Source: a virus | Taxonomy: Duplodnaviria; Heunggongvirae; Uroviricota; Caudoviricetes | IMG/VR virus record: IMGVR_UViG_2718218452_000003 | Direction: 5' to 3' (one strand) | Length of the DNA stretch: 35,148 nt | Shown here: positions 1 through 35,148 of the stretch, piece by piece | Layout of the letters: every line of letters starts with the position of its first letter | Numbering within the stretch: position 1 is the first letter of the stretch | Made by a program: the position numbers and the translations under genes | Notes under the pieces: model-generated | The model's input: only the letters and a program-made list of their open reading frames with translations | Databases searched by the model: none | Told to the model about the DNA's origin: nothing

Positions 1-141
1 TTACTGCTTACACTGTAAGAACGCCGCAAACTCCGCTCCCCAGAAGCTCATCCGTATTTCGCACAGCGAACCGTGCAGCATCCAGATGATGAGGATTGCC
101 GTCACGCAGAACGTGATGGCCGTAAGCGATTTTTGCGACAT
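1..141 (-). CDS. hok: Hok/Gef-family type I toxin peptide (46 aa)
   Basis: Reverse-strand ORF from ATG (141..139) to TAA (3..1) translates to MSQKSLTAITFCVTAILIIWMLHGSLCEIRMSFWGAEFAAFLQCKQ. It has one N-terminal hydrophobic helix and the SLCEIR signature of Hok/Gef toxins. AGGAG lies 8 nt upstream of the ATG. The 8..271 ORF overlaps it out of frame, a Mok-like arrangement. Too short to appear in the supplied ORF track. Confidence 0.6.
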   Translation of the reverse strand: MSQKSLTAITFCVTAILIIWMLHGSLCEIRMSFWGAEFAAFLQCKQ

Positions 142-331
142 AGCACTTGCTCCTTTTCAGGAGAGGCGCTAACCTTTCACTTGTCAAGGTAATGCGGTTA
201 GGGCCTCGGTTAAACAGAGATGTTTTCCGGGGCCTTTCCACATCTGGCCTTCGGGTATTCCCTCCGACCATCAGCCGAAAGGCACCCGCGCGTAATCTAT
301 CGCTTTTTTGTTACTCCGGCAATTCTGCTCG

Positions 332-592
332 TTAATTCTGAGATAAGGGCAAACTCATCTGATTGTTCCCCCTGTGTGAAGCTGGCAGAGCCTGCCACGG
401 TATGTCTTCTGAAGAATGAACTTCTGAGGTGTGTTTTGATGTGAACTTATGAAAAGCTTCCAGTGTTGAGAAGCATACGCCGCATTCCAGGTTATTACAC
501 TGGTAATACTTTTGCCGCACGGTGTTTGAGTCATTTTCCGGACGACTGGTGCGGATACGGGCAGACGCGCCACAAAGTGGACAACGGAACAT
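332..592 (-). CDS. ogr: Ogr/Delta-family zinc-finger late-gene transcription activator
   Basis: N-terminus MFRCPLCG...YQCNNLECGVCF gives a C-x2-C-x22-C-x4-C zinc finger typical of P2 Ogr. GGAGG RBS precedes the ATG at 592. Sits beside gpD as in P2. Confidence 0.8.
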   Translation of the reverse strand: MFRCPLCGASARIRTSRPENDSNTVRQKYYQCNNLECGVCFSTLEAFHKFTSKHTSEVHSSEDIPWQALPASHRGNNQMSLPLSQN

Positions 593-1016
593 AGCGACCT
601 CCCTTAACGTGGTGTTTCTATTATTCTAAGTTGTACTAATACTGATTCCAACTAACTGCTTGCTTTGAGTGAAAACCAGAAGTTTGCAGTTGAATTTTCA
701 CTGAGTAAGTAGTCGAGATTGACTATGCACTAGTAGGATTATTCTACGTGATTGAAGGCAACTTGTTGGTATGTAGATGATTTTACTGGTGGCAGTGTTG
801 TAAGTTTTTATCTCCCCGGTTTGTCTTTGACGCTATCTACTAGTTATTTAGTCGTGCTAAAATAAAACGCTGATTGAGTTCCTTTGGGTTAGGTTGATAA
901 CTCTCAGAGACTTTGGGAGGTGTAAGATTCGAACTTAATCGCTAAGTTTCATACTCTTGGCACTCGTTTGCCTCTACAAAAGTATGTTTTTTAACACAAA
1001 TAAAAGAAGTGCATTT

Positions 1017-2429
1017 ATGAGTATTCAACATATAAAAGTTGGCAGTATATCAGAAATTATTGATCTATCATCTAATTCTGGCGAGCATGCTGATTCTCAT
1101 CCTTTTATCCTCTCGAAGAACTGTGTATGGGGAGAACAGGGGGCAGAAATATCAATTGAGAAATTGCGCCAAAATATTGAGCCCTGGCTAACAGCTCTCT
1201 TCCAATCAGAGCATTTAAATTTATTAATCGGTGCAGGCTTAAGCTCGGCTATTCAAAAATCAGCTACAGGTTTATCTCCAGTAGGGATGGGGTGGATTAA
1301 TGATTTAAAAGTATGTAAAAGCGAAATAGATGAATTTTCCACTCAGGCTGCAAAAGCTGCAGGTCGCGACAGAGGAAATATAGAAGACCAAATTAGAACT
1401 ATCAATGAACTTATTAAAGGTCTCGAAATTTTAACGGTGTTAAATACTCCTCAACCAGAAAATCCGCCACCTCCTTATTCTGCTTATAGAAACTTAAAAG
1501 CAGACTTGGGCGAGCTCAAAGGCGAGCTTTCTAGATGCTTGGGGGAGTTTTCTAAATCTATAATTAAAGGAGAATATTTAATCAAAACTGCTGAACCAGC
1601 CCGGAAAGAGGAAACTTTCAACTATCTAGTTAGTTTTTTGATGAGCTTTGCAAGTAGAACTGCCACTCGCGATAGGCTACATATCTTTACAACAAATTAT
1701 GACCGTATTATTGAAGTGGGTGCTGAGCTTGCTGGTTTAAGACTTATTGATCGCTTTGTAGGAAGTATTGCTCCAGTATTTCGATCCTCAAGATTAGAAG
1801 TTGATTATCATTATAATCCTCCTGGAATCCGTGGTGAACCAAGATACTTGGAGGGCGTGGCACGTTTTACTAAACTTCATGGTTCCCTTGATTGGCATGA
1901 ACAAAATAATGCGATTAGGCGCTTTGGCTTACCCTTTGGAGCACGTTCTGTTGAGCCGTTTTTGGAAGCCGAAGGTCATCAAAGCAATGGCTATGAAAAA
2001 CTGATGATTTACCCTAATTCAGTAAAAGACAGAGAAACAGCCGAGTATCCTTATGTTGAGCTATTTCGAGATCTGGCAGCAGCAACTAGCCGTCCAAATA
2101 GCACATTAGTCACTTATGGTTATAGCTTTGGTGATGAGCATATCAATAGAGTAATTGAAGACATGCTTACGGTACCTTCCACTCATATAGTAATAATAGC
2201 CTTTGGCGATCCACTTGGCAGAATTATGCGTTTCATTAGTAATAGTGGAAGAAAAGCACAGATCACCCTTTTAATGGGAGATCATTTAGGAGACTTCAAA
2301 ACTTTAGTTGATAACTATTTACCTAAACCAGCTATTGATAAAGCATCAATCAAGATGGCAGAGTTGCTCAAACAAAGAGGCTTTATGCAGTTCAAAGAGT
2401 TAGGTAATTCAGCCGAAGTTGAGGTATGA
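1017..2429 (+). CDS. SIR2-family (sirtuin-like) NAD-binding protein, putative NADase effector of a SIR2-HerA defence module
   Basis: Translation carries GAGLS (DNA 1230..1244), TTNYD (1689..1703) and KLHGS with the catalytic-type His (codon 1878..1880). Start chosen at ATG 1017; the track ORF begins at TTG 957. Stop overlaps the downstream gene start. Low GC compared with the phage backbone. Confidence 0.75.
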   Translation: MSIQHIKVGSISEIIDLSSNSGEHADSHPFILSKNCVWGEQGAEISIEKLRQNIEPWLTALFQSEHLNLLIGAGLSSAIQKSATGLSPVGMGWINDLKVCKSEIDEFSTQAAKAAGRDRGNIEDQIRTINELIKGLEILTVLNTPQPENPPPPYSAYRNLKADLGELKGELSRCLGEFSKSIIKGEYLIKTAEPARKEETFNYLVSFLMSFASRTATRDRLHIFTTNYDRIIEVGAELAGLRLIDRFVGSIAPVFRSSRLEVDYHYNPPGIRGEPRYLEGVARFTKLHGSLDWHEQNNAIRRFGLPFGARSVEPFLEAEGHQSNGYEKLMIYPNSVKDRETAEYPYVELFRDLAAATSRPNSTLVTYGYSFGDEHINRVIEDMLTVPSTHIVIIAFGDPLGRIMRFISNSGRKAQITLLMGDHLGDFKTLVDNYLPKPAIDKASIKMAELLKQRGFMQFKELGNSAEVEV

Positions 2430-2431
2430 CA

Positions 2432-4465
2432 ATGAGTTATTTACCAATAGAAAAAATAGAACAACTAAGAATTGGAACTGTTGAGTTTGTATCACCTAAT
2501 GAAATTAGGGTGTCTTTAGAGATTGATTCTCCTGATTCAGTATCACTTCAAGGTGGGGCGCCTCGTAATTTTCCTAGAATAAATAGTTATATTTTAATCC
2601 GTAGTGATGACGGGTTTCTTGTTGGGCAAGTTGAGTGGATTGCAATAGAAAACTCGCCATATCCCAAAAGAAGAGGCTTACAAGATTTTGGGTTGATAGA
2701 CCTTCCTTTCCCACTTAAAAAGCTCAGTATCAATCCAGTTGGTACATTGAGAGTTGATAGAAAAAACGAAGGTTTCAGGTTCACGAGAGGAACTGATGCT
2801 TTCCCTTCGGTTGGTGACTCTGTGCTTTTGCCTACTGACCGACAATTACAATCAATAATTGAATCAGGTGATAATAGAAGGGTAAAAATAGGGGATAGCC
2901 CCCTAGCTAACAATGCTGAAATAAAAGTAGACCCCGATAGACTTTTCGGACGACATATAGCTGTTTTAGGTAATACGGGTAGTGGTAAATCATGTTCGGT
3001 GGCCGGCTTAATTCAATGGTCTCTTGATGCTGTTTTACAACAGGGAAAATCTCCAAATGCTCGATTTATAATACTTGATCCGAACGGAGAATATAGTAGA
3101 GCTTTAGGGCCAGAATCAAGATATAAGGGTAAACTATTACGTGTAGAGGCTAACATCGATGTCGGAGAGATGGATCTTAAAGTACCTTCATGGTTATGGA
3201 ATAGTTCTGAGTGGGCTGCTTTCACTCAAGCAAGTTCAAAGGTGCAACTTCCTTTACTACGTCGTGCTTTGAGGGCAATGAGGAATAATCTTCTATCAGA
3301 AGATGATGTGAAAATTCAAGCCAAACGCTTTTGCGGTATCCTTCTTGTATCTATGAGACAGCAGGCAAGTCAAGGTCAGATATATGTGAATAGTGGATCT
3401 GCTAAAGGTTTGGTTGAAACTTTGGGTTCTTGGAGAGATAGTATTTCTATCTTAAACGAGAGAATTGTTGATAAATCGCTCGATAAGCTAATAAACACAA
3501 TAAATACGTATCTTTCTTCACGAAGTGGATCTTCTTGGCCAGCAAAGCCTGTTGTTTCCGAGATTGAGTTGTTGATTAATGGATTTAGAGATGCATATAC
3601 AGCTCTAGGGGGAGATGAACAAGAACTTCTTCCAAAAAGCGAAGATGCGCCTATGCGTTTTAAAGGCGATGATTTTGTCGCATATCTCGAAGCTCTGGCT
3701 CAAGAAACAGGTACAGAACAATTCGTGGAGTTTCTTTTGACTCGTATTCGAACAATGCTAGGTGACACTCGTATTAGTGCAGTAACCAATGATTCTGTAA
3801 AGCCTATAAGTTTAACTAATTGGTTAGACACTTTTCTCGGTAAAAATGAACAAGGATCTATAACTGTTATAGATTTATCTCTAGTACCAAATGAAATAAT
3901 TCATTTGGTAACAGCTGTAATTTCTAGGGTGGCTTTTGAAGCACTACAACGTTATCGAAGATTAAATGGAAGGCCGCTACCAACAGTTTTAGTTGCAGAA
4001 GAAGCGCATACGTTTATTAAACGTTACAAGGAAGATAGTGAAACTCAGTCAGTCTCTGATATATGTTGCAAGGTGTTTGAAAAGATTGCACGGGAAGGAA
4101 GAAAGTTTGGGCTAGGCCTTGTTGTTTCTTCCCAAAGGCCATCAGAGCTATCTCCGACGGTTTTATCTCAATGTAATACTTTTTTGTTGCACAGGATTAG
4201 TAATGATAGAGATCAAGAGCAAGTACATAGACTTGTTCCAGATAATATGAGAGGGCTGTTGAGAGAGCTGCCATCGTTACCATCTAGGCATGCTATTTTA
4301 CTTGGATGGGCTTCAGAACTTCCTGTTTTAGTTAGAATGAAAGAGCTTACTGAAAAACAACGACCGCAATCTGATGATCCTGATTTTTGGGATGTGTGGT
4401 CTGGCACTACAAAAGAACCTCGGAAAGTTAATTGGCAACAGATAGCTGATGATTGGCAAAGTTGA
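2432..4465 (+). CDS. HerA/FtsK-like P-loop ATPase, partner of the SIR2 protein
   Basis: Walker A VLGNTGSGKS (DNA 2969..2992), Walker B-like LVAEEAHTF and an SQRPSE motif, with an N-terminal barrel-like region. GAGG lies 8 nt upstream of ATG 2432; an alternative ATG at 2426 overlaps the SIR2 stop, suggesting translational coupling. Confidence 0.75.
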   Translation: MSYLPIEKIEQLRIGTVEFVSPNEIRVSLEIDSPDSVSLQGGAPRNFPRINSYILIRSDDGFLVGQVEWIAIENSPYPKRRGLQDFGLIDLPFPLKKLSINPVGTLRVDRKNEGFRFTRGTDAFPSVGDSVLLPTDRQLQSIIESGDNRRVKIGDSPLANNAEIKVDPDRLFGRHIAVLGNTGSGKSCSVAGLIQWSLDAVLQQGKSPNARFIILDPNGEYSRALGPESRYKGKLLRVEANIDVGEMDLKVPSWLWNSSEWAAFTQASSKVQLPLLRRALRAMRNNLLSEDDVKIQAKRFCGILLVSMRQQASQGQIYVNSGSAKGLVETLGSWRDSISILNERIVDKSLDKLINTINTYLSSRSGSSWPAKPVVSEIELLINGFRDAYTALGGDEQELLPKSEDAPMRFKGDDFVAYLEALAQETGTEQFVEFLLTRIRTMLGDTRISAVTNDSVKPISLTNWLDTFLGKNEQGSITVIDLSLVPNEIIHLVTAVISRVAFEALQRYRRLNGRPLPTVLVAEEAHTFIKRYKEDSETQSVSDICCKVFEKIAREGRKFGLGLVVSSQRPSELSPTVLSQCNTFLLHRISNDRDQEQVHRLVPDNMRGLLRELPSLPSRHAILLGWASELPVLVRMKELTEKQRPQSDDPDFWDVWSGTTKEPRKVNWQQIADDWQS

Positions 4466-4563
4466 GATGTTTAACCAATTTCCAGTGGGGCTATAAGCAG
4501 TGTCTCATATTTGAGATAGGAAGGAGCTGATTCCTTTCGATTGATACAGTACGAAATTATATA

Positions 4564-4589
4564 TGTCCGCTCTTGGCACAGAGCGGACA
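4564..4589. terminator. Hairpin between convergent HerA-like gene and gpD (9-bp stem TGTCCGCTC/GAGCGGACA)
   Basis: Perfect 9-bp inverted repeat with an 8-nt loop. AT-rich tract on the minus-strand side. Could terminate gpD or cargo transcripts. Confidence 0.4.
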
Positions 4590-4633
4590 GTCAGAAAACT
4601 GAAGGGGGTAGGCGTGCAATACATCTTAGCTGA

Positions 4634-5743
4634 TCAAGCTGTTTCTGCTATCCATTCCGGGATTTTTGCCTCAAGTTCAAGCTGCGTGGTAAAGCCGCTG
4701 TTATCAATGGTGTGCTCGGCTTTTGCAATAATCCAGTCCTGATTATCAATCTCGCTTTTAAATCCTGTTACCGTGCCATGCATTTCGGGGTAGAGTTCTG
4801 CTCGTCCACGTGCCAGCGTGATGGAGAATGATGCGGCTCCGCGTTGTAGTTGTTGCCACTTTGCCGCCGCTGCGCGTCTTGCTGCCTGCTCGTTCTGATA
4901 AGTCTTGCGTAACACAAACACATTGCCTTCCGCGCCTTCCATATAATCACCTTCACGGCTGCTGCTTTTCTCTTTTTTCGGTTTTGGCGGTTTGCGGCGT
5001 TTCACGCTGACTTTTTTCTTTTTCCCGTAATTAAGATCAAGCCAGTAAGCGCGTACCCCCGTATACGACTCGCGGTCAGCAATGCGGAACTGATGGCGAT
5101 CGCCGCTGCTGCGTGTGATGGCGAACGATGGCAACGGCTGGCCCTGTGCGTTCACGCCACCGCCGGGCATGATGAATAACAGATTACCGCTTTTTACTGT
5201 GGTGATTGCGCCCAGCATTTCCGCCATGCGCGTAAGGAAGGACATGTCACTTTCTTCGGTCTGGTCGGCGTGGTCGATTTCGATATCCATCAGCATTTCG
5301 CTGATTTGCGGTTTCAGACCGTACCGATGAGCGATGGCGGATACCACACGCTCAACGGTCACATCATGCCAGGACACCTCACGTTTAACGTTAAATTCAT
5401 CCCGAAAATCTGCGCTTCTGGCTGAAACAGTCAGCCTGTCCGGCGGTCCTTCGTGTGCGATTTCATCAACAATGTAAGTGCCTTTTTCTGTCAGCGGTTC
5501 GCCTTTCCAGCCAATGAGAACCGTCAGGCGCGCGCCCCGTGGCGCTAGCTGCAACTGACCATCCGCATCATCCAGCGTGATGGTGAGCTGGTCCGCCTCA
5601 AATCCCCGGTTGTCGGTCAGTGACAGGGTCATCAGGCGCTCTGCCACGCCTGACAGCGTTTTACCCTCCGCGAGAATATCAAAATCCGGCATTTTCACGG
5701 GGTCTGTGCCCTGACTGAGCAATTGCATGGTGGTATCGGTCAT
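4634..5743 (-). CDS. D: Tail protein D (late control gene D, baseplate hub-like)
   Basis: 370 aa from ATG 5743, with GGGAGGGA upstream. Includes a lysine-rich linker and a C-terminal ...TQLELE region typical of P2 gpD. The track ORF is extended upstream to 5875. Confidence 0.85.
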   Translation of the reverse strand: MTDTTMQLLSQGTDPVKMPDFDILAEGKTLSGVAERLMTLSLTDNRGFEADQLTITLDDADGQLQLAPRGARLTVLIGWKGEPLTEKGTYIVDEIAHEGPPDRLTVSARSADFRDEFNVKREVSWHDVTVERVVSAIAHRYGLKPQISEMLMDIEIDHADQTEESDMSFLTRMAEMLGAITTVKSGNLLFIMPGGGVNAQGQPLPSFAITRSSGDRHQFRIADRESYTGVRAYWLDLNYGKKKKVSVKRRKPPKPKKEKSSSREGDYMEGAEGNVFVLRKTYQNEQAARRAAAAKWQQLQRGAASFSITLARGRAELYPEMHGTVTGFKSEIDNQDWIIAKAEHTIDNSGFTTQLELEAKIPEWIAETA

Positions 5744-5900
5744 CTGTTCCCTCCCTGTGTGGCATGGTCGCATGTGCGTGCGGAGGGGGTTACTGCTTTT
5801 TGTTGTCGCCGGGTCGGGAGAACGGCGCAGGGGTGAGATTACGCGCGTGGTGGGTGATGATTGTTGCCGAATCATTTAACGGATACAAGGGGCTGAAGCT

Positions 5901-7085
5901 ATGAGTGAAACTCGTTTTCATGGTGCCCGTGTTACGGAAAATACCGACCTGGTAACAGCGATTAACGATGTTGATTCCAGCGTTATCGGTATCGTGGCAA
6001 CGGCGGATGATGCGGACGCGAAGCTGTTCCCGCTGAACAAGCCCACATTGCTGACCCGCGTCAATGACGTGCTGGGAAAATGCGGAACAACGGGGACGCT
6101 TTATCGTGCGCTTAAGGCCATCGCAGACCAGGTGAGCACAAAGGTGATCGTCGTTCGCGTGGCTGAACACAAAGAAGAAGACGGAAAGACGCAGGATCAA
6201 CTGGTTATCGGTGGTTCTGAGGATGACGGCAGCTATACGGGGATGTATGCGTTGCTTGTTGCAGAGCAGGATGAAAGCATCGGATACCGTCCGCGTATTC
6301 TGGCCGCGCCGGAGCTGGACACGGAGGCTGTAACAAAATCCCTGTGCGTGATTGCAGGTAAACTGCGCGCGTTTGTGTATGCCTCATGTCACGGCTGTAA
6401 CACGATGGCTGAGGCGATTACCTATCGCCAGAAATTCAACGAACGTGAGGTGATGCTCTTATGGCCGGACTTCATCGCCTACAACCCGAAAAGTGGCAAA
6501 AACGAAACGTTCCCCGCGCCTGCCTATGCGTGCGGCCTTCGTGCGTACATTGACCATGAGCAGGGGTGGCACAAATCACTGTCCAACGTTCCGGTTAAAA
6601 ATGTGCTGGGGATGTCGAGGCATGTGTTCTGGTCGTTGCAGGCCGAAGACAGCGATGCCAACAGCCTCAACAACAAAGAAATCACGACCATTATTCGTCG
6701 CAACGGGTTCCGCTTCTGGGGCAACCGCACACCGGAAACGAACGCCTACATCTTTGAGGTGTATACCCGAACCGCACAGGTGCTGGCTGATTCAATTGCG
6801 GAAGCGCAGTTTGAAACCATCGACAGTCCACTGACGCCTGCGAACGTGAAGGATGTTATCAGTGCCATCAGGGCAAAACTGGATTCGCTGGTTACTGCCG
6901 GGAAACTGATTGGCGCGGAGTGCTGGTATGACGTGGTGGATAACGGCACCACGGATTTACGTCAGGGGCGTGTGCGTATTCGCTACAAATATACGCCCGT
7001 TCCGCCACTGGAAGACATGGAGCTTTACCAGACGTTTACTGATGAATTCTTTGGTCCCGCATTTGCGGTGCTGGGAGGTGCCTGA
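5901..7085 (+). CDS. FI: Tail sheath protein FI
   Basis: 394 aa. Conserved sheath blocks such as FPLNKP, LRAF, WPDF, DQEQGWHK-like and RRNGFRFWGNRT match recalled P2 FI. Confidence 0.9.
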   Translation: MSETRFHGARVTENTDLVTAINDVDSSVIGIVATADDADAKLFPLNKPTLLTRVNDVLGKCGTTGTLYRALKAIADQVSTKVIVVRVAEHKEEDGKTQDQLVIGGSEDDGSYTGMYALLVAEQDESIGYRPRILAAPELDTEAVTKSLCVIAGKLRAFVYASCHGCNTMAEAITYRQKFNEREVMLLWPDFIAYNPKSGKNETFPAPAYACGLRAYIDHEQGWHKSLSNVPVKNVLGMSRHVFWSLQAEDSDANSLNNKEITTIIRRNGFRFWGNRTPETNAYIFEVYTRTAQVLADSIAEAQFETIDSPLTPANVKDVISAIRAKLDSLVTAGKLIGAECWYDVVDNGTTDLRQGRVRIRYKYTPVPPLEDMELYQTFTDEFFGPAFAVLGGA

Positions 7086-7597
7086 TGGCTGTACCAAAAC
7101 ATCTTCGCTTTTTTACGTTGTTTGTGGATGGTGAAAACGAAGTGGGTAAAGTGACATCCGTCACGCCGCCCAAACTGACGCGCAAAACCGACAGCTATCG
7201 TGGTGGTGGCATGATGGGGGCGGTAAGTATTGATCTCGGTCTGGACGACTCCGCGCTTGATGCGAGTTTTGTTATGGGGGGGGCTGTTCGTGCGCTGTTC
7301 CTTAAATATGGCGGCACGATTGACGGCACGCTGCTGCGTTTTGCGGGTGAATACTACACCGATGCAGAAAGCGATCTGTATGAAATCGAGATGCGCGGAC
7401 GTGTGACGGAAATTGATATGGGGGAAGCCAAACAGGGCGAAGCCACATCACACACTTACGCTGTCAAAAACACCTACTACAAGCTGAGCGTTAACGATCG
7501 CCCGCTGTGGGAAATCGACCTGTTGAACCACATCTACCGGAAGGACGGCAAGGACATTGTGCCTGACCGTATCCGTTCCGCGCTTGGGCTTGGCTGA
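7085..7597 (+). CDS. FII: Tail tube protein FII
   Basis: 170 aa. Start overlaps the FI stop (TGATG). Contains PPKLTRK...YRGGGM and GEAKQGE blocks like P2 FII. Confidence 0.9.
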   Translation: MAVPKHLRFFTLFVDGENEVGKVTSVTPPKLTRKTDSYRGGGMMGAVSIDLGLDDSALDASFVMGGAVRALFLKYGGTIDGTLLRFAGEYYTDAESDLYEIEMRGRVTEIDMGEAKQGEATSHTYAVKNTYYKLSVNDRPLWEIDLLNHIYRKDGKDIVPDRIRSALGLG

Positions 7598-7652
7598 TAA
7601 GTAATATGCAGGCGGCGCAGTGCGTCGCCTCTGACTGAAAAGGAGACAACTG

Positions 7653-8027
7653 ATGAAAGACATCGATACTGAAACCCGGAATAACACCGTGGCGGATGAT
7701 GTGACGGCAGGTGAGGATATGGCTGTCGAACGTGGCGTAAAACTTTCCCGGCCAATTGAGCGTGGTGCCGAAAAAATCACATATGTGGAAATCACCGGGG
7801 CTATTGAGCAGGCGGGATCCCTGCGTGGTCTGTCGCTGTCTGATGTGCTGAATCTGAAAGCGGATACCATGTTCACGCTGTTGCCTCGCGTGACCTCGCC
7901 ACGACTGGATGAAGTGATGATTAAAAAAATGTCGTCACGCGATTTTATTCAGTTGTGCGCTGTGGCTGTAAATTTTATGAGCGAGCCAGACTCTGGCGCG
8001 AAGAGCGTGCAGGAGACGGCAGCGTAA
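7653..8027 (+). CDS. E: Tail assembly chaperone E (zero-frame product)
   Basis: 124-aa ORF in the conserved position between the tube and tape-measure genes. Confidence 0.75.
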   Translation: MKDIDTETRNNTVADDVTAGEDMAVERGVKLSRPIERGAEKITYVEITGAIEQAGSLRGLSLSDVLNLKADTMFTLLPRVTSPRLDEVMIKKMSSRDFIQLCAVAVNFMSEPDSGAKSVQETAA

Positions 8028-8191
8028 TTACCCTGGTGTGCTTTGAGCACATCGAAGATCTGGTGGCGGATATTGCCGCCATTTTTAACTGGTCGCCCGC
8101 CGAAATCTTCATGATGACGCCCGGCGAAGTGGTTAGCTGGCGTGAGCGGGCGGCACTTCGCAGCGGGAATGTAGATAATGAAGACTCTTGA
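7653..8191 (+). CDS. E': E+E' tail chaperone fusion made by programmed -1 frameshift at A-run 7923..7929
   Basis: A run of seven A at 7923..7929 in the E frame (ATT AAA AAA ATG). The -1 frame is open from 7925 to the stop at 8189..8191 and overlaps the T start. This mirrors P2 E/E' and lambda G/GT. Confidence 0.65.
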
Positions 8192-10985
8192 TATCCGGGT
8201 CGCTTTCAGCGCCGTTGACAGGCTGACCCGGCCTGCCGAAAACGCCCGCCGCCTGATGGGGCAGTTTGGTGACTCCATCCAGCGAACGCAGGGGGCGATC
8301 AAAAATCTCGAGCGTCAGGCGCGTTCATTTGAGCGCGCCCGTGACGCTGTCAGTAAAGCGGATGCGGGCATCGTGAAAGCACGACGCCAGCTTAACGCCC
8401 TTAATCAGTTACAACGCACGGGTACAGTGCTCAGCGAAAAACAACAAAAGCTGATGCAGCAGTTAAGCACCCGGCTTGAACGCCTGAATGAATCGCGCAC
8501 ACGGGAAATTCAGAAAATGCGGGAGCTTGGCGGAGAACTGAAACGCCACGGCATTTCCCTGACAGGCAGCGATAACACCATTCAGCAGGCCATCAGACGC
8601 ACCGAACAATACAACAACCAGCTTGAACGCGAACGGCAGGCGCTTGCGCGTGTAACGCGGGCGCGTGAGCGGTATTCGCGCGCGCAGGAAACAGCGGGAA
8701 AACTGAAAACAGGTGGTGCGCTGGCAATTGGTGCGGCAGCGGCGGGCGGCTATGCTGCCGGGCGTTTTTTGCAGCCTGCGATCGGGTTCGGGAAAGAGAT
8801 GTCCCGCGTTCAGGCACTGACGCGAATCGACAAAAACAGCCCGCAGTTTAAGGCGCTGCGTGAGCAGGCGTTAAAACTTGGCTCTGAAACGCAGTTCACC
8901 GCAGGCGATGCCGCCAGTGGGCAGGCATTTCTTGCAATGGCTGGCTTCACACCGCAGGCCATTCAGGCTGCGCTCCCTGGCGTACTGAGCATGGCAACGG
9001 CTGGCGGTATGGACCTCGGTGAGACGGCGGATATTGGCTCAAATATTCTGACGCAGTTCGGTCTTTCTGCTGACCAGATGGACCGGGTCGGCGACACACT
9101 CACCGCAGCGTTTACCCGTACCAACACTGACCTTCGCGCACTGGGTGAAACCATGAAATATGCAGGTCCGGTGGCGGGTAAGCTGGGAATATCGCTGGAG
9201 CAGGCCGCAGCGATGGCGGGCGTGCTGGCGAATATGGGTATCAGGGGGAGTGATGCTGGTACGGCAATGCGTGCCAGCCTGGCTCGTCTGGCATCACCGC
9301 CAAAGGCGGCAGCAGAGGCGCTGAAAGAGCTTGGCGTGTCTGTCTCGGATGCCGGGGGCAAAATGCGCCCGATGGAGGATGTGCTGGCTGACCTTTATAA
9401 AGCTACCCGCAAATACGGGGAAGTTGACCGGGTATCGTTCTTTAAGGACATTGCCGGAGAAGAGGCTTTCACATCATTTATGGCCCTCGTTGATGCGGCA
9501 GGTGACGGCTCCTTACCCAAACTGAGAAAAGAACTTGAAGGCGCGCGCGGTGAGGCTGAACGCACGGCAAAGGTTATGGCCAACAACCTTGACGGCGATC
9601 TGAAATCACTCAGCAGTGCATGGGAAGGGTTGCGCATCCGCATTGCAGATCTGATTGACGGTCCGCTGCGTTCTGTCACGCAGTGGCTCACGCGTGTGGT
9701 ATCAAAGGTGACGGCGCTGGCGCAGGCCCATCCCGCACTGACGCGCCAGCTACTGATTGCAGGCGGTGCACTGCTGGCAATGACTGCAACGGTTGGCTCG
9801 TTGTCGCTGGCTATTGGTGTGTTTGCTGGCCCGCTGGCAAAACTGCGTCTTGGTTTTTCCCTCCTGACCGGATCAATGAATGCTGTCAGGGTTCTGCCAG
9901 CACTATGGGGAATGGTGACGGGTTCCGTTTCTTTACTGGGAGGCGCTATCGGGGCGTTGTTCAGTCCGGTTGGTCTTATCGTGGTTGCGCTTGCCGGAGC
10001 TGCCGTTCTTATCTGGAAATACTGGGATCCCATCAGGGCATTTTTTGCCGGAGTGTTCAGCGGGATTATGGAAAGGCTGACCCCGTTGCGCGAAACCTTT
10101 GAACGGTTTGGTCCTGTTTTTGACGCAATCGGGAGTGGGATCAGCCAGGTGTTTAACTGGTTTAAATCGCTGCTGTCACCGATGGAGTCCAGCAAGGAAA
10201 CTCTGGATAAATGTACCAGTGCTGGCGAGATATTCGGTAACGTTCTTGGCGGTGCGTTACAACTTGTTCTGACACCTGCAAAAATGTTGCTGGATACGCT
10301 GGCGTGGATACTTGAAAAGCTTGGTGTGCTTCCGGATGAAGCGGAAAGGGCGCGCAAGAAAATCGAAGACGCACAGCGTGCGGCCATTCTTCAGGACAAG
10401 GTTGCCTTGCTTCAGGGGGACCTGGCGAAAATCAATCCGCCGAAGCCTGTGGAAAATGGCAATGGCACCGGAGGTGATAACCCCAAAGACAATAAACTGC
10501 TCACAGACAGCAATACCGGTACGCTGCGCAGACTCAGCAAAATTGCTGATAACACAGGTAAGCTGGTTGATGAGACGAAAAAACGCATTGGCCCCGGCGA
10601 TATTGTCTTTAAGAACCTGCCCCGCGCACTTGCTGTTCGTGGGGAGTGGCAGGAGCGGAAGATTGCACAGGTCAGTAAGCCTGCTTCCGCAATCAACATC
10701 ACACCTGTGGTCCCGGCTCCGCTGCCTCCGGCGCTGGTCCCTGTTGTTGCGGCCAGCTCCCGCCCGGTGGCGGAGGCCATACGATCGCCAGTGGCATCAG
10801 TTCCTGCAACTTCCCGTAACCGGGAGCCTGCTGTCTCCGGATTTTGCGGTGAAATTCATGTTCATCTGCATAACGTTGTTACGCAGAATCCCCGCGAACT
10901 GGCGAAACTGGTCGGTGAAATGGTCAGGGCAGAAATGGAACGGCGCGCCCGTGCCGGGCGTGGCAGTTTTTACGATAAAGATTGA
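8178..10985 (+). CDS. T: Tail tape measure protein T
   Basis: 935 aa. Coiled-coil N-terminal region, Gly/Ala-rich hydrophobic central segments, in the conserved position after E/E'. Confidence 0.9.
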   Translation: MKTLDIRVAFSAVDRLTRPAENARRLMGQFGDSIQRTQGAIKNLERQARSFERARDAVSKADAGIVKARRQLNALNQLQRTGTVLSEKQQKLMQQLSTRLERLNESRTREIQKMRELGGELKRHGISLTGSDNTIQQAIRRTEQYNNQLERERQALARVTRARERYSRAQETAGKLKTGGALAIGAAAAGGYAAGRFLQPAIGFGKEMSRVQALTRIDKNSPQFKALREQALKLGSETQFTAGDAASGQAFLAMAGFTPQAIQAALPGVLSMATAGGMDLGETADIGSNILTQFGLSADQMDRVGDTLTAAFTRTNTDLRALGETMKYAGPVAGKLGISLEQAAAMAGVLANMGIRGSDAGTAMRASLARLASPPKAAAEALKELGVSVSDAGGKMRPMEDVLADLYKATRKYGEVDRVSFFKDIAGEEAFTSFMALVDAAGDGSLPKLRKELEGARGEAERTAKVMANNLDGDLKSLSSAWEGLRIRIADLIDGPLRSVTQWLTRVVSKVTALAQAHPALTRQLLIAGGALLAMTATVGSLSLAIGVFAGPLAKLRLGFSLLTGSMNAVRVLPALWGMVTGSVSLLGGAIGALFSPVGLIVVALAGAAVLIWKYWDPIRAFFAGVFSGIMERLTPLRETFERFGPVFDAIGSGISQVFNWFKSLLSPMESSKETLDKCTSAGEIFGNVLGGALQLVLTPAKMLLDTLAWILEKLGVLPDEAERARKKIEDAQRAAILQDKVALLQGDLAKINPPKPVENGNGTGGDNPKDNKLLTDSNTGTLRRLSKIADNTGKLVDETKKRIGPGDIVFKNLPRALAVRGEWQERKIAQVSKPASAINITPVVPAPLPPALVPVVAASSRPVAEAIRSPVASVPATSRNREPAVSGFCGEIHVHLHNVVTQNPRELAKLVGEMVRAEMERRARAGRGSFYDKD

Positions 10986-10991
10986 GGAGTC

Positions 10992-11486
10992 ATGGCCATG
11001 ATGATGATCTATGGCATGTTTGTTTTTGAGCTGCGCACGCTGCCGCATCAGCAGTTACAGCAAAACAAAAGCTGGCGGCATGTGAAAAATGAACGCGTTA
11101 ACCGTTCAGCAAGCTGGCAGTATATCGGTGCAGGTGATGATCGCATCGTTCTTTCTGGTGTGCTTTATCCTGAAATTACAGGTGGCGAAGTGTCGCTGTC
11201 GCTGCTGACCACGCAGGCGTATACAGGACGACCCTGGCCTTTGATTGATGGCGTCGGGCAGATTTACGGCATGTATGTCCTGACCGGAACGAATACGATC
11301 CGTTCCGAGTTTGATCGCTACGGTAAGGCGAAAAAGATAGAATTTTCACTGACCCTTGAACGCTGTGATGAGGATTTGCGGGAGCGCCTGCAATCCTCAT
11401 CGTTCAGCGATATGCTGTCCGGCTTCAAAGATAAGGTGGCGTCATCCCTTAACAGTGCGGTCAGTTCTGTTAAGGGACTGTTCTGA
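10992..11486 (+). CDS. U: Tail protein U
   Basis: 164 aa following T, with GAGGAG RBS. N-terminal FVFELRTLPHQQLQ...SWRH resembles P2 gpU. Confidence 0.85.
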   Translation: MAMMMIYGMFVFELRTLPHQQLQQNKSWRHVKNERVNRSASWQYIGAGDDRIVLSGVLYPEITGGEVSLSLLTTQAYTGRPWPLIDGVGQIYGMYVLTGTNTIRSEFDRYGKAKKIEFSLTLERCDEDLRERLQSSSFSDMLSGFKDKVASSLNSAVSSVKGLF

Positions 11487-11530
11487 TTTAACGCAAATCA
11501 CAAATAGTTAGATAAACAGAAATAACGATA

Positions 11531-11549
11531 AGGCCCGATATTCGGGCCT
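11531..11549. terminator. Bidirectional intrinsic terminator between convergent U and G (stem AGGCCCGA/TTCGGGCCT)
   Basis: GC-rich 8-bp stem with a 3-nt loop. T-rich on the plus side (TTCGTTTATTC) and A/T-rich on the minus side. Confidence 0.6.
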
Positions 11550-11554
11550 TTCGT

Positions 11555-12094
11555 TTATTCTGGTTGATCAGGGAACGTAACGGGTAATTCAGTGGTATCA
11601 GTGGTCTCAACTTGTTGCACGTACCGCATCCAGCGCATCAGTTGTTGCTTATCTGAATCACTGATAATCCCTAATGCAAGCTGGGTCTGCCAGAACTGCG
11701 TTTTTTCTCTGGCCTGCTGTAATAACCTTTGTTTCTGGTTTTCAGCCTGCAAGCGTTGCTCTTCTTCGGTATACACACGTTTAATGACTGAGCCATCTTT
11801 AAACATCCAGTTACCTGAAATATCAGCGCGTCGGTTTGCTGTAATATTAGGCAACTCGACAACACTTTTTCCTTCCGGGCAAATTGCAGTTACATCCGTT
11901 TGCACGTCGCATATGACATTATTTTCATCATATGCAATCTTTATGGTGTCTGGCTGAAAGTTCTTTTGTTCCTCATACCAGTTTTTACCATCTTCAGCGA
12001 ATAACCAGACAACGCCGGAGTTTTTAGTTAACAGGTACTGTTCTTTTGTTTTTGGATTGCCCGGTTTTATATTTTTTAAATGCATCATAATCAA
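11555..12094 (-). CDS. G: Tail fibre assembly protein G
   Basis: 179 aa immediately downstream of, and overlapping, the tail fibre gene. C-terminal region is typical of Tfa chaperones. Confidence 0.8.
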   Translation of the reverse strand: MIMMHLKNIKPGNPKTKEQYLLTKNSGVVWLFAEDGKNWYEEQKNFQPDTIKIAYDENNVICDVQTDVTAICPEGKSVVELPNITANRRADISGNWMFKDGSVIKRVYTEEEQRLQAENQKQRLLQQAREKTQFWQTQLALGIISDSDKQQLMRWMRYVQQVETTDTTELPVTFPDQPE

Positions 12095-14154
12095 ACACTC
12101 GATACGTTATACCATGTACCATTAATATTTTTTTGAATTGGTCTGTAATAAACACCACCAATATTATCGGCAGAGTTTGAGCCTGTATCCTGAACGATAA
12201 TCCCGGTATATGCGCAACCAGATGGAGCCTGATGCGTCCATGTTGTACCGTTATTTGCTGGTTTATAGGATGACGCACCACCAAGTCTAATATCCCGGAC
12301 ATAGCGTGAATCAAAGTTGCCATAGTTAGATGGTGATACCTGCCCGTTAACAGCAAAAGTGATGCTGTTATCTGTATTTCTCTGACTGTAAAAATGCCAG
12401 CCTGCATCATCACCTAATTCAGCCACCACCGGACGACTTGCGTTTCCCCACAAATTGAATGCGGCTTCCTTCGTGGATGTATTGCTGCTGCTGACCGTGA
12501 ACTTTTTCCCGCTACCGGCACGTACTTTGGTACTTGAGACAATATCACCTGTAACACTCAGGCCATGCCCCATTGACACTCCGCCATTGGCGTTATTGAT
12601 AGTCAGCGGTCTTAAGCCGTTCCATGTCCCAAATTTATCGCCAGAGGCCGTCAGCATTAAATATGTGCTGCCGCCATCATTCCTGATAAAGAATCCATAA
12701 TTGCCATAAGCAATGCGCAGACCATTAGCACTGAGTGATGTAATCTCACCTCTTGAACGGAGACCATAAGCGGAGCTGAGTGATAATTCTTCCTGAGCGT
12801 CATAGTTTCCTGTCGCCCAGCGAATTACCCCGCCCTGTACTGTTTCATGCCAGATAGTGTCTCCTTCTCCACCACGAAACTTTCTGAGATATTTTTTGCC
12901 GCCTCTGGTGCCTGAACATAAGGCCGTAGACATATAGGCATTCTGGCTTCCGCCATCCTGATTAATCGTTCCGGTCATTGAGTCGCCCTGACGATTCCAG
13001 TCACGACGCCAGCCGGGGGAGTAGCCGTCCCCATGATTAATGTAAGTGAATTGCGCGCTGGTTGTACCGCCACCACTTGATGTTGTCGGCGTGGTCACTC
13101 GGATAGTGATTGCAGATTTAGTTCCCATGACCTCGACGACACAACCAGCCAGGTGGATATCACCACATCCGGTATCCGTAATGATTTTGTTATTTGCATA
13201 TGACCATGAGCCTTTGCACATCCAGTACGGATGATTAAATGCACCACGGGAATCCAGCCATTCAATAAACTGAGCGGTTGTCCAGTTTCCGGCTTCAGTG
13301 CTCAAAGCGCCGCTATAAGCACGACAGGCACCGATATTTTTCGTGAAGGTATCCTTTCCCGGAATATCCGCACCGTTCTGATCTTTCTGAAGACGTTTTT
13401 CAGCATTGTCATAGGCAGACTTCACCGCTTTTGATGTTGCGGCCAGCGTTTCAGAATCACTGTTGGTGGCGCTACTGAGCTGGACAAGACCTTTTCGCGC
13501 TGTAGTGGCATCCTGTGCAGTGTATTTCCCGTTAGCAAGGTCATAGGCTGCCTTGACCGCTTTCGGCGTTGCGGCCAGTGCTTCAGACGTGCTGTTGGTG
13601 GCGCTACTGAGTTGAACAAAGCCTTTTGCGGTCAGCGAGGCGTCCGGGTGACGTCGTGACTGTTCATGTTCTTTCAGTTTGTCATTCACGTAATCCACTG
13701 TGGCCATAACCATGGTGTTATCCACGGTAAGCGCCACGGTGGCAGTGCTGGATACGCTCAGAATGGTGCGAAATGTTTGTGCACGTCCGGATCCTTCGGC
13801 AACGGCTGGCTTGTAACTTTCGGCAGTATTGCCCACCGCGATTAAATCGCCGTGCTCATCAAATACACCAATTTCCCGGATCCAGAATCCGCCCGTTTCA
13901 GGAGGAATAACCAGCTCCGCAATAATGCGGTTCTGATGTGTTGCGTCCAGGATGACGCGATTAACAGTATGTCGCCACACCTCATGCACCAGACGGGTCT
14001 GCTTACTGTCTGGTGTGGGCAACGTGCCGCCACCGTCGCCCACGGCCATGTGAGTCAGGCGGACAGGATTACCATCTGGCGCGGCTGCCTGAGCTAATTT
14101 TTTGGCACCCGTATCGGTGATAACGGTTTTAAATTTTCGTGTTGTGGTACTCAT
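12091..14154 (-). CDS. H: Tail fibre protein H
   Basis: 687 aa. Conserved N-terminal baseplate-attachment region, internal tandem KGxVQLSSATNS...KAVKxAYD repeats, Gly/Ser-rich distal domain. Confidence 0.85.
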   Translation of the reverse strand: MSTTTRKFKTVITDTGAKKLAQAAAPDGNPVRLTHMAVGDGGGTLPTPDSKQTRLVHEVWRHTVNRVILDATHQNRIIAELVIPPETGGFWIREIGVFDEHGDLIAVGNTAESYKPAVAEGSGRAQTFRTILSVSSTATVALTVDNTMVMATVDYVNDKLKEHEQSRRHPDASLTAKGFVQLSSATNSTSEALAATPKAVKAAYDLANGKYTAQDATTARKGLVQLSSATNSDSETLAATSKAVKSAYDNAEKRLQKDQNGADIPGKDTFTKNIGACRAYSGALSTEAGNWTTAQFIEWLDSRGAFNHPYWMCKGSWSYANNKIITDTGCGDIHLAGCVVEVMGTKSAITIRVTTPTTSSGGGTTSAQFTYINHGDGYSPGWRRDWNRQGDSMTGTINQDGGSQNAYMSTALCSGTRGGKKYLRKFRGGEGDTIWHETVQGGVIRWATGNYDAQEELSLSSAYGLRSRGEITSLSANGLRIAYGNYGFFIRNDGGSTYLMLTASGDKFGTWNGLRPLTINNANGGVSMGHGLSVTGDIVSSTKVRAGSGKKFTVSSSNTSTKEAAFNLWGNASRPVVAELGDDAGWHFYSQRNTDNSITFAVNGQVSPSNYGNFDSRYVRDIRLGGASSYKPANNGTTWTHQAPSGCAYTGIIVQDTGSNSADNIGGVYYRPIQKNINGTWYNVSSV
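13409..13645. repeat. Tandem imperfect repeat (2 x ~105 bp, period 132 bp) inside tail fibre gene H
   Basis: Plus-strand text tcataggcagacttcaccgctttt...ggtggcgctactgag recurs 132 bp later with a few substitutions. Encodes the duplicated 44-aa fibre motif. Confidence 0.7.
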
Positions 14155-14156
14155 GC

Positions 14157-14720
14157 TTAATCGTCCGGATAAATGGTAATGACTTCACCGTCGTAAGTTG
14201 CTGCCGCCGCGAAAATATCCCCCGGGATCTCCTGAATGATATTCAGCCCTGTCATGTGGCGGCTGACCGGGCGGGCATCAGCAATCAACCGCTCCATTTC
14301 CAGATACATTTCCTCCGTCACGCCACTGTCCAGCGTGCCGACTTCAACGGTAAATGTTCCCGGTTCTCCGCCGAACTCCCACCACTCAGACACACGAATG
14401 AGGTATCCCAGCGGCTCAATGGCCCGGCGCAGTGCGCTGATGGTCCCTTTGTGTCGGTGTATCAGCCATGCATCACGAATCACCTGTCGCTTTGTCTCTT
14501 CCGGCCAGTTGCGATCCCAGCGGTCAACGGAAAATGCCCAGGCGAGATAAGGCAGCAGATGCACCGGGCAGGTGTCCGGCGACCACAGCGTGTTGAGGTC
14601 TACCGGAATGTCTGTAATGCGCGTTCCGACAGCTTCGGCACAACGCATGAAATTGCTGGCTGATGGCGGTAACAGTGAATTACTCATTACGCCCACCTTC
14701 GCTGATGGTGAATGACTCAC
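14157..14720 (-). CDS. I: Baseplate/tail protein I
   Basis: 187 aa; position and size match P2 gpI between J and H. Confidence 0.8.
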   Translation of the reverse strand: MSHSPSAKVGVMSNSLLPPSASNFMRCAEAVGTRITDIPVDLNTLWSPDTCPVHLLPYLAWAFSVDRWDRNWPEETKRQVIRDAWLIHRHKGTISALRRAIEPLGYLIRVSEWWEFGGEPGTFTVEVGTLDSGVTEEMYLEMERLIADARPVSRHMTGLNIIQEIPGDIFAAAATYDGEVITIYPDD

Positions 14721-15576
14721 AGCGCGCCGCCTGTATGTCGCTGATGGCCATATTTTGTGTGGGTTCGATTATCTCCACGCGTTGCACACCGTGCACATGC
14801 AGTGCGGCAGCAATGGCTGACAACGCCACATCCTGACCGATAAGCCCCTGCTCAGACAGCCACTTCCTGAACGACGATTCCGCCGCGGCCAGAATAGGTT
14901 CGGATTCCGGGCCGGGGTAAAAGTACAGTTTTGCATTCAGCCGCCATGTCACGATTCTGGCACTCTGTACGGTCAGGCGGTCGGCCACCGGGCGGGTATC
15001 CTCTGCATTCAGAACGGCGCGAACGGTATTAAGCAACGCCTCCGTTGCTGTGCCGTCGCCCTCAGTGGACAGGATGGAAACCGTCACGTTGGCCGGAGAC
15101 GGGCTGATGGCCCGCGCATCGCGTACCAGACCGCTGGCGCTGCGTGCAAAATACTCGTATGCACCTGACGGGCCAGCAACACTCAGACCGTCATATGCCC
15201 GTTGCGCCCGTAGTCTCAGCGAGGTGTCACTTTCCATCACTGCGTCGGTGGTATCCGTTGCCGGAGTGATAACCAGGCGCTTTGTGTTCATATTGCCCGC
15301 GAGGTTGTCCAGGTCTGTCCCGGCGCTGTGGCTTAGCATGCAGGCGCGTGCACCCTCATTGACCCGCTGGCGTAACAGCATTTCACGAAACGACATGGTT
15401 TGAGCGATAACGTTAAGGGGTTCCGATTCCAGCTCCAGCGCGGCGGAAACGGCTTCACGCTGTTCGGCGGGATAGGACGCAATCATCATGGCCTTTGTGT
15501 CAGCCAGAATTGCCTCAAAGTCAGGCTCCGCGATGATGGCGGGGTCCGGTAACTGTGAAAGGTCAACGGCAGGCAT
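14680..15576 (-). CDS. J: Baseplate assembly protein J
   Basis: 298 aa; position and size match P2 gpJ. Confidence 0.85.
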   Translation of the reverse strand: MPAVDLSQLPDPAIIAEPDFEAILADTKAMMIASYPAEQREAVSAALELESEPLNVIAQTMSFREMLLRQRVNEGARACMLSHSAGTDLDNLAGNMNTKRLVITPATDTTDAVMESDTSLRLRAQRAYDGLSVAGPSGAYEYFARSASGLVRDARAISPSPANVTVSILSTEGDGTATEALLNTVRAVLNAEDTRPVADRLTVQSARIVTWRLNAKLYFYPGPESEPILAAAESSFRKWLSEQGLIGQDVALSAIAAALHVHGVQRVEIIEPTQNMAISDIQAARCESFTISEGGRNE

Positions 15577-15579
15577 GAT

Positions 15580-15930
15580 TTACTCCCTCAGCGTGATGGT
15601 TAATTCAACATTCTGCATGGTCTGCATGACAGTGCCCGACAGCGTCACCCCGGCGCGGCCTCCTGCCTTCCAGACAACGTCGATAGCGTCCAGGGCAATG
15701 CGGGGTTCCCATCGTGTCAGCGCAATCACGGCAGCACTCATGCATTGCAGACGCGTGGTGTTATTCATGGGTTCGTCAATCAAATCAGGCACAAGGCTGC
15801 CATATTCCCGTCGCATAACCCGGCTTGCCAGCGGGGTGGTCAGGATGTCCCTGACTGACTGTTTCAGGTGCTCCATATCGTTCAGGTTTCCCGTTCCGTC
15901 CGGGTTCATTCCTGTGTAGCGGGTTGTCAC
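15580..15930 (-). CDS. W: Baseplate wedge protein W (gp25-like)
   Basis: 116 aa; position and size match P2 gpW. Confidence 0.85.
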   Translation of the reverse strand: MTTRYTGMNPDGTGNLNDMEHLKQSVRDILTTPLASRVMRREYGSLVPDLIDEPMNNTTRLQCMSAAVIALTRWEPRIALDAIDVVWKAGGRAGVTLSGTVMQTMQNVELTITLRE

Positions 15931-16508
15931 TGCGGGCCTCCTGTCGAATCGCTGCCACCTTTAACGCCACCGTGTTTATGCGTATGCACTGTGATGCCGT
16001 TTGAGGTGAAATTGCCGCCGCTGTGCGTGATATTGCCGCTCATCTTTCCCCCTTTTGTGACGTCAAGCGTCGCCGTTCTCAGAAGGTCTGTGCATTCCAC
16101 GACGGGCGTATCCAGTGTCACGCTGACGGATGCCTGCAGGGTGGCTGTTTTCATGCCGCTGGCGCTCAGTGCGCCTGCGTCCGCGTCGTAGCGGAACACC
16201 GTGCCATCCGGCGCGCTGACCACGATTTCTTTCAGGCTTTTGCCGGGGGCCGGAATGGCATCACTCCACAGGCTGCCAATTATCATGGCGGTTTCCGGGT
16301 TGCCGCCAATGCAGGCAATTACCACCTGTTCGCCGGGTGATGGCGGCAGCCACACATTGAAGGCTCCCGCGCGCGTGGTGTTCCAGCGCAGCCAGCCTGT
16401 TTCCAGTTCGCCGCTGCGAACGCGCACGCACCAGGATTCCTCATCAACTTCAGAGATGATCCCGGTACGGATGATGTTGCTCAGCAGTCGCATGAGTTCT
16501 GCGCTCAC
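15927..16508 (-). CDS. V: Baseplate spike/assembly protein V
   Basis: 193 aa. N-terminal MSAELMRLLSNIIRTGIISEVD matches gpV-type spike proteins. Confidence 0.85.
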   Translation of the reverse strand: MSAELMRLLSNIIRTGIISEVDEESWCVRVRSGELETGWLRWNTTRAGAFNVWLPPSPGEQVVIACIGGNPETAMIIGSLWSDAIPAPGKSLKEIVVSAPDGTVFRYDADAGALSASGMKTATLQASVSVTLDTPVVECTDLLRTATLDVTKGGKMSGNITHSGGNFTSNGITVHTHKHGGVKGGSDSTGGPQ

Positions 16509-17149
16509 CGTACAGCCTCCGCAATCCGGCCCAGCACCGTGTTATAAATCAGGCGCTCATCTGCCTGGCTGATACCCAGCAGCTCACGTACCGGGTAATC
16601 GGTGAAAATGCCCGGCGCAACCTGATCGCGCTCACCTAACTGATGAACGCGTGCAATACGTGCGGCCACGCCGCTGTAACCCACCGTCACACCGGATGCA
16701 TCTGCACGGGCTTTCAGGTAGCGGGCGGTGCGCAGTTTTACGAACATGGGGACGCGCTTTGTGCTGTCCTGGTTGATGCGCCGGGTGCGTATTTCCAGAA
16801 AACGGTCGATGTCATCCCGGTAAAACGTGCGGATATTGTTTTTATCCTCATCCCACCCGGTAATGGTTCGCCCGTATTTCCCCGTGTCGTGATGCCAGTT
16901 TTTCAGCGTGCGTGCTTCGTTATTCCAGATAAAGCGAATGCGTTCCTGTATCCGGGTTACGCGGCGTCTGCGTGGTGTCCACGCGGTCCCGTCCGGCGCT
17001 TTCTGTGACCGGATACGCGCCTGCTGGGCGCGGCGTAAATCCTGTGCCAGCTTTCTGGCGATGTTATTGATGGCCTGCTGATTCAGGCTGTCGCGGATGG
17101 CCTCAAAGGTTTCATCCACGCGGGTGAATGCCTTATCCATCGCTTTCAC
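16505..17149 (-). CDS. S: Tail completion / virion morphogenesis protein S
   Basis: Position between R and V. Start uncertain: GTG at 17149 or ATG at 17140. Confidence 0.7.
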   Translation of the reverse strand: MKAMDKAFTRVDETFEAIRDSLNQQAINNIARKLAQDLRRAQQARIRSQKAPDGTAWTPRRRRVTRIQERIRFIWNNEARTLKNWHHDTGKYGRTITGWDEDKNNIRTFYRDDIDRFLEIRTRRINQDSTKRVPMFVKLRTARYLKARADASGVTVGYSGVAARIARVHQLGERDQVAPGIFTDYPVRELLGISQADERLIYNTVLGRIAEAVR

Positions 17150-17600
17150 CCCACGTCACATCCTGGAATACATGCGACCAGTCGCCTTCGGAAGATGGCA
17201 GGCGGGGTTTTGGCTCAGGCAGGTGTTCTGCCTGCGGTGTGCCCTGACTGCTGCGCGTGATGCGAACGCGTTCCCGCAGGGGGAGCGTAAACAGGAGATC
17301 GGCGCTGTCATCGTCATTGATAACGGCGGAGAATTTGATGTCCTGATTACGCTCCGGATTGAGCAACAACTGTGGCTGATTTTCGGATAACCACGCCAGT
17401 AGCGGCAGCGTGAGGTCGTCCAGCTCCCCGGCGTAATCCATGACAAACATCACCATCTGATAGCGGTAAACAAACGAGGGCGTTTCTCCGGTCGTTTCAA
17501 TGTTGCCGCTCTCCACGAAAATGGTGAATTTTTCCGGGTTGGCCTGACACCATCGGCATGAACGGGTCATGGCTTCACGCAGGGAATCAGTTTTCAGCAT
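17133..17600 (-). CDS. R: Tail completion protein R
   Basis: 155 aa; same size and position as P2 gpR after the lysis genes. Confidence 0.8.
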   Translation of the reverse strand: MLKTDSLREAMTRSCRWCQANPEKFTIFVESGNIETTGETPSFVYRYQMVMFVMDYAGELDDLTLPLLAWLSENQPQLLLNPERNQDIKFSAVINDDDSADLLFTLPLRERVRITRSSQGTPQAEHLPEPKPRLPSSEGDWSHVFQDVTWGESDG

Positions 17601-17877
17601 GGTTGTTATCCTCGTTGTTCAGTCGTTGCAGCCTGCGCTGTTCCAGTAATTCAATGGCCCGTTTATCCGCGTTACAGGTTTCCAGTGCATCCAGAAGGCG
17701 GTCGCCCCATATACCGAGATTTCCCCATGTGGGAGTATCAGGGAAGGGGGGAGGCGTTACCGGTATGGTCAGCGTCTGCGGTATAAGCCGGACTGACGGC
17801 GCTGTCCGTGGCGCGTTCTGCGTGCCTGCGCAGCCTGTCAGTAAAACGAGCGTCAGGCAAAGCGTGGGCGCATTCAT
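17587..17877 (-). CDS. lysC: o-spanin (LysC/Rz1-like outer-membrane lipoprotein)
   Basis: Signal peptide and lipobox LLTGC followed by a proline-rich segment. Its 5' part overlaps the 3' end of the i-spanin gene in another frame. Confidence 0.65.
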   Translation of the reverse strand: MNAPTLCLTLVLLTGCAGTQNAPRTAPSVRLIPQTLTIPVTPPPFPDTPTWGNLGIWGDRLLDALETCNADKRAIELLEQRRLQRLNNEDNNHAEN

Positions 17878-18145
17878 CTTTTGCAATATCGTTGCGTAGC
17901 TGTTCACGTCTTACCTCTCCGTCCTGATTGCGTTGCTGATTTTCCACGCGGAGTTGCGCCAGCACCTGCTGCATATCCTGTACCCCGGCGCTGATGATAT
18001 TCAGGGTGTCGGCGGTACTTTTCAGGGTGCTGGCCTGCGCTTCGTTTCTGGCGTTCTCCCGGCCCAGCGACCACGACAGACGCATGGATGTTCCCCATCC
18101 GGCAATCAGAAGGAAAGCGACGCCAAGCGTGGGCCAGAGCTTCAT
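17738..18145 (-). CDS. lysB: i-spanin (LysB/Rz-like)
   Basis: Start at ATG 18145: MKLWPTLGVAFLLIAGW is an N-terminal TM anchor, followed by a coiled-coil periplasmic domain. Start overlaps the endolysin stop. Confidence 0.7.
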   Translation of the reverse strand: MKLWPTLGVAFLLIAGWGTSMRLSWSLGRENARNEAQASTLKSTADTLNIISAGVQDMQQVLAQLRVENQQRNQDGEVRREQLRNDIAKDECAHALPDARFTDRLRRHAERATDSAVSPAYTADADHTGNASPLP

Positions 18146-18534
18146 GCCGGATAGGCTCCGTGTGGTAACTGAAAATGCGGTCCGTCTTTCAGAGTCTTCC
18201 AGTCGCCTCCCCATTCCACCGGAATATTCAGTTCCCGGCTGGCCTGTCTGAATGCTGCTGCGATTTTTTCGTACAGCGGCCATTCCCATGACACCTGGCT
18301 GCCGATATAAGCCACAACATCCACGGCATGTCCCGTAAGGTGGCGGCTGTTCATGGTCTGGCTCTTACCCGTGGCCACCAGTTGCTTCTGGCGGTAACGG
18401 CTGCGCAACCCTTCGGTGATACCAAAATCCACTTCCGAGATTTCCAGTGCCCGTCGGGTCACTTTCACCAGATCAGGATTTACGCCCTGCAAATTCTTTT
18501 CGCTCCGGCTGCTGAATTTAAATGTGTTGCTCAT
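18142..18534 (-). CDS. Endolysin, peptidase M15-type (L-alanyl-D-glutamate peptidase-like)
   Basis: 130 aa with SRHLTGHAVDV and a later W...E/D region typical of M15 zinc peptidase endolysins. GGAG RBS; start overlaps the holin stop (ATGA). Confidence 0.7.
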   Translation of the reverse strand: MSNTFKFSSRSEKNLQGVNPDLVKVTRRALEISEVDFGITEGLRSRYRQKQLVATGKSQTMNSRHLTGHAVDVVAYIGSQVSWEWPLYEKIAAAFRQASRELNIPVEWGGDWKTLKDGPHFQLPHGAYPA

Positions 18535-18854
18535 TCGTCCTTCTCCTTCACCCTGCGATTAAAGGCCGCAATAACCTTGTCGCGTGCTTTCTCTGCCCCC
18601 ATAAAACCGATTGATGCGCCGATAAACGTCACGGCATCTTCAGGAAAACCGAAGAAGCGCAACGACCCGGCCACGGCCATGGCAAGAACGCCGCACGCCA
18701 GCGATCCCGTTACGGTCTGAACCAGTGTTCGTCCGTCATAAAGACTCATCAGCGCGGAAATGCTGACCGCCGCGCCTACTGCATACACCGTTGGCAGGTG
18801 GTCAAAGAGCCACGCAATAACCTGCTCTGTGATCCCTGTTTGAATGGTGCTCAC
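18531..18854 (-). CDS. Holin (three predicted TM segments)
   Basis: Start placed at GTG 18854, just after the gpX stop and preceded by a GGGGGGAG tract. Three hydrophobic segments and a charged C-terminus (KARDKVIAAFNRRVKEKDE). Confidence 0.6.
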   Translation of the reverse strand: MSTIQTGITEQVIAWLFDHLPTVYAVGAAVSISALMSLYDGRTLVQTVTGSLACGVLAMAVAGSLRFFGFPEDAVTFIGASIGFMGAEKARDKVIAAFNRRVKEKDE

Positions 18855-18856
18855 TG

Positions 18857-19057
18857 CTACTCCCCCCACAACTGAATCATTTCTCGTTTCTTCTTCTCCG
18901 GCTCCGGCATCTCCACTTCCTGCCCGGCGTCCAGAAATACCTGCTGACAGAGTCCGGGGTTGGCATCCAGCACCTTTTCGGTGACGCCCTGCGTCGTGCC
19001 GTAGTACCGGAAACAGAGCGAATCCACGGTGTCGCCTTCCAGTGCCTTCACTTTCAT
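18857..19057 (-). CDS. X: Tail protein X (LysM-like)
   Basis: 66 aa beginning MKVKALEGDTVDSLCFRYYG, typical of P2 gpX. Start overlaps the gpL stop. Confidence 0.8.
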   Translation of the reverse strand: MKVKALEGDTVDSLCFRYYGTTQGVTEKVLDANPGLCQQVFLDAGQEVEMPEPEKKKREMIQLWGE

Positions 19058-19551
19058 CAGCACAATTCCGCAAAGATTCGCGGGCGGCACAGAATGTCAG
19101 AGATGGCCCAGCTCACATCGCGCCACAAATCCGATGTCTGTATATCCAGTGCGTCCGCCCGGCGGTCGCCCTTGTCCGTTGTGTCTGCATCACGATAACG
19201 CTCCAGAATCAGGGCGCGCGTGGCGGTATAAACAGCATTGCGCCAGTGCCAGAGATTGACGCTTTCTCCGTTAATTACGGGTGCCGGAACATCGGCCAGC
19301 GTCTGATGGCCAGCTGCCTGCTGTTCCTGCTGCCATGCTTCCAGCTCGCGGGTAACGTGTGCCACAGCCCCGGTGGCAGTATGCAGCAGGCGGGAGGTGG
19401 TCACGCGGCCCGGCAGTCGTACCGCCAGACGCAGCTCGCGCAGCACAATATCCGGCCAGAATGCACCCGCTGAAATGCGGGTATCGCCATCATCGGTATC
19501 GGTGATGTCGTCCTCTGCGGGTCCGGGTTCAGTTCTGGCAACCATACTCAT
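19057..19551 (-). CDS. L: Head completion/stabilisation protein L
   Basis: 164 aa from ATG 19551, with GGAG 10 nt upstream. Position follows M. Confidence 0.8.
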   Translation of the reverse strand: MSMVARTEPGPAEDDITDTDDGDTRISAGAFWPDIVLRELRLAVRLPGRVTTSRLLHTATGAVAHVTRELEAWQQEQQAAGHQTLADVPAPVINGESVNLWHWRNAVYTATRALILERYRDADTTDKGDRRADALDIQTSDLWRDVSWAISDILCRPRIFAELC

Positions 19552-19653
19552 GGGGTTCACTCCTGAAAAAAATCGGGCGGTGGGTGCGCGGTGTAAACGG
19601 TCACGGAGTCAAACCGGAACACCGCGCACGCCGCCCGCTGACGGGGTCAGTCG

Positions 19654-20454
19654 TTAACCGCGCTTCGCCTTCTGCGTCGCGGTGGTTTTTCGTGTTGCAG
19701 GCTTCCGCGTTGTCTTTTTACTTTTGCTGCTTTCGTCCTGCGTCTGCTGTGCGCTGGCGTCTTCTGGTGCGGCTGCGGAATCGGCTTTTTTCAGGGCGCG
19801 GGAAAGGGTTGCAATCTCGCGTTTCACACCTGCGTTCGGGTTCAGGTGCATTGCTTCGCGCAGCAGCTTCAGTGACAGGGCCATGCTGTCCGCATCACTC
19901 AGGCCACGGCGGGCAAAGGCGCACGCTTTGCATAATTTGGCGCGCACTTCGTCCGGCATGTCCTGGTCGGTGACAATCTCCCGGAGGGTGTCCAGTGGTT
20001 CGATAAAGGCGGACAAATCCGCGTCGGCATCCGTCCCGGCCTGCGTCAGTACCGGATTACAGATTTCTTCGGTCAGTACCGTGGCAGCAGTACGTCCAAA
20101 GTTATCCGGCATGATGAGGTTGTGACGGACCACATATGCGCCAATACGCAGCGCCAGCGGAAGATCGCCGCAGTCAATCGCCCAGACCATCAGCGTGGCA
20201 ATCACTTCATCCTGCTGCCCGCCGTCAGCCTCCAGCGTTCCCTCAATCCAGCCGGAAAAGTCCGGCAATAACTCTTTTTTGATGGCGGCTTTCGCGCTTC
20301 TGGCCTGTACGCCCTTAAGCCGGGCCTGTACCAGACGCAGACGATACAGCACCTCTTCATGCGCGGTACGCGCGGCGTGGTCCACGCCTTCATTCGCCCG
20401 GCCTGCGCGCTGTGCCATCACGTTCTGCCAGTGTTGCTGTGCAGGAGTAATCAT
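19654..20454 (-). CDS. M: Terminase endonuclease (small) subunit M
   Basis: 266 aa with GGAGAG RBS, in the conserved position after the capsid gene N. Confidence 0.8.
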   Translation of the reverse strand: MITPAQQHWQNVMAQRAGRANEGVDHAARTAHEEVLYRLRLVQARLKGVQARSAKAAIKKELLPDFSGWIEGTLEADGGQQDEVIATLMVWAIDCGDLPLALRIGAYVVRHNLIMPDNFGRTAATVLTEEICNPVLTQAGTDADADLSAFIEPLDTLREIVTDQDMPDEVRAKLCKACAFARRGLSDADSMALSLKLLREAMHLNPNAGVKREIATLSRALKKADSAAAPEDASAQQTQDESSKSKKTTRKPATRKTTATQKAKRG

Positions 20455-20499
20455 TTTTTCTCTCCGTTACAGGCGGGCATGATGCCCGCCGTGAGGTGA

Positions 20500-21552
20500 T
20501 TAGCTGTCGGCGAACTTCAGGCCAGTGACCATCGCGCACTTGCCATAGTCTTCAACGACATAAGCGTCATTGATGGACTGGTAGGTGGCGATGCGGTTGT
20601 ATTCCGGCTCGTCTTTCATCAGGCGACGCATTGTTCCTTTCTGCCAGTAAATTGACAGGTTGTTGAACGAGGTGATCAGCATCGTTGCATCCGGGAAGAA
20701 CGGCGCAAGGAATACATCCAGCCCGCCAATGGCGCGCGATGACAGGATGAGCTGTCCGGCAAGTAATTCCGCATTGGGATTCTGGCCGCTGATGCTGTTC
20801 AGCACGGGCAGACGCAGCGAGTTAAACAGGTTGCGCCCCATAATCACCACGAGGTCGTCAGCTTCCTTGTGCCATTCATCCAGCAGGGATGAGCGCGCGT
20901 CTTGTACCAGTGCATCAGCGTTCGCATATTTACCCGCGTGCGCCACGGTGTTGTCCATGTTGCGGGAGGTCAGCGTTACATCATTCATAACGCGCTCGCT
21001 GGCGTCGGTTCTGATGTGCTCCAGCCATCCCACGTTAACGTCCTGAAGCAGCTTGTTAGTGCTGAAGTTGGACTCATCTGCGTGAGACGTGCCGTTGAAA
21101 CCGATCATGATGCGGTCAAGCGCCACCTGCCGGGCAATCTGTGTGCTGACGCGGGACTGAAAATCAGGGTGTGCCGCCCAGGCATCAAGCTGCGGATACG
21201 AAATAAACGTGTCGTAGTTCACCTGTTCGCACTGGTATTTGCGGTTTTTCAGATCAACCACGTTATTCGGGTTACGGCGTTTTGTGCCGTCATAACTGGT
21301 ATTCGTGCGCGCAATCGGCCCGGTGGTGTCCAGGAGGATTTTTTCGCCTTTCTGGTCAGTCACACCGAACACGTTAATTTTTTTTGTAAATTCAGTGCTC
21401 TCCTTTACTGCGTTTTCAAAACGCTGCTGCACCGAGGGTTCCACGGTAAATCGCGATACCAGTGCAGATACCGGGATATTGTTAAGCGACGCCTGCTGCG
21501 CCATATAGCAACCCAGCTTGTTGCGGGTAATATCTGACATCACCAGATTCAT
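20500..21552 (-). CDS. N: Major capsid protein N
   Basis: 350 aa with AAGGAG RBS. Conserved blocks (FTVEPSV, GFNG, DVxVGWL, DLVVIMGR, YVVEDY) resemble P2 gpN. Confidence 0.9.
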   Translation of the reverse strand: MNLVMSDITRNKLGCYMAQQASLNNIPVSALVSRFTVEPSVQQRFENAVKESTEFTKKINVFGVTDQKGEKILLDTTGPIARTNTSYDGTKRRNPNNVVDLKNRKYQCEQVNYDTFISYPQLDAWAAHPDFQSRVSTQIARQVALDRIMIGFNGTSHADESNFSTNKLLQDVNVGWLEHIRTDASERVMNDVTLTSRNMDNTVAHAGKYANADALVQDARSSLLDEWHKEADDLVVIMGRNLFNSLRLPVLNSISGQNPNAELLAGQLILSSRAIGGLDVFLAPFFPDATMLITSFNNLSIYWQKGTMRRLMKDEPEYNRIATYQSINDAYVVEDYGKCAMVTGLKFADS

Positions 21553-21574
21553 AAAAATTTGCTCCTTTGTCTTA

Positions 21575-22411
21575 TCAGAAGTCAGCCAGCTGGTCGGAGG
21601 CTGCGCCCGTTGCGGTGAAGCGGTTCTGCGGATCGCCGTCCTGCGTGCGCAGTTTTTCCTTCAGTGCTGTCAGCTCTGTGGTCAGTGACGTGATTTTCTG
21701 GCGGTCCTGCTGATGGCGGGTTTCCAGCACATTAAAACGGTCGATAATGTCGGCCTGTGACGTTGCGACGCCTTCCACCGCTTCCTGAATACGGGAGAAA
21801 CTGGCGTCATCCGCTTTGCGGCCACGGCCAATAATCCCCATAACGCGGTTAAACCACTGGGTGCCTTCTTCCTGGCGTTGTTCTGCCATTTCGATGATTT
21901 CAGACTCGATGGCTTCGGAAATGAGCGGTGCTTCACCCTGGACACTGTTGAACGTCATCACCGCCTGACGTTGCTGTGCCGTGAATTTCAGGCGCTCAGT
22001 GCCCAGGCTTGCCGGGGTGTCGGTCATCGCCAGCCCGACCAGATAGGCGCGCCCGTTAACGGAGAACTGCGGGTGCAGTTCGATACTGGAATAGATTTTC
22101 TTGCCGTCCGCGACAAGCTGCTTCATGCGCTCGGTCGGTTCGATTTCTGCATACAGCGCAGTACGTCCGGCCAGCGGACCTTCCGTAATGTCTTCCGTAC
22201 TCAGTGCGGTGACATCGCCCATTGCGGAAAATTCGCTTGACGGGCATGGCGAGAGATAGTGCTCAACGTTCACGCGGGCAGCGTAAACATCCGGGTTGAA
22301 GTTCTCGGCGGCTTCACGCAGATGTACCGGGCTGATTTCGCGGCCATCAACAGTTGATCCGGAGACAGCCACGCGAAACTTTTTGCGGGATGTCTTTTTT
22401 TCATTAGCCAT
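21575..22411 (-). CDS. O: Capsid scaffolding protein O
   Basis: Start at ATG 22411. N-terminal FRVAVSGSTVDGREI and YLVGLAMTDTPASLGTE match gpO-type scaffold/protease proteins. Confidence 0.85.
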   Translation of the reverse strand: MANEKKTSRKKFRVAVSGSTVDGREISPVHLREAAENFNPDVYAARVNVEHYLSPCPSSEFSAMGDVTALSTEDITEGPLAGRTALYAEIEPTERMKQLVADGKKIYSSIELHPQFSVNGRAYLVGLAMTDTPASLGTERLKFTAQQRQAVMTFNSVQGEAPLISEAIESEIIEMAEQRQEEGTQWFNRVMGIIGRGRKADDASFSRIQEAVEGVATSQADIIDRFNVLETRHQQDRQKITSLTTELTALKEKLRTQDGDPQNRFTATGAASDQLADF

Positions 22412-22565
22412 AGTTTTTGCCCCTCTGACTGGTTCTTCAGTCATGATGGCAAAGCGTAACAGGCTGATACAAAGGGCTTTTGTTGTAAGAAAACGGCCAG
22501 AACAGGGGGTTAAGGAGAACAGTTTCGCGCGCGGGTAATCTTCCTGTAATTACTCAGGGGGAGCA

Positions 22566-24317
22566 ATGATTCAGGACGCTTTTGTGCGCCAGCGTGCGCG
22601 ACAACTTTACTGGCAGGGTTATCCGCCCGCAGAAATATCACGTCTGATGGGAATAAACCCGAACACGATTTATGCGTGGAAAAAACGCGACCAGTGGGAT
22701 GAAACGCCACCCGTGCAGCGTGTCACGCAGTCCATCGATGCGCGCCTCATCCAGCTCACTGAAAAACAGAATAAAACAGGTGGTGACTTCAAGGAAATAG
22801 ACCTGCTGACCCGGCAGCTTAAAAAACTGCATGATGGCCAGCCGGATGCGACGGCCACAGGGAAGAAAGGCCGGGCGAAAAAACTCAAAAATCATTTCAC
22901 GCCGGAACAGATTGCCGCACTGCGGGAAAAAATCATCAGCAGGCTGGAGTGGCATCAGCGGGGCTGGTTTGACTCCCTGACCCTTTGCAGGGAAGCCGGG
23001 ATACGTAACAGGATGATCCTGAAATCCCGACAGATTGGGGCGACCTGGTATTTTGCACAGGAAGCACTGCTGATGGCGCTGCGTGACGATGTGGCGCAAC
23101 CTTACCAGCGTAACCAGATTTTTTTGTCTGCGTCGCGTCGTCAGGCGTTCCAGTTTAAAAGCATTATTCAGAAGGCTGCGGCTGAAGTTGATGTGGAGCT
23201 GAAAGGGGGCGATAAAATCATCCTCTCCAACGGCGCAGAGCTGCATTTTCTCGGCACTTCTGCTGCGTCGGCGCAGTCCTATACGGGCAATTTTTATTTT
23301 GATGAATTTTTCTGGGTCAGTCGCTTTGCTGAACTGCGCAAGGTGGCTGGCGCTATGGCAACCCTCAGCGGACTGCGGCGCACCTACTTCTCCACGCCAT
23401 CCACCGAAACGCACGAAGCATACGCCTACTGGAACGGCGACCGCTGGAACGAGAAAAAGGCCACGCATAAACGCCAGCGTTTTTCTGTGGACTGGAAAAC
23501 GCTGCATAACGGGCTTATCTGCCCTGACCGGATGTGGCGGCAAATTGTCACGCTGGAAGATGTGGTTAATCACGGCTGGAAACACACCGATATCGACGAA
23601 ATTCGTGATGAATACACCGAAGACGAGTTCCTCAATCTCTATATGTGTGAGTTTGTCCGCGAAGGGGAATCGGCATTTAACCTGAATATCCTGATTGGCT
23701 GCGGTGTTGACGGATACGACGACTGGAAAGACTGGAAACCTTTTGCTCCCCGCCCGATGGGGAATCGTCCGGTATGGATTGGGTATGACGCAAACGGCAG
23801 CAGTGGCAACGGCGACAGCGGCGCTGTGTCCGTGGTGGTTCCTCCGGCTGTTCCTGGTGGCCGTTTTCGAACGGTGGAGACGCGACGCGTTCAGGGGCTG
23901 GAGTTTGAAGAACAGGCCAGAGTCATTGAAGATTTCACGTATCGCTACAACGTGGAACACATCGGCATTGATGTGACGGGCGGGAACGGGGAGGCTGTTT
24001 ATCAGATAGTGAAACGGTTTTTCCCTGCCGCTATTCCGTACACCTTCACGCTGTCATCAAAACGGTCGCTGGTACTGAAAATGCTGCAAATAATGCGTGC
24101 CGGGCGGTGGGAATACGATCGCGCCGAACGCGAGCTGGTCGCGGCCTTTAACGCCGTGCGTAAGGTGAAAACACCGGGCGGCTTTATCACTTACGAAACG
24201 GACCGCGCGAGGGGGATCAGCCACGGCGACCTTGCGTGGGCAACCATGCTTGCTGTCATTAACGAACCAATTGGCGGCGAAGGAGAAAACGAGCGTTTCA
24301 CGGTTATGGAGTTCTGA
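22566..24317 (+). CDS. P: Terminase ATPase (large) subunit P
   Basis: 583 aa, transcribed divergently from O as in P2. GGGGGA RBS. Confidence 0.9.
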   Translation: MIQDAFVRQRARQLYWQGYPPAEISRLMGINPNTIYAWKKRDQWDETPPVQRVTQSIDARLIQLTEKQNKTGGDFKEIDLLTRQLKKLHDGQPDATATGKKGRAKKLKNHFTPEQIAALREKIISRLEWHQRGWFDSLTLCREAGIRNRMILKSRQIGATWYFAQEALLMALRDDVAQPYQRNQIFLSASRRQAFQFKSIIQKAAAEVDVELKGGDKIILSNGAELHFLGTSAASAQSYTGNFYFDEFFWVSRFAELRKVAGAMATLSGLRRTYFSTPSTETHEAYAYWNGDRWNEKKATHKRQRFSVDWKTLHNGLICPDRMWRQIVTLEDVVNHGWKHTDIDEIRDEYTEDEFLNLYMCEFVREGESAFNLNILIGCGVDGYDDWKDWKPFAPRPMGNRPVWIGYDANGSSGNGDSGAVSVVVPPAVPGGRFRTVETRRVQGLEFEEQARVIEDFTYRYNVEHIGIDVTGGNGEAVYQIVKRFFPAAIPYTFTLSSKRSLVLKMLQIMRAGRWEYDRAERELVAAFNAVRKVKTPGGFITYETDRARGISHGDLAWATMLAVINEPIGGEGENERFTVMEF

Positions 24318-25363
24318 TGAGCAGAAAAAATAAAAAAGTGCGCATGAGTTCACGCATTGATCTCGCTGATGCACTCAGGAAAGAATCGTCGCTCAGTGCA
24401 TTCACTTTTGATGGTCCTTATCGCCTGACCGGGCATGATTTGCTGGACAATATGTACTGTGCTGATAACGGGCGGTGGTATGAAACCCCGGTAGACTGGT
24501 ACGGTCTGGCAAGAGCTGCCCGGCAAACGTCCTGGCATCAGTCTGCGCTTTACTTTAAGCGCAATGTATTGCTCGGCTGCTATATTCCGCACCCGCTGCT
24601 TTCCCGGCAGGATTTCTCGGCGCTGGCGCTGGACTGGTTTGTGTTCGGTAACGCATTCCTTGAGCTTCGAAGCAATATGCTCGGCGAACCGCTTAAATTA
24701 CGGCACGCCCTGGCGAAATACATGCGACGCGGAAGCGATCTTGAATCATGGTGGTATGTGCAGGATGGCAAGGATGCGTTTCAGTTTCGCCCTGGTAAAG
24801 TGTGCCACCTGATGAATCCTGACATTAACCAGGAAATCTACGGCATGCCGGAATATCTTGGCGCATTACTCTCGGCCAGCCTGTCTCATTCGGCGGACAT
24901 GTTCAGAAAACTGTATTACGACAACGGATCCCACGCCGGGTGCATCATCTACATCGGTGCAGCGCAGGTAAACCGCGAAAGCATGGACTCCCTGAAAGAA
25001 ACGCTACAGGGTGCACGTGGTGGTGGTGCGTTTAAAAACGTGCTCATTCATGCCCCCAACGGTGGCAAAGAGGGGGTGCAAATTTTGCCGTTCCAGCAGA
25101 TCACCGCAAAGGATGAGTTCATGAATGTTAAGGCGGCATCCCGTGATGATGTGCTGGCTGCGCACCGCGTTCCGCCGCAACTGATGGGGGCGATGCCGGG
25201 CGAAAAAAGTGCGTTTGGTGATGTGGAGAAGGCCGCGCGGGTTTACGCAATTAACGAGCTGATGCCCGTCATGGAGGCCATGAAGCATATCAATGACTGG
25301 CTTGGCGAAGAGGTGATCCGATTTAACCCTTACGCACTGCTGGACACCCAGCCCACATCCTGA
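24317..25363 (+). CDS. Q: Portal (capsid) protein Q
   Basis: 348 aa. Start overlaps the P stop (TGATG). Confidence 0.9.
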   Translation: MSRKNKKVRMSSRIDLADALRKESSLSAFTFDGPYRLTGHDLLDNMYCADNGRWYETPVDWYGLARAARQTSWHQSALYFKRNVLLGCYIPHPLLSRQDFSALALDWFVFGNAFLELRSNMLGEPLKLRHALAKYMRRGSDLESWWYVQDGKDAFQFRPGKVCHLMNPDINQEIYGMPEYLGALLSASLSHSADMFRKLYYDNGSHAGCIIYIGAAQVNRESMDSLKETLQGARGGGAFKNVLIHAPNGGKEGVQILPFQQITAKDEFMNVKAASRDDVLAAHRVPPQLMGAMPGEKSAFGDVEKAARVYAINELMPVMEAMKHINDWLGEEVIRFNPYALLDTQPTS

Positions 25364-25390
25364 CGCGCTTCGCTTGTCTGCTGCTTCGCC

Positions 25391-25413
25391 GGGGCATAAA
25401 AAATTTATGCCCC
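25391..25413. terminator. GC-clamped hairpin immediately downstream of Q (stem GGGGCATAAA/TTTATGCCCC)
   Basis: 10-bp perfect stem with a 3-nt loop. No clear U-tract follows, so it may be a terminator or a packaging-region structure. The cos site is expected nearby by synteny but was not identified. Confidence 0.4.
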
Positions 25414-25787
25414 GACTCTCCAACTCCTGTATCAATCAGATAATTTCACGACGTCTTCCAGCTTATCGCCATCATCGACGGTCAGGCTCTTACGCAATCC
25501 CACTGCGCTGACTGCATGTTCTCGCCGCCTCAGTGCGATTTTGACGGCCTTATCTGCTACCCCATCAAATCAAAAGTCCTCACGTCTTTTTCATGCTCAG
25601 CGTGAGAAATACAGCCATTCTGTTGTGTCGCTGCGACATCGTTCAGGGGATGCTATTTACCCCCTGAAACGCGGGCTGTTCCCCCGTCACCTGCGCGCAG
25701 AAAAAACGCGTTTTTTTGTGCACGCACGGATCCTTGACGGATCCAGTCGCCACGCGGGCCGGAAGGGTAAAAAGTTGTTCAAAAAAA

Positions 25788-25826
25788 TTGTGCAAATTTG
25801 TGCACTATTGTGCGGTGTATAAAATG
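25788..25826 (+). promoter_or_regulatory. Candidate promoter/operator of the toxin-antitoxin operon
   Basis: Three direct repeats of (A/T)TTGTGC at 25788, 25798 and 25808 with a 10-bp period, followed by a -10-like TATAAAAT at 25819..25826, about 60 nt upstream of the antitoxin start. Confidence 0.45.
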
Positions 25827-25887
25827 AAAATATGGCGGTGTTATTACTGCCCAACAAGCCGTTATACTTACGTTATGGGCGTGCATA

Positions 25888-26244
25888 ATGGAAATGAATA
25901 TGAAAACTGTAACTGATGATGAATTTCGTGAGAACCTGAGTGAAATTCTGGATTACCTTTCTTCCGGTGGCAGTGTCGTTATCACGGCGCAGGGAGGGAA
26001 GGATGTTGTTCTTGCTGGTTCTGATCTTAGTCCTGAAATACGGGCTGTCCTTGGCAAAACCAAAAAACTGCGGGATCAAATAAACAAAATGAAGCAACCA
26101 CTCTTAATAAATGCAGTGAGAGATCTGGAAAAACGTCATCCAGCTCTTGTCGCACAGAGAAAAAAAGGATTGTCTTTTGAAGATGCAATGAAGCGTACAA
26201 GAGAAAAACATGCGGATATCATTAAAAAGCTTGAGGATAACTGA
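25888..26244 (+). CDS. Phd/YefM-like antitoxin
   Basis: N-terminal region FRENLSEILDYLSSGGSVVITAQGGKDVVL fits the Phd/YefM fold pattern. Stop overlaps the toxin start by 1 nt. Alternative ATG starts at 25894 and 25900. Confidence 0.6.
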   Translation: MEMNMKTVTDDEFRENLSEILDYLSSGGSVVITAQGGKDVVLAGSDLSPEIRAVLGKTKKLRDQINKMKQPLLINAVRDLEKRHPALVAQRKKGLSFEDAMKRTREKHADIIKKLEDN

Positions 26245-26651
26245 TGGACATAGTGTTTTTGTCAAAAGAACAAGTAGAACGTATCCATGCTGAAACTTTA
26301 CCCCAGAGCGGAAATGCCAATGACGGGCTACTTGAAGGTGCTTTAAATCGCGTCAGGACACTACACTACTATGAAGGGGTTGATGATATTCATGCTCTGG
26401 CTGCTATGTATTTGATTGGTATAGCCAAGGCTCATGCCTTTCATGATGGGAATAAACGCACAGCTTTTCAGGCTGCATCAATATTTTTAATGATGAACTC
26501 TTCCGAACTTTCAAACTCCCTGCTGCTGGTTAAATTAACGGTGTTTTCAGCAATGGGGATAGCTACCCTTGAGGAAGTTACCTTTGCTTTGAAATTGCTG
26601 TCTGATTATGGCAATGAATTAATCAGCGACTACGAAGAAGATTATATTTAA
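26244..26651 (+). CDS. doc: Doc/Fic-family toxin
   Basis: 135 aa with the Doc-type Fic motif HAFHDGNKRTA. Coupled to the upstream antitoxin. AT-rich. Confidence 0.75.
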   Translation: MDIVFLSKEQVERIHAETLPQSGNANDGLLEGALNRVRTLHYYEGVDDIHALAAMYLIGIAKAHAFHDGNKRTAFQAASIFLMMNSSELSNSLLLVKLTVFSAMGIATLEEVTFALKLLSDYGNELISDYEEDYI

Positions 26652-26817
26652 TGCTGGCATACTCTGTCGTGTTAAGACAACAGCCTTTGCGGAGACAGGG
26701 CAGGGTGCCAGACTTGCCCGCAGCGCGTCTGACATGAGCAGTTATTCATCTTTTTTATTGTTTTTCTCCATGCAGGGCGACAGTGCGCCCCGATAAAATT
26801 AAAAGCCGTCAAATTCG

Positions 26818-27153
26818 TCATTCATGCGTTTTTTCTTCATGGTCTGTCACTTCTCTCCTGATAACTTCATTGCACAAATCAACGCACTCATTGCAGATGT
26901 AAACAGACGGTCCGGCAATCACCTTTGTGACTTCGTACTGGGATTTATTGCAGAAGCTGCAATAAATCGTCTCCTCACCTGAAGTCCATGTTTTGCTGGT
27001 TTCGCCAGACATCAGTTGTTTGAGGTCTTTTTCACGACGAAGAACTATCTGGCCACATTCAGCTATTTTTTGGATGTTGACATTTTCTTCTTTCGCCAGC
27101 GCTTCCATCCGCTCAATCAGTCGCTGCGCTTTTTCTCTGTCAATGCGTTGCAT
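26818..27153 (-). CDS. ClpX-type zinc-finger (C4) domain protein with N-terminal coiled coil
   Basis: C-terminal [35 protein letters not shown] matches the ClpX N-terminal zinc-binding domain (C-x2-C-x18-C-x2-C). No AAA+ module. GGGGG RBS. Confidence 0.7.
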
Positions 27154-27216
27154 TGTGTCCCCCTTGTTTATGTTCCCGGGTTAAAGTCATCAGGGCGGAT
27201 GCGCACTGATGTTGTG

Positions 27217-27528
27217 TTATTCGGGAAATAACGCCCGGATATTTCCAGCCATCTGACTGGTTATCTGTGCGGTTGATACTGGCTGTGACGCGGGGCGTTC
27301 TGTCCTGGTTTGTGTCACTGATAACGCTTCATCATCAGCCCATGCAGCCAGTCGGTAAGCCTCTGCCGGATTCATTTTCAGAAGTGCCAGCCCGGCCAGA
27401 AAAGCCACGCGTTGGCCGCTTTTGCGCGCTTCTGGTGTAAGGCTGTCCAGCCAGGCGCATGCTTCACCTTCGTTCTTGACGGCGGCGGGCTTCAGATAGA
27501 AACTTATCCGTCTGGTTGGTGTCGTCAT
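27217..27528 (-). CDS. parR: ParR-like centromere-binding protein (partner of ParM)
   Basis: 103 aa from ATG 27528, with AAGGAG RBS, directly downstream of the ParM-like gene. Region RRISFYLKP...LDSLTPEARKSGQRVAFLAGLAL resembles R1 ParR / R100 StbB. The track ORF is extended to 27663. Confidence 0.55.
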   Translation of the reverse strand: MTTPTRRISFYLKPAAVKNEGEACAWLDSLTPEARKSGQRVAFLAGLALLKMNPAEAYRLAAWADDEALSVTQTRTERPASQPVSTAQITSQMAGNIRALFPE

Positions 27529-27532
27529 TGGT

Positions 27533-28492
27533 TTACTCCTTGTCCATTGCGTACAGCCCATTAACCAGAGCAAACTGTGGCACCCCGTCCGCGATGAAAG
27601 TCGCATTAACTCCGCAGGCTTCGCGGATAGCGGGTGCCACAATCTCCGCCCCGCCACCGACAACCATCACCCGCCCGTAACCCGAAAAACCCGCCAGCGC
27701 GCGGATCACGCGTTGTTTCAGTGTTTCTTCCTTTTCACGAATAATCGCCATCAGGCTGGCGTAATGCGCGTCATTGTGGATGTGCTGGCGCAGCCAGGCT
27801 TCATTATGGCGATGTTCGATAATGGTATTGGCGATGTGGTGACTGGTGCGCATACCGTTAGTGGCCATCACCGACAGTACGGCATCGGCCATCAGAGAAA
27901 CGCCTACGTGTGGATCGCAAAACACCTGGCTGATACCTGCCAGTTGCCCCTGAACCTTTGCCACATCCAGAGTGGTTCCGCCCAAATCCACAATCAGCAG
28001 GGATTCAAACGGACTCATGTCAGCCAGTGCCTTAAAGCCAGCCGGAATGGATTCAGGCATAACCCGTACGTTACGGATAGTGAATGTTTCGCCGTTCTGG
28101 TACTCCACCGGGCGCATAACGTTCGCTTTTTTGCGGCTGATGTTGGCCATGTCCGGCTGTGCGTTTGTGTCGAAATACTCGCTCAATGGCAGGGTGACAA
28201 CCACATCCACCTCCTGTGGCGTGATGCCTGATTTGACCAGCGCGTGATGAATGGCAATGACATTCACATCGCTGTACTGGTATTGCGTGTCGGTCGTCTG
28301 GACAAAGCGATCGCTGACCGGATCAAAACCATAGCGCACGCCATCAAGCATGTAGTTCGCGGGCTGCGAGCCACCGAACGGCGCAGACCATTCCGACTTG
28401 AAGCTGTTCGGGCTGATGGCGTTGCGGCGTTCGCCGTTCTCAGTCCATGCCAGCTTGATGTTGGTGGAGCCGTCGTCGATACAAATTTTCAT
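27533..28492 (-). CDS. parM: ParM/StbA-like actin-fold partition ATPase
   Basis: 319 aa. MKICIDDGSTNIKLAW, SPNSFK, QYSDVNVIAIHHAL, MPESIPAG, LLIVDLGGTTLD and VMVVGGGAEI follow plasmid R1 ParM blocks. Confidence 0.8.
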   Translation of the reverse strand: MKICIDDGSTNIKLAWTENGERRNAISPNSFKSEWSAPFGGSQPANYMLDGVRYGFDPVSDRFVQTTDTQYQYSDVNVIAIHHALVKSGITPQEVDVVVTLPLSEYFDTNAQPDMANISRKKANVMRPVEYQNGETFTIRNVRVMPESIPAGFKALADMSPFESLLIVDLGGTTLDVAKVQGQLAGISQVFCDPHVGVSLMADAVLSVMATNGMRTSHHIANTIIEHRHNEAWLRQHIHNDAHYASLMAIIREKEETLKQRVIRALAGFSGYGRVMVVGGGAEIVAPAIREACGVNATFIADGVPQFALVNGLYAMDKE

Positions 28493-28523
28493 GTCGCTTT
28501 TCCTTATGTTGATTAATTAATCG

Positions 28524-28635
28524 TTTACAGGATTTTTAAATCCCGCTTTTGCCTGTTTTGTGCGCGCTTCATATATCGCGGCACGTTTTTTGCTCATTTA
28601 TGGGATTTGTGAATCCCGTTTCTGTCTGTTTTTTG
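28524..28635. repeat. Two ~39-bp imperfect direct repeats (28524..28562 and 28597..28635), candidate parC-like centromere or regulatory site
   Basis: TTTACAGGATTTTTAAATCCCGCTTTTGCCTGTTTTGTG versus TTTATGGGATTTGTGAATCCCGTTTCTGTCTGTTTTTTG, about 31 of 39 identical, each with an internal GGATTT/AAATCC inverted repeat. They lie upstream of parM; the second copy overlaps the last codons of gene A. Confidence 0.5.
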
Positions 28636-31391
28636 TTTCCACTGGTCATGCCACCCCGCAGCAGGTCTGCTTTGCGGCTGGCGCGTTCAGTGGTTTCACT
28701 GATTCTCTGTGCGTGCTCTGCGTCGCGGATGGCGCGCAGCATGTCAGAAAGCACGGTAACGGGTGTTTTCATGGTGTTCTGGTCCTGCTGAAGTGTGGAT
28801 GCCAGGCGTGCGGCGGCTTCAGGGTCTGATGCCCCCAGCTGTGCCAGATAGCTGGCGACCGGGTTATGGCGGATCTCCGTGCTGCTTACGCCATGATTAC
28901 GGCTCAGGCGCTGCCAGAGCTGCGTGATTCGGCTGTCCGGGCGGGTATCCGGTTTGCGTACAATTTCAAATCCCTGCGGTGCAATGATGCTGCCGTCAAC
29001 GTACAGACTGCCGCCCCGTAACAGGTGCTGCATCTGTTGTTCACCGATATGCAGGCCGAGAGATTCAGCAGACTCCCGCCATTCTTTAGCGAGTAATTCG
29101 TGGTTATCAGGCAAAGGCCGTGGCTGTTTGCGGCTCTGTGTCCAGCTCTGCATTTCATCGCTGCTGTTTTTTGCCTGTTTGTCACGAAGCGAACGCATCA
29201 GCGCCCGGCGTTCGTGTCGTTTCAGTGAGCGCATCCATTCGTTCACTTCAACGCCATCAGGGAGCTGCGGCCACGGTGCTGGCCGTTCTTCCGGCTGTTC
29301 TGTCCCGTTGTTGTCCGTTTCCTGTACACGGGGACAGTTATTGCCACGAGTCCAAGGGGCGGCAGGGCCGCCCTGAAGGTCAAAACCATTTTCGCGGGCG
29401 CTGTCTTCCGCTTCCGGTTTACGTCTTACCAGCTTCCAGTTATCCGGGTGCGTGCACACACGGGAGGATTCCCCGATGAGTGGTGACCAGATCCCGTAAA
29501 TCTGTACACTCTGTTCGCCGTAATCGTTCAGCTCATCTGCGAGGTCGTAGGCGGTGCGAATCAGGTAGTCTTTGCGTGGAACAAGTACGCCACCCTGTTT
29601 CTCAATGTAGGTGGCAAAACACCCGGCATCAGCGGCAGCGAGTACCGCATCCATTGCGTCATTTTCCAGACGTTGTGGACCTTCCGGGTTGCGGGCCATC
29701 TGACTGGCAAGGCGGCGGAGTTCACGCCATACCTGACGGGAGGGGATACCAAAGAACTGGAACTGGCGGACGCGGTGAAGACGCGCCCAGCCGATGGCGC
29801 GTTCCACGCTCTCGGCCATTGATTTTCCGGTTTCGTGGTCCACGCGTGGCTTGCCCGTTTTCGGGTCGATGCCATCCACGGCGCGGCTGTCCAGGTTCTT
29901 TCCGATGTAGGTGGCGATGTAGCTGGTTGGCGTGCCTTTTGAGCCGTCGACGTACTCCGCTTTAAAACGCGGAGTTATGTCATCGCCCAGCTCGTGGCGG
30001 TCTTCCTGAATGGCAATATCACAGACGTGGGACACGATGGTTTCAATCTCGTCCGGATGTGCAAAGACCATCATATGCCAGTGCACAGTGCCGTCATGGT
30101 GAGGCTCCACCGTGCGGATGCCATACCAGCGAAGACCGTCGCGGTTCAGTTTTTTGCGGACCGCCGCAAAAAACGTGTTAACCAGGTAATCGCTGGAGTC
30201 GCGCATGGTGGCCCCGTTCCATTTGGGATTCGGATGACCGTTCTCCGTTGTTGCGTGGTATTTTGACGGGCAGGTGACAGTCAGAAACACCGCTCTGTCG
30301 CCACGGGCTTCGGCCAGAAATTCCAGCCCCTTCATGGTGGCCATCATTTCTGCCTTACGGTGAACCGGGTTACTTACTCCCGCGTAATACACCGTCTCGA
30401 GATCAATCGTGAACCCGTCTTCATTTTCCAGCATGAAACTTTTCAGGAAATCGCGTGTTTTCTCGTGCTGTGCGCGAAACTCGCTTAACGCGTCCTGGCT
30501 CAGATAGGGTGATGTTTTTCTGGAAACCAGACAGGCGGCGCGGAGTTGTTCTTCTCTCCACTCGCAACGTAACAGCCACAGTTTGCGTTTCCACCATTCC
30601 GCACAGGTCAGGCGAAGGATTGCGCCCGGCAGCAGCTCCGTGTCCGGTTCGTTCCTCCGGTCTTTATCTGTTGTCAGTGCGTCATAATGTGGAGGCATGA
30701 TGTGCAGGTGTAACGCCATGCGGGCCAGCATCTGATACGCCTTCAGCGTTACATCCATGGTCAGTTCGCCATCGGTCGCGCCAAAGCCATCGCAGAGTTT
30801 TTCGAAGGTGCTGCTGAACATCGCCGCCGTCATGGTGGCCAGCGTCTGTATCTGGTGTTTGTTGAGCTGCGGCAGGTAAAGCAAATCGTCCAGGCGTTCG
30901 CGTCCGGCAAGGGAGCGATAACCCGGTGTCAGCCAGTGTCCGTCAGTGCGATCCAGACGTTCGAATATTTTGCGCAGGGTTCCGCGTGCATAGCGTTCCG
31001 CCTGCCAGCTCTTTTTGCCTTTCCGGCGATCGGCTTCCTGTTTTTTGCGCAGGAAGGAGAGGTGGCGAATAAGCGGATCGCGCAGATAGGACGGCAGCAG
31101 GCGCAGCGAGGCCATGGCTTCATCCACCGCGCCGCGTGCCTGTTTTCTGGCGTCTCCTGCCAGTGTGATGGTTTTGTCCTGTTTTTCCTGTGCGTCCAGG
31201 CTTTTATTAATCAGGTTGCCCAGCGGCATGGCGGAGAACGCCGCATCAGCCATTTCCTGGCGGCGCTCGTTCTCTACCCGGTAGGCATCCAGCCAGGAGG
31301 AAAGCGCGGATTCAGGAGCGGGGATCCCCGTTCCTTCACGCCCCACTGCGTGGCGCGGTTGTTGCCAGTCCCTGATGTACTCTGCCGTCAT
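28569..31391 (-). CDS. A: Replication initiation protein A (rolling-circle HUH endonuclease)
   Basis: 940 aa with the HUH-type motif VHWHMMVFAH and conserved gpA blocks. Appears to carry a long C-terminal extension compared with recalled P2 gpA. Confidence 0.85.
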   Translation of the reverse strand: MTAEYIRDWQQPRHAVGREGTGIPAPESALSSWLDAYRVENERRQEMADAAFSAMPLGNLINKSLDAQEKQDKTITLAGDARKQARGAVDEAMASLRLLPSYLRDPLIRHLSFLRKKQEADRRKGKKSWQAERYARGTLRKIFERLDRTDGHWLTPGYRSLAGRERLDDLLYLPQLNKHQIQTLATMTAAMFSSTFEKLCDGFGATDGELTMDVTLKAYQMLARMALHLHIMPPHYDALTTDKDRRNEPDTELLPGAILRLTCAEWWKRKLWLLRCEWREEQLRAACLVSRKTSPYLSQDALSEFRAQHEKTRDFLKSFMLENEDGFTIDLETVYYAGVSNPVHRKAEMMATMKGLEFLAEARGDRAVFLTVTCPSKYHATTENGHPNPKWNGATMRDSSDYLVNTFFAAVRKKLNRDGLRWYGIRTVEPHHDGTVHWHMMVFAHPDEIETIVSHVCDIAIQEDRHELGDDITPRFKAEYVDGSKGTPTSYIATYIGKNLDSRAVDGIDPKTGKPRVDHETGKSMAESVERAIGWARLHRVRQFQFFGIPSRQVWRELRRLASQMARNPEGPQRLENDAMDAVLAAADAGCFATYIEKQGGVLVPRKDYLIRTAYDLADELNDYGEQSVQIYGIWSPLIGESSRVCTHPDNWKLVRRKPEAEDSARENGFDLQGGPAAPWTRGNNCPRVQETDNNGTEQPEERPAPWPQLPDGVEVNEWMRSLKRHERRALMRSLRDKQAKNSSDEMQSWTQSRKQPRPLPDNHELLAKEWRESAESLGLHIGEQQMQHLLRGGSLYVDGSIIAPQGFEIVRKPDTRPDSRITQLWQRLSRNHGVSSTEIRHNPVASYLAQLGASDPEAAARLASTLQQDQNTMKTPVTVLSDMLRAIRDAEHAQRISETTERASRKADLLRGGMTSGNKKQTETGFTNPINEQKTCRDI

Positions 31392-31397
31392 AGTGAT

Positions 31398-31763
31398 TTA
31401 CTTCGTCATGCCATTCAGGGTGTCGCGGCAGACTGTAGCCAGCCGCTGAATTTCCAGCACGGTGTCTTCTGTGTCGGCATGGCGATGTGTGATGCGGATG
31501 CTGTCGGCAATCACATCGACGATTGCAGAGGATGGGCGCTGGTAAATGCCATTAACGGACGGGGTGCCACCTTCAATGCGGTAAAGCCTGTAATTTCCCT
31601 CGTGGCTGTCAATCATGTAGCGACCATCAATAACAATCTTTCCGTCAGCGAGCTGCGGTACAGGCAGGGATTTCAGGTACATGTCATAACGATCACGCAC
31701 GCGAACGGCAAGATCACGCTCTGTGTTGAGCAGGTATTCAAGAAAGTCGTTGGCGAGAATCAT
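31398..31763 (-). CDS. Hypothetical early-region protein (121 aa)
   Basis: ORF immediately upstream of gene A, at the position of the small P2 early ORFs. Confidence 0.5.
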   Translation of the reverse strand: MILANDFLEYLLNTERDLAVRVRDRYDMYLKSLPVPQLADGKIVIDGRYMIDSHEGNYRLYRIEGGTPSVNGIYQRPSSAIVDVIADSIRITHRHADTEDTVLEIQRLATVCRDTLNGMTK

Positions 31764-31904
31764 TGCGGCAATCCTCTTGTTACAGATGTGCGAAGGCCTC
31801 CCGCCACAAGGTGCAGGAAAGGCCCGGAACAGGAATTAATGGAGTTTGTTTTGCTGCCGGATGAGCTGCTGAAGCCCGACGTGGTTTCCGGCAGTTGGAG
31901 GTGC

Positions 31905-32150
31905 TCATGCTCTGATTTCCCTCAGTAGCTGGTTGAACATCTGGGTTAGTGGGTTGCTACACCCAAACGGCATCGGGTTTACCTGATAAGAAAAGCGACC
32001 GCCTGTTTTGCGCTCTTTTCTTGTGACTAAACCGCTGCGCCAGAGACGGCGTAGCTCCGCATTAATGGTTGTAGTTGGTGTATTCAGTGCTGCGGCGATT
32101 TCTCCACTGCTACAACCCGGATTGGCAGCGATGTAGTCCAGAATGGTCAT
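31905..32150 (-). CDS. Small winged-helix DNA-binding protein (81 aa)
   Basis: MTILDYIAANPGCSSGEIAAALNTPTTTINAELRRLWRSGLVTRKER has a helix-turn-helix/wing pattern. Confidence 0.5.
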   Translation of the reverse strand: MTILDYIAANPGCSSGEIAAALNTPTTTINAELRRLWRSGLVTRKERKTGGRFSYQVNPMPFGCSNPLTQMFNQLLREIRA

Positions 32151-32350
32151 CTGCGTGACTCCTGTACCTGTCTGATAAGATTCACCTGCACCACGTTGGT
32201 GGCGCAGAAGTAAGTGCCGTCAGTGAGATAGATGTGATGTGCATCCTTTTCTGAACGGTGTTTGTCGATTGTGGTAATCAGGCGTTCGTCAACTTCGTAT
32301 TCACGTCCTCTGGAGGTGAAACGAACGACAGGAAAATGCTTAATTGCCAT
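32147..32350 (-). CDS. Hypothetical early protein (67 aa)
   Basis: Start at ATG 32350 with a strong GGAGG RBS. The track ORF is extended to 32401. Confidence 0.5.
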   Translation of the reverse strand: MAIKHFPVVRFTSRGREYEVDERLITTIDKHRSEKDAHHIYLTDGTYFCATNVVQVNLIRQVQESRR

Positions 32351-32436
32351 TACGCCTCCTTGGCGTGTGCGAATACCTCCGCGAATGCGGATTGTTTTCA
32401 CATTTTCTTATTTAACCTGGGGTTTTATTTGCGCGG

Positions 32437-32550
32437 TTATTCTTCAGTGAAAAAGCGTTCAATCTTTTTTACTGAATTAATAATTCGCATAATCCCAATG
32501 GCGCAGACCACCGAAATAATCAGAACACGCCATGAAATAAATATACTCAT
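32437..32550 (-). CDS. Small hydrophobic peptide (37 aa, single predicted TM)
   Basis: MSIFISWRVLIISVVCAIGIMRIINSVKKIERFFTEE. Its ATG overlaps the stop of the upstream gene (ATGA), suggesting coupling. Not in the ORF track. Confidence 0.4.
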   Translation of the reverse strand: MSIFISWRVLIISVVCAIGIMRIINSVKKIERFFTEE

Positions 32551-32792
32551 GCGATATTTCCCAGCTTATACGGTTCAATATGTTCCCCGCATTCTGCGGC
32601 ACAGATCAGCTCGGAAAGTTCGTTAAGTGCATCCAGATCATCAGCGTAAAAAGCCACGTCATACAGACTTCGGATTGCTCTGGTCAATGAGTCACGGGCC
32701 GCACGTTCAGCATGAGCGCCTGATGCACTTAAGCGAAAATAAAAACGCTCAAGTGCTTTGTTAATGAGAGTTTTATATTCTTTGCCCATCAC
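32547..32792 (-). CDS. Hypothetical early protein (81 aa)
   Basis: ORF in the early operon. Confidence 0.45.
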   Translation of the reverse strand: MMGKEYKTLINKALERFYFRLSASGAHAERAARDSLTRAIRSLYDVAFYADDLDALNELSELICAAECGEHIEPYKLGNIA

Positions 32793-32800
32793 AACGCCCT

Positions 32801-33079
32801 TTAATCTGCTTTCTGAATTTCAGCTTCTGAATCCATACAAATAATTTCGATATAGGGTTCATCGCCATTAATCTTACGTGCTTTTTCAGCTTCGCTAATG
32901 ATTCCGTGTACAGTCTGGTACGGAAGTTCTACGGTCAGGCGCGTGCCGTTCAGATAAACGTAAGTAGCTGCATTTTTTTCTGATGGGACAACTCCATCAA
33001 TAGCTGATGCGCGCAATAACAGTTCACCGCGAAAATCAATAAAACGGATAAATACACCTTGTGCATGCTCTTTGGTCAT
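32801..33079 (-). CDS. Hypothetical early protein (92 aa)
   Basis: Start at ATG 33079. The track ORF is extended and overlaps the upstream gene. Confidence 0.45.
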   Translation of the reverse strand: MTKEHAQGVFIRFIDFRGELLLRASAIDGVVPSEKNAATYVYLNGTRLTVELPYQTVHGIISEAEKARKINGDEPYIEIICMDSEAEIQKAD

Positions 33080-33089
33080 AACGCACCTG

Positions 33090-33428
33090 TTATAAATCAG
33101 TCTGTTTAATAAAACTTTGCCCGCGAAGCAGACGATCAACCGTGCGAAGTGCTTCGTACAATGTGAAATCCTGTCCAAACTGATTGTCGCCGTTGCTCAG
33201 AGCAAAAATGCGGTTTCCGGTAAATGGGTTGCGTTGGCATCTGTGAACCACGATTCCAGCTTTTTCAATCAGCCAGGTGTGTTCGCCAATTTGTTTTACT
33301 GTATGGCCATCTGGCGTTGCGTGTGTCTCGCTCAAGCTGTAGCGGATGTTGCTGCGTGATGCGCTGGTAGCGAAACGGTTAGCTTGGCGTTCCGTTTCGG
33401 TGCGAAAATTACGGCGTTGCTTCAGCAT
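33090..33428 (-). CDS. Hypothetical early protein (112 aa)
   Basis: ORF in the early operon. Confidence 0.45.
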   Translation of the reverse strand: MLKQRRNFRTETERQANRFATSASRSNIRYSLSETHATPDGHTVKQIGEHTWLIEKAGIVVHRCQRNPFTGNRIFALSNGDNQFGQDFTLYEALRTVDRLLRGQSFIKQTDL

Positions 33429-33442
33429 AAAATGACACCTCG

Positions 33443-33721
33443 TTATTTTGTCATCTGCACGTATTTCTCTGCGTTTCTGATGGTTTTCAGGAAAATTGCG
33501 AAGAGATTTACTGTACGTTTTGAGTTTTTTTCTTCTTGGTTGATGGGAAGGGCTGCTCTGTCAGCCTGCCTTTTCACTGCATTAACAGTTTGATTGGTAC
33601 GCTTCGCGTAATCTTTCAGGCTTTCTTCGAGTACCGGTAATCCATGCTCATCGCGGTATGGGTAGAACGCCGCCAAACGCTCAAAATCCGCTTGCTCGTA
33701 TGTGTTCAAGAGCTTTGTCAT
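33443..33721 (-). CDS. First gene of the early operon, divergent from the repressor (Cox/Apl-position protein)
   Basis: 92 aa. Assigned by position only; the sequence was not recognised as P2 Cox. Confidence 0.4.
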   Translation of the reverse strand: MTKLLNTYEQADFERLAAFYPYRDEHGLPVLEESLKDYAKRTNQTVNAVKRQADRAALPINQEEKNSKRTVNLFAIFLKTIRNAEKYVQMTK

Positions 33722-33759
33722 GATGTGATAACCTGTTCAGTCTGTGGTTATTTGTTGCT

Positions 33760-33802
33760 AAAAGTCGTCTCTAGGCGACTTTTAGGGTTAATTTAGTCGT
33801 CT
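33760..33802. promoter_or_regulatory. Candidate operator in the C / early-operon divergent promoter region
   Basis: Inverted repeat AAAAGTCG-N8-CGACTTTT (33760..33783) and a direct repeat of AGTCGTCT at 33763 and 33795, just upstream of the C start codon. Confidence 0.45.
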
Positions 33803-33812
33803 GGAGACCACC

Positions 33813-34124
33813 ATGTCAAGTGGGTATGAAAAAAAACTGAAAGAGATACGGAAAAGTGAAGGGTTAACTCAAGCTGAGTTTGCTGATGTTACTGGGATAA
33901 ATCTCGGAACTATAAAGAATTATGAGAGCGGTAAAAGAGAGGTTGGTTTAAGCGTTGTTGATCGCGTAATTAATTCTAAGGATTTCGAAAAATACACTAT
34001 ATGGCTTATGACGGGAAAAACAAATGAGGCTGCTGGGCAGATCAGTCCCTCTCTCTCCCCTGATGGGCCAGAAAACACATCGTCTTCTCAAAAATCCCGC
34101 AAGACTGGTACACAGCCCGGCTAA
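33813..34124 (+). CDS. C: Immunity repressor C (HTH)
   Basis: 103 aa. The HTH region and the C-terminal KYTIWLMTGKTNEAAGQISPSL...KTG resemble P2 repressor C. GGAG RBS. Confidence 0.8.
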   Translation: MSSGYEKKLKEIRKSEGLTQAEFADVTGINLGTIKNYESGKREVGLSVVDRVINSKDFEKYTIWLMTGKTNEAAGQISPSLSPDGPENTSSSQKSRKTGTQPG

Positions 34125-34173
34125 TCATGGAACGCTGGGGGCATGGTGGTCTTGTAACGCTGGGGTTTCACGA

Positions 34174-35148
34174 ATGAGCATAAAATCAATTCCGGGAGGG
34201 TATCTTCTTGACATGCGCCCTGAGGGGCGTAAAGGCAAACGCATTCGCAAAAAATTTAAAACGAAATCGGATGCAGTTTTATATGAGCGGTGGGTGCTGG
34301 CGCAACAGCATAACAATGAGTGGAAAGGAAACTCCATTGATCGCCGTCCGCTGTCGGTGCTTATTGACTTGTGGTGGAAATACCACGGCCAGCTAATGAA
34401 GTCAGGGCATAACACGCGCCTTAAATTGCTGCGCTTGAGTGAGGCAATGGATGACCCGTGTGTGCATAAACTTAATACAACGATGCTCACCGAGCTACGT
34501 GTGTCCAGGATAGAGCAGGGGATACAGCCCAGCACCATTAATCGAGAGATTGGGGCGTTAAGCGCGATGTTTACCGCACTCATCTCATCCGGCCATTTTC
34601 TTAACGATAACCCCGTTCAAGGCCTTAAAGGAATGAAGGTTAACGAGCGCGAAATGGGATATCTGAGTAAGTCTGAATGTGTTCAGTTGCTGGATGCACT
34701 GGCTGAAAATCCCGATGAACGGCTGGCTGTCGAAATCCTTCTGTCGACCGGGGCGCGATGGGGCGAGGTAGCGGCACTGGAGCAGCGCCGTGTTCTTCAT
34801 TGTCGAATCACTTTTTCAAAAACGAAGAACAGCAAAAACCGTACCGTTCCTATTTCTGAAAGCCTGTTTGAAAAGATCAAAAAACGGGGCGGGAAACTGG
34901 TGTTTCCGACGCTGGATTATCCATTAGTTCGCGATGTCATCAAAACGGTCGCACCTGATGTTCCTGACGGCCAGGCTGTTCATGCGCTGCGCCACACCTT
35001 CGCCAGTCATTTCATGATGAACGGCGGCAATATTCTGACGCTCCAGAAAATTCTGGGGCACGCAAAGATTCAGACAACGATGATTTATGCCCATCTTGCG
35101 CCGGATTACTTGCAGGATGCGGTGAGATTTAATCCTATTGCTGGGTAA
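34174..35148 (+). CDS. int: Tyrosine integrase
   Basis: 324 aa from ATG 34174. Blocks GKRIRKKFKTKSDAV, LSTGARWGE, HALRHTFASHFMMNGGNILTLQKILGH and MIYAHLAPDYLQDA match P2 Int, including the catalytic R, HxxR and Y. Ends at the window edge. Confidence 0.9.
   Translation: MSIKSIPGGYLLDMRPEGRKGKRIRKKFKTKSDAVLYERWVLAQQHNNEWKGNSIDRRPLSVLIDLWWKYHGQLMKSGHNTRLKLLRLSEAMDDPCVHKLNTTMLTELRVSRIEQGIQPSTINREIGALSAMFTALISSGHFLNDNPVQGLKGMKVNEREMGYLSKSECVQLLDALAENPDERLAVEILLSTGARWGEVAALEQRRVLHCRITFSKTKNSKNRTVPISESLFEKIKKRGGKLVFPTLDYPLVRDVIKTVAPDVPDGQAVHALRHTFASHFMMNGGNILTLQKILGHAKIQTTMIYAHLAPDYLQDAVRFNPIAG

Follow-up and report, generated by a model that had tools for sequence, protein, structure and literature searches.

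A hok-like toxin gene beside ogr

The DNA analysed here is a 35,148-nt stretch of a tailed-phage genome (hereafter the window), which begins exactly at the stop codon of a short minus-strand gene lying next to the 3' end of an ogr/delta-type gene. The 3' untranslated region (UTR) of the short gene is therefore outside the window, and we read it from strain C7 (locus L001; L001 coordinate = window + 6000). The features found or predicted at this end are:

1..141, minus strand: hok-like toxin gene, 46 aa, ATG at 141 and stop at 3..1 (ORF list, Pfam, PHROG)
155..150, minus strand: hok Shine-Dalgarno sequence AAGGAG, 8 nt upstream of the ATG at 141 (read from the sequence)
8..271, minus strand: 87-codon ORF overlapping hok, not supported as a gene (ORF list)
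287..128, minus strand: hok mRNA 5' leader, with the predicted +1 near 287 (Rfam RF01794)
287..277, minus strand: tac-like 5' end of the leader, GGGUGCCUUUC
239..229, minus strand: ucb-like box of the leader, GGAAAGGCCCC
about 240..183, minus strand: Sok-target region of the leader
322..294, minus strand: predicted hok promoter, -35 TTGCCG (322..317), 17-nt spacer, -10 TAGATT (299..294) (read from the sequence)
147..175, plus strand: predicted promoter of a Sok-like RNA, -35 TTGCTC (147-152), 17-nt spacer, -10 TAACCT (170-175) (read from the sequence)
181..240, plus strand: predicted Sok-like antisense RNA of about 55-60 nt starting near 181-183, with a single-stranded 5' tail at about 181-199 (~18 nt), a hairpin at 200-236 and then UUU (folding and comparison)
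332..592, minus strand: ogr/delta-type late activator gene, stop at 334..332 (PF04606 Ogr_Delta, 52.6 bits; RefSeq annotation)
L001 5993..5968, outside the window: post-stop hairpin
L001 5943..5935, outside the window, 58 nt after the hok stop: fbi box AAGGCACCC, a perfect complement of mRNA nt 1-9
L001 5914..5887 plus a T-run, outside the window: hok terminator

The 46-codon ORF at 1..141 encodes MSQKSLTAITFCVTAILIIWMLHGSLCEIRMSFWGAEFAAFLQCKQ (from the ORF list). By its sequence this is a Hok/Gef toxin, a call far beyond chance. A first-pass annotation had seen in it the Hok/Gef hydrophobic helix and the SLCEIR signature, and profile searches bear this out: PF01848 (HOK_GEF) scored 29.9 bits against a gathering cutoff of 22 (E 4.1e-7), aligning over profile positions 5-42 of 42, and PHROG 251 aligned with the protein end to end (E 1.3e-22). 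An identical protein is held in RefSeq as WP_000078916.1, labelled 'Hok/Gef family protein'. The length (46 aa, against about 50 aa in the family), the N-terminal hydrophobic helix (LTAITFCVTAILIIWML) and the conserved residues are all those of a Hok/Gef protein. The family logo places the conserved Hok residues at M1, C16, T18, L30, C31, E32 and E41 (bioRxiv 10.1101/2025.08.07.668861); by inspection, all seven residues conserved in >80% of Hok are present in the toxin, as M1, C12, T14, L26, C27, E28 and E37. Its SLCEIR motif exactly matches that of R1-type Hok. Alignment to individual family members, the check proposed in the first-pass annotation, gave 43% identity to K-12 HokA and 39% identity over 31 aa to R1-type Hok. 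HokA (NF007290) was also the best NCBIfam match, but its 34 bits fall far under the equivalog cutoff of 89, ruling out identity as a HokA equivalog. None of the PADLOC models matched the toxin, and we found no solved structures for it.

The ribosome-binding site had been called good, and it is: AAGGAG stands at 8-nt spacing from the ATG and is kept across a 14-sequence alignment of homologues. Substitutions among the relatives are mostly synonymous in the hok frame. The hok of STEC316, for example, differs from that of the window at seven nucleotides, all seven of them synonymous in the hok frame and 6-7 non-synonymous in the other frames, and loci with 8-12% nucleotide difference still encode an identical Hok protein. 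Judged by these substitution patterns, purifying selection at the locus is confined to the hok frame.

The predicted hok transcript and its folding

We placed promoters by comparison with relatives and with an R1-type locus, not with a consensus scanner. A consensus promoter scan listed neither the hok promoter, which is under its strict threshold, nor the Sok-like one; both are weak, each matching the consensus at 4/6 positions in either hexamer. The hok -10 hexamer lies 7 nt ahead of the predicted mRNA 5' end at 287, where homology to the family also starts. A TTGnnn-17-TAnAnT arrangement is found at an unchanged position in relatives with unrelated spacers, the hexamers being TTGCCC/TAAATT in a Stx phage, TTGCGG/TACATT in KY177 and TTGAAA/TAGAAT in STEC316.

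The leader (287..128) matched Rfam family RF01794 over the full model (1-157) with 50.2 bits (E 4.8e-10), under the gathering score of 59; an R1-type leader, used as a control, scored 87.2 bits. Although this family is named 'sok antitoxin', its model matches the hok-sense strand, from the mRNA 5' end to the hok ATG (128..287, minus strand, in the window; 232..403, plus strand, in the R1-type locus L018). A match to RF01794 hence marks the hok leader, and not the strand of the antisense RNA. The 5' end of the leader is invariant in 13 of the 14 homologues.

The predicted hok mRNA is about 410 nt long, running from its 5' end near 287 to a terminator that lies some 90-120 nt past the left edge of the window; fbi box and terminator together occupy the stretch ~57-120 nt from that edge. 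Folded at its full length of 410 nt, it gave a minimum free energy (MFE) of -180 kcal/mol (z -7.9), with nt 1-15 base-paired to the fbi region whether the MFE or the centroid fold is considered. In this predicted full-length fold, the partner of GGGUGCCUU (nt 1-9) is AAGGCACCC, which lies outside the window at nt 345-353. When the 3' end was truncated (nt 1-338), nt 1-11 instead re-paired with nt 49-59 (GGAAAGGCCCC), a predicted switch of the tac-ucb type. Folding of the leader had been suggested as a way to find the tac, ucb and fbi elements. The elements of the predicted tac-ucb-like switch lie in the leader; fbi was found outside the window, past its left edge.

When we transferred this structure to 14 homologues of 74-100% DNA identity, drawn from prophages, plasmids and islands, 85.5% of cells were paired, compared with 36-45% in slid controls. 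Compensatory changes affected 25 pairs; the post-stop hairpin stood out in this respect, as did a long-range helix joining the Sok-target region to the 3' UTR. In tac-fbi helices 1-2, 89-95% of cells were paired across the 14 homologues, with one-sided changes only. As the tac-fbi helix is nearly invariant, this end-pairing helix can contribute little or no covariation.

A predicted Sok-like antisense RNA

A Sok-like antisense RNA had been expected on the plus strand within 142..331, with the reservation that it could not be pinned from sequence. At the level of sequence the expectation is borne out and the reservation proved too cautious, since a predicted unit can be placed there (promoter at 147-175, hairpin at 200-236) by its kept promoter hexamers and its stronger plus-strand hairpin. 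The hexamers are retained in 12 of 13 relatives, where the -10 is mostly TAACCT (TACCCT in IncI1, TAATCT in N63), and the -35 TTGCTC overlaps the hok Shine-Dalgarno sequence. The predicted RNA is complementary to leader nt 50-105.

The hairpin segment folds better on the plus strand (-21.5 kcal/mol, z -4.1) than on the hok strand (-14.2 kcal/mol, z -2.2), and wherever the plus strand has a G.U wobble, the hok strand has a C.A mismatch. Run on the Sok strand, RNAalifold recovered the lower stem with no double-sided covariation; MAFFT cannot align the two variants of the upper stem, for which we used single-sequence folds. In the second variant (the Ecol542, Stx and 08-00022 variants), the upper stem AAACA/UGUUU is swapped for GUUAAC/GUUGAC, which pairs on the plus strand only. 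The 5' tail of the predicted RNA is the most variable stretch of the locus. Because of the stronger plus-strand fold, the swapped stem that pairs on that strand only and the variable tail, these comparisons indicate that, at the antisense hairpin, it is the plus-strand RNA whose structure is selected. The variable tail would also fit copy-specific recognition, given that genomes hold up to nine copies of this hok lineage.

The overlapping frame and mok

The frame at 8..271 had been described as overlapping hok out of frame in an arrangement like that of mok. The ORF is there, but it is not conserved as mok. Its AUG falls within the tac stem, at a distance of 17 nt from the mRNA 5' end, and has no Shine-Dalgarno sequence; Pfam and PHROG searches with its product gave no match. 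Stop codons close this frame in most relatives (P88 and 500465-2, which are 94-96% identical, as well as STEC316, IncI1, Stx phages and others), and substitutions in it are mostly non-synonymous. On the frames and starts in 13 homologues, the substitution pattern and the lack of a family match, we dropped this ORF as a conserved mok, and the long overlapping frame should not carry a mok annotation.

Only the part of this frame that begins at AUU (193..191) or UUG (187..185) sits where mok starts in R1. The position of the R1 mok ATG is occupied in this lineage by GCAUUACC, which offers at best AUU. From the AUU or UUG, inside the Sok target, the frame of the window is open to 7 nt before the hok stop, and a mok start at AUU or, in the window, at UUG is conceivable on sequence. 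Eight of the 13 relatives have no ATG-, GTG- or TTG-initiated upstream ORF of >14 codons that reads into hok. Given the stops in most relatives, Mok-coupled control is not established in this hok lineage.

The layout is also variable closer to the paradigm. In the R1-type locus of pMTY1886_IncFII (L018 344..403), the mok ATG stands 57 nt upstream of the hok ATG, in frame and with no stop between, which would make Mok there a version of Hok with an extended N-terminus. Even close relatives of the R1 paradigm thus differ in the mok frame, and a recent survey of Hok also states that mok cannot be called reliably.

Position in the prophage

The ogr stop lies 9 nt ahead of the hok -35 hexamer, and we found no terminator between the ogr stop and the hok promoter (293..331). 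Transcription of ogr could hence read into hok, giving 5'-extended hok transcripts.

The first-pass annotation had left undecided whether the locus was host flank or cargo, and had proposed comparing the flanks with an empty att site. This comparison argues for cargo and against host flank. Over positions 1-1000 the window matches several complete E. coli chromosomes at 100% identity; in one of them, that of strain C7, the order is pheT, ihfA, 304 nt, hok, ogr, SIR2, HerA, gene D, tail sheath and so on to int, a 131-aa ORF and btuC. The att core is the ihfA terminator: a 25-nt repeat, GGCCGCTCTGCGGCCTTTTTT(A/C)TTT, flanks the element, its two copies being identical at 24/25 positions. The copies lie at:

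L001 5714..5738: att repeat, 262-286 nt left of the window
L005, just upstream of btuC: second att repeat

Homology to the ihfA-btuC region of K-12 stops and resumes exactly at these repeats, resuming after int and the 131-aa ORF. K-12 itself represents the empty site, with ihfA and btuC 100 nt apart and no hok between them. The repeats and the empty site place hok inside the prophage, between ogr and att, and from this mapping the locus is prophage cargo, the host-flank reading being ruled out. Integration at the ihfA terminator hairpin regenerates a terminator for ihfA.

The hok gene lies between the att sites, has a predicted promoter and terminator of its own, and travels with ogr in phage records, as a moron does. 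The module also occurs at flk, serS and raiA, so that its linkage to ogr is seen at four insertion sites in all; these further sites are used, instead of the ihfA terminator, by close relatives of the phage.

Other cargo surrounds it. A two-gene anti-phage defence system, SIR2-HerA (PADLOC: SIR2 E 2.5e-155, HerA E 1.9e-252), occupies 1017..4465 on the plus strand, between ogr and gene D (4634..5875), and homology to related P2-like phages ends at about 633-684. In P88 ogr is directly beside D, and in 500465-2 the gap holds a different 1-kb gene, so the space between ogr and D acts as a slot for variable cargo. At the other end, a 131-aa hypothetical ORF lies between int and att, past the right edge of the window (C7 record 3795768..3796163; L005 2769..3164). 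With this ORF beside int and hok beside ogr, small cargo genes are found on both sides of attP.

The window extends from the hok stop to the int stop and includes neither att copy. Over this distance it measures 35,148 nt, against 35,414 nt in C7 (NZ_CP010240.1), although the first 1000 nt are identical. Either there is a 266-nt indel relative to C7 somewhere in the prophage, or the window stems from another 100%-matching strain.

Distribution

Using a 361-nt probe spanning hok-ogr and a coverage of >=80%, we found the junction in 1185 of 5426 complete E. coli genomes, or about a fifth. It is also present in deposited records of P2-like phages (P88, P884B11, PhiR44_2 and Chuche, at 92-95% identity), and the P88 genome that carries it is circular. 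This hok lineage as a whole reaches up to 9 copies per genome and roughly 3000 copies in complete E. coli genomes, its carriers being P2-like and lambdoid prophages, IncI1 plasmids and islands. Two decayed copies were seen. One, in SCU-115 (L011 1501..1879, near zapB), is unannotated and has its start ATG changed to ATA; the other, on an E. albertii IncF plasmid (L015 1501..1785), has an internal deletion and a premature stop. Enrichment of Hok in prophages has already been described, with 9.3% of Escherichia phages in IMG/VR carrying hok. Our literature searches for hok in P2-like phages found nothing specific.

A probable hok/sok-type module and its alternatives

The proposal of a Hok/Gef type I toxin locus adjoining the 3' end of ogr has held up against protein-family, RNA-family, RNA-folding and comparative evidence. 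We consider it very likely, from the sequence comparisons above, that a P2-like (Peduoviridae) prophage in the ihfA terminator carries here, at its ogr-proximal end, a self-contained moron in the form of a hok/sok-type type I toxin-antitoxin module. The module is a system of a known kind and already catalogued: the exact protein is annotated in RefSeq, PHROGs label the locus too, the recent Hok survey covers it, and the module occurs in deposited phages.

Two other readings deny the prophage a working module of its own. One is that hok belongs to the host chromosome and simply adjoins the end of the prophage. In its favour, the locus occupies the extreme edge of the window, beyond ogr, the last phage gene that can be recognised, and E. 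coli chromosomes do carry hok loci. However, homology to K-12 already breaks off at the att core, 262 nt left of the window, and does not return until past int and the 131-aa ORF; K-12 has no hok in the 100 nt from ihfA to btuC; and the hok-ogr linkage persists at other insertion sites and in phage records, including circular P88. We give this reading hardly any weight. It is also improbable, though less so, that the locus has become an inactive relic, still recognisable as a descendant of hok/sok but making no toxin, and is passively carried by the prophage. The missing conserved mok start would be expected of a relic, as would two promoters with only 4/6 + 4/6 matches, and decay does occur in the lineage (ATG to ATA in SCU-115, the internal deletion on the E. 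albertii plasmid); in the literature, the chromosomal hok loci of K-12 are reported to be mostly inactive. Yet at this locus the ORF, Shine-Dalgarno sequence, both promoters, tac, fbi and terminator are all intact. A relic is also hard to reconcile with the synonymous bias in the hok frame among relatives of 74-99% DNA identity over the locus, with a toxin protein that stays identical despite 8-12% nucleotide difference, with RNA helices that stay paired via compensatory changes, or with the retention of the module in 1185/5426 genomes and in deposited P2-like phage records.

A third possibility accepts the module and concerns only how it is controlled. Perhaps it works without mok, with Sok controlling hok directly (through RNase III cleavage or leader refolding) or via a non-canonical or very short leader ORF. 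We regard this as possible, though less likely than not, coupling to mok being the established mechanism of the family (PMC8621323). It is favoured by the 8/13 relatives that lack an ATG/GTG/TTG ORF of >14 codons upstream reading into hok, by GCAUUACC (at best AUU) at the position of the R1 mok ATG, by hok's own strong AAGGAG at 8-nt spacing, by a mok frame that varies relative to hok even in the R1 type (in frame, 57 nt upstream, in pMTY1886), and by the difficulty of calling mok acknowledged in the Hok survey. On the other hand, non-canonical starts are conceivable on sequence, and with the frame of the window open from the AUU or UUG in the Sok target to 7 nt before the hok stop, a Mok-like ORF could exist. 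Slightly more tentative is the wider suggestion that this HokA-like lineage as such is regulated without a Mok leader peptide, Sok acting on a hok that has its own strong Shine-Dalgarno sequence; the route may be leader refolding plus RNase III cleavage, or a non-canonical or very short leader ORF.

Proposed mechanism and role

Returning to the hok/sok-type module, the sigma-70-type promoter at 322..294 would give a hok mRNA of ~410 nt with its 5' end paired to the 3' fbi box, and the opposite-strand promoter overlapping the hok Shine-Dalgarno sequence would give a Sok-like RNA of ~55-60 nt directed against leader nt 50-105. The further steps are modelled on the R1 paradigm, in which the full-length mRNA is inert, 3' trimming opens its leader, RNase III cleaves the duplex with Sok, Sok is unstable and the toxin depolarises the membrane (summarised in PMC8621323). 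By analogy, the closed full-length mRNA would be stable, untranslated and unbound by Sok. Slow 3' trimming would then remove fbi, allowing the 5' end to re-pair with the ucb-like box and the leader to open to Sok. As long as Sok binds the open leader, RNase III would cleave the duplex and no toxin would be made. Once the short-lived Sok is depleted, the open leader would be translated, and the 46-aa Hok would enter the inner membrane and collapse the membrane potential. Such depletion might be brought about by loss of the prophage, by an infecting phage that shuts off host transcription, or by induction.

The module might serve to retain the prophage, to abort infection and/or to assist lysis. 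Faster lysis after induction, as with hokW-sokW of Sp5, is plausible. In P2-like phages the module might be read through from ogr, since no terminator separates the two, and so be tied to late-gene expression and the timing of lysis. Beyond the correct annotation of what is a routine type I toxin-antitoxin moron, the importance of the locus is slight. What modest interest it has lies in how Sok is coupled to hok without a conserved mok, and in which of these roles it plays for a P2-like phage.

Comparison with known systems

The best-known relatives are hok/sok (parB) of plasmid R1 and the R1-type loci of IncF plasmids, which share most of the layout. As in the window, the toxin has ~50 aa, one transmembrane helix and SLCEIR, and the leader matches RF01794, though in the window under the gathering score. 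The R1-type antisense promoter, TTGCGC-17-TATCCT, has its -35 over the hok Shine-Dalgarno sequence, just as TTGCTC-17-TAACCT does here, and an antisense hairpin lies opposite the leader in both. Both also have a post-stop hairpin, an fbi box 58 nt after the stop that pairs with the extreme 5' end, and then a terminator. The sequences are nevertheless distant: the toxins share only 39% identity over 31 aa, and a pairwise DNA alignment of the window with the R1-type locus was too diverged to inform. The toxin of the window has 46 aa and ends in LQCKQ (with Cys44), whereas R1 Hok has 52 aa and ends in AYESGK. Its leader is ~23 nt shorter, with the hok AUG at nt 147 and not nt 170 as in R1, and unlike R1 it has no AUG at the mok position. 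The R1 locus is on a plasmid, and that of the window on a prophage.

The closest characterised Hok subfamily is that of K-12 hokA/sokA, with 43% identity to the toxin over its full length; M-x-QK, W-M, SLCE and AAFL-x-CK motifs are found in both. K-12 hokA is chromosomal and disrupted by IS150, in contrast to the prophage-borne hok of the window.

Another prophage-borne locus with its own promoters is hokW-sokW of the Stx2 prophage Sp5 / 933W. There, Sok vanishes on induction, and Hok then speeds lysis and doubles phage release (Takada et al. 2021, PMC8621323); the difference in RNA stability and the RNase III cleavage of the duplex were shown in that system (PMC8621323). HokW is, however, another Hok. 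The cloning primers in PMC8621323 encode a 51-aa peptide of the Gef/HokD type that starts with MKQQKAM and ends with YESEK, ruling out identity of the gene at 1..141 with the characterised hokW of Sp5. The label 'MokW-like host killing' attached to this lineage hence reflects a PHROG family name, not orthology. Stx phages also carry a copy of the window's own lineage, located beside lom, with 80-82% DNA identity.

Most similar of all are the loci of the Peduoviridae P88 (NC_026014), P884B11, PhiR44_2, Chuche and 500465-2, with 91-95% DNA identity over hok and ogr. Order and orientation are as in the window, and Hok is identical or differs by one residue. The cargo across ogr differs (SIR2-HerA in the window, none in P88, another gene in 500465-2), as does the integration site.

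Follow-up and report, generated by a model that had tools for sequence, protein, structure and literature searches.

The gene pair at positions 1017-4465 of the window (by which we mean the whole 35,148-nt stretch of viral DNA analysed here, IMG/VR record IMGVR_UViG_2718218452_000003) is very probably a working SIR2-HerA anti-phage operon of two genes that arrived by horizontal transfer as a low-GC cassette and is lodged in a cargo site between the genes D and ogr of a P88-like prophage. Its carrier is an E. coli prophage of the Xuanwuvirus group (P88-like, P2-like, Peduoviridae), located at ihfA-btuC. The features of the pair and its surroundings are as follows.

332..592, minus strand: ogr, zinc-finger late-gene activator, left conserved flank of the cargo site (Pfam Ogr_Delta 4.4e-14, PGAP)
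634..692, no strand: left junction, common to D-ogr alleles with different cargo and partly present in empty alleles (alignment)
693..1016, plus strand: AT-rich non-coding leader 5' of the SIR2 gene (consensus scan, Rfam, blastn homology limits)
951..4517, plus strand: mobile cassette, the DNA common to copies in other mobile elements, namely a tRNA-Phe island and an ICE (blastn)
1017..2429, plus strand: predicted SIR2-family NADase effector gene, 470 aa (Pfam SIR2_2, PADLOC PDLC04079, PDB phmmer)
2432..4465, plus strand: predicted HerA-type (DUF87) hexameric ATPase/translocase gene, 677 aa (Pfam DUF87, PADLOC PDLC04098, PDB)
4564..4589, minus strand: terminator-like hairpin with a 10-bp stem and then a T-rich tail, immediately 3' of D, between D and the cargo (terminator scan)
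4634..5743, minus strand: gene D, late, tail/baseplate hub, right conserved flank of the cargo site (Pfam Phage_GPD, PGAP)

A preliminary description of this DNA had placed a sirtuin-like and a HerA-type gene at 957-4465. Two long plus-strand ORFs do occupy that interval, and their domains were confirmed by Pfam and PADLOC, while both proposed start codons were revised. The SIR2 gene most likely starts at ATG 1017, which is the RefSeq/PGAP choice, and not at TTG 957, because the former is conserved, together with an upstream AAGAAG, in two homologues (L007, 85% identical, and L008, 80%) and the latter is not. HerA most likely starts at ATG 2432 and not at ATG 2426 since, again, only the former is conserved: the start region ATGAGTTA and a GAGGT Shine-Dalgarno sequence 6 nt upstream are both kept in L007 and L008, neither of which has an ATG at the position corresponding to 2426. 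The SIR2 stop codon (TGA, 2427-2429) is followed after a 2-nt gap by the HerA ATG, and in the two homologues the SIR2 stop overlaps the HerA ATG (ATGA), so tight coupling of the two genes is plausible. Only the last ~60 nt of the SIR2 leader are common to other cassette copies by blastn. A consensus scan of the leader (693..1016, plus strand) yielded no sigma-70-like site, and an Rfam scan of the whole window at the gathering threshold matched no family. Promoter candidates picked manually in the leader were discarded for wrong spacing.

The motifs quoted in the preliminary description are all present. In the SIR2 protein these are the Rossmann GAGLS (aa 72-76, nt 1230-1244), TTNYD (aa 225-229, nt 1689-1703), containing the predicted catalytic N227 and D229, and HGS, within LHGS (aa 287-290, nt 1875-1886), containing the predicted catalytic H288. 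Across 40 diverse homologues N227 and H288, plus other residues, are invariant and D229 is kept in at least 90%; all three align with the catalytic N163/D165/H212 of the Paenibacillus protein, and N227/H288 align with the catalytic dyad N226/H287 of the S. aureus protein. The protein matches Pfam SIR2_2 and, almost end to end, the PADLOC SIR2 model PDLC04079 (E 3e-155), and a phmmer search of the PDB retrieved solely SIR2 chains of SIR2-HerA complexes, including 8j4u/8su9 (E. coli NCTC 11129), 8yhx/8yho (S. aureus) and 8w9l/8wld/8wiv (Paenibacillus), with organism assignments taken from PMC11514289. An AF2 model built with 40 homologues had a pLDDT of 63, with residues 247-355 below 50 and the catalytic core poorly predicted. 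When this low-confidence model was searched with Foldseek, the top 11 PDB matches were SIR2 chains of SIR2-HerA complexes (E 9e-9 to 7e-4), with TM-scores of 0.35-0.53 that are low because the model is poor. In the homologue alignment and the AF2 model, aa 427-453 make up a helical, conserved C-terminal tail.

In the HerA protein the Walker A motif GNTGSGKS lies at aa 180-187 (nt 2969-2992, with K186), the Walker B motif LVAEEAH at aa 520-526 (nt 3989-4009, with E523/E524) and SSQRPS at aa 566-571 (nt 4127-4144). The protein matches Pfam DUF87 (E 2.7e-23) and the PADLOC HerA model PDLC04098 (E 1.9e-252, covering 7-678 of 679 aa). Its PDB matches include chains of 8j4u (E. coli), 8wiv/8wld (Paenibacillus) and 8yho (S. 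aureus), with E-values overall of about 1e-29 to 2e-48. Three further HerA/ATP-binding chains, 9c1m (2e-48), 8xau (7.1e-44) and 8ziq (1.1e-42), match marginally better than the SIR2-partnered HerAs of E. coli (1.9e-36) and S. aureus (5.4e-29). We take these three to belong to DUF4297-HerA systems, in which the partner is a DUF4297 nuclease, whereas here it is a SIR2 protein.

Taken together, recognition of both proteins by defence-catalogue (PADLOC) profiles for SIR2-HerA and the solved SIR2-HerA complexes among their relatives support, at the level of sequence, the assignment of the pair to this two-gene anti-phage system. The match is not due to chance, because the profile E-values reach 1e-155 and 1e-252. 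The earlier suggestion that this is a known family rather than a new one also stands, SIR2-HerA being already catalogued. The NCBIfam anti-phage equivalogs NF042942, NF042943 and NF042944 nevertheless score far below their cut-offs (128 against 500 bits for the SIR2 protein, 195 against 800, and 225 against 850 for HerA, respectively), and by these scores the window pair belongs to a different subfamily. Its generic RefSeq names follow from its falling outside the curated equivalog subfamily. When eight other ORFs of the window, six from the A-Q region and two early-region ORFs at 32.3-33.2 kb, were scanned with PADLOC for further defence systems, weak Fic/Doc matches were the sole result.

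The closest solved relative of the SIR2 protein is that of E. coli NCTC 11129, a system reportedly described by Gao et al. in 2020 and represented by PDB 8SU9, 8SUB, 8SXX and 8J4U. It is likewise a two-gene SIR2_2 and DUF87/HerA operon with the TTNYD and HGS motifs, and provides both the top PDB sequence match (E 3.6e-21) and the top Foldseek matches; identity is 28.5% over 235 residues. Both window proteins are longer than their E. coli counterparts, SIR2 with 470 aa against 415 aa and HerA with 677 aa against 610 aa. At the N-terminus the window SIR2 carries about 60 additional residues, which are covered by no other profile. In Paenibacillus sp. 453MF (PDB 8W9L, 8WLD, 8WIV) the HerA match has E 5.5e-48 and the SIR2 match is weak (E 4.7e-9). 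The alignment of the window HerA extends up to ~587 of the 696 chain residues of the Paenibacillus HerA, and from these alignment limits the window protein probably does not have the long C-terminal arm domain. In that system a SIR2 ring joins a HerA hexamer, and assembly activates NADase, nuclease, ATPase and helicase (PMC11472057). In S. aureus (PDB 8YHO, 8YHX) HerA binding allosterically activates the NADase, and SaSir2 forms a dimer when alone (PMC11514289). SaSir2 is also without the C-terminal helix (PMC11514289), whereas the window SIR2 has its conserved helical tail.

The pair is also found well beyond this prophage. By blastn, L007 aligns at 85% identity over window 958-4517 and L008 at 79% over window 951-4468; copies 80-85% identical lie after traN in an ICE and in a tRNA-Phe island. 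In a plasmid collection the cassette is present in 217 records at about 69-80% identity, 103 of them conjugative and 65 mobilisable. The SIR2/DUF87 pairing is also kept in Synergistota, where it is embedded in a type I R-M operon that has BREX-type genes next to it, and in Acinetobacter, adjoining an integrase. The cassette moves between defence-type locations. The segment has a GC content of 38.9%, against 54.6% for the phage backbone, and its genes are present in 20 of 5426 E. coli genomes. A phage collection of 50,697 records contained no DNA matching the cassette, and a protein search there returned only distant, terminase-like matches to HerA; packaging of this cargo in viable virions is therefore undocumented. 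By comparison with the 85% and 80% identical homologues (dN/dS 0.05-0.11), both genes are under strong purifying selection.

Three other explanations were weighed against a functional anti-phage operon. That the pair might be a housekeeping protein-deacetylase sirtuin with a HerA-NurA-type DNA-repair helicase could be read from RefSeq naming the two only generically, as "SIR2 family protein" and "ATP-binding protein", and from weak matches to archaeal HerA models, and we give it almost no credence. In profile searches the best matches were defence-specific SIR2 and HerA models, with housekeeping families far lower (124 bits against a cut-off of 970 for NCBIfam helicase_HerA, DNA repair, NF040819); deacetylase sirtuins appear in the Foldseek list only at E > 0.02, below all SIR2-HerA chains; and the neighbours are SIR2, ogr and D, with no NurA or Mre11/Rad50 among them. 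Deacetylase sirtuins carry a Cys4 zinc-binding module in their small domain, which the window SIR2 does not have because it has only three cysteines (36, 100 and 174) and no CxxC pairs. Placement of the genes in low-GC phage cargo, rare among E. coli genomes, also argues against a housekeeping role. It seems very unlikely that the cassette is instead inert or decaying cargo that has lost its function: ISVsa5 interrupts the SIR2 gene in two pig isolates, so that the system is dispensable and possibly costly, and the leader contains no promoter recognisable by the consensus scan, but both ORFs are intact and constrained, the catalytic motifs are all kept, and thirteen near-identical intact copies come from unrelated hosts and countries.

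We also find it very improbable that the pair is mainly an addiction or stabilisation module of its carrier elements, with SIR2 as toxin and HerA as its regulator in place of a phage sensor and effector. The cassette is indeed common on plasmids and present on an ICE, and the same prophage carries Hok and Phd/Doc stability modules. Against this, characterised SIR2-HerA systems deplete NAD+ on infection and protect against phage (PMC11472057, PMC11514289), co-expression of the S. aureus pair in E. coli caused no growth arrest (PMC11514289), and the pair occurs inside R-M/BREX defence islands. We would like to note that addiction and defence roles of a SIR2-HerA pair are mutually compatible.

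For the anti-phage operon that we favour, complex formation, NADase activity and phage protection are inferred by analogy with the characterised systems. A HerA ATPase hexamer would dock a ring of SIR2 subunits, and assembly would open the SIR2 NAD+ pocket allosterically. Upon infection by a competing phage, the complex would hydrolyse NAD+ via N227/D229/H288, possibly together with ATPase/helicase and nuclease activities driven by HerA. A lysogen infected in this way would cease to support phage replication, an abortive infection that would shield the clonal population of lysogens and, with it, the prophage.

The cassette lies beyond the stop codon of D and ahead of the promoter of ogr. It had been noted as lying outside the two usual cargo hotspots of P2-like phages, and it is indeed outside both A-Q and G-FI, but D-ogr is a recurrent cargo site in the P88-like (Xuanwuvirus) lineage: the same conserved flanks enclose alternative, unrelated cargo and an empty allele exists. 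Of 1205 matching E. coli records, 728 have no cargo at D-ogr, and neither do four phage isolates; D and ogr are split apart in about 40% of the matching records, and all eight split records sampled hold other, mostly uncatalogued cargo. Occupants elsewhere include two PIN-domain proteins, a DUF3800 protein, a SEC-C/YecA-like protein, a weak HEPN match, an alpha/beta hydrolase, a PRTase with a hypothetical protein, an HxsDBCA radical-SAM operon and two ~385-aa proteins without Pfam domains; PADLOC returned no match for most of these other occupants. In four loci with cargo, conservation of the left flank extends to window 657-692, whereas in the empty locus L009 it stops at 633. The hairpin at 4564..4589 is absent from the empty allele, and several alleles that hold different cargo have a hairpin-like sequence resembling it in that position (alignment judged by eye). 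A TCTAAGTTG-like word is found at both cargo junctions, and the empty allele has it once. A direct repeat on either side of the cargo, which would point to site-specific insertion, is not supported, since alignments of the left against the right junction do not beat shuffles (z -0.4 to 2.7). Elsewhere in the prophage, the A-Q site of the window is occupied by ParM/ParR, Phd/Doc and a zinc-finger protein of the ClpX type. Identity of the window with strain C7 was rejected, since the two agree fully only up to position 13545 and the portal ORF of the window is intact, unlike that of strain C7.

The classic P2 hotspots, with old/tin at A-Q and Z/fun at G-FI (Rousset 2022, PMC9122126; Vassallo 2022, PMC9519451), are likewise variable moron sites with defence genes in P2-like prophages, at positions different from that of the D-ogr cargo. 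SIR2_2+DUF87 is already listed as cargo of P2-like (A-Q) and P4-like hotspots (Rousset 2022, PMC9122126, supplement). A "third hotspot" that runs from a tail protein to CI, and within which D-ogr falls, has been reported (preprint 10.1101/2024.10.15.618418), and D-ogr would count as "downstream of GpL" in PMC13586616; beyond these broader statements, our literature search found no explicit description of a D-ogr cargo site. We put forward tentatively, and with more doubt than conviction, that D-ogr of Xuanwuvirus could be a distinct, poorly described cassette-exchange hotspot with its own conserved junctions and a terminator that keeps late transcription out of the cargo. If so, their location would make its other occupants candidate anti-phage genes.

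The window adds one prophage-borne SIR2-HerA instance, which alters little for the module itself. A second, smaller possibility is that the subfamily may differ from the three studied systems in assembly or trigger, because identity to the solved ones is below 30%, the SIR2 carries an extra N-terminal segment and HerA appears to be without the long C-terminal arm. This widespread subfamily (more than 7000 protein clusters, on plasmids, ICEs and prophages) would be a reasonable candidate for comparative biochemistry. The cargo site is more interesting than the module. A recognisable defence system marks the P88-like D-ogr as a defence-type cargo site, and its cargo, mostly unrecognised by current defence catalogues, could be mined in the manner of the P2 A-Q and P4 psu-int hotspots.

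Two long ORFs lie on the plus strand within 957-4465 of the window, and the segment that holds them has a GC content of ~39%, against a mean of 54.6% over 4634-25400, where the phage genes from D to the portal region lie, so that it stands out as acquired DNA. The features that define the cassette, its flanks and the A-Q site are as follows.

Features of the window (coordinates, strand, description)
1-141, minus strand: hok/gef (Hok/Gef family toxin), at the prophage end, adjoining ogr
332-592, minus strand: ogr, cassette flank
1017-2429, plus strand: SIR2 gene
2432-4465, plus strand: HerA gene
4634-5743, minus strand: D, cassette flank
25888-26651, plus strand: Phd/Doc, A-Q site
26818-27153, minus strand: ClpX-type zinc-finger protein, A-Q site
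27217-28492, minus strand: ParR/ParM-like partition genes, A-Q site
ending at 35148: integrase

The start codons differ from those of the preliminary description, which had placed them at 957 (SIR2) and 2426 (HerA). In the RefSeq annotation of E. coli C7, whose DNA is identical here, the SIR2 ATG corresponds to window position 1017 and the HerA start to 2432. Two homologous cassettes, 85% and 80% identical, keep both ATGs along with the purine-rich boxes upstream of them (AAGAAG for SIR2, and GAGGT 6 nt 5' of the HerA start), and neither cassette has the ATG at 2426. The HerA ATG begins 2 nt after the end of the SIR2 stop codon in the window, and in the homologous cassettes the SIR2 stop and HerA start overlap as ATGA. 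This spacing indicates one tightly packed operon, and translational coupling of the two genes is plausible.

To assign the two proteins, we searched Pfam, PADLOC, NCBIfam and solved structures. Per Pfam, the first protein contains SIR2_2 and the second DUF87, the central domain of HerA. Profile HMMs of the PADLOC defence catalogue matched both, the SIR2 model PDLC04079 with an E-value of 3e-155 and the HerA model PDLC04098 with an E-value of 1.9e-252 (spanning residues 7-678 of 679), and many further SIR2 and HerA sub-models of the SIR2-HerA system ranked next. The best NCBIfam matches were the "anti-phage SIR2" and "anti-phage HerA" equivalogs, with scores far under the curated cut-offs (128 vs 500 for SIR2 and 225 vs 850 for HerA). 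Judged from these scores, the pair belongs to a subfamily other than those behind the equivalogs, which accounts for the generic RefSeq names "SIR2 family protein" and "ATP-binding protein". Among solved structures, the SIR2 protein matched only SIR2 chains of SIR2-HerA complexes (8j4u/8su9, 3.6e-21; 8yhx, 4e-15; 8w9l/8wld, 5e-9), which come from E. coli NCTC 11129, S. aureus and Paenibacillus sp. 453MF, respectively (PMC11514289). The HerA protein matched the HerA chains of the same three systems, further HerA or ATP-binding chains and the archaeal repair HerA (E-values from 2e-48 to 2e-21); TdpA was a weaker match (3.5e-8). The SIR2 family itself is large, with more than 7000 clusters at E-values below 1e-10, nearly all of 460-475 aa, and its members come from Gammaproteobacteria, Synergistota, Bacillota and other groups.

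The motifs on which the preliminary description had based its reading were each found where expected, namely GAGLS, TTNYD and LHGS in SIR2 and GNTGSGKS, LVAEEAH and SSQRPS in HerA. The catalytic residues of the Paenibacillus enzyme, N163, D165 and H212 (PMC11472057), align with N227, D229 and H288 of the window protein, and N226 and H287 of the S. aureus protein likewise align with N227 and H288. Across 40 aligned homologues, with identities down to 56%, N227 and H288 do not vary and D229 hardly does; G72 and G74 of GAGLS, together with much of the block GYSFGDEHIN, are likewise fixed. Deacetylase sirtuins carry a Cys4 zinc module, and since the window SIR2 protein has only three cysteines, it lacks such a module. 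An AlphaFold2 model of SIR2 built from the 40-homologue alignment was mediocre (mean pLDDT 63, pTM 0.62, catalytic core below 50). A Foldseek search of the PDB with this model nevertheless gave SIR2 chains of SIR2-HerA complexes as all of the top 11 matches, followed by the defence sirtuins SPARSA and DSR2, with housekeeping sirtuins appearing only at E > 0.02; this result is consistent, if weakly, with the SIR2-HerA assignment. Taken together, the profile matches, solved-structure matches and aligned catalytic residues support the SIR2-HerA interpretation first proposed from the motifs. The PADLOC models also bear out the view that this is a known family rather than a new one, and the module is supported as a new, uncharacterised member of the already catalogued SIR2-HerA defence family.

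The carrier is a P88-like prophage, spanned by the window from the hok/gef gene to the integrase. All five carrier genomes inspected (four of them on the ihfA side only) have it downstream of ihfA, and its far end in strain C7 borders btuC. In the tail region the prophage shares 93-98% identity with the Escherichia phages P88, P88_4B11 and PhiR44_2 and with Citrobacter phage Shae_phiSM, all of the genus Xuanwuvirus, family Peduoviridae, a match that makes the carrier P2-like in the broad sense but not P2 itself. In P2, FI to D form a single operon. Here, the tail block FI-FII-E-E'-T-U (5901-11486) is divergent from D (4634-5743). Of 47 related loci, drawn from many Enterobacterales, every one that kept FI has the same divergent FI block, as do the P88-type phage isolates; it is a trait of the lineage rather than a local rearrangement. 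The window is identical to strain C7 as far as 13545, a point within the tail-fibre region, and from 13546 onward the two diverge. Moreover, the portal ORF (24317-25363) that is intact in the window is frameshifted in C7, so that the same cassette sits in mosaic backbones.

Every related prophage and phage isolate inspected has kept the hok/gef gene, with the exception of Shae_phiSM, in whose record nothing is annotated at that place; Rfam called no hok/sok RNA at the gathering threshold. Two further low-GC stretches (42-46%) occur at 11000-12500, by the tail-fibre C-terminus and assembly genes, and at 32000-34000, in the early/immunity region, where the ORFs 32258-32626 and 32801-33178 had no PADLOC match.

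As the preliminary description had held, the cassette is outside the two usual hotspots of P2-like phages, being between ogr and D and in neither the A-Q site nor the tail-fibre/FI (Z/fun) site. No recognised defence system was found in this prophage's A-Q hotspot (25888-28492). When both flanks of the cassette were joined and used as a query, 1205 E. coli records matched, with D and ogr adjacent in 728 (separated by ~40 nt, as they are in JJ1886) and split in the rest. All eight of the split records that were opened (loci L003-L006 and L010-L013) hold other genes exactly at this position: PIN proteins of 356 aa and of 500 aa, a DUF3800 protein, a SEC-C/YecA-family protein, the four genes of an HxsDBCA operon, an alpha/beta hydrolase, a domain-less protein of 385 aa, and a ComF-type PRTase with a hypothetical protein. 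Almost no PADLOC matches were obtained among the occupants of these eight records. The site is empty in all four sequenced phage isolates, as it is in 44 of the 46 loci from other species with both D and ogr, the other two having a gap of ~1.3-1.5 kb with one ORF of 340-386 aa.

The conserved flanks stop at window position 657-692 and resume at ~4617-4643, and the DNA common to cassette copies in other elements is 951-4517. The two junction stretches of the site occupy 634-692 and 4560-4643 of the window, and genomes with the cassette are larger by about 3.9 kb. Directly 3' of D in occupied alleles, and absent from the empty allele, is a strong terminator-like hairpin on the minus strand (4564-4589), which would halt late transcription of D from entering the cargo in antisense and then ogr. 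A TCTAAGTTG-like word and a degenerate copy of the final D codons seem to be present at both junctions (624-649 and 4624-4650) and apparently once in the empty allele (L009, 6320-6346); left-versus-right alignments were no better than shuffles.

The cassette is present in 20 of 5426 complete E. coli genomes. Fifteen of these copies are at least 99.7% identical; three (85%) adjoin tRNA-Phe, with integrases and IS elements, and two (80%) are directly 3' of traN within an integrated conjugative element. In a plasmid collection, 217 records carry copies with 69-80% identity. Most are from Citrobacter, Escherichia, Klebsiella and Enterobacter, and Vibrio and Proteus records match best. In Thermanaerovibrio velox (L069, 2977-11410), a SIR2/DUF87 pair (SIR2 58% identical; DUF87 protein of 697 aa) is found within a type I R-M operon of the order HsdM, SIR2, HerA, HsdS, Fic, HsdR, beside BrxC/PglY-like (BREX-type) genes, and the pair of Acinetobacter pittii adjoins a phage-type integrase. 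Comparison with the copies of 85% and 80% identity gave dN/dS values of 0.06-0.10 for SIR2 and 0.05-0.11 for HerA. Purifying selection, conserved pairing and repeated defence-type locations are what would be expected of a working defence operon. In two of the fifteen near-identical copies, both from pig isolates (E. coli HCP5S3_I2, L068 3925-6675, and LCP30S3_I5), the IS4-family element ISVsa5 splits SIR2 of an otherwise identical cassette, suggesting that the system is occasionally inactivated.

Gao et al. 2020 first identified SIR2+HerA as a defence system, and its NAD+ depletion and structures have since been described (PMC11472057, PMC11514289); the Paenibacillus and E. coli complexes also have ATPase, helicase and nuclease activities. 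The parts of this system are present and conserved in the window. By homology, the pair would form an active complex in which a HerA hexamer binds a ring of SIR2 subunits, with assembly lifting the auto-inhibition of SIR2. Upon infection the complex would hydrolyse NAD+ and the infection would be aborted, and the prophage may thereby keep competing phages out of its lysogen. Rousset et al. 2022 already had "SIR2_2 + DUF87" among P2 A-Q hotspot cargo and SIR2+HerA among P4 hotspot cargo, Vassallo et al. 2022 described the second (fun) hotspot of P2, and 16% of P2 defence systems have been counted "downstream of GpL" (PMC13586616). Our literature search found no paper naming the D-ogr junction specifically. 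From the alleles compared here, D-ogr in P88-like prophages is a real, recurrent and swappable cargo site, but one only loosely described, and it is this site and its uncatalogued occupants, more than the SIR2-HerA module, that would be worth following up.

What the first reader, a model, noticed from the sequence alone, without database searches (positions are those of the whole stretch)
593..4633. AT-rich cargo island splitting the normally tight gpD-ogr junction
About 4 kb of visibly AT-richer DNA lies between ogr (start 592) and gpD (stop 4634). It is transcribed opposite to both, begins with a 360-bp AT-rich leader (593..956) and ends at a 9-bp-stem hairpin (4564..4589). In P2, ogr directly follows D. 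The usual cargo sites are the Z/fun and tin/old positions, so this may be a third insertion point.
Basis: partly seen in the sequence, partly recalled or inferred. Interest (0 to 1): 0.55.

Follow-up and report, generated by a model that had tools for sequence, protein, structure and literature searches.

The report
SIR2-HerA defence cassette in prophage hotspot
The AT-rich 4 kb between the tail gene D and the late activator gene ogr is a swappable anti-phage defence cassette (SIR2-HerA), sitting in a slot that looks like the worn shell of a transposase-less insertion element, and related prophages carry at least 21 different cargos, or nothing, at the same point.

Summary
Window 632-4623 (GC 0.39 against 0.53 for the rest; GC3 0.25-0.28 against about 0.6) separates ogr from gpD.

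- **Empty site.** Phage P88 and about half of the related prophages sampled have ogr 40-43 nt from D.
- **Cargo here.** A two-gene SIR2-HerA anti-phage system lies on the opposite strand (PADLOC 3e-155 and 2e-252, catalytic motifs intact).
- **Cargo elsewhere.** At exactly this point other P88-like prophages carry 20 further unrelated cargos. These include Thoeris, a PifA-like protein, bSEFIR, PDC-S31, GapS6, Hxs and a GmrSD-like protein; at least eleven, single genes and gene pairs, have no match in the PADLOC library.
- **Lineage.** In every P2-type prophage sampled D and ogr are contiguous, so the hotspot belongs to the P88-like lineage (Xuanwuvirus).
- **Unexpected frame.** All cargos share non-coding ends that match the ends of transposase-less elements. 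Those elements have about 88-nt inverted repeats (TGTATTAGCTCA...TACA) and 7-bp target duplications, and they are related to a 1201-bp IS481-family insertion sequence.
- **What the ends do here.** The ogr-side end supplies the -35 of a conserved ogr promoter.
- **P2 itself.** The same ends bracket fun(Z) in P2.

In this window the ends are decayed. Function and mobility are inferred, not tested.

The parts
332..592 (-). ogr, the late-gene activator (86 aa); left anchor gene of the slot
   Evidence: Pfam Ogr_Delta 4.4e-14. Annotated ogr/Delta-like zinc finger in the near-identical prophage of E. coli C7.
623..651 (-). Predicted sigma-70 promoter of ogr: -35 TTGGAA (651-646), 17-nt spacer, -10 TAGAAT (628-623). 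The -10 lies in backbone DNA and the -35 lies inside the inserted element's end.
   Evidence: Promoter scan. Across the 21 cargo types the -10 positions TAnAAT are near-invariant and 17 have TTGG at the -35 with fixed spacing. Empty sites have only ATAGCA/TAGCAG there. Function is inferred.
625..631 (.). Left copy of the 7-bp target duplication, TCTAAGT
   Evidence: Single copy in empty sites (TATTCTAAGTTGCTCA). Present on both sides of the cargo in occupied sites.
632..686 (+). ogr-side end of the element: terminus TGTACTAATACTGA..., with an internal deletion of about 35 nt relative to full-length ends, then the inner repeat and hairpin remnant (650-686)
   Evidence: Alignment of 12 cargo types. 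End profile matches 650-686 at E 6e-4 in a 644-nt search. The full-length version is seen in L008, E 9.6e-15.
687..1016 (+). Cassette-specific leader with no ORF of 40 aa or more. Candidate promoters: extended -10 TGcTAAAAT (855-863), and TTGGCA-17-AAGTAT (957-985).
   Evidence: ORF lists. 660-1000 is found only with this cassette, in 14 E. coli genomes. Own promoter scan. Promoters are unverified.
1017..2429 (+). SIR2-family NADase gene (470 aa)
   Evidence: PADLOC SIR2 PDLC04079 3e-155; Pfam SIR2_2. TTNYD at 225 and KLHGS at 286 align with the same motifs of the chain 8j4u_A.
2432..4465 (+). HerA-family ATPase gene (677 aa; an alternative ATG at 2426 overlaps the SIR2 stop)
   Evidence: PADLOC HerA PDLC04098 1.9e-252; Pfam DUF87. 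Walker A GNTGSGKS at 180 and Walker B VAEEAH at 521.
4561..4623 (-). D-side end of the element, decayed: inner repeat plus the 10-bp-stem hairpin (4564-4589), then about 30 nt, then the terminus ...GCAATACA (4616-4623)
   Evidence: End profile positions 53-87 match 4561-4595(-) at E 6.7e-7 in a small search. Terminator-like on the - strand. Fold z about -4.9. Alignment with sister loci shows a deletion of about 40 nt.
4624..4630 (.). Right copy of the target duplication, diverged (TCTTAGC; 5 of 7 match TCTAAGT)
   Evidence: Sequence. Sister loci keep TCTAAGT or TCTAATT here.
4634..5743 (-). gpD tail/baseplate hub gene; right anchor gene of the slot
   Evidence: Pfam Phage_GPD 2.2e-17. PGAP start in strain C7.

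Best explanation
Window 632-4623 is a roughly 4.0-kb foreign cassette in a P88-like (Xuanwuvirus) prophage. It carries a two-gene SIR2-HerA system.

**What it most likely does.** The lysogen probably expresses the system from the cassette's own leader. By homology with studied SIR2-HerA systems, the HerA ATPase and the SIR2 NADase form a complex. An infecting phage triggers that complex, cellular NAD+ is destroyed, and the infection aborts. This would protect the lysogen population, and the prophage in it, from other phages.

**What the slot is.** The cassette sits in a slot between gpD and ogr that is empty in the ancestral state. The slot is the shell of a transposase-less element of an IS481-related family, with these features:
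- termini of the form 5'-TGTA...TACA-3';
- inverted repeats of about 88 nt, each with two GTCAGAT repeats and a GTCCGCT..AGCGGAC hairpin;
- a 7-bp duplication of the target TCTAAGT.

**How the cargo changes.** One old insertion most likely created the slot. Cargo has since been exchanged by recombination, using the conserved ends and the flanking D and ogr genes as homology.

**How the ends are used.** The ogr-side end now supplies the -35 (TTGGA) that pairs with a -10 (TAGAAT) in backbone DNA to drive ogr. The D-side end supplies the hairpin that ends D transcription and bounds the cassette.

**Shown:** identity of the genes, intact motifs, variability of the slot, homology of the ends, and target duplications elsewhere in the family.

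**Inferred:** defence activity, promoter use, a single insertion, and the mode of exchange.
For: **Genes.** PADLOC SIR2 3e-155 and HerA 1.9e-252. Pfam SIR2_2 and DUF87. Catalytic N/H motifs and Walker A/B are present and align to solved SIR2-HerA chains. Published SIR2-HerA systems in E. coli cause NAD+ depletion and abortive infection (PMC13434337, PMC11514289, PMC11472057).

**Foreign origin.** GC 0.39 against 0.53 and GC3 0.25-0.28 against about 0.6. Relatives of 80-85% nucleotide identity lie in an SXT-type ICE and in a tRNA-Phe island.

**Variable slot.** Empty sites are seen. There are 21 mutually unrelated cargos with the same breakpoints. Known or candidate defences are among them.

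**Ends.**
- A profile built only from elements outside the D-ogr site hits the D-side frames of D-ogr loci over its full length, at E 1e-15 to 3e-7. It hits both ends of L008.
- Family members elsewhere have perfect 7-bp duplications: CATAAGC, CTATATC, CATTAAT, TCTTATT, AATAATT, TATTATA and AATAAAC.
- A 1201-bp IS encodes an IS481-family transposase (NF033577, 2.9e-85). It shares the terminal roughly 27 nt and makes 7-bp duplications.
- P2 fun(Z) is bracketed by the same ends, at E 1e-8 and 7e-8.

**Single insertion followed by swapping.**
- Target duplications differ between sites, so there is no strict target sequence.
- All cargos at D-ogr share TCTAAGT.
- All cargos at D-ogr share a locus-specific change in the terminal 25 nt: CAGTTGGAG in place of CAGATCAAG.
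- A second site repeats the pattern, with one duplication (CATAAGC), homologous flanks and different cargos.
Against: - No experiment bears on this copy.
- The SIR2 matches the solved Nezha SIR2 only at E 3.6e-21, over residues 171-412. It is therefore a divergent subtype, and I could not tell whether any member of it has been tested.
- In this window the element's ends are decayed. The D-side terminal roughly 50 nt is mostly gone, the duplication matches at 5 of 7, and the end profile finds nothing in the window at normal thresholds. The transposon origin of this copy therefore rests on its sister loci.
- The ends of the cargo elements and of the IS share only the terminal roughly 27 nt and differ further in. 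The true mobilising transposase is not identified.
- The conserved ogr-side sequence could be conserved simply because it is a promoter.
- The censuses are samples, not complete counts.
- The cassette promoter is not established. The strict scan found no + strand promoter in the leader.
Confidence: 0.78

Rival explanations
1. The slot is an ordinary prophage hotspot maintained only by homologous recombination in D and ogr. On this view the shared non-coding ends are a promoter and a terminator kept by selection, not the remains of a mobile element.
For: The ogr-side end contains a conserved -35/-10 pair and the D-side end a strong hairpin, and both have plausible functions. The last codons of D co-vary with the cargo, as expected if whole intervals move by flanking recombination. 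In this window the ends are too decayed to be recognised on their own.
Against: A profile built from unrelated sites matches the D-side ends over 86-88 positions at E down to 1e-15, far more than a terminator would need. L008 keeps both ends as inverted repeats with a 6-of-7 duplication. The same ends bound elements with perfect 7-bp duplications in unrelated phage and chromosomal sites, and they resemble the termini of an IS481-family IS.
Confidence: 0.12
2. Each cargo arrived separately. Different cargo-carrying elements inserted again and again into the same 7-bp target, by target-specific transposition or by site-specific recombination at the inverted repeats. A review reports that Nilsson et al. 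(2004) proposed the latter for the repeats flanking fun.
For: Full-length (L008, L096) and internally deleted ogr-side ends both occur at D-ogr. A DUF2971 element 78% identical to the D-ogr one lies at another site with another duplication. A review states that the repeats flanking fun 'enable site-specific recombination' (PMC8987985).
Against: Duplications at other sites show no common target sequence beyond AT-richness. All D-ogr cargos share a locus-specific change in the terminal 25 nt (TTGGA) that the other element ends listed do not show. The right-hand duplication copies have diverged by up to 4 of 7, which points to age rather than recent repeated insertion.
Confidence: 0.2
3. The two genes are an ancestral part of this phage lineage and were lost in some relatives.
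For: 14 E. coli genomes carry the identical pair at the same place.
Against: Composition is strongly foreign. Distant relatives in Salmonella and Symbiopectobacterium are empty. 20 other unrelated cargos occupy the same point. Only 14 of about 1640 E. coli genomes with these flanks have SIR2-HerA there.
Confidence: 0.01
4. The cassette is present but silent or non-functional in this prophage, a decaying passenger.
For: The element ends are decayed. No strong + strand promoter was found. Two related isolates have an IS inside the SIR2 gene.
Against: Both ORFs are full length with intact catalytic motifs. They are 99.7% or more identical across 14 genomes from different hosts and countries. A published survey reports that defence pseudogenes are rare in P2-like hotspots (PMC13586616).
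Confidence: 0.1

Closest known systems
SIR2-HerA (Nezha; 'SIR2+HerA' of Gao et al. 2020) anti-phage systems; solved complexes 8J4U/8SU9, and the E. coli types I-III of Zhang et al. 2026 (PMC13434337)
   Same: An adjacent SIR2 and HerA gene pair, conserved NADase motifs and Walker motifs, and top PADLOC models for both proteins.
   Different: Sequence is far from the solved Nezha pair (SIR2 E 3.6e-21 over part of its length; best HerA match is 9c1m at 2e-48). It belongs to another of the eight E. coli clusters. I could not determine which, because no accessions are given in the text. Activity is not tested.
P2-like prophage defence hotspots: gpA-gpQ (old/tin; Rousset 2022, PMC9122126) and G-FI (Z/fun; Vassallo 2022, PMC9519451), plus the further sites listed in PMC13586616 and in the iLund4u preprint
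   Same: A small locus between two conserved phage genes, rapid turnover of unrelated cargo, many known defences, AT-rich composition.
   Different: The position differs: between D and ogr, and only in the P88-like lineage. It was never occupied in the P2-type prophages sampled. None of the papers read names a D-ogr site, and 'ogr' does not occur in their texts. It may be lumped into 'downstream of GpL/tail genes' or 'between a tail protein and CI'. [quoted passage not shown]
The inverted-repeat-flanked fun(Z) cassette of P2 (Nilsson, Karlsson and Haggard-Ljungquist 2004, as summarised in PMC8987985)
   Same: The same end profile that matches the D-ogr frames also matches both sides of fun(Z) in P2, right after G and just before pF (E 6.6e-8 and 1.3e-8).
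   Different: A different site and phage lineage. The 2004 paper could not be read here. I therefore cannot say whether it noted the 7-bp duplications or the link to an IS481-family IS. The review describes the repeats as sites of site-specific recombination.
Mobile insertion cassettes / cargo-carrying MITE-like derivatives of insertion sequences, and IS-created hybrid promoters (general knowledge of IS biology; outward -35 elements are described for several IS families, including IS481 in Bordetella)
   Same: Inverted-repeat ends like those of an IS, a fixed-length target duplication, no transposase inside, passenger genes, and an outward -35 in the end paired with a -10 in the target DNA.
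   Different: The passengers are mostly phage-defence genes and the hosts are phage genomes. The ends (about 88 nt, structured) match the IS only in the terminal roughly 27 nt. Mobilisation in trans is not shown.

Membership tests
SIR2-HerA defence system | SIR2-domain gene and HerA-family ATPase gene adjacent in one operon | tested here: met
   1017-2429 and 2432-4465, same strand, 2-nt gap (or a 4-nt overlap with the alternative start). PADLOC SIR2 3e-155 and HerA 1.9e-252.
SIR2-HerA defence system | SIR2 NAD-binding/catalytic Asn and His retained | tested here: met
   TTNYD (N227) and KLHGS (H288) align with identical motifs in the chain 8j4u_A.
SIR2-HerA defence system | HerA Walker A and Walker B motifs retained | tested here: met
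   GNTGSGKS at 180 and VAEEAH at 521 align with 9c1m.
SIR2-HerA defence system | Phage-triggered NAD+ depletion and protection against phage | not testable with these tools
   Needs plaque assays and NAD+ measurement. Shown only for other subtypes (PMC13434337, PMC11514289).
SIR2-HerA defence system | SIR2 dodecamer with HerA hexamer assembly | not tested
   No structure prediction was run.
Prophage-encoded defence hotspot (Rousset type) | Small locus between two conserved phage genes with unrelated cargo in closely related phages | tested here: met
   Flanks are 92-98% identical, and 21 unrelated cargos plus empty sites share the same breakpoints.
Prophage-encoded defence hotspot (Rousset type) | Cargo enriched in known defence systems | tested here: met
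   SIR2-HerA, Thoeris ThsA/ThsB (6e-203 / 3e-70), PifA-like (2.6e-64), bSEFIR (1.4e-44), PDC-S31, GmrSD_N+HNH, plus GapS6a and Hxs by PGAP name. At least eleven other cargos, single genes and gene pairs, have no PADLOC hit.
IS481-related transposase-less cargo element | Terminal inverted repeats homologous to the family's ends | tested here: inconclusive
   Met for sister loci at the same site (L008 both ends at 9.6e-15 and 4.5e-10; L100 1.4e-15; L007, L014, L009, L099, L022). In this window only the inner parts match, and only in a small search space (6.7e-7 and 6e-4).
IS481-related transposase-less cargo element | 7-bp target-site duplication | tested here: inconclusive
   Perfect at eight or more other sites and for three IS copies. 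At D-ogr it is 6 of 7 in L008, L005 and L013, and 5 of 7 in this window (TCTAAGT / TCTTAGC).
IS481-related transposase-less cargo element | No transposase inside; an autonomous relative exists | tested here: met
   In this window the element holds only the SIR2 and HerA genes, with no other ORF of 40 aa or more in its leader. Among 24 proteins from elements at other sites one Phage_integrase match appears, in a degenerate element, and no DDE transposase. A 1201-bp IS with an IS481-family transposase (2.9e-85) shares the terminal roughly 27 nt.
IS481-related transposase-less cargo element | Mobilised in trans by that transposase | not testable with these tools
   Needs a transposition assay.
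P2 fun(Z)-type inverted-repeat cassette | Same inverted-repeat ends as those flanking fun(Z) | tested here: met
   The end profile hits P2 at 15293-15362(+) and 17428-17494(-) in record coordinates, E 6.6e-8 and 1.3e-8. The same profile hits the D-ogr frames.

The most novel reading that the evidence does not exclude
Defence hotspots of P2-like phages, including the classical Z/fun site, this D-ogr site and probably others, would be founded by one family of IS481-related, transposase-less cargo transposons. Each insertion would leave a pair of conserved structured ends of about 88 nt. Those ends would then act as portable homology arms, or as transposase substrates, through which defence genes are shuttled between phages, genomic islands and chromosomes. 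At D-ogr the phage would have co-opted one end as the promoter of its late-gene activator.
Probability: 0.4. Interest if true: 0.75.

Novelty: new member of a known kind. Interest (0 to 1): 0.55.

Why it matters
1. **A source of candidate defence genes.** The finding adds a well-defined, easily anchored hotspot (D stop ... ogr start) in a prophage lineage whose flanks match in about 1640 of 5426 complete E. coli genomes. At least eleven of its 21 cargos, single genes and gene pairs, have no match in a defence-gene library. It is a ready source of candidate defence genes, in the way the old/tin and Z/fun sites were.
2. **A possible origin for such hotspots.** The shared ends tie this site, the classical P2 fun(Z) site and many other phage and chromosomal sites to one family of transposon-like elements with 7-bp duplications. 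This offers a concrete and testable origin for 'hotspots', and a route for the rapid swapping of defence genes that recent surveys report without a mechanism.
3. **A regulatory consequence for the phage.** The key late activator gene appears to be driven by a promoter that is half phage and half inserted element.

Tried and rejected
- **Rfam.** The whole window gave no hit at gathering thresholds. Only sok (below threshold) and a chance-level nqrA-II hit in the leader appeared. The conserved ends are not a known RNA family.
- **Left-end RNA structure.** It is not better than shuffles on the - strand (z -0.8 to -0.4). I dropped the idea of a terminator there.
- **The leader 660-1000.** No similarity anywhere in E. 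coli except with this cassette. Its role remains unexplained.
- **Mapping to the published E. coli Sir2-HerA types I-III.** No accessions in the text and no supplements held.
- **Genome-contig scan with Ogr.** Only 5 loci were returned. Two of them (labelled Vagococcus and a Planococcaceae MAG) encode Ogr and D 93-98% identical to this E. coli prophage's, so they are probably contamination.
- **The 15-mer pattern scan.** It was expected to be swamped by chance hits; about 24 of 120 were, and the rest shared the long element end.
- **A transposase inside the cargo elements.** None was found.
- **End-profile hits at other places.** None in the window's own gpA-gpQ hotspot or in empty sites.
- **Literature.** Searches for the end sequences and for IS481 together with defence found nothing. 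Nilsson 2004 and Odegrip 2006 could not be read.
- **Integron attC, dif/Xer, invertase sites, Tn7 or Mu ends.** I considered these from memory for the frame and set them aside once the 7-bp duplications and the IS481-family transposase were found.

Full report
**1. The observation**

The stretch between ogr (332-592, - strand) and gpD (stop at 4634, - strand) is clearly AT-richer than the phage backbone.
- GC is 0.37-0.41 in every 500-nt window from 501 to 4500, against 0.49-0.60 for most of the rest.
- GC is 0.391 for 633-4623 and 0.533 for the remainder of the window.
- Third-position GC is 0.28 and 0.25 for the two genes inside, against 0.57-0.61 for D, the sheath gene and the tape-measure gene.

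It holds two large + strand ORFs and a leader without an ORF of 40 aa or more. The hairpin at 4564-4589 has a 10-bp stem, folds at -19.8 kcal/mol (+ strand) and -18.8 kcal/mol (- strand), and has z about -4.8 to -4.9.

**2. What the genes are**

The first gene (ATG 1017, 470 aa) matches a PADLOC SIR2 model at 3e-155. The second (677 aa) matches a PADLOC HerA model at 1.9e-252, and Pfam agrees.

The SIR2 motifs TTNYD and KLHGS, and the HerA Walker A and B motifs, are intact. They align with solved SIR2-HerA and HerA chains.

Similarity to the solved Nezha pair is modest, with SIR2 at E 3.6e-21 over residues 171-412. This is therefore one of the divergent E. coli clusters. A 2026 paper sorts E. 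coli Sir2-HerA into eight clusters. It shows abortive-infection defence for Nezha and three further types, but gives no accessions that would let me place this one.

By homology the system should destroy NAD+ on infection and abort it. That is an inference.

**3. The backbone and the empty site**

The flanks match Escherichia phage P88 and other Xuanwuvirus phages (Peduoviridae) at 93-97%. The window is 99.8% identical to a prophage of E. coli C7 that lies between btuC and ihfA.

In P88 the homology to the window runs to window 632 and resumes at 4639, with only 7 bases between. D stop and ogr start are 40-43 nt apart in empty sites.

In this lineage the FI-FII-E-T-U block is inverted relative to P2, and D diverges from FI.

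**4. Is it a variable slot?**

Yes.
- An evenly spaced sample of E. coli hits gave 15 empty, 15 occupied and 5 unclear sites.
- 79 informative IMG/VR loci gave 46 empty and 33 occupied sites, in 11 size classes.
- Salmonella and Symbiopectobacterium relatives are empty.

Fetching representatives gave 21 cargo types, in either orientation:

| Cargo | Basis for the name |
|---|---|
| SIR2-HerA | PADLOC |
| Thoeris ThsA/ThsB | PADLOC |
| PifA-like KAP NTPase | PADLOC, Pfam |
| bSEFIR/TIR protein | PADLOC |
| PDC-S31 (DUF2971) | PADLOC |
| GmrSD_N+HNH protein | Pfam |
| GapS6a plus a 930-aa protein | PGAP name; Pfam HetE-N |
| HxsDBCA | PGAP name |
| two different PIN proteins | Pfam PIN_4 and PIN_12 |
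| alpha/beta hydrolase | Pfam |
| SEC-C/YecA protein | Pfam, PGAP |
| DUF3800 protein | Pfam |
| ParA-like protein | PGAP name |
| 340-aa protein | weak Pfam HEPN match |
| six cargos with no family match (1039, 487, 478, 386 and 221 aa, and a 188 + 134 aa pair) | none |

The 25 proteins share no pairwise similarity at E<1e-5.

The identical SIR2-HerA cassette is in only 14 of 5426 E. coli genomes, always at this site. Relatives of 80-85% nucleotide identity lie after traN in an SXT-type ICE and next to tRNA-Phe.

In P2-type prophages D and ogr were contiguous in every full-length hit sampled, so the hotspot is specific to the P88-like lineage.

The papers I could read on P2-like hotspots name gpA-gpQ, G-FI, int-att, int-gpA, 'tail genes/downstream of GpL', and 'between a tail protein and CI'. 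None mentions ogr.

**5. The frame**

All cargos break homology at the same two points and share non-coding sequence just inside them.

- **ogr side.** The consensus, read towards ogr, is ...GCTCAAAGCGGAcTGTCAGTTGGAgTCTGAGCtAGTACA|ACTTAGAATAGC...ATG. This contains TTGGA-17 nt-TAGAAT. The -10 positions are near-invariant. TTGG is present in 17 of 21 cargo types. Empty sites have no comparable -35.
- **D side.** A hairpin (GTCCGCT..AGCGGAC) is followed about 55 nt later by ...GTCTGAGCTAATACA|TCTAAGT|TGC TCA, where TCA is the D stop read on this strand.
- **Overall layout.** The two ends are inverted repeats of each other (TGTAyTAGCTCAGA... / ...TCTGAGCTArTACA). They are flanked by a direct repeat, TCTAAGT, that occurs once in empty sites.

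**6. The frame belongs to a wider family**

- **Occurrence elsewhere.** 96 of them share a long conserved element ending exactly at that 15-mer. Only five have D or ogr homologues.
- **Paired ends.** Many hits pair with an inverted partner 0.6-5.6 kb away and carry perfect 7-bp direct repeats that differ from site to site. One such element lies in an E. coli chromosomal CDI locus (TATTATA).
- **Cargo of these elements.** PDC-S31, TIR-TM, PDC-S51, PD-T4-9 components, a DUF4365 nuclease, DUF3800 and SMEK proteins. One carries sulfatase, FadL and MscS genes. No DDE transposase is present.
- **An autonomous relative.** One class of hits is a 1201-bp IS encoding a 346-aa IS481-family transposase (NF033577, 2.9e-85). 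It has the same terminal roughly 27 nt and perfect 7-bp duplications: GGTGAAT, TCTTAAT and ATTGATT. Full copies are in 77 E. coli genomes.
- **Profile test.** A profile built from eight elements outside D-ogr hits the D-side ends of D-ogr loci over 86-88 positions, at E 1e-15 to 3e-7. It hits both ends of the YecA-carrying locus L008 (1779 bp; TCTAAGT / TCTAATT).
- **This window.** Only the inner parts survive: 4561-4595(-) and 650-686(+). They are detectable only in a small search.
- **P2 itself.** The same profile brackets fun(Z) in phage P2 (E 6.6e-8 after G, 1.3e-8 before pF). It also leaves a weak trace between tin and old.
- **Prior report.** A review reports that Nilsson et al. (2004) had seen inverted repeats around fun and read them as recombination sites. 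I could not read that paper.

**7. How the slot most likely arose and works**

Duplications at different sites have no common sequence beyond AT-richness, so insertion is not strictly site-specific. Yet all D-ogr cargos share two things:
- one duplication, TCTAAGT;
- a locus-specific change in the terminal 25 nt, CAGTTGGAG where the other ends listed have CAGATCAAG or similar.

Most D-ogr cargos also share a deletion of about 35 nt between the two GTCAGAT repeats of the ogr-side end.

A second site in another P2-like lineage shows the same pattern: one duplication (CATAAGC), homologous flanks, different cargos.

The simplest reading is one old insertion per site, followed by cargo exchange through recombination in the conserved ends and the flanking genes. 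Repeated insertion at the same target is a live rival.

The outward -35 in the end, paired with a -10 in the target DNA, is the classic IS hybrid-promoter layout (general IS knowledge). Here it would drive ogr, which the insertion cut off from read-through out of D. The promoter, the terminator role of the hairpin and the cassette's own promoter (candidates at 855-863 and 957-985) are all untested.

**8. Verdict**

The content is a known kind of defence system in a known kind of prophage hotspot, at a position and in a lineage I did not find described. The added value has two parts:
- the catalogue of 21 cargos, at least eleven without a defence-library match;
- the evidence that this slot and the classical fun(Z) slot share ends of an IS481-related, transposase-less element family with 7-bp duplications.

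The main weaknesses:
- no functional data;
- the ends in this particular window are decayed;
- the censuses are samples;
- a key older paper could not be checked.

Noticed in passing
window 1-300: A Hok/Gef-type toxin ORF (1-141, - strand) with a sok-like antisense RNA match (128-287, - strand; Rfam RF01794, 50.2 bits, below the gathering score of 59). It lies between ogr and the prophage end next to ihfA.
   Followed up: partly
window 25400-28500: The gpA-gpQ (old/tin-position) hotspot of this prophage carries phd/doc (25888-26651, +), a ClpX-type zinc-finger gene (26818-27153, -) and a parM-like partition gene (27533-28492, -). No IS481-type ends were detected there.
   Followed up: partly
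window 5901-11486 versus 4634-5743: The tail genes FI-FII-E-T-U are on the + strand while D is on the - strand. The block is therefore inverted relative to the P2 order, and D and FI diverge from a 157-nt region that must hold two late promoters.
   Followed up: no
window 13408-13630: An internal repeat in the tail-fibre gene differs in copy number from the otherwise 99.8% identical prophage of E. coli C7.
   Followed up: no
L227 2294-2363 and 4429-4495 (phage P2 record 15293-15362 and 17428-17494); L019 11562-11621: In P2 itself, fun(Z) is bracketed by the same element ends (E 6.6e-8 and 1.3e-8). A weaker end remnant (E 2.7e-4) lies between tin and old.
   Followed up: partly
L197:6063-7263 (also L166, L207, L107, L151): A 1201-bp IS481-family insertion sequence (346-aa transposase) with perfect 7-bp target duplications. 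Full-length relatives are in 77 E. coli genomes and partial matches in about 3200.
   Followed up: partly
L108:4344-4959 and about 30 other IMG/VR loci: A 616-bp mini element of the same inverted-repeat family (duplication AATAAAC) carries only a 131-aa lipoprotein-like ORF. It lies in phage contigs near tRNA genes and the sRNA STnc100.
   Followed up: no
L105:1158-4113, L143:3607-5311, L121, L201: A second 'same site, same duplication (CATAAGC), different cargo' slot in a more distant P2-like lineage, just downstream of a conserved gene and before a terminator.
   Followed up: partly
L018:7028-10482 and L017:7043-10491: Relatives of this SIR2-HerA pair (80% and 85% nucleotide identity) lie directly after traN in an SXT/R391-type ICE and next to tRNA-Phe. 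The latter has a hairpin resembling the element's inner end about 350 nt upstream (E 5.7e-4 in a small search).
   Followed up: partly
E. coli records NZ_CM149870.1 and NZ_CM149862.1 (hits H2, H3): Two pig isolates carry an ISVsa5 insertion inside this SIR2 gene. This is a natural knockout of the system.
   Followed up: no
L225:6985-9094 (E. coli GON1437 chromosome): A 2110-bp element with both ends intact (E 5e-19 and 6e-23) and a perfect duplication, TATTATA. It sits among orphan modules downstream of a two-partner-secretion (CDI-like) gene, so the family is not confined to phages.
   Followed up: no

Follow-up and report, generated by a model that had tools for sequence, protein, structure and literature searches.

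An inverted FI-U tail operon typical of a large P2-type lineage, with a predicted Ogr-dependent promoter region shared by D and FI

In phages P2 and 186, the tail genes FI-FII-E-E'-T-U-D are transcribed from PF/pJ as one operon in which D is the last gene, and this operon runs co-directionally with V-G and ogr. By the standard description of Ogr/Delta/B promoters, a TGT-N12-ACA dyad has its centre some 55 nt 5' of the start point, and transcription requires both the activator and the alpha subunit of RNA polymerase. TGT-N12-ACA represents the consensus of four P2 late promoters (PMC3931495). At P2 PF the centre of the site lies 47 nt from the -10 element and 57-59 nt from the start point. A different layout is seen where late genes diverge, namely that the start points of P2 PP and PO are 111 bp apart and flank one annotated activator site, and that a single B site is annotated in 186 for pV and p12 together.

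The DNA analysed here (35,148 nucleotides, referred to as the window) is a P88-like prophage (Xuanwuvirus, Peduoviridae), to which the sequence of Escherichia coli C7 (NZ_CP010240.1) is 100% identical. By blastn, P88 aligns with the window in five collinear blocks that cover about 26.5 kb of the 35.1 kb at 91-98% identity. Since the overall similarity to P88 is roughly 72-73%, the window lies narrowly above the approximately 70% genome-wide similarity to the type phage that, together with collinear gene order, is used to assign phages to Xuanwuvirus. The gene-order trait of the genus, with D divergent from FI and FI-U opposite to V-G, is present, and the core proteins are 96-100% identical to their P88 counterparts (tblastn). 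In the members compared (P88, P884B11, 520873, 500465-2, PhiR44_2, Chuche and Citrobacter phage phiSM), D on the minus strand followed by FI-FII-E-T-U on the plus strand, the 157-bp gap between them and the dyad described below are all as in the window. The differences to P88 lie elsewhere: P88 carries a DNA invertase and an invertible tail-fibre segment between U and G, both of which the window lacks, the G module and the C-terminus of H differ, a 4.0-kb SIR2-HerA cassette sits in the D-ogr spacer of the window, and the two integrases share just 44% identity (tblastn). An Rfam scan of the whole window returned zero family matches.

Genes were assigned with Pfam and by tblastn against P2, 186, RE2010, P88, Kp4860-2 and Kp4847-1, which gave the following map of the region:

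332..592, minus strand: ogr, late-gene activator with a C4 zinc finger (Pfam Ogr_Delta, E=4.4e-14)
4564..4589, minus strand: terminator-like hairpin 3' of D with a 10-bp stem and, after it, a T-rich tail
4634..5743, minus strand: gpD, baseplate hub/tail protein D, monocistronic in the window (Pfam Phage_GPD, 2e-17)
5901..7085, plus strand: FI, tail sheath (Pfam sheath domains; 45% identity to P2 FI)
7085..7597, plus strand: FII, tail tube (Pfam Phage_tube, 2e-45)
7653..8027, plus strand: E, tail chaperone (35% identity to P2 E)
8178..10985, plus strand: T, tape measure (Pfam PhageMin_Tail, 4e-58)
10992..11486, plus strand: U, tail protein (Pfam Phage_P2_GpU, 2e-37)
11530..11550, both strands: bidirectional intrinsic terminator between U and G, one 9-bp-stem hairpin with a T-rich tail each way (inverted repeat I1)
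11555..12094, minus strand: G, tail-fibre assembly, end of the O...G transcription direction (Pfam Caudo_TAP, 2.5e-33)

H, with tail-fibre domains (Pfam), and I, J, W, V, S, R, N and O are likewise on the minus strand, P and Q on the plus strand (tblastn against P2 and 186), and the S and V genes share 4 nt (16505-16508). The ORF at 7955-8191 that overlaps E is probably the E' frameshift extension, as judged by comparison with P2 and with gp46 of P88. Two other minus-strand frames considered for ogr, 355-573 and 8-271, gave nothing in Pfam, and 332-592 is the correct one. The D protein is 47% identical to that of P2 and 186 and 96% identical to that of P88 (tblastn). Its start is the ATG at 5743-5741, which is preceded by a GGGAGGG ribosome-binding site; the extension of the frame to 5875 in the ORF list is unlikely to represent the start. 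The gap between D and FI is consequently 157 bp (5744-5900).

Compared with P2 and 186, the F operon thus consists of the same genes in the same internal order from FI to U, and an Ogr-type activator is present, whereas the FI-U block runs the opposite way, with D as a separate, divergent gene and U convergent with G. An earlier reading of the sequence without database searches (hereafter the sequence-only reading) had placed FI-U on the plus strand and D, ogr and G to O on the minus strand, and had called the block inverted relative to these genes, unlike in P2. Pfam and tblastn bear this out, with FI-FII-E-T-U at 5901-11486 as the sole segment that is flipped against the P2 map (tblastn). 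Its further statements that D diverges from FI across 157 bp and that U converges on G at a two-way terminator are also correct, the former exactly so given the D start at 5743, the latter inasmuch as the hairpin at 11530-11550 was called on both strands and stands between the stops of U (11486) and G (11555) in the terminator scan. As D is severed from the F operon, we also agree that it needs a promoter of its own.

The arrangement was, however, not found to be peculiar to this genome. Thirteen phage records are collinear with the inverted block at 93-98% identity; in P88 and the other Xuanwuvirus phages, window positions 4639-11497 are matched as a single collinear piece in this identity range, and an annotated D is divergent from the sheath gene in P88, phiSM, phiT5282H, SEN4 and ST16-OXA48phi5.4. 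P88 and phiSM are inducible phages able to form plaques (PMC5285337, PMC6456863). Among 5426 complete E. coli genomes, 1102 carry at least 80% of positions 4400-12200 at one collinear place, and about a quarter (1357) contain an intact fragment spanning the D/FI junction. These 1357, with EDL933 and EC958 among them, come from 1373 genomes with any match to the junction. The inverted order is common to five Peduoviridae genera (Xuanwuvirus, Reginaelenavirus, Reipivirus, Novemvirus and Senquatrovirus). In a survey of GTDB species-level loci of Enterobacterales, limited to the best 80 of 433 loci, all 62 loci with a D identity of 60% or more are inverted and all 18 with a D identity of 53% or less are canonical. 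Since only the best 80 loci were kept, canonical relatives are under-represented in the survey. The canonical order is also found in P2, 186 and RE2010, and the xenorhabdicin xnp1 locus, in which one paper places a variable region between the sheath gene and the main fibre gene, may by this placement be canonical as well. With phages, E. coli genomes and species-level loci sharing the order, the inversion is lineage-typical, and the idea, implicit in the sequence-only reading, of an unusual rearrangement or an artefact of this genome has to be given up; such sharing among close relatives is what that reading had itself named as refuting it. The gene order itself is plainly public, being visible in annotated genomes; in the searchable literature on P88, Xuanwuvirus, Peduoviridae gene order and xenorhabdicin, we found no discussion of the inversion or of the predicted bidirectional D/FI promoter.

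A neighbour-joining tree of D separates inverted and canonical loci into a clean bipartition, which fits one ancient inversion. The canonical order would be ancestral and the inverted order derived, judging from the canonical order of the sampled distant phages on an unrooted tree.

How D is transcribed in this arrangement can be approached from the 157-bp gap, for which the following elements are predicted, together with a related site between O and P:

5764..5769, minus strand: GACCAT as read on this strand, predicted D-promoter -10, with the dyad centre 46 nt away
5801..5823, no strand assigned: predicted Ogr-binding dyad TGTTGT-N12-AGAAC (GTTGT-N12-AGAAC at 5802-5823) for the D and FI promoters, one of two exact copies in the window
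5856..5861, plus strand: GATGAT, predicted FI-promoter -10, with the dyad centre 46 nt away
22481..22503, no strand assigned: O/P-gap copy of the dyad, the second in the window, exact match

A strict TGT-N12-ACA scan of the D/FI and O/P gaps of the window returned no match, and the AGAAC variant emerged from comparing the two gaps with each other. TGTTGT-N12-AGAAC occurs exactly twice in the window and in none of 100 shuffles. The D/FI site reads TGT-N12-AGA, one mismatch from TGT-N12-ACA, and the start points around it are predicted; sister genera carry an exact TGT-N12-ACA at the equivalent D/FI position. The right half of the dyad varies by genus (AGAAC, ACAAC, AGACC, AGACC and ACAAC in the five genera) and agrees between the D/FI and O/P gaps within each genome. 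Across the clade, D/FI gaps keep the same kind of dyad, and a footprint of 56 unique gaps consists of the dyad and -10-like blocks that are mirror-symmetric at 46 nt. The strict form TGT-N12-A[CG]A is absent at the expected place in 6 of 62 loci, four of which have TGTTGT-N12-AGGCC. On the FI side, GATTAT, GAATAT or GATGAT occupies the same columns in the 56 sequences, and the D-side -10 lies within a conserved block (ATGaTTtCAcGCGCGCG on the plus strand, GCGCGCG..GAAATCAT on the D strand), with GACCAT itself matching TATAAT at just three of six positions. By analogy with P2 PF, transcription of D is predicted to start at about 5755-5757, giving a short leader of about 12-14 nt, and that of FI at about 5868-5870. 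In the O/P gap, the P-side hexamer is TAATCT (22536-22541) and the O-side hexamer CATCAT (22448->22443), spaced as in D/FI. No consensus sigma-70 promoter was detected in the D/FI gap, and no exact dyad match was found upstream of V as a third site of the PV type. Two matches with two mismatches (14623-14645 and 18053-18075) were rejected, being intragenic with no gene start downstream.

Together with the Ogr/Delta C4 zinc-finger activator encoded at 332-592 on the minus strand, these features point to the D/FI gap as a probable second bidirectional Ogr-dependent late promoter region of the P2 PP/PO type. The FI -10, predicted in the window, is preceded by a GTTGT-N12 dyad at a distance of about 46-47 nt, as in P2 and 186, and as in P2 PP/PO and 186 p12/pV, one dyad stands between divergent late genes, here with a predicted symmetric geometry. 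The distance between start points is 111 bp for PP/PO and a predicted 112-115 bp for D/FI. The differences are that the pair consists of P and O in P2 and of D and FI here, where it is predicted from sequence conservation alone, and that the right half-site of the window lineage, AGAAC, is unlike that of PP/PO and p12/pV. The claim that late-gene regulation is rewired therefore holds for the transcription units, which are unlike those of P2, but overstates a modest change that resembles the known bidirectional Ogr/B-site design.

Three other explanations were considered. For an inversion that is recent and private to this genome, or for mis-assembly at both junctions, we found no support beyond the contrast with P2 and 186 that raised the question; identical junctions in independent isolates and assemblies (13 phages, 1102 and 1357 E. 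coli genomes) and an order common to many genera at 60-80% protein identity leave it practically negligible. Only marginally better placed is a programmed invertible segment, flipped for example by a Gin/Cin-type invertase as in P88. Segments of the Gin/Cin/Hin type are flanked by inverted crossover sites, have an invertase close by and are found in both orientations within populations. A DNA invertase does adjoin U in P88, phiSM and relatives, so that a recombinase gene stands beside one breakpoint in those phages. The window, however, has no invertase, and its match to P88 ends at 11497 and restarts in the fibre genes. The P88 invertase is annotated beside alternative tail-fibre and fibre-assembly genes. 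Such a position is usual in arrangements of the Mu G type. Among the inverted-repeat pairs found in 4400-12200, none brackets FI-U, the longest being short, imperfect and intragenic, and neither the window nor P88 contains, even with six mismatches allowed, the Mu-like crossover site that is annotated in 186. A single orientation is moreover seen in the junctions of 1357 of 1373 E. coli genomes and in 62 of 62 loci of the clade (among the best 80 of 433).

More serious, albeit still unlikely, is that the order is lineage-typical while the D promoter is Ogr-independent, i.e., constitutive or driven by another factor, the dyad serving the FI operon only. Relative to FI, the dyad points the same way as that of P2 PF, its TGTTGT half being the distal one, and the D side has a weak -10 and a very short leader. 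Against this stands that GCGCGCG..AATCAT on the D strand is kept in 56 divergent gaps, that the D-side distance mirrors those seen for FI and, in the O/P gap, for P, that the gap has no detectable consensus sigma-70 promoter, and that D, as a structural tail protein, is required simultaneously with FI-U.

From our point of view, a single ancient FI-U inversion, since fixed, with D and FI sharing one Ogr-dependent site, is the best reading, and we give it a probability of about three in four. FI-FII-E-T-U would have flipped a single time, in a distant ancestor from which a large P2-type branch of enterobacteria descends, with breakpoints at G/FI and U/D, after which the order became fixed. The flip would have brought the F-operon promoter and its predicted Ogr dyad beside the 5' end of D. 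From one shared dyad centred near 5812.5, D would then be transcribed leftwards and FI-U rightwards, with dyad-bound Ogr bringing in RNA polymerase at a weak -10 element located 46 nt away on either side. The FI-U and O...G transcripts would both stop at 11530-11550, those of D at 4564-4589. Directly observed are the gene order and its distribution, the conservation of the motif and its agreement between the two gaps; that Ogr binds the dyad, where transcription starts and that D depends on Ogr is what we infer.

The significance is mainly one of housekeeping: inverted FI-U reliably marks a large P2-type branch that includes many Enterobacterales prophages, and should for this reason be flagged neither as a rearrangement nor as an assembly error. 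The sole point of biological interest is the predicted shared promoter, through which a symmetric activator site may have allowed an inversion to split an operon while co-regulation was kept, making this a small, testable case.

A more far-reaching proposal, to which we give somewhat less than even odds, is that the inversion made the palindromic Ogr site of PF bidirectional, that D and ogr form a positive-feedback loop in P88-type phages, that the half-sites co-evolve with the Ogr of each genus, and that the SIR2-HerA cassette uncouples ogr in the window. In P88, D and ogr are 42 nt apart with no terminator between them, and on these grounds they may form a short Ogr-activated unit in P88-type phages. 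If true, this would be a compact D-ogr positive-feedback loop apart from the 5.6-kb sheath-to-U operon, and the SIR2-HerA insertion, bringing its own terminator, would have cut the ogr of the window from the loop. The terminator of D at 4564-4589 indeed falls within the insertion (633-4638), which is missing from P88. The ogr counterpart of P88 is an unannotated ORF (34476-34733, 93% identity by tblastn), and immediately 5' of ogr in the window, a sigma-70-like TTGGAA-17-TAGAAT is located at 651->623 on the minus strand.

The window is a complete P2-type prophage of 35.1 kb, running opposite to the standard map of P2. The assignments below rest on ORF calls, Pfam and tblastn comparison.

1-141, minus: hok/gef toxin (Pfam 4e-7), at the window's very edge, beyond ogr
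332-592, minus: ogr (Pfam)
957-4465, plus: SIR2 and HerA pair, 39% G+C
4634-5743, minus: D (Pfam)
5901-11486, plus: FI, FII, E, T, U
11555-22444, minus: G, H, I, J, W, V, S, R ... N, O
22566-25363, plus: P, Q
25888-26244 and 26244-26651, plus; 26818-27153, minus: ORFs of a second low-G+C stretch
27533-28492, minus: ParM
28569-31391, minus: replication protein A
33813-34124, plus: repressor
34024-35148, plus: integrase

When the window's proteins were compared by tblastn with P2, 186 and the Fels-2-like RE2010, FI-U was the sole late block out of P2 order and orientation, flipped as one unit with breakpoints at G|FI and U|D. The strands proposed in the sequence-only reading (FI-U plus; D, ogr and G minus) agree with Pfam matches for D, FI, FII, T, U, G, H and ogr. 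The most probable start codon of D is the ATG at 5743, with a GGGAGGG ribosome-binding site ahead of it, so that the D|FI gap indeed spans 5744-5900 (157 bp), and the bidirectional terminator postulated between U and G was recovered as a hairpin with a 9-bp stem at 11530-11550, lying between the two stop codons and with a terminator score on both strands. Since read-through from O...G would have to cross this terminator and then 5.6 kb of antisense sequence, D needs its own promoter, as had been claimed, and this should lie within the gap. The earlier observation was accurate in every element, but the order is shared across a branch of the Peduoviridae and is ordinary for a very common phage lineage, an outcome that the sequence-only reading itself had listed as its refutation.

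Window positions 4639-11497 form a single collinear alignment, with 93-98% identity, to the Xuanwuvirus phages P88, P884B11, 520873, 500465-2, PhiR44_2, Chuche and Citrobacter phage phiSM; in their annotated order, too, D is divergent from the sheath gene. Both P88 and phiSM can be induced and are infectious (PMC5285337, PMC6456863), so the gene order is fully functional. The E. coli C7 chromosome contains the window at 100% identity, and at least 80% of 4400-12200 is found in one collinear place in 1102 of 5426 complete E. coli genomes. With a 751-bp probe spanning D|FI, 1373 E. coli genomes gave some match and 1357 of these, EDL933 and EC958 among them, had the junction intact, which in practice excludes both an assembly error and a flip-flop polymorphism. 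An inversion or mis-assembly private to this genome is likewise excluded by the distribution of the inverted order across phages and genomes. A programmed invertible FI-U segment is excluded as well, given that no inverted repeats flank the block, that the window has no invertase and that one orientation alone occurs across more than 1400 genomes.

The flipped block extends to Reginaelenavirus (Klebsiella phages Kp4860-2 and 3LV2017), Reipivirus (Kp4847-1, ST16-OXA48phi5.4), Novemvirus (Enterobacter phage phiT5282H) and Senquatrovirus (Salmonella phage SEN4). In a D-protein alignment scan of one genome per GTDB species, considering the best 80 of 433 loci, FI was the next gene upstream of D, on the other strand, at every one of the 62 loci with a D of at least 60% identity to that of the window, whereas at the 18 loci with a D of at most 53% identity U was directly upstream on the same strand (18/18). 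The hosts of the inverted loci comprise Salmonella, Citrobacter, Enterobacter, Klebsiella, Kosakonia, Pantoea, Erwinia, Pectobacterium, Brenneria, Serratia, Yersinia, Hafnia, Edwardsiella, Morganella, Providencia, Xenorhabdus, Photorhabdus and others. D sequences split cleanly into 62 inverted and 21 canonical ones in a neighbour-joining tree, and the simplest reading would be one old inversion passed down through the whole branch. The inverted order is already known in the sense that it stands in public genomes; our literature search found no paper commenting on it or on the bidirectional D|FI promoter predicted here.

No consensus sigma-70 promoter was found in the 157-bp gap. It does hold the predicted Ogr-binding dyad TGTTGT-N12-AGAAC (5801-5823), which recurs exactly only once more in the window, both strands considered, in the O|P gap (22481-22503), and was absent from 100 shuffles. 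The dyad is a variant, one base off, of TGT-N12-ACA, the consensus element of Ogr-dependent late promoters (cited in PMC3931495), and shares its GTTGT left half with P2 PF, P2 PV and 186 pJ. Across five genera the right half varies, yet it matches between both gaps within each genome (AGAAC in Xuanwuvirus, ACAAC in Reginaelenavirus and Senquatrovirus, AGACC in Reipivirus and Novemvirus), as would be expected were both sites read by a single phage-specific protein. With the dyad as anchor, 56 unique D|FI gaps align in three conserved islands amid otherwise divergent sequence, namely the dyad, GATTAT, GAATAT or GATGAT 46 nt to the FI side, and GCGCGCG..(A)AATCAT on the D strand 46 nt to the D side. 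P2 PF has its -10 at 47 nt, and its mapped start at 57-59 nt, from the centre of the site; by analogy, D would be transcribed from about 5755-5757 and FI from about 5868-5870. In P2, 111 bp separate the starts of P and O, with one annotated activator site between them, and the 186 record annotates a single B-binding site for pV and p12. Conservation and geometry suggest that a known bidirectional late-promoter design is present in a second copy in the D|FI gap. A serious rival, albeit an unlikely one, is that the dyad serves FI only and D is driven by an unrelated promoter; the weak D-side -10 (GACCAT) and the short predicted leader speak for it, but the D-side block is conserved and mirror-symmetric.

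At the second dyad, the predicted O-side -10 (CATCAT, 22448->22443) shares bases with the start given for O in the ORF list (22444); the true start is probably 11 codons downstream, as in the P88 annotation (278 aa). With a 4-nt overlap of S and V and no third dyad site matching PV found in the window, the late genes may form four units (P-Q, O...G, FI...U and D) from two control regions. P88 has a D-ogr spacer of 42 nt that contains no hairpin, so transcripts from the predicted D promoter would reach ogr; similarly, the P2 record assigns the terminator behind ogr to the F operon as well. The P88 RefSeq record leaves this ogr homologue (34476-34733) unannotated.

The window's D-ogr spacer is occupied by a 4.0-kb cassette (633-4638), inserted exactly at the 42-nt spacer of the P88 backbone, which carries the anti-phage defence pair SIR2 and HerA (957-2429 and 2426-4465; PADLOC 3e-155 and 2e-252) and brings a further terminator-like hairpin 3' of D (4589-4564). 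At its edge, ogr kept its TAGAAT -10 and gained a TTGGAA -35. Among 5426 complete E. coli genomes, 19 have the cassette in identical context, and two other loci, L010 and L056, have different insertions of about 1.4-1.5 kb at this position, which would make D|ogr a possible cargo hotspot of the inverted clade. L010 is a 226-kb contig (NZ_JBQPOM010000071.1, 'Vagococcus sp. WN89Y') carrying this enterobacterial prophage region at 95-99% protein identity, most likely a contamination of this Gram-positive assembly. A second stretch without P88 match (25813-26821, 42-44% G+C) lies between Q and the ParM side; the exact TGTTGT-type TGT-N12-ACA motif TGTTGTGTCGCTGCGACA just upstream (25621-25638) may be a chance match or a cargo promoter responding to Ogr.

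Between U and G (window 11487-14154 versus P88 24856-27589), there is a DNA invertase plus an invertible segment of alternative tail-fibre/chaperone genes in P88, phiSM and their relatives; the window has neither. Its module of G and the H C-terminus is only 70-79% similar to fibre/chaperone genes of a Yersinia phage and of Mu, P1 and P7. In the public phiSM record (Citrobacter phage Shae_phiSM, OR565851.1, 2294-4745), product names are off by one gene: the label 'late control gene D protein' sits on the sheath gene, and 'ogr/Delta-like zinc finger family protein' on the D homologue.

The hok/gef gene has a similarly placed counterpart in P88 (gp52), and Rfam returned no Sok-type antisense RNA at the gathering threshold. 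The full-length actin-like segregation protein ParM (StbA_N 4e-82, ParM C-terminal domain 2e-67) adjoins the replication gene, as in P88. Tail-block matches lie on plasmids at 132 of 2322 E. coli places, which may hint at plasmid-borne relatives.

What the first reader, a model, noticed from the sequence alone, without database searches (positions are those of the whole stretch)
25780..26651. Phd/Doc-like toxin-antitoxin pair next to the portal gene and presumed cos region
A Doc/Fic toxin (HAFHDGNKRTA) is coupled to an upstream Phd-like antitoxin with a 1-nt stop/start overlap, preceded by three 10-bp-spaced TTGTGC repeats at a putative promoter. The pair is AT-rich and sits in the tin/old-equivalent cargo position. 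It may serve addiction or abortive-infection defence.
Basis: partly seen in the sequence, partly recalled or inferred. Interest (0 to 1): 0.5.

Follow-up and report, generated by a model that had tools for sequence, protein, structure and literature searches.

The report
Phd/Doc toxin–antitoxin in P2-like prophage
The two genes are a real but already annotated and catalogued Phd/Doc-type toxin–antitoxin pair, carried as rare cargo next to the DNA-packaging (cos) site of a P2-family E. coli prophage, and the TTGTGC repeats in front of it belong to the phage's conserved cos flank, not to the pair.

Summary
The antitoxin ORF is 25900-26244 and the Doc ORF is 26244-26651, joined by a TGATG overlap. 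The motif HAFHDGNKRTA is present, there are three exact TTGTGC repeats 10 bp apart at 25788-25813, and G+C is low.

Doc is secure. It passes TIGR01550, and its model lies 1.6 Å from P1 Doc. The upstream protein has a Phd-like N-terminal domain and a longer C-terminal part that resembles no solved structure by sequence. It ends in a nearly invariant 24-residue segment.

The window is a P88-like (Xuanwuvirus) prophage, and the pair sits in the known gpQ–gpA hotspot. RefSeq already names both proteins. Rousset et al. 2022 list this exact pair as hotspot system 52, with 77 occurrences, not among the systems they report testing.

The repeats are not specific to the toxin-antitoxin pair. Backbone homology to phages with other cargo ends exactly after the third repeat. 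The array always starts 72 bp after a conserved TGCA next to cos. This holds in 85 viral contigs followed by 45 different sequences. Versions built on a shared TGCA core occupy the same position in P2, 186, PSP3, Wphi and satellite P4.

A relative of the pair on the other side of cos lacks the array. The pair's own control region is probably 25836-25872. Its role, addiction or defence, is untested.

The parts
24317..25363 (+). Portal gene (gpQ homologue, 348 aa). This is the left landmark of the hotspot.
   Evidence: PF04860 at 4.4e-18 and TIGR01540 at 3.9e-64. It is annotated as portal in P88.
25675..25693 (.). Inferred cos core, the counterpart of the 19-nt P2 cohesive end. The position is inferred, not mapped.
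   Evidence: It aligns without gaps to the reverse complement of the P2/P4 cohesive end (10 of 19 identical). The Serratia relative L135 reads CTCCCCCGCCTCGCC there, which is closer to P2. The block CCCCCGTCACCTGCGCGC is invariant in diverged relatives.
25692..25726 (.). Inverted repeat plus T-run, ending in the first TTGTGCA element. The TGCA 'anchor' is at 25719-25722.
   Evidence: Inverted repeats I1 and I5. The columns TTTT..TGCA are invariant across the window, Serratia, Edwardsiella, P2 and P4.
25788..25813 (+). Three TTGTGC repeats spaced 10 bp apart. This is the conserved array of the right flank of cos and is phage backbone, not part of the toxin-antitoxin cassette.
   Evidence: 0 expected by chance. 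It starts exactly 72 bp after the anchor TGCA in 85 of 120 viral contigs and in 12 named elements, including P2, 186, PSP3, Wphi (71 bp) and P4. Backbone homology ends at 25813.
25814..26676 (+). Toxin-antitoxin cassette: leader, antitoxin and toxin. This is the variable cargo unit.
   Evidence: Homology to the ES4-type prophage breaks at 25813/25814 and resumes at 26677. G+C is 40.8%. It occurs in 19 of 5426 complete E. coli genomes at 99.8% identity or more.
25798..25825 (+). Candidate promoter a: second repeat TTGTGC as the -35, a 16-nt spacer, and TAAAAT as the -10.
   Evidence: Read from the sequence, 8 of 12 consensus matches. The scan tool did not call it. The -10 is only partly kept in relatives (TAAAAC, TGAAAC).
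25836..25872 (+). Candidate promoter b and probable operator. The conserved boxes are C(G)GTGTTATTA (25836-25846, TTATTA as -35) and CGTTATACTTACG (25860-25872, TATACT as -10).
   Evidence: These are the only strongly conserved leader blocks in 8 loci that carry the pair, with antitoxin identity of 53-100%. This is inference; no transcript data exist.
25900..26244 (+). Antitoxin (114 aa). It has a Phd/YefM-type N-terminal domain (aa 1-42), a variable helical linker, and a nearly invariant C-terminal segment LSFEDAMKRTREKHADIIKKLEDN.
   Evidence: - PF02604 scores 29.2 bits against a cut-off of 29.8, over aa 5-42 only.
- PHROG 'Phd-like antitoxin' at 2.4e-4.
- The model's N-domain lies 1.0 Å from P1 Phd 4zlx over 39 columns.
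- Conservation across homologues.
26244..26651 (+). Doc toxin (135 aa, Fic fold). The catalytic motif HAFHDGNKRTA is at nt 26433-26465.
   Evidence: - TIGR01550 scores 53.6 bits against a cut-off of 38.65, and PF02661 gives 3.5e-11.
- PHROG 'Doc-like toxin' at 2.9e-26.
- P1 Doc 3k33 at E = 6e-13.
- The model has pLDDT 86, TM 0.81/0.87 and rmsd 1.6 Å to 3k33_A.

Best explanation
**What it is.** The locus is an ordinary type II toxin-antitoxin operon of the Phd/Doc class. It is carried as an 863-bp AT-rich cargo cassette (25814-26676) in the cos-proximal gpQ–gpA hotspot of a P88-like, P2-family prophage of E. coli.

**Molecular mechanism (inferred from P1 Doc).**
- Doc is a Fic-fold kinase that phosphorylates EF-Tu Thr382 and stops translation.
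- The antitoxin is translated first and coupled through the TGATG overlap. It neutralises Doc with its invariant C-terminal segment.
- As a dimer, its Phd-like N-terminal domain represses the operon at the conserved GTTAT-containing boxes in the cassette's own leader (25836-25872).
- When antitoxin synthesis stops, the labile antitoxin decays and Doc arrests the cell. This could follow loss of the cassette or prophage, or host shut-off by an infecting phage.

**The repeats.** The three TTGTGC repeats are not part of this module. They are the P88-lineage form of a conserved three-unit array in the right flank of cos of P2-family phages and P4. The array most likely belongs to the extended packaging signal. 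At most it lends a -35-like hexamer to read-out into the cargo.

**Biological pay-off (inferred, not shown).** My estimates are abortive-infection defence about 0.4, retention of the prophage or cassette ('death on curing') about 0.35, and no measurable benefit about 0.25.
For: **Doc identity**
- The curated HMM is passed, and the PHROG match is 2.9e-26.
- The alignment to P1 Doc covers aa 23-119 and includes the motif.
- The fold match has TM 0.81/0.87.
- The catalytic residues are invariant in 31 homologues.

**Antitoxin**
- The N-domain matches P1 Phd structurally and is 33% identical to a canonical 73-aa Phd over aa 1-42.
- The C-terminal 24 residues are nearly invariant. Their motif KHAxIIKxLEDK/N is shared by distant long-form relatives, of which the one looked up (P0113) pairs with a 135-aa Doc.

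**Context**
- The window matches E. coli C7 at 100%, in a P2-like prophage between portal and gpA.
- All 7 antitoxin homologues I looked up lie next to portal/cos of P2-like prophages.
- The cassette is rare cargo, present in 19 of 5426 genomes.
- It is listed as system 52, 'PhdYeFM_antitox | Fic', with 77 occurrences, in Rousset 2022 Table S5B.

**Array is not part of the pair:**

**Mechanism of P1 Phd/Doc:** PMC4803016.
Against: - No experiment exists for this pair. Toxicity, the target and neutralisation are all inferred by homology at about 30% identity.
- The Pfam Phd match is just below the gathering score and covers only the N-terminal third.
- The C-terminal two thirds have no sequence similarity to P1 Phd.
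- No PADLOC defence model fits. There are only weak Fic-domain hits to candidate systems.
- I found no paper showing Phd/Doc-mediated phage defence.
- The promoter is not established. Neither candidate reaches the scan threshold.
- Candidate promoter a would use the second repeat as its -35, so some functional overlap with the array cannot be excluded.
- The packaging role of the array is inference from conservation only.
Confidence: 0.8

Rival explanations
1. One reading: the three TTGTGC repeats are the operator/promoter of the pair. The Phd-like antitoxin would bind them to autoregulate the operon.
For: - The repeats lie 87-112 bp upstream of the start codon.
- The second repeat sits 16 nt from a TAAAAT hexamer.
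- The repeats are conserved in diverged phages that carry the pair in this orientation.
Against: - The same array is conserved in phages with unrelated cargo, often on the opposite strand. The homology break falls exactly after the third repeat.
- 45 different downstream sequences follow it in 85 portal-linked contigs, and only one of those contigs has this pair.
- Positional counterparts exist in P2, 186, PSP3, Wphi and P4, which lack this pair.
- The homologous pair in L133/L134 has no array within 260 bp upstream. It has its own palindrome, ATTACGT-N8-ACGTAAT, around GATAAT.
- P1 Phd binds inverted repeats, not direct repeats (PDB 4zm0 title).
Confidence: 0.07
2. The pair's main selected function is anti-phage defence by abortive infection. 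An infecting phage shuts off host expression, the labile antitoxin decays, Doc blocks EF-Tu, and the infected cell stops translating before the phage completes its cycle.
For: - It sits in a hotspot where Rousset et al. found more than a third of cloned systems to be active.
- The hotspot holds other toxin-antitoxin pairs: HicAB next to the pair in Serratia and a second, P1-like Phd/Doc in L022/L076.
- The cassette is at least 99.8% identical across 19 E. coli genomes whose flanks differ by up to about 2%. This is consistent with recent spread.
Against: - Rousset 2022 does not report testing it. Fic/Phd occur only in the locus and system tables.
- No PADLOC model fits.
- I found no published defence phenotype for any Phd/Doc.
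- The cassette is rare, in 0.35% of genomes.
Confidence: 0.4
3. The pair acts mainly as a selfish retention module ('death on curing'). It penalises loss of the prophage, of an episomal form of it, or of the cassette itself by recombination in the hotspot, with no role against other phages.
For: - This is the classical role of P1 Phd/Doc.
- The phage carries ParM/StbB partition genes.
- Rousset et al. suggest that such phages may be kept as plasmids.
- A 34.5-kb record deposited as a plasmid carries the conserved P88-type cos flank. I did not inspect the rest of that record (H19).
- The family has stayed at this site across genera.
Against: - All 22 E. coli copies are chromosomal.
- Most relatives that carry the pair lack ParM.
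- Post-segregational killing by chromosomal toxin-antitoxin pairs is generally weak (background knowledge).
Confidence: 0.35
4. The genes are an inactive remnant: a decayed toxin, or an orphan antitoxin with a non-toxic Fic protein.
For: The Pfam Phd score is below the cut-off. The C-terminal part of the antitoxin is unlike that of Phd.
Against: - Both ORFs are intact, coupled and at least 99.8% identical in 19 genomes.
- The catalytic motif is invariant.
- The Doc model is confident and superposes on P1 Doc.
- The toxin (about 87% identity) is more conserved than the antitoxin (about 61-63%) between relatives, as is usual in active pairs.
Confidence: 0.05

Closest known systems
Phage P1 Phd/Doc addiction module (PDB 3k33, 3dd7, 3kh2, 4zm0)
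   Same: - Doc has the same fold (rmsd 1.6 Å, about 31% identity) and the Doc-type motif HxFx(D/N)(A/G)NKR.
- The antitoxin lies upstream and its N-terminal domain has the Phd fold.
- The genes are coupled.
- Both are carried by a temperate phage.
   Different: - The antitoxin is 114 aa rather than 73.
- It has an extra helical linker of about 40 residues and a C-terminal segment (LSFEDAMKRTREKHADIIKKLEDN) with no sequence similarity to the Doc-binding helix of P1 Phd.
- The host element is an integrated P2-family prophage, not a plasmid prophage.
- The operator is unknown.
System 52 'PhdYeFM_antitox | Fic' of the P2-like gpA–gpQ hotspot (Rousset et al. 2022, Cell Host Microbe, Table S5B; PMC9122126)
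   Same: The antitoxin sequence is identical. The Doc is the same apart from one extra N-terminal Met in their entry. The position is the same. It is labelled 'Toxin-antitoxin system', with 77 occurrences.
   Different: Nothing differs: this is the same entity. The paper does not report testing it for defence or toxicity.
P2 old/tin lysogenic-conversion genes
   Same: - They occupy the same genomic slot, between cos and gpA.
- They have the same outward orientation from cos.
- The promoter region directly follows the three-unit TGCA array. In P2 the third unit overlaps the -35 TTGAAT of the old-tin promoter (my reading together with the annotated transcript starts).
   Different: The proteins and mechanisms are unrelated (OLD nuclease/ATPase, Tin). 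Their phage exclusion is experimentally proven.
Canonical short Phd/Doc in the same hotspot (IMG/VR loci L022, L076)
   Same: It is a Doc (43% identical) with a Phd (33% identical over aa 1-42) in the same hotspot of a P2-like phage.
   Different: It has a P1-like 73-aa antitoxin and the opposite orientation, with the Doc stop codon facing the array. This is a separate acquisition.

Membership tests
Doc toxin (Fic-fold kinase; TIGR01550 / PF02661) | Match to the curated family model above its cut-off | tested here: met
   TIGR01550 scores 53.6 bits against 38.65, and PF02661 scores 44.2 against 24.
Doc toxin (Fic-fold kinase; TIGR01550 / PF02661) | Doc-type active-site motif HxFx(D/N)(A/G)NKR, with K where AMPylating Fic proteins have G | tested here: met
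   H64-A-F-H-D-G-N-K-R72 aligns to P1 HIFNDANKR. H, F, D, N, K and R are invariant in 31 homologues.
Doc toxin (Fic-fold kinase; TIGR01550 / PF02661) | All-helical Doc fold | tested here: met
   The AF2 model has pLDDT 86.4 and six helices. Against 3k33_A it gives TM 0.81/0.87 and rmsd 1.6 Å over 120 columns.
Doc toxin (Fic-fold kinase; TIGR01550 / PF02661) | Growth arrest through phosphorylation of EF-Tu Thr382 | not testable with these tools
   This needs a toxicity assay and phospho-mapping.
Phd/YefM antitoxin (PF02604 / TIGR01552) | Match to the curated family model above its cut-off | tested here: not met
   PF02604 scores 29.2 bits against 29.8, over aa 5-42 only. TIGR01552 scores 16.6 against 20.8. 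This is a marginal miss. RefSeq still names the protein Phd/YefM.
Phd/YefM antitoxin (PF02604 / TIGR01552) | N-terminal DNA-binding/dimerisation domain with the Phd/YefM fold | tested here: met
   The model (pLDDT about 80 in aa 1-50) matches 4zlx_A and 3hry with rmsd 1.0-1.2 Å over 39 columns, 33% identity and probability 1.00.
Phd/YefM antitoxin (PF02604 / TIGR01552) | C-terminal toxin-binding segment related to that of Phd | tested here: not met
   There is no sequence similarity beyond aa 42 to P1 Phd or to the short Phd of L022. A different, nearly invariant C-terminal motif is present. Functional equivalence is inferred.
Type II toxin-antitoxin operon | Two small adjacent genes, antitoxin first, translationally coupled, and co-inherited | tested here: met
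   The TGATG overlap is present. The pair keeps the same overlap and the same 135-aa Doc in every locus found through an antitoxin homologue: seven close homologues and one distant relative.
Type II toxin-antitoxin operon | Autoregulation by antitoxin binding at its own promoter | not testable with these tools
   Only candidate conserved boxes at 25836-25872 were identified.
Cargo of the P2-like gpQ–gpA (cos-proximal) hotspot | Lies between the portal/cos region and gpA, and is variable among otherwise homologous phages | tested here: met
   Gene order. Homology breaks at 25813/25814 and 26676/26677. About 1105 genomes share the flank and 19 share the cassette. The pair is listed in Rousset Table S5.
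Known anti-phage defence system (PADLOC-DB v2) | Proteins match the models of a described defence system | tested here: not met
   There are only weak Fic-domain hits to candidate systems PDC-S23 and PDC-M59B (E = 7e-6 to 6e-4) and nothing for the antitoxin.

The most novel reading that the evidence does not exclude
There are two readings that the evidence does not exclude.

(a) The long-form antitoxin is more than a Doc plug. Its extra linker of about 40 residues and its distinct invariant C-terminus might act as a sensor of an invading phage. The cassette would then be the first Phd/Doc-type abortive-infection defence system.

(b) Apart from the pair, the three-unit TGCA array sits at a fixed 72 bp from the cos-proximal TGCA in P2, 186, PSP3, Wphi, P88-like phages and satellite P4. 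It may be an undescribed terminase-recognition part of cos lying beyond the 'conserved 55 bp'. That would explain why cargo junctions in the hotspot stop exactly there.

The probability given is for (a).
Probability: 0.12. Interest if true: 0.55.

Novelty: already known. Interest (0 to 1): 0.2.

Why it matters
For the pair itself it matters little. It adds one more annotated, untested Phd/Doc module to a hotspot already described as a reservoir of defence and toxin-antitoxin cargo. If it proved to be defensive, it would extend the list of toxin classes used in abortive infection to the EF-Tu kinase Doc.

The more useful outcome is negative. The repeats should not be used as the operator in follow-up experiments. 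They mark the conserved edge of the cos region, which defines where cargo can be swapped in P2-family phages. They may also matter for the design of P2/P4 cosmids and transducing particles. Longer cos flanks raised transduction more than 1000-fold in PMC9594776.

Tried and rejected
- **Operator hypothesis for the TTGTGC repeats.** Rejected on comparative grounds.
- **Repeats as a minus-strand intrinsic terminator.** The scan called GTGCA-CAAATT-TGCAC plus a T-run. Rejected because variants such as TTGTGCAAAATTGTGCGGGTTTGTGC keep the hexamers but lose the stem.
- **Repeats as a parC-type centromere for ParM/StbB.** Rejected because the array is present in relatives without ParM.
- **Repeats as a repressor site shared with the immunity region.** No TTGTGC pair occurs elsewhere in the window.
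- **Ends of the linear P88_4B11 record (window about 25769/25770) as the cos cut.** Not adopted, because the block homologous to the P2 cohesive end lies at 25675-25693.
- **Upstream ATG 25888 as the antitoxin start.** Rejected.
- **Rfam scan of 25300-27300.** Only a chance sub-threshold hit.
- **Terminator downstream of Doc.** Folding is no better than shuffles, and no terminator was called there.
- **Ziermann & Calendar 1990.** I tried to read it to see whether the array is already described, but it is not held.
- **Literature search for Phd/Doc in phage defence.** Nothing specific.
- **Complex prediction of antitoxin with Doc.** Not possible with the tools.
Full report
**Observation**

The region holds two same-strand ORFs, 25888/25900..26244 and 26244..26651. 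The stop TGA and the start ATG share one base (TGATG), and a GAGG lies 7 nt upstream of the second start. The second protein contains HAFHDGNKRTA at residues 64-74.

Three exact TTGTGC hexamers lie at 25788, 25798 and 25808. The hexamer is not enriched in the window (20 found, 32 expected). The phased triple occurs once against 0 in 100 shuffles.

The segment is AT-rich. The cassette has 40.8% G+C, against 51.7% for the window and 53-56% for its flanks. The gene to the left (24317-25363) is a phage portal.

One correction applies. The antitoxin starts at 25900, not 25888. Homologues L132 and L136 have lost the upstream ATG but keep the GGAAA ribosome-binding site, and RefSeq uses the same start.

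**Where the window comes from**

The stretch 25400-26900 is 100% identical to the chromosome of E. coli strain C7. It lies in a P2-family prophage with this gene order: tail and head genes, terminase, portal, the pair, a ClpX-zinc-finger gene, StbB, ParM, the replication endonuclease gpA, the immunity region and integrase, then btuC. The closest named phages are P88 and its relatives (Xuanwuvirus, Peduoviridae).

The slot between portal/cos and gpA is where P2 carries old and tin. Rousset et al. 2022 describe it as a hotspot with 1,650 gene arrangements in 18,150 loci. About a quarter of those loci carry a plasmid-partition system, as this phage does.

**The toxin**

- The toxin passes the curated Doc model TIGR01550 (53.6 bits against a cut-off of 38.65) and Pfam Fic/DOC.
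- It matches the PHROG 'Doc-like toxin' at 2.9e-26.
- It aligns to P1 Doc over residues 23-119 at E = 6e-13, with HIFNDANKRTA facing HAFHDGNKRTA.
- In 31 homologues from Enterobacterales and others, H64, F66, D68, N70, K71 and R72 are invariant.
- An AlphaFold model (pLDDT 86.4) superposes on P1 Doc 3k33_A with TM 0.81/0.87 and rmsd 1.6 Å at 31% identity.

Membership of the Doc family is therefore met on every feature that can be tested in silico.

**The antitoxin**

Pfam PhdYeFM scores 29.2 bits, just under the 29.8 gathering score, and covers only residues 5-42. TIGR01552 is also below its cut-off. Sequence search of the PDB finds P1 Phd only at E of about 1.

The model (pLDDT 70 overall, about 80 in the first 50 residues) has the beta-alpha-beta-beta core. 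Its first 39 columns superpose on the P1 Phd N-domain at 1.0 Å with 33% identity. The protein is also 33% identical over residues 1-42 to a canonical 73-aa Phd found in the same hotspot of another phage.

Beyond residue 42 nothing resembles Phd. There is a variable helical stretch and then 24 residues, LSFEDAMKRTREKHADIIKKLEDN, that are nearly invariant in 15 homologues.

The close family is small, with 19 clusters at 90% identity. A profile search finds about 60 more distant 'long-form' relatives of 105-135 aa. The seven whose sequences I read end in KHAxIIKxLEDK/N. The one I could look up is followed by a 135-aa Doc with the same one-base overlap.

I infer that this conserved tail is the Doc-neutralising element, as the C-terminal helix of Phd is in P1 (PMC4803016). 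That step is not shown.

**Already known**

RefSeq names the two proteins 'type II toxin-antitoxin system Phd/YefM family antitoxin' (WP_001561011) and 'death-on-curing family toxin' (WP_001561009).

[quoted passage not shown] Table S5B lists system 52, 'PhdYeFM_antitox | Fic', with 77 occurrences. It has exactly this antitoxin sequence and this Doc with one extra N-terminal Met, and it is labelled 'Toxin-antitoxin system'.

The main text does not mention the pair. Fic and Phd appear only in the locus and system tables, so I take it as untested.

**Distribution**

The cassette occurs in 19 of 5426 complete E. coli genomes. Every copy is chromosomal and at least 99.8% identical. It is absent from 50,697 deposited phage genomes. 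On plasmids there is only a distant Doc. By contrast, the cos flank 25400-25813 is present in about 1105 genomes.

Against an ES4-type prophage, homology breaks at 25813/25814 and resumes at 26677, which delimits an 863-bp cassette.

All seven antitoxin homologues that I located lie next to the portal/cos region of P2-like prophages. They share 53-86% identity and the named ones come from Edwardsiella piscicida and Serratia ureilytica. So the family is a long-term resident of this site.

**The repeats**

1. The alignment of the window with P88, ES4 and a carrier of the pair shows backbone identity running exactly through the third TTGTGC and ending there. The TATAAAAT that follows belongs to the cassette. 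P88 and ES4 carry unrelated cargo on the opposite strand.
2. A scan of IMG/VR for TTGTGC-N4-TTGTGC-N4-TTGTGC returned 120 loci. Of these, 85 lie 300-425 bp downstream of a P2-type portal of 68-100% identity, or about 1000-1050 bp where an insertion intervenes. They are followed by 45 different 12-mers. Only one carries this pair.
3. The TGCA that follows the hairpin and T-run next to cos (window 25719-25722) serves as an anchor. The array starts exactly 72 bp later in 85 of the 120 loci and 71 bp later in one more.
4. The same spacing holds in the window, P88, ES4, four diverged prophages, 186, PSP3, P2 and satellite P4, and it is 71 bp in Wphi. In the classical phages the unit is ATGCA instead of GTGCA.
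5. In 186 the array lies between an annotated terminator and cos, with no outward gene.
6. In L133/L134 a homologous pair sits on the other side of cos. It has no array within 260 bp upstream and has its own palindrome, ATTACGT-N8-ACGTAAT, around GATAAT.
7. In L022/L076 a P1-like Phd/Doc lies in the hotspot in the opposite orientation.

The array is thus a backbone feature of the right flank of cos. P4 is said to share with P2 only the 55-bp packaging signal (PMC9594776; PMC9122126). For that reason I think the array most likely belongs to an extended packaging signal, for example terminase recognition. This is inference. In P4 two of the units also form a hairpin downstream of psu, so the case is not clean.

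**The pair's own control region**

In eight loci that carry the pair, the leader between the array and the start codon is conserved mainly in two boxes. One is C(G)GTGTTATTA (25836-25846) and the other is CGTTATACTTACG (25860-25872).

Together they form a plausible sigma-70 promoter, TTATTA-16 nt-TATACT. L132 has a perfect TATAAT there.

The alternative promoter uses the second repeat as its -35, TTGTGC-16 nt-TAAAAT. It has an equal consensus score (8 of 12), but its -10 is poorly conserved. Neither was called by the scan.

I favour the conserved boxes as promoter and operator. I cannot exclude that transcription also starts at the array edge, as it appears to do for old-tin in P2. There the third ATGCA unit overlaps the -35 TTGAAT (my reading).

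**Mechanism and role**

The molecular steps are inferred from P1 Doc. Doc phosphorylates EF-Tu Thr382 and arrests translation. The antitoxin neutralises Doc and represses the operon. The antitoxin is labile, so Doc is released when its synthesis stops.

I put 0.8 on the overall reading that this is a functional Phd/Doc-class pair and that the array does not belong to it.

For the biological pay-off I estimate abortive-infection defence at about 0.4, retention of the prophage or cassette at about 0.35, and no benefit at about 0.25. The hotspot context favours defence. No PADLOC model fits, and I found no published Phd/Doc defence phenotype.

**Verdict**

The pair is already annotated and catalogued, so its novelty is nil and its interest low. 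The conserved TGCA array at a fixed distance from cos across P2-family phages and P4 is the only point that may deserve follow-up. I could not check whether the 1990 cos paper already describes it.

Noticed in passing
window 25719-25722 and 25788-25813; also L002, L003, L007 (P2), L010, L132, L135, L136, L139 (P4), L140 (186), L141 (PSP3), L142 (Wphi): A three-unit array, (A/G)TGCAA-N4-(A/G)TGCA(C/T)-N3-6-TGC(A), begins exactly 72 bp after a conserved T-run+TGCA next to cos (71 bp in Wphi). This holds in all P2-family phages examined and in satellite P4. Hotspot cargo junctions start immediately after it. It may be an extended part of the packaging signal.
   Followed up: partly
window 26818-27153 (-): A 111-aa protein consists of an N-terminal region of about 60 aa plus a stand-alone ClpX C4 zinc-finger (PF06689, 3.1e-17; PHROG 6797). 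It is backbone-like: present in P88 and ES4 without the pair, and deleted in two carriers of the pair (300444, UPEC132). From memory, P1 Phd is a ClpXP substrate, so a free ClpX N-domain next to a Phd/Doc pair is curious. The distribution argues against a functional link.
   Followed up: partly
window 27217-28492 (-): A ParM (StbA) and StbB plasmid-partition pair sits inside a chromosomally integrated P2-like prophage. A 34,461-bp E. coli record deposited as a plasmid (NZ_CP148288.1) carries the same cos flank, which suggests an episomal form.
   Followed up: no
L022 8101-8765 and L076 (IMG/VR contigs): A second, canonical P1-like Phd (73 aa) and Doc (127 aa, 43% identical to the window's Doc) occupy the same hotspot in the opposite orientation. 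The Doc stop codon lies about 60 bp from the array. Doc-type pairs were therefore captured at this site at least twice.
   Followed up: partly
L133 4001-4743 and L134: In one lineage the homologous pair (antitoxin 54-55% identical) lies between cos and the portal gene, on the other side of cos. It is preceded by the palindrome ATTACGT-N8-ACGTAAT around GATAAT and followed by a 116-aa ORF that overlaps the portal gene end.
   Followed up: partly
L135 4875-5515 (Serratia ureilytica prophage): A HicA/HicB toxin-antitoxin pair sits directly next to the Phd/Doc pair in the same hotspot, so two such modules lie side by side.
   Followed up: no
L004 1865-2389; IMG/VR loci L046, L055, L061, L095, L119, L128: A second small insertion site lies between the portal stop and cos. 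In strain 300444 (L004) the gap holds a 525-nt hypothetical gene. Six of the 85 portal-linked viral contigs have a portal-to-array distance of about 1000-1050 bp instead of about 424; I did not inspect what fills it.
   Followed up: no
L005/L006 (NC_049391.1, P88_4B11) ends; window about 25769/25770: The linear record of P88_4B11 is cut between GGAAGGGCA and AAAATTCGTT. That point is about 77 bp to the right of the block homologous to the P2 cohesive end. Either this lineage cuts elsewhere or the record ends are not the physical ends.
   Followed up: no
window 24317-25363 versus NZ_CP010240.1 locus tag RG29_RS20230: RefSeq marks the portal gene of strain C7 as frameshifted (1048 nt). In the window the ORF is an intact 348 aa and is identical to portals in many viral contigs.
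   Followed up: no

What the first reader, a model, noticed from the sequence alone, without database searches (positions are those of the whole stretch)
26818..27153. Stand-alone ClpX zinc-binding-domain protein
A 111-aa protein joins a coiled-coil N-terminus to a C4 zinc ribbon that looks nearly identical to the ClpX N-terminal substrate/adaptor-binding domain, but has no AAA+ module. It could act as a decoy or adaptor that redirects or blocks host ClpXP. This is a hypothesis from domain content only.
Basis: inference. Interest (0 to 1): 0.55.

Follow-up and report, generated by a model that had tools for sequence, protein, structure and literature searches.

The report
Phage copy of ClpX docking domain
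A P2-family prophage of E. coli encodes a small protein that is a free-standing copy of the zinc-binding docking domain of the host ClpX unfoldase joined to a phage-specific helical hairpin. It most likely interferes with what the ClpXP protease degrades during early phage development, but nobody has tested this.

Summary
Window 26818-27153 (-) encodes a 111-aa protein. Residues 63-102 are a genuine ClpX-type C4 zinc-binding domain (ZBD): Pfam PF06689 E=3e-17, about 75% identity to the E. coli ClpX ZBD, and a model rmsd of 0.7 Å to the crystal structures. There is no AAA+ module.

The N-terminus is a predicted two-helix hairpin. In 1.84 billion representative proteins this hairpin was found only fused to a ZBD.

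The window is a P88-like (P2-family) prophage. The gene is the last one of the early/replication operon (gpA-parM-parR-ZBD) and lies at the edge of a variable cargo region. Relatives down to 35% identity keep this position after gpA in at least seven P2-like lineages of Escherichia and Salmonella. Others sit among ea22-type early genes of D6 and ~108-kb phages.

The gene is under purifying selection. Its ZBD conserves the same columns as real ClpX, including the F16/I46 adaptor/substrate pocket.

PGAP names the family "ClpX C4-type zinc finger protein", and many records mislabel it "carboxylate--amine ligase". I found no functional study.

Best reading (inferred): an N-domain mimic that titrates ClpX adaptors and substrates. 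The main rival is a heterodimerising adaptor. A recurrent Phd/Doc neighbour is unexplained.

The parts
26818..27153 (-). CDS of the 111-aa stand-alone ClpX-ZBD protein (PHROG 6797; PGAP name 'ClpX C4-type zinc finger protein'; ortholog of phage P88 gp19)
   Evidence: ORF list; Pfam; PHROG 6797 E=1.6e-57, full length; P88 and PhiR44_2 annotation; 100% identical gene annotated in E. coli chromosomes; purifying selection.
27004..27153 (-). Codons 1-50: family-specific N-terminal two-helix hairpin (helices 6-22 and 27-48, amphipathic)
   Evidence: AF2 secondary structure, pLDDT 77-90 for the first four 10-residue blocks. A profile of this region finds only 15 proteins in 1.84 billion representatives. 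Every intact one carries a ZBD C-terminally.
26968..27003 (-). Codons 51-62: Ser/Thr/Gly-rich flexible linker, variable in length (about 12-30 aa) among family members
   Evidence: pLDDT <50 at residues 52-59; length variation in the alignments.
26848..26967 (-). Codons 63-102: ClpX-type C4 treble-clef zinc-binding domain (Cys65, Cys68, Cys87, Cys90) with its C-terminal helix
   Evidence: Pfam PF06689 E=3e-17; PDB 1OVX/2DS5 E about 1e-19; Foldseek rmsd 0.7 Å; column conservation equals that of real ClpX.
26818..26847 (-). Codons 103-111 plus stop: charged C-terminal tail. It differs between cargo variants (…TDHEEKTHE here, …TDKKGKNA in P88), so a recombination junction lies inside the last codons.
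   Evidence: Alignments. Of the 10 nonsynonymous window-versus-P88 differences, only 2 fall in the N-terminal or ZBD blocks.
27159..27165 (-). Shine-Dalgarno AAGGGGG, 5 nt upstream of the ATG. No sigma-70-like promoter was found in the 63-nt parR-ZBD gap.
   Evidence: Sequence. The promoter scan finds none between 27154 and 27216. Similarity to a P88-like phage that lacks the gene (P884B11) ends at about 27162.
27217..31391 (-). Context: upstream genes of the same early operon. They are gpA replication endonuclease (28569-31391), ParM (27533-28492) and ParR/StbB (27217-27528).
   Evidence: Pfam Phage_GPA, StbA_N/ParM_N and Plasmid_stab_B; PGAP annotation of an identical prophage.
25888..26651 (+). 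Context, possibly linked: convergent Phd (25888-26244) / Doc (26244-26651) toxin-antitoxin pair. Doc's stop is 167 nt from the ZBD gene's stop.
   Evidence: Pfam PhdYeFM_antitox and Fic/DOC; PGAP annotation; recurrence next to a 35%-identical ZBD gene in Salmonella P2-like prophages.

Best explanation
The gene encodes an accessory early protein of a P2-family temperate phage. The protein is a free-standing mimic of the N-terminal docking domain of host ClpX.

It is probably transcribed by read-through of the early operon (gpA-parM-parR). Like the ClpX N-domain, its ZBD probably folds around one zinc ion and dimerises, and the N-terminal helical hairpin may reinforce that dimer.

The free ZBD dimer presents the same hydrophobic pocket that ClpX uses to dock adaptors (SspB, RssB, UmuD-type) and N-domain-dependent substrates (lambda-O-type, MuA-type). 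It therefore competes with ClpX for them. [quoted passage not shown]

The likely benefit is stabilisation of one or more labile phage or host proteins, such as a replication or regulatory protein or, where present, the neighbouring Phd antitoxin.

Shown here: domain identity, fold, conservation pattern, selection, genomic position and distribution.
Inferred: expression, zinc binding, dimerisation, binding of adaptors or substrates, the effect on ClpXP, and the beneficiary.
For: 1. The ZBD is genuine and close to the host's.

2. Across 26 distinct family ZBD sequences, the conserved columns are the ones conserved in 26 bona fide ClpX ZBDs: S15, F16, K19, Q21, V24, I28, A29, G30, V33, I35, E38, V40, D41, N44, I46, I47. 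The N-terminal halves have diverged to 24-42% identity. F16 and I46 form the hydrophobic side pocket that overlaps the lambda-O site and the SspB/RssB-binding region (PMC7804408).

3. The mechanism is biochemically feasible. Isolated E. coli ZBD in trans inhibits RssB-dependent sigma-S degradation, and deleting the ZBD abolishes it while ssrA degradation is unaffected (PMC7226468). The ZBD is required for lambda-O degradation (PMC7804408).

4. The gene is under purifying selection. Nonsynonymous differences per site are 0.14-0.24 in the ZBD and 0.39-0.50 in the N-terminus, against synonymous differences of 0.5-0.9.

5. It holds an early-operon position after gpA in at least seven diverged P2-like lineages. 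In D6-type and ~108-kb phages it sits among ea22/ead early accessory genes.

6. ZBD-only proteins of 63-83 aa exist in unrelated phages, next to cII or replication genes. A bare ZBD is therefore apparently useful to a phage, as a decoy model predicts.

7. Precedent exists: phage inhibitors of host proteases include T7 gp4.5 and T4 PinA against Lon, and lambda RexB against ClpP proteases (review PMC10286901).
Against: - There is no experimental or interaction evidence of any kind.
- In vitro inhibition by free ZBD needed a roughly 10- to 30-fold molar excess over ClpX (5-20 µM against 0.6 µM), so a decoy must be abundant or bind more tightly than ClpX's own domain.
- A pure decoy does not explain why the N-terminal hairpin is obligatory and conserved in this family.
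- The beneficiary protein is unknown. I know of no ClpXP-sensitive step described for P2-like phages (own knowledge).
- The gene is dispensable: close P88-like phages carry other genes in its place.
- The D6-group ZBDs have changes at P31, L42 and nearby positions (AGDAVF, CVKDC), so not all members need to keep ClpX-like binding.
- The ClpX comparison set was drawn from hits to this query and is biased towards similar sequences.
Confidence: 0.42

Rival explanations
1. Heterodimerising adaptor or hijacker. The phage ZBD pairs with the ZBD of a ClpX subunit in place of a second ClpX N-domain. This tethers the N-terminal hairpin to the ClpX ring. The hairpin then either recruits a specific target (a host defence or regulatory protein, or a phage protein whose removal is timed) for degradation, or blocks the pore.
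For: - The dimer-forming helix and core hydrophobic positions are essentially identical to ClpX ([13 protein letters not shown]).
- The N-terminal hairpin is found only with the ZBD and is itself conserved (E17, E23, C33, L38, R40, the L-x-SG motif), as expected for a second functional surface.
- In phages generally the ZBD is combined with many different N- or C-terminal extensions, i.e. a constant module plus variable modules.
- ClpX N-domains are flexibly tethered dimers (PMC9963277; PMC7804408).
Against: - ClpX N-domain dimers form within one hexamer at high local concentration, so invasion by a free monomer may be unfavourable (inference).
- The hairpin may simply stabilise a homodimer.
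- No candidate target is known, and no partner gene is conserved next to it.
- ZBD-only phage proteins have no cargo-binding module.
Confidence: 0.2
2. Dedicated regulator of a linked toxin-antitoxin module. The protein controls ClpXP turnover of the neighbouring Phd antitoxin. For example, it could stabilise Phd while the phage runs its own lytic programme, so that Doc is not released against the phage itself.
For: - Phd/Doc lies next to the ZBD gene in two independent arrangements. In E. coli P88-like prophages it is convergent and downstream, present in 17 of 5426 complete genomes, and at least one sampled record (UPEC132) carries this Phd/Doc without the ZBD gene. In Salmonella P2-like prophages, whose ZBD is only 35% identical and whose Doc is 58% identical, it is divergent and upstream.
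- This Doc type is otherwise rare: no hit in 50,697 phage records and one full-length hit in 72,556 plasmids.
- P1 Phd is a ClpXP substrate (Lehnherr & Yarmolinsky 1995, as cited in PMC10286901).
Against: - Most carriers of the ZBD gene have no Phd/Doc nearby: 94 of 111 E. coli genomes, P88, D6, other Salmonella lineages, and 3 of 8 contexts of the same Salmonella ZBD.
- The region is a cargo hotspot where toxin-antitoxin pairs accumulate anyway; a YafO-type pair occurs in other variants.
- Only two independent associations were seen.
- Whether Phd degradation needs the ClpX N-domain is unknown to me.
Confidence: 0.1
3. The function is unrelated to ClpXP. The treble-clef zinc domain is reused as a generic dimerisation or peptide-binding module (or a nucleic-acid-binding one) in a phage regulator. 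Possible roles include plasmid-like partition (parMR) or control of replication or transcription.
For: - In P88-like phages the gene always follows parR, and in one lineage parR and the ZBD gene were replaced together (ParR 56% and ZBD 35% identity, against ParM 98%).
- Small zinc-finger regulators are common in P2-like phages; an Ogr/Delta gene lies at 332-592.
- There is no direct evidence for a ClpX connection.
Against: - Conservation of nearly all ClpX-conserved surface columns, not only the Cys ligands and core, is hard to explain without ClpX-like partners.
- The family occurs without parMR in Salmonella, in other E. coli P2-like phages and in D6-type phages.
- There is no Pfam hit to Ogr/Delta, DksA/TraR or any DNA-binding family.
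- The ClpX ZBD is not known to bind DNA (own knowledge).
Confidence: 0.15
4. A decaying fragment of a captured clpX gene with no function.
For: Frameshifted or truncated copies exist in databases (P0010, P0018, P0126, P0127).
Against: - Purifying selection holds across members whose synonymous sites are saturated.
- The two-domain architecture is conserved and the N-terminal domain does not derive from ClpX.
- The gene has its own strong Shine-Dalgarno sequence.
- It is present in 111 complete E. coli genomes and in hundreds of Salmonella contigs.
Confidence: 0.02

Closest known systems
[quoted passage not shown]
   Same: It has the same fold and the same C4 zinc site, with about 75% identity over 40 residues. 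The same columns are conserved, including the F16/I46 hydrophobic pocket and the helix ECVDLCNxII.
   Different: It is not attached to an AAA+ module. It is preceded by a roughly 50-aa helical hairpin and a flexible linker that ClpX lacks, and it is encoded by a phage. Differences from ClpX include G18 to N (family-typical), H22 to Y, R25 to T and L27 to V.
Phage-encoded inhibitors of host ATP-dependent proteases: lambda CIII (FtsH), T4 PinA and T7 gp4.5 (Lon), lambda RexB (ClpP proteases)
   Same: All are small early or accessory phage proteins proposed or shown to blunt one host protease and so stabilise labile proteins or antitoxins (PMC10286901; CIII from own knowledge).
   Different: There is no sequence or fold relationship. 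None of them is a copy of a domain of the protease they affect. Activity of the present protein is untested.
Anti-adaptors of the ClpXP pathway (IraD, IraM, IraP acting on RssB; B. subtilis YirB acting on YjbH)
   Same: The predicted outcome is the same: adaptor-dependent ClpXP substrates are stabilised by sequestering the adaptor. IraD and the ZBD are proposed to share an overlapping site on RssB (PMC7226468; PMC6057675 listed).
   Different: Anti-adaptors are unrelated folds specific for one adaptor. A ZBD mimic would compete for everything that docks on the ClpX N-domain.
Other small phage ZBD proteins: Pseudomonas phage PP9W2 gp081 (65 aa, PHROG 12435-type), an unannotated 73-aa ORF of Klebsiella phage ST846-OXA48phi9.2, and IMG/VR proteins of 63-183 aa
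   Same: Each is a stand-alone ClpX-type ZBD in a phage early region near cII, replication or nin-type genes.
   Different: They lack the N-terminal hairpin of this family and carry no extension or different ones. Their ZBDs are more diverged (33-58% identity). They are also uncharacterised.

Membership tests
Pfam zf-C4_ClpX (PF06689) domain family | Score above the curated gathering threshold | tested here: met
   62.6 bits against a cutoff of 27, E=3.1e-17, profile positions 2-38 of 39.
Pfam zf-C4_ClpX (PF06689) domain family | CxxC-x18-CxxC zinc ligands in a treble-clef fold with a C-terminal helix | tested here: met
   C65, C68, C87 and C90 align with the ClpX ligands. The model has rmsd 0.7 Å and TM 0.88-0.91 to 2DS5/2DS6/2DS8. 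Zinc binding itself is not testable here.
ClpX unfoldase (TIGR00382 / NF003745 equivalogs) | AAA+ ATPase module (Walker A/B, pore loops, IGF loop), about 420 aa | tested here: not met
   The protein is 111 aa. Scores are 49.3 and 48.4 bits against cutoffs of 370.75 and 359, and only model positions 3-53 match.
PHROG 6797 / PGAP 'ClpX C4-type zinc finger protein' (two-domain phage family) | Full-length match: N-terminal hairpin + linker + ZBD | tested here: met
   phrog_6797 E=1.6e-57 over residues 1-105; 98-100% identical database proteins; 95% identical to P88 gp19.
Carboxylate--amine ligase (the name carried by many GenBank records of this protein) | A ligase catalytic domain | tested here: not met
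   The only Pfam domain above threshold is zf-C4_ClpX, and NCBIfam gives only weak ClpX N-terminal matches. The name is an annotation error that has propagated.
Phage zinc-finger transcription factors (Ogr/Delta) and DksA/TraR C4 zinc fingers | Match to PF04606 or PF01258 | tested here: not met
   Neither appears in the Pfam scan at E<=0.1. The window has a separate Ogr/Delta gene at 332-592.
Known anti-phage defence proteins (PADLOC-DB) | Match to a defence-system model | tested here: not met
   0 families at E<=0.1.
Protease inhibitors / anti-adaptors of ClpXP (functional class) | Binds ClpX adaptors, substrates or ClpX itself and reduces degradation of N-domain-dependent substrates | not testable with these tools
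   The only indirect support is conservation of pocket residues and published inhibition by isolated ZBD (PMC7226468).
ClpX adaptors carrying an XB-type ClpX-binding tail (SspB-like) | C-terminal LRVVK-like tail that docks on the ZBD | tested here: not met
   The C-terminal tails are charged and variable (…TDHEEKTHE, …KKGKNA, …EEQRESA). By eye there is no XB-like tail; no formal motif search was run.

The most novel reading that the evidence does not exclude
Phage ZBD proteins could be 'receptor-swap' hijackers. By pairing with ClpX N-domains they would install a phage-chosen recognition module (here the helical hairpin, in other phages other extensions) on the host ClpXP machine. ClpXP would then be reprogrammed to destroy host defence or regulatory proteins, or to spare phage proteins. 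This would be analogous to viral hijacking of eukaryotic ubiquitin-ligase substrate receptors. The recurrent Phd/Doc neighbour would then be one client of this control.
Probability: 0.13. Interest if true: 0.8.

Novelty: new variant of a known kind. Interest (0 to 1): 0.5.

Why it matters
ClpXP selects many of its regulated substrates through the N-domain, including sigma-S via RssB, SspB cargo, UmuD', lambda O and MuA. A natural, phage-encoded free copy of that domain would be the first example of a virus manipulating a bacterial AAA+ protease by mimicking the protease's own docking domain.

If confirmed, it would provide:
- a genetically encoded, branch-specific ClpXP inhibitor that affects adaptor-dependent but not direct substrates;
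- a clue to which proteolytic events matter for P2-family and phage-plasmid development;
- a possible link between prophages, toxin-antitoxin activation and the stress responses of lysogens. The gene is present in about 2% of complete E. coli genomes, including UTI89 and an ST131 strain, and is common in Salmonella.

The work also corrects a widely propagated misannotation ('carboxylate--amine ligase').

Tried and rejected
- Literature: six full-text searches for stand-alone or phage ClpX zinc-finger proteins found no functional study.
- The PNAS 2006 paper mapping ZBD binding sites is not held. Residue-level mapping therefore relied on F16/I46 from PMC7804408.
- PADLOC: no defence-model hit.
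- Rfam on the whole window: nothing.
- Promoter scan: no sigma-70-like site upstream of the gene, and no convincing intrinsic terminator immediately downstream. Expression by read-through is therefore inferred, not shown.
- Foldseek against PDB and BFVD recognised only the ZBD. The hairpin gave no significant fold match.
- A profile search with the N-terminal hairpin alone found no occurrence outside this family, so it gives no functional lead.
- Host-tracking test (is the phage ZBD closest to its own host's ClpX?): abandoned. ClpX ZBDs are too uniform across Proteobacteria. The window ZBD carries N at the position where E. coli ClpX has D38, which is the majority state in the ClpX sample.
- Conserved partner gene: rejected. 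Both upstream and downstream neighbours vary.
- Obligatory link to parMR: rejected.

Full report
**1. Observation**

The ORF at 26818-27153 (minus strand, ATG start, 111 aa) is present as described. An AAGGGGG Shine-Dalgarno sequence lies 5 nt upstream of the start codon.

Residues 64-99 match Pfam zf-C4_ClpX (PF06689) at E=3.1e-17, with 62.6 bits against a cutoff of 27. A phmmer search of PDB sequences returns the E. coli ClpX zinc-binding domain (ZBD; 1OVX, 2DS5) at E about 1e-19. Read from that alignment, 30 of 40 residues are identical over 63-102 and all four Cys ligands align.

An AlphaFold2 model (mean pLDDT 79) shows helices 6-22 and 27-48, a disordered linker, and then a ZBD. The ZBD part superposes on crystal structures 2DS5/2DS6/2DS8 at 0.7 Å rmsd.

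There is no AAA+ module. The ClpX equivalog models score 48-49 bits against cutoffs of 359-371, and only their first ~50 positions match.

Its oligomeric state could not be tested.

**2. What the element is**

The window is a nearly complete P88-like (Xuanwuvirus, Peduoviridae, P2-family) prophage. Its layout is:
- ogr (332-592);
- a SIR2-HerA defence pair (957-4465);
- tail and head genes, then terminase and portal (22566-25363);
- Phd/Doc (25888-26651, plus strand);
- on the minus strand, the early operon running from the region next to the C repressor and integrase (33813-35148), through a MarR-like gene, gpA (28569-31391), ParM (27533-28492) and ParR (27217-27528), to the ZBD gene, which is its last gene.

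The gene is the ortholog of P88 gp19, which is annotated 'carboxylate--amine ligase' with a ClpX note. It is 100% identical to genes that PGAP names 'ClpX C4-type zinc finger protein'. It belongs to PHROG 6797, whose function is unknown.

**3. Accessory status and expression**

Nucleotide similarity to one P88-like phage that lacks the gene (P884B11) stops at about 27162, 9 nt upstream of the ATG. In others it stops at the parR stop codon or inside parR. Those phages carry unrelated genes in its place.

Downstream of the gene at least three different cargo sets occur:
- Phd/Doc;
- a 174-aa protein plus an Ead/Ea22-like protein;
- a 104-aa protein plus an XF1762-family protein and others.

The gene is therefore a dispensable accessory gene at the boundary between the conserved replication/partition block and a variable hotspot. 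No sigma-70-like promoter was found in the 63-nt gap after parR, so read-through from the early operon is the likeliest source of expression. This is an inference.

**4. Family and distribution**

A profile of the N-terminal 62 residues, searched against 1.84 billion representative proteins, finds only 15 proteins. Every intact one has the ZBD at its C-terminus, and the rest are truncated or frameshifted copies. The hairpin and the ZBD therefore form one obligate architecture.

Named members come only from Escherichia (coli, albertii, marmotae) and Salmonella enterica. The near-identical gene is in 111 of 5426 complete E. coli genomes, including UTI89, an ST131 strain and an O55:H7 strain. One Salmonella variant was seen on 763 contigs.

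Members down to 35% identity keep the same location, after gpA and 0-3 small ORFs and before the convergent portal or ogr genes. This holds in at least seven P2-like lineages whose gpA proteins are as little as 31-50% identical.

A 49-51% identical branch sits among ea22/ead/eaA-type early accessory genes of phage D6 and of ~108-kb phages.

**5. Selection and conservation**

Between diverged members, synonymous sites are near saturation (0.5-0.9 differences per site). Nonsynonymous differences are 0.14-0.24 per site in the ZBD and 0.39-0.50 in the N-terminal part. The protein is therefore maintained by selection, and the ZBD more strictly than the hairpin.

I compared 26 distinct family ZBDs with 26 bona fide ClpX ZBDs, identified by the downstream YVIGQ motif or by full length. 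The family conserves the same columns as ClpX: S15, F16, K19, Q21, V24, I28, A29, G30, V33, Y/F34, I35, E38, V40, D41, N44, I46 and I47, in mature E. coli numbering.

[quoted passage not shown] That pocket overlaps the lambda-O binding site and the region bound by SspB and RssB (PMC7804408).

Caveat: the ClpX sample consists of hits to this query, so it is biased towards similar sequences. The D6 branch is also relaxed at P31 and L42.

**6. Mechanism**

No tool here can test binding, so the mechanism is inferred.

The published biochemistry makes a decoy feasible:
- Isolated ZBD in trans inhibits RssB-mediated sigma-S degradation.
- Deleting the ZBD abolishes that reaction, and it is reported not to affect ssrA-tagged substrates (PMC7226468).
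- The ZBD is required for lambda-O degradation (PMC7804408).

Phage inhibitors of host proteases are an established kind: T7 gp4.5 and T4 PinA against Lon, and lambda RexB against ClpP proteases (PMC10286901).

Small ZBD-only proteins occur in unrelated phages, next to cII, replication or nin-type genes:
- a Klebsiella phage ORF of 73 aa, unannotated;
- Pseudomonas PP9W2 gp081, 65 aa;
- IMG/VR loci.

These show that a bare ZBD is useful to phages.

I therefore favour an N-domain mimic that titrates adaptors and N-domain-dependent substrates away from ClpX during early development (confidence about 0.4).

The main rival is a heterodimerising adaptor or hijacker (about 0.2). It is suggested by the obligatory, conserved hairpin and by the variety of extensions attached to ZBDs in phages.

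**7. The Phd/Doc neighbour**

Phd/Doc lies convergent, 167 nt from the gene, in the window. The contiguous Phd-Doc-ZBD block is present in 17 complete E. coli genomes, and at least one sampled record carries this Phd/Doc without the ZBD gene.

In Salmonella P2-like prophages with a ZBD protein only 35% identical, a Doc that is 58% identical and its Phd lie on the other side of the gene, divergently oriented. This is the case in 5 of 8 contexts.

This Doc type has no hit in 50,697 phage records and one full-length hit in 72,556 plasmids. P1 Phd is a classical ClpXP substrate (cited in PMC10286901).

That makes two independent associations inside a known cargo hotspot, and most carriers of the ZBD gene lack Phd/Doc. 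I keep it as a sub-hypothesis (about 0.1) and as an unexplained observation.

**8. Comparison with what is known**

As a domain, this is a member of PF06689. As a protein, it is a member of an already named but uncharacterised phage family. It is not a ClpX, not a carboxylate-amine ligase, not an Ogr/Delta or DksA/TraR zinc finger, and not a known defence protein.

Functionally it would resemble phage protease inhibitors and ClpXP anti-adaptors, but it would work by mimicking a domain of the protease itself. I found no description of that.

**9. Verdict**

The sequence family is already in databases, so the novelty lies in the proposed function. I rate it a new variant of a known kind, with moderate interest (0.5).

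Noticed in passing
window 957-4465 (+): This is a SIR2 (957-2429) plus HerA (2426-4465) anti-phage defence pair, located just after the ogr gene and before the tail genes. PADLOC scores are SIR2 E=3e-155 and HerA E=2e-252.
   Followed up: partly
window 25888-26651 (+); L075 2825-3630; L103-L108: A Phd/Doc toxin-antitoxin pair lies next to the ZBD gene. A 58%-identical Doc is also next to a 35%-identical ZBD gene in Salmonella P2-like prophages, in a different orientation. This Doc type is absent from the phage collection and nearly absent from plasmids.
   Followed up: partly
window 27217-28492 (-): An integrase-carrying P2-family prophage encodes a ParM/ParR (StbA/StbB) plasmid-partition pair inside its early operon. 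A P88-like sequence is also deposited as a 34,461-bp E. coli plasmid record (NZ_CP148288.1). This hints at an episomal stage.
   Followed up: no
P88 gp19 (NC_026014.1 10195-10527), D6 orf93, and many GenBank proteins: This family is widely mislabelled 'carboxylate--amine ligase'. No ligase domain is present.
   Followed up: yes
L010 3001-3222 (+) (Klebsiella phage ST846-OXA48phi9.2, MK416022.1 13044-13265): An unannotated 73-aa ZBD-only ORF lies between cII and the replication-initiator and DnaC-like genes. The record instead annotates a 51-aa ORF on the opposite strand.
   Followed up: partly
proteins P0028, P0059, P0062, P0083, P0084 (metagenomic): This is another stand-alone ZBD family of about 136 aa, with the ZBD at the N-terminus and a conserved C-terminal region (…IKAWEGLSDEDLL.EMVRA…). 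It is unrelated to the phage hairpin family.
   Followed up: no
window 26848-27153 versus L007 8001-8333: Synonymous divergence is uneven within the gene. Between the window and the P0015 lineage it is 0.30 per site in the ZBD part and 0.80 in the N-terminal part. This suggests recombination inside the gene or extra constraint on the ZBD codons.
   Followed up: no
L076 3615-4372: In one P88-like contig, gpA and ParM are 96-98% identical to the window, but ParR (56%) and the ZBD protein (35%) are both replaced by diverged alleles. In that lineage the two genes were exchanged as a block.
   Followed up: no
L022, L024, L045 (IMG/VR): Some copies have an in-frame upstream ATG that would add 12 residues ([12 protein letters not shown]) to the protein. 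This is probably an ORF-extension artefact of my start choice rather than a real isoform.
   Followed up: no

Follow-up and report, generated by a model that had tools for sequence, protein, structure and literature searches.

The gene A–parM–parR locus

The window, meaning the whole 35,148-nt stretch of viral DNA that was analysed, is a P88-like prophage (P88 is classified as Peduoviridae, Xuanwuvirus), integrated beside btuC in E. coli strain C7 and carrying int. On its minus strand gene A is followed by parM and parR, and two repeats straddle the end of gene A. Gene A (28569–31391, minus strand, stop codon at 28569–28571) codes for a P2-type replication initiator endonuclease of 940 aa (Pfam Phage_GPA, 6e-129), annotated as 'replication endonuclease' in P88 and E. 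coli C7. The gene parM (27533–28492, minus strand, 319 aa) is preceded by a leader (28493–28520, minus strand) that contains the ribosome-binding site AAGGA and is 75% identical to its Hafnia phage counterpart. In line with the original prediction of an actin-fold ATPase close to R1 ParM, the HMM check returned StbA_N (4.1e-82) and the ParM C-terminal domain (1.6e-67), PDB entry 1mwk (R1 ParM) was matched with an E-value of 9.2e-93, and BLASTP aligned R100 ParM with the window protein over its full length (47% identity, E 9e-110). The ATP-binding residues are present: all nucleotide-binding motifs were kept in an alignment with the Hafnia, D6 and R100 proteins, DDGSTN (residues 6–11), E147, DLGGTT (residues 169–174) and GGGA (residues 279–282) being invariant among the four. 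From the R1 literature we take these to be the phosphate-1 motif, the catalytic Glu, the phosphate-2 motif, whose Asp is presumably the equivalent of R1 D170, and the adenosine motif, respectively.

The small protein expected after ParM was likewise found. The gene parR (27217–27528, minus strand) lies 4 nt beyond parM, has its own ribosome-binding site (AAGGAG, 9 nt 5' of the start) and codes for an adaptor of 103 aa; its true start is the ATG at 27528, where the mechanical open reading frame had a TTG at 27663. The HMM check placed the mildly basic product (pI 8.98) in PF10784 (Plasmid_stab_B, 1.6e-24). As a single sequence ParR had no match in the PDB, whereas a profile made from window-type ParRs, D6 StbB and R100 ParR matched pB171 ParR (PDB 2JD3, residues 5–76, E 1.1e-10), which supports a ribbon-helix-helix-type N-terminal domain. 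A conserved N-terminal domain (RRISFYLKP...) is followed by a hypervariable linker (about residues 67–92) and a conserved C-terminal tail, NI(R/Q)ALFPE, kept among homologues; this layout is typical of adaptors, and a constant tail behind a hypervariable linker would fit a ParM-docking peptide. The AF2 monomer showed helices, a disordered stretch (65–84) and a C-terminal helix (86–100) at a pLDDT of 58.8, and a Foldseek search with this model was uninformative. The tail of the window protein, NIRALFPE, aligned best with an internal motif of R100 ParR (NILRSLFPKE, residues ~75–84), which continues for 33 residues beyond the point where the window protein ends. These 33 residues presumably include the ParM-binding helix, and because they are absent here and the tail aligns internally, the ParR–ParM contact may differ or be missing.

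A scan of the gpA–parM interval found neither a sigma-70 consensus promoter nor a terminator on the sense strand, and the hairpins that the repeats could form have no U-tracts on the sense strand. Since parMR share the strand of gene A and neither element separates them from it, their expression most likely goes with that of the early replication operon, and co-transcription with the early replication genes is probable. A weak promoter-like match (TTTAAA-17-ATTAAT), noticed by eye and below the scan threshold, overlaps the proximal repeat and could possibly allow expression of parMR in lysogens.

Two repeats upstream of parM

The two direct repeats with internal palindromes that had been predicted upstream of parM are present, at a length of 42 nt in place of the ~39 bp claimed. 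The proximal repeat (copy 1, 28521–28562, minus strand) contains the palindrome GGGATTTAAAAATCCT at 28529–28544 and the distal repeat (copy 2, 28594–28635, minus strand) the palindrome GGGATTCACAAATCCC at 28602–28617; between them lies a 31-nt spacer (28563–28593, minus strand) with the gpA stop. Only copy 1 is intergenic, copy 2 overlapping the last ~22 codons of gene A. The copies start 73 bp apart and are identical at 33 of 42 positions, a value reached by none of 1000 dinucleotide-preserving shuffles, and each holds a 16-bp palindrome of the form GGGATT-N4-AATCC(C/T), for which these two are the only matches in the whole 35-kb window. Between the window and the Hafnia phage, identity is 83% in both repeats but falls to 48% in the spacer and 49% in the 3' end of gpA, and the 73-bp spacing is kept. 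Hafnia gpA ends inside the palindrome of the distal repeat, so that the conservation of copy 2 is not protein-coding, and the repeats are conserved as a non-coding element between the E. coli and Hafnia phages. The palindrome arms are conserved, the 4-nt centre varies freely, and in both copies conservation extends past the hairpin, by ~18 nt on the 5' side and 8 nt on the 3' side.

In ParMRC systems parC consists of iterated ParR-binding repeats 5' of parM, usually with the operon promoter inside. The window shares the order cis site–parM–parR with R1/R100 (IncFII ParMRC, StbA/StbB/parC), the type II archetype, and its ParR is homologous to R100 ParR in the N-terminal domain (34% over 56 aa, same Pfam family). 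The upstream region is also A-rich with ~10.5-bp phasing in both: the repeat region showed AA/TT periodicity at 10–10.5 bp (z 4.2–4.8; 47% A, sense strand), compared with z 7.0 and 51% A for R100 parC by the same measure. The two differ in that R1/R100 parC has 2 x 5 direct 11-bp A/C-rich iterons flanking the promoter, whereas the candidate site consists of two repeats of 42 nt, each with a 16-bp palindromic core and set 73 bp apart, has no consensus promoter inside and overlaps the 3' end of gene A. Moreover, R100 ParR has 116 aa and window ParR 103 aa with a hypervariable linker, and the R1/R100 replicon is a plasmid, that of the window an integrative P2-like phage. The number of long repeats upstream of parM, only two, counts against a ParMRC reading, as two sites may be too few to nucleate a ParR ring. 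The repeats are a candidate parC and a likely centromere.

We consider it rather unlikely that the repeats are not a centromere and serve instead as hairpins for processing or translational coupling of the gpA–parM mRNA, as antisense terminators, or as ParR operators for autoregulation only. The palindromes do fold as hairpins (-7.1 and -8.8 kcal/mol, z about -3 to -4), and on the plus strand each is followed by a T-rich run, one of which was flagged as terminator-like. However, each stem is weak, with 6 bp of which 3 are GC pairs, and the arms showed no compensatory changes; a T to C change at arm position 5 of copy 2, which would break the pair, is present in 30 of 79 sequences and never compensated. 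Conservation also exceeds the hairpin on both sides, no Rfam family matches the repeats, and they persist among relatives that differ in the cargo from which transcription could run towards them. R1 ParR acts as an autorepressor as well, but centromere and autoregulation functions can coexist in ParMRC systems.

Conservation of the cassette in the P88-like lineage

Of 5426 complete E. coli genomes, 1307, about a quarter, have the cassette, and 1319 have this gpA type (at least 80% of the gpA query covered). Near-identical ParM loci also occur in Salmonella and E. albertii genomes. The order gpA–parM–parR was seen in E. coli, E. albertii, Hafnia and Cronobacter loci, and all the examined diverged ParR homologues with the upstream flank on the contig show it too. 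Homology to the other members of the family is lost precisely at the stop codon of parR, so that variable cargo begins past this gene. Within Peduoviridae the cassette is restricted to the P88-like lineage, and it belongs to the backbone of that lineage. Among IMG/VR loci, the open reading frame is intact in 80 of 80 cases for ParM and 77 of 80 for ParR. ParM is under strong purifying selection and more constrained than gpA, the window and Hafnia proteins being 94% identical for ParM (dN/dS 0.044, dS 0.65) and 63% identical for gpA (dN/dS 0.20). Repurposed cargo, one of the three readings offered in the original prediction, is disfavoured by this selection, by the linkage to one gpA type and by the position in the backbone, not in the variable hotspot. 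P2-type phages without ParMR, such as P2 and 186, do well, so that ParMR is not needed by the P2 family in general.

The genes had been named before: RefSeq lists them as ParM and partition protein, PHROGs holds them as phrog_691 and phrog_2515, and the record of phage D6 remarks on similarity to P88 StbA. We found no functional study of the P88-like ParM/ParR family in the searchable literature.

Possible roles in the phage life cycle

Facultative persistence of P88-like phages as low-copy extrachromosomal circles, with ParMRC as the maintenance function as in the phage-plasmid D6, appears unlikely. Among 50,697 phage records, the only other phage with a ParM homologue was D6, a P1-like plasmid prophage of Escherichia. 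Its StbA is 47.5% identical to window ParM, StbB follows StbA and iterated repeats lie upstream, as in the window; its repeats, on the other hand, consist of several copies of a TCTCA motif and are unlike those of the window, and its ParR is only 35% identical to window ParR over 49 aa. D6 is a 91-kb extrachromosomal plasmid prophage, which makes a partition role obvious there, whereas the window is an integrative phage. Besides the homologue in D6, such facultative persistence is favoured by the PLSDB record NZ_CP148288.1, a 34,461-bp circular 'plasmid' that comprises an entire P88-like genome joined across its int/ogr ends, and by the reported spontaneous activity of phiSM (PMC6456863). This single circular record also fits ordinary spontaneous excision and replication, assembled separately, while the remaining 'plasmid' matches were either a degraded linear fragment or prophages within records of very large size. 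Of 1455 places of the cassette in complete E. coli genomes, 1453 are chromosomal, and each of the three full genomes that were examined has an annotated integrase together with C/Cox regulators; this leaves a mainly plasmid lifestyle without support, and the episomal state that the original prediction had raised is disfavoured as the normal one. Moreover, a C-repressed rolling-circle replicon of the gpA kind is not known to support maintenance as a plasmid.

Quite unlikely, in our view, is a cassette expressed from the prophage to help host or phage in competition, for example by ParR/parC incompatibility that excludes or destabilises plasmids or superinfecting relatives, or by defence. The cassette adjoins the P2-family cargo and defence hotspot, occupied in the window by Phd/Doc and a ClpX zinc-finger protein, one E. 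coli genome can hold up to three related prophages, and the gene figures as a putative 'fitness' factor in the phiSM paper (PMC6456863). Against this, the cassette is backbone and not variable cargo, neither ParM nor ParR matched a defence-system model of PADLOC-DB at E <= 0.01, and there is no promoter consensus between gpA and parM. Furthermore, no relatives of the phage ParR were detectable among 72,556 plasmids except copies of the same prophage, and the GGGATT palindromes do not resemble the iterons of R100 parC, which makes cross-reaction with IncF plasmids unlikely. An inert relic, that is a plasmid par cassette captured once by an ancestor and carried without function, would account for the clear homology to plasmid ParM and ParR, but is very improbable and strongly disfavoured by the intact reading frames, the low dN/dS of a ParM conserved better than the essential gpA, and cis repeats conserved across genera.

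Of the three readings in the original prediction, the best is a putative stabilising or positioning of excised or free circles. The closest functional analogy to the window cassette is AlpC/AlpA/alpS of Corynebacterium glutamicum prophage CGP3: both comprise an actin-like ATPase, an adaptor that is co-transcribed and binds DNA in CGP3 and probably does so here, and upstream repeats, in an integrated prophage. AlpC, which is actin-like, and the adaptor AlpA bind repeats 5' of their own operon in CGP3, alpAC are early induced genes, and their deletion halves the circular phage DNA (PMC4446434). There are differences as well: CGP3 is a large cryptic prophage from a different host phylum, its adaptor gene comes first, and it has 24 short TTAAnnG repeats, while the window is a P2-like phage. 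As with AlpAC in CGP3, the window cassette probably has its role on free phage circles. The original identification of ParM, ParR and a candidate parC downstream of gene A in a P2-like integrative phage is upheld. Its description as unexpected should be toned down: the cassette is a lineage hallmark, was already annotated and has an experimental precedent in CGP3 AlpAC (PMC4446434).

On the whole we favour, with some confidence, the view that the cassette is a functional DNA-segregation module of type II (ParMRC-like) and forms part of the backbone of the P88-like phages within the P2 family. In the scheme that we infer for ParR binding to the repeats, contact between ParR and ParM, expression timing and biological role, ParR dimers would bind the two palindrome-bearing 42-nt repeats around the end of gene A and probably spread along an A-rich, helically phased segment of ~115–145 bp. 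The ParR–DNA complex would capture ATP-bound ParM filaments via the conserved ParR C-terminal tail, and the growing filaments would push phage DNA circles apart or position them. The cassette would act once infection or excision has yielded a free circular genome, but not in a prophage that is integrated and repressed; the probable benefit would be efficient replication and distribution of phage circles or, alternatively, inheritance of a not-yet-integrated genome by both daughter cells. More tentatively, as a possibility that we would not yet call probable, we propose that P88-like phages run a ParM spindle on their free circular genomes at infection or induction, with ParR on a minimal two-site centromere overlapping the end of a replication gene. 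If true, these phages, resident in about a quarter of the E. coli sequenced, would offer a model in E. coli, amenable to genetics, either for genome positioning by a phage-encoded cytoskeleton or for bet-hedging segregation of unintegrated genomes before the outcome of lysis or lysogeny is fixed.

The parM–parR gene pair

The minus strand of the window at 27217–31391 carries three genes in the order gene A, parM, parR. Gene A (28569..31391, 940 aa; Pfam Phage_GPA, 6e-129) encodes a protein (gpA) with about 440 residues C-terminal to the Phage_GPA domain (residues 179–503) and is separated by 76 nt from parM (27533..28492, 319 aa), whose product contains both ParM Pfam domains (4.1e-82 and 1.6e-67). 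The parR gene (27217..27528, 103 aa; Pfam Plasmid_stab_B, ParR/StbB, 1.6e-24) begins 4 nt past the parM stop and is preceded by AAGGAG; a 148-aa mechanical ORF with a TTG start was rejected as parR in favour of the 103-aa ORF. The original prediction of an ATPase resembling ParM of plasmid R1, followed by a ParR-like protein, was thus borne out by the Pfam matches to both proteins and by a match to R1 ParM crystal-structure sequences (E 9.2e-93). Phage ParM is 47% identical over its full length to ParM of the IncFII plasmid R100, and the nucleotide-binding residues, which the prediction had singled out for checking, retain all R1 ParM motifs: DDGSTN (6–11), E147, DLGGTT (169–174) and GGGA (279–282) are invariant in ParM of the window, a Hafnia phage, the P1-like plasmid prophage D6 and R100.

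Selection was measured against the diverged Hafnia phage (dS 0.65), whose locus came from the search for ParR homologues and contig look-up. ParM showed 94% amino acid identity and a dN/dS of 0.044, compared with 63% and 0.20 for the adjacent gpA and 74% and 0.22 for ParR. Full-length ORFs were present in IMG/VR viral contigs in 80 of 80 cases for ParM and 77 of 80 for ParR. Given the invariant motifs, the purifying selection and the intact ORFs, the gene pair is not a decaying relic. The ParM scans of genome and viral contigs returned near-identical loci only and served for the intactness counts, not for distant relatives; among 50,697 phage records, ParM homologues were confined to the P88-like lineage and D6. 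A PADLOC scan of ParM and ParR gave no matches.

Eighty-four ParR homologues (97% down to 41% identity) were collected, nearly all from Escherichia and some from Hafnia and Cronobacter, and the order gpA–parM–parR was found in every examined context with enough upstream contig; at one further locus the contig end falls within parM. The alignment revealed an invariant N-terminus (R6, R7, I8, F10, Y11, L12, K13, P14), a hypervariable stretch at residues ~67–92 and an invariant C-terminal tail (N96, I97, F101, P102; consensus NI(R/Q)ALFPE). A low-confidence AF2 monomer model (pLDDT 58.8), used for secondary-structure layout only, placed helices at 20–61, disorder at 65–84 and a C-terminal helix at 86–100; Foldseek returned no meaningful matches for this model. 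A PDB search with the single ParR sequence found no match, and a profile including ParR of R100 and D6 matched the pB171 ParR structure 2JD3 (E 1.1e-10). Since tblastn against 72,556 plasmids found only copies of the same prophage, phage ParR is, judged by sequence, a phage-specific branch of the ParR family. It is 34% identical to R100 ParR across 56 residues, and the best alignment of its tail is with NILRSLFPKE, a motif internal to R100 ParR, beyond which R100 ParR extends for a further 33 residues. These extra residues hold the ParM-binding helix of R100 ParR. The phage tail may be a candidate ParM contact.

ParR is also dimorphic within the family, with two alleles that are ~52% identical (27217..27474 of the window, codons ~18–103, against 2241–2555 of another parR-bearing locus, L007); among 80 viral contigs, 62 encode a 103-aa and 15 a 104-aa protein. 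The alleles share the first ~18 codons, the tail NI(R/Q)xxFPE and a near-identical repeat region, and their comparison points to recombination breakpoints inside parR.

The repeat pair upstream of parM

Two 42-nt direct repeats lie upstream of parM on the minus strand, a proximal one at 28521–28562 and a distal one at 28594–28635. They are identical at 33 of 42 positions and 73 bp apart, and each contains a 16-bp palindrome, GGGATT-N4-AATCC(C/T), which was not found elsewhere in the 35-kb window; none of 1000 dinucleotide shuffles equalled this repeat. The predicted pair with internal palindromes therefore stood, with the refinement that the distal repeat sits inside the end of gene A, within its final ~22 codons. 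Gene A is plastic at its 3' end (28569..28640 of the window; 3901–3942 of the Hafnia locus): its frame continues across the distal repeat in the E. coli phages, and the gpA ORF of the Hafnia phage (913 aa) has its TGA stop inside the palindrome.

Comparison of the window with the Hafnia phage gives 83% identity for each repeat, with the same 73-bp spacing, against 48% for the spacer and 49% for the gpA 3' coding sequence. Because Hafnia gpA ends inside the distal palindrome, conservation of the repeats cannot come from protein coding, and this cross-genus footprint is the best evidence that they would act as a functional cis element. Repeat diversity within 79 near-identical loci was too low to discriminate, the cross-genus comparison being the informative one. 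The palindrome arms are conserved and the central four bases vary freely; a frequent T to C arm polymorphism (30 of 79 sequences) is compensated in none; Rfam gave no match for 28300–28900 at E ≤ 1, and the hairpins lack a U-tract on the sense strand. Taken together, these observations are better explained by a putative protein-binding site than by an RNA or cruciform structure. Across the 148-nt segment, A makes up 47% of the sense strand and AA/TT phasing is 10–10.5 bp (z 4.2–4.8; Hafnia segment, z 4.2), similar to the genuine R100 parC (51% A, z 7.0), which suggests a wrapped nucleoprotein complex of about 115–145 bp and not two isolated sites. The architecture of this two-repeat candidate centromere differs from that of R100 parC, in which ten 11-bp iterons flank a promoter, and from that of D6, which has TCTCA iterons. 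A P2 ori nick-site motif, possibly inaccurate in its sequence, had no match with ≤3 mismatches.

Between gene A and parM, scans for sigma-70 consensus promoters and for sense-strand terminators found neither, and the simplest reading is that parM and parR share a transcript with the early replication operon. Synthesis of the module would then coincide with the free-circle stage of the phage genome and be off in the repressed prophage. A weak promoter may lie over the proximal repeat, where a TTTAAA-17-ATTAAT arrangement seen by eye was too weak to count as one.

Prophage context and cargo border

Partition systems are usually found on plasmids, and inheritance of a prophage in its integrated state is passive. 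The region matches, at 100% identity, a prophage integrated in the E. coli C7 chromosome adjoining btuC, which has an integrase, a C-type repressor and Cox-type genes. Phage P88 (Peduoviridae, Xuanwuvirus) is 97% identical and shares the layout. The cassette was found in 14 phage records, including P88, Citrobacter phiSM, PhiR44_2, 520873 and 503458, and in 1307 of 5426 complete E. coli genomes (24%); the same gpA type (at least 80% of the query) was present in 1319 genomes, so that the two almost always occur together.

An episomal (phage-plasmid) lifestyle had been proposed, and a predominantly plasmid state is unsupported, as 1453 of the 1455 cassette places in complete E. coli genomes are chromosomal and the C7 copy is integrated. 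A circular 34.5-kb PLSDB record (NZ_CP148288.1, 1–34461), listed as a "plasmid" of E. coli Z1323PEC0009, is a complete P88-like genome closed across the integrase end, which spontaneous excision and replication explains equally well; it carries the integrase, Hok/Gef and a Com/methyltransferase pair. Other "plasmid" matches proved to be prophages within records of very large size, apart from a degraded linear fragment, a Shigella boydii 26.8-kb "plasmid" that was rejected as an episome because it is a linear, IS-ridden prophage fragment.

The alternative that the cassette is repurposed cargo is disfavoured: homology to phiSM, Chuche and 520873 ends exactly at the parR stop and variable cargo lies beyond it, which places ParMR in the conserved backbone bordering a cargo hotspot. 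Here the cargo comprises a ClpX-zinc-finger protein and a Phd/Doc pair. The former (26818..27153, minus strand) is a stand-alone 111-aa protein with a C-terminal ClpX C4 zinc-finger domain (Pfam, 3.1e-17); it belongs to phrog_6797 (function unknown), is the first variable-region gene after parR, has a counterpart in P88 and could interfere with or mimic ClpX substrate or adaptor recognition. The latter (25888..26651, plus strand), located between the portal gene and parR, encodes a Phd/YefM-like antitoxin (118 aa) and a Doc/Fic toxin (135 aa) with weak PADLOC matches to the candidate systems PDC-S23/PDC-M59B.

In the C7 prophage record, RefSeq lists as pseudogenes tail protein X (partial), the portal gene ("frameshifted") and ash (partial) at 11760–11957, 17217–18264 and 24661–24780. 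The portal flag may be an annotation artefact, as the portal ORF of the window (24317..25363) is intact and, at 348 aa, equal in length to that of P88. One contig attributed to the Firmicute Vagococcus sp. WN89Y (NZ_JBQPOM010000071.1) contains a ParM locus with 97% identity to the E. coli phage, probably reflecting a contaminated or mislabelled assembly.

Precedent and significance

The feature is real and its identification correct. The genes are already annotated: RefSeq/PGAP names them ParM and "plasmid partitioning/stability family protein", PHROGs places both in "partition protein" families, and the D6 annotation notes similarity to P88 StbA. What is unusual is the two-repeat candidate centromere and the replicon context. 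From its sequence, the feature joins the type II partition family as a new member carried by a phage, with a putative role. The phiSM paper lists the gene merely as a putative fitness factor (PMC6456863), and no functional study of the P88-like ParM family was found in the literature on P88, Xuanwuvirus, Peduoviridae and P2-like phages with ParM. The closest functional precedent, and the only experimental one, is AlpAC of the integrated Corynebacterium prophage CGP3, in which an actin-like protein and its adaptor bind upstream repeats, are encoded by early induced genes and are required if circular phage DNA is to reach its full yield (PMC4446434).

Pipelines for calling plasmids and phage-plasmids will score these common prophages wrongly if they take ParM/ParR as a plasmid marker. 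P88 and phiSM are inducible, plaque-forming phages of E. coli and Citrobacter, making deletion, microscopy and plasmid-stability tests easy. That ParM, carried by a lineage present in 24% of complete E. coli genomes, is more constrained than the replication initiator gpA implies a selectable role for actin-driven DNA movement in free circles.
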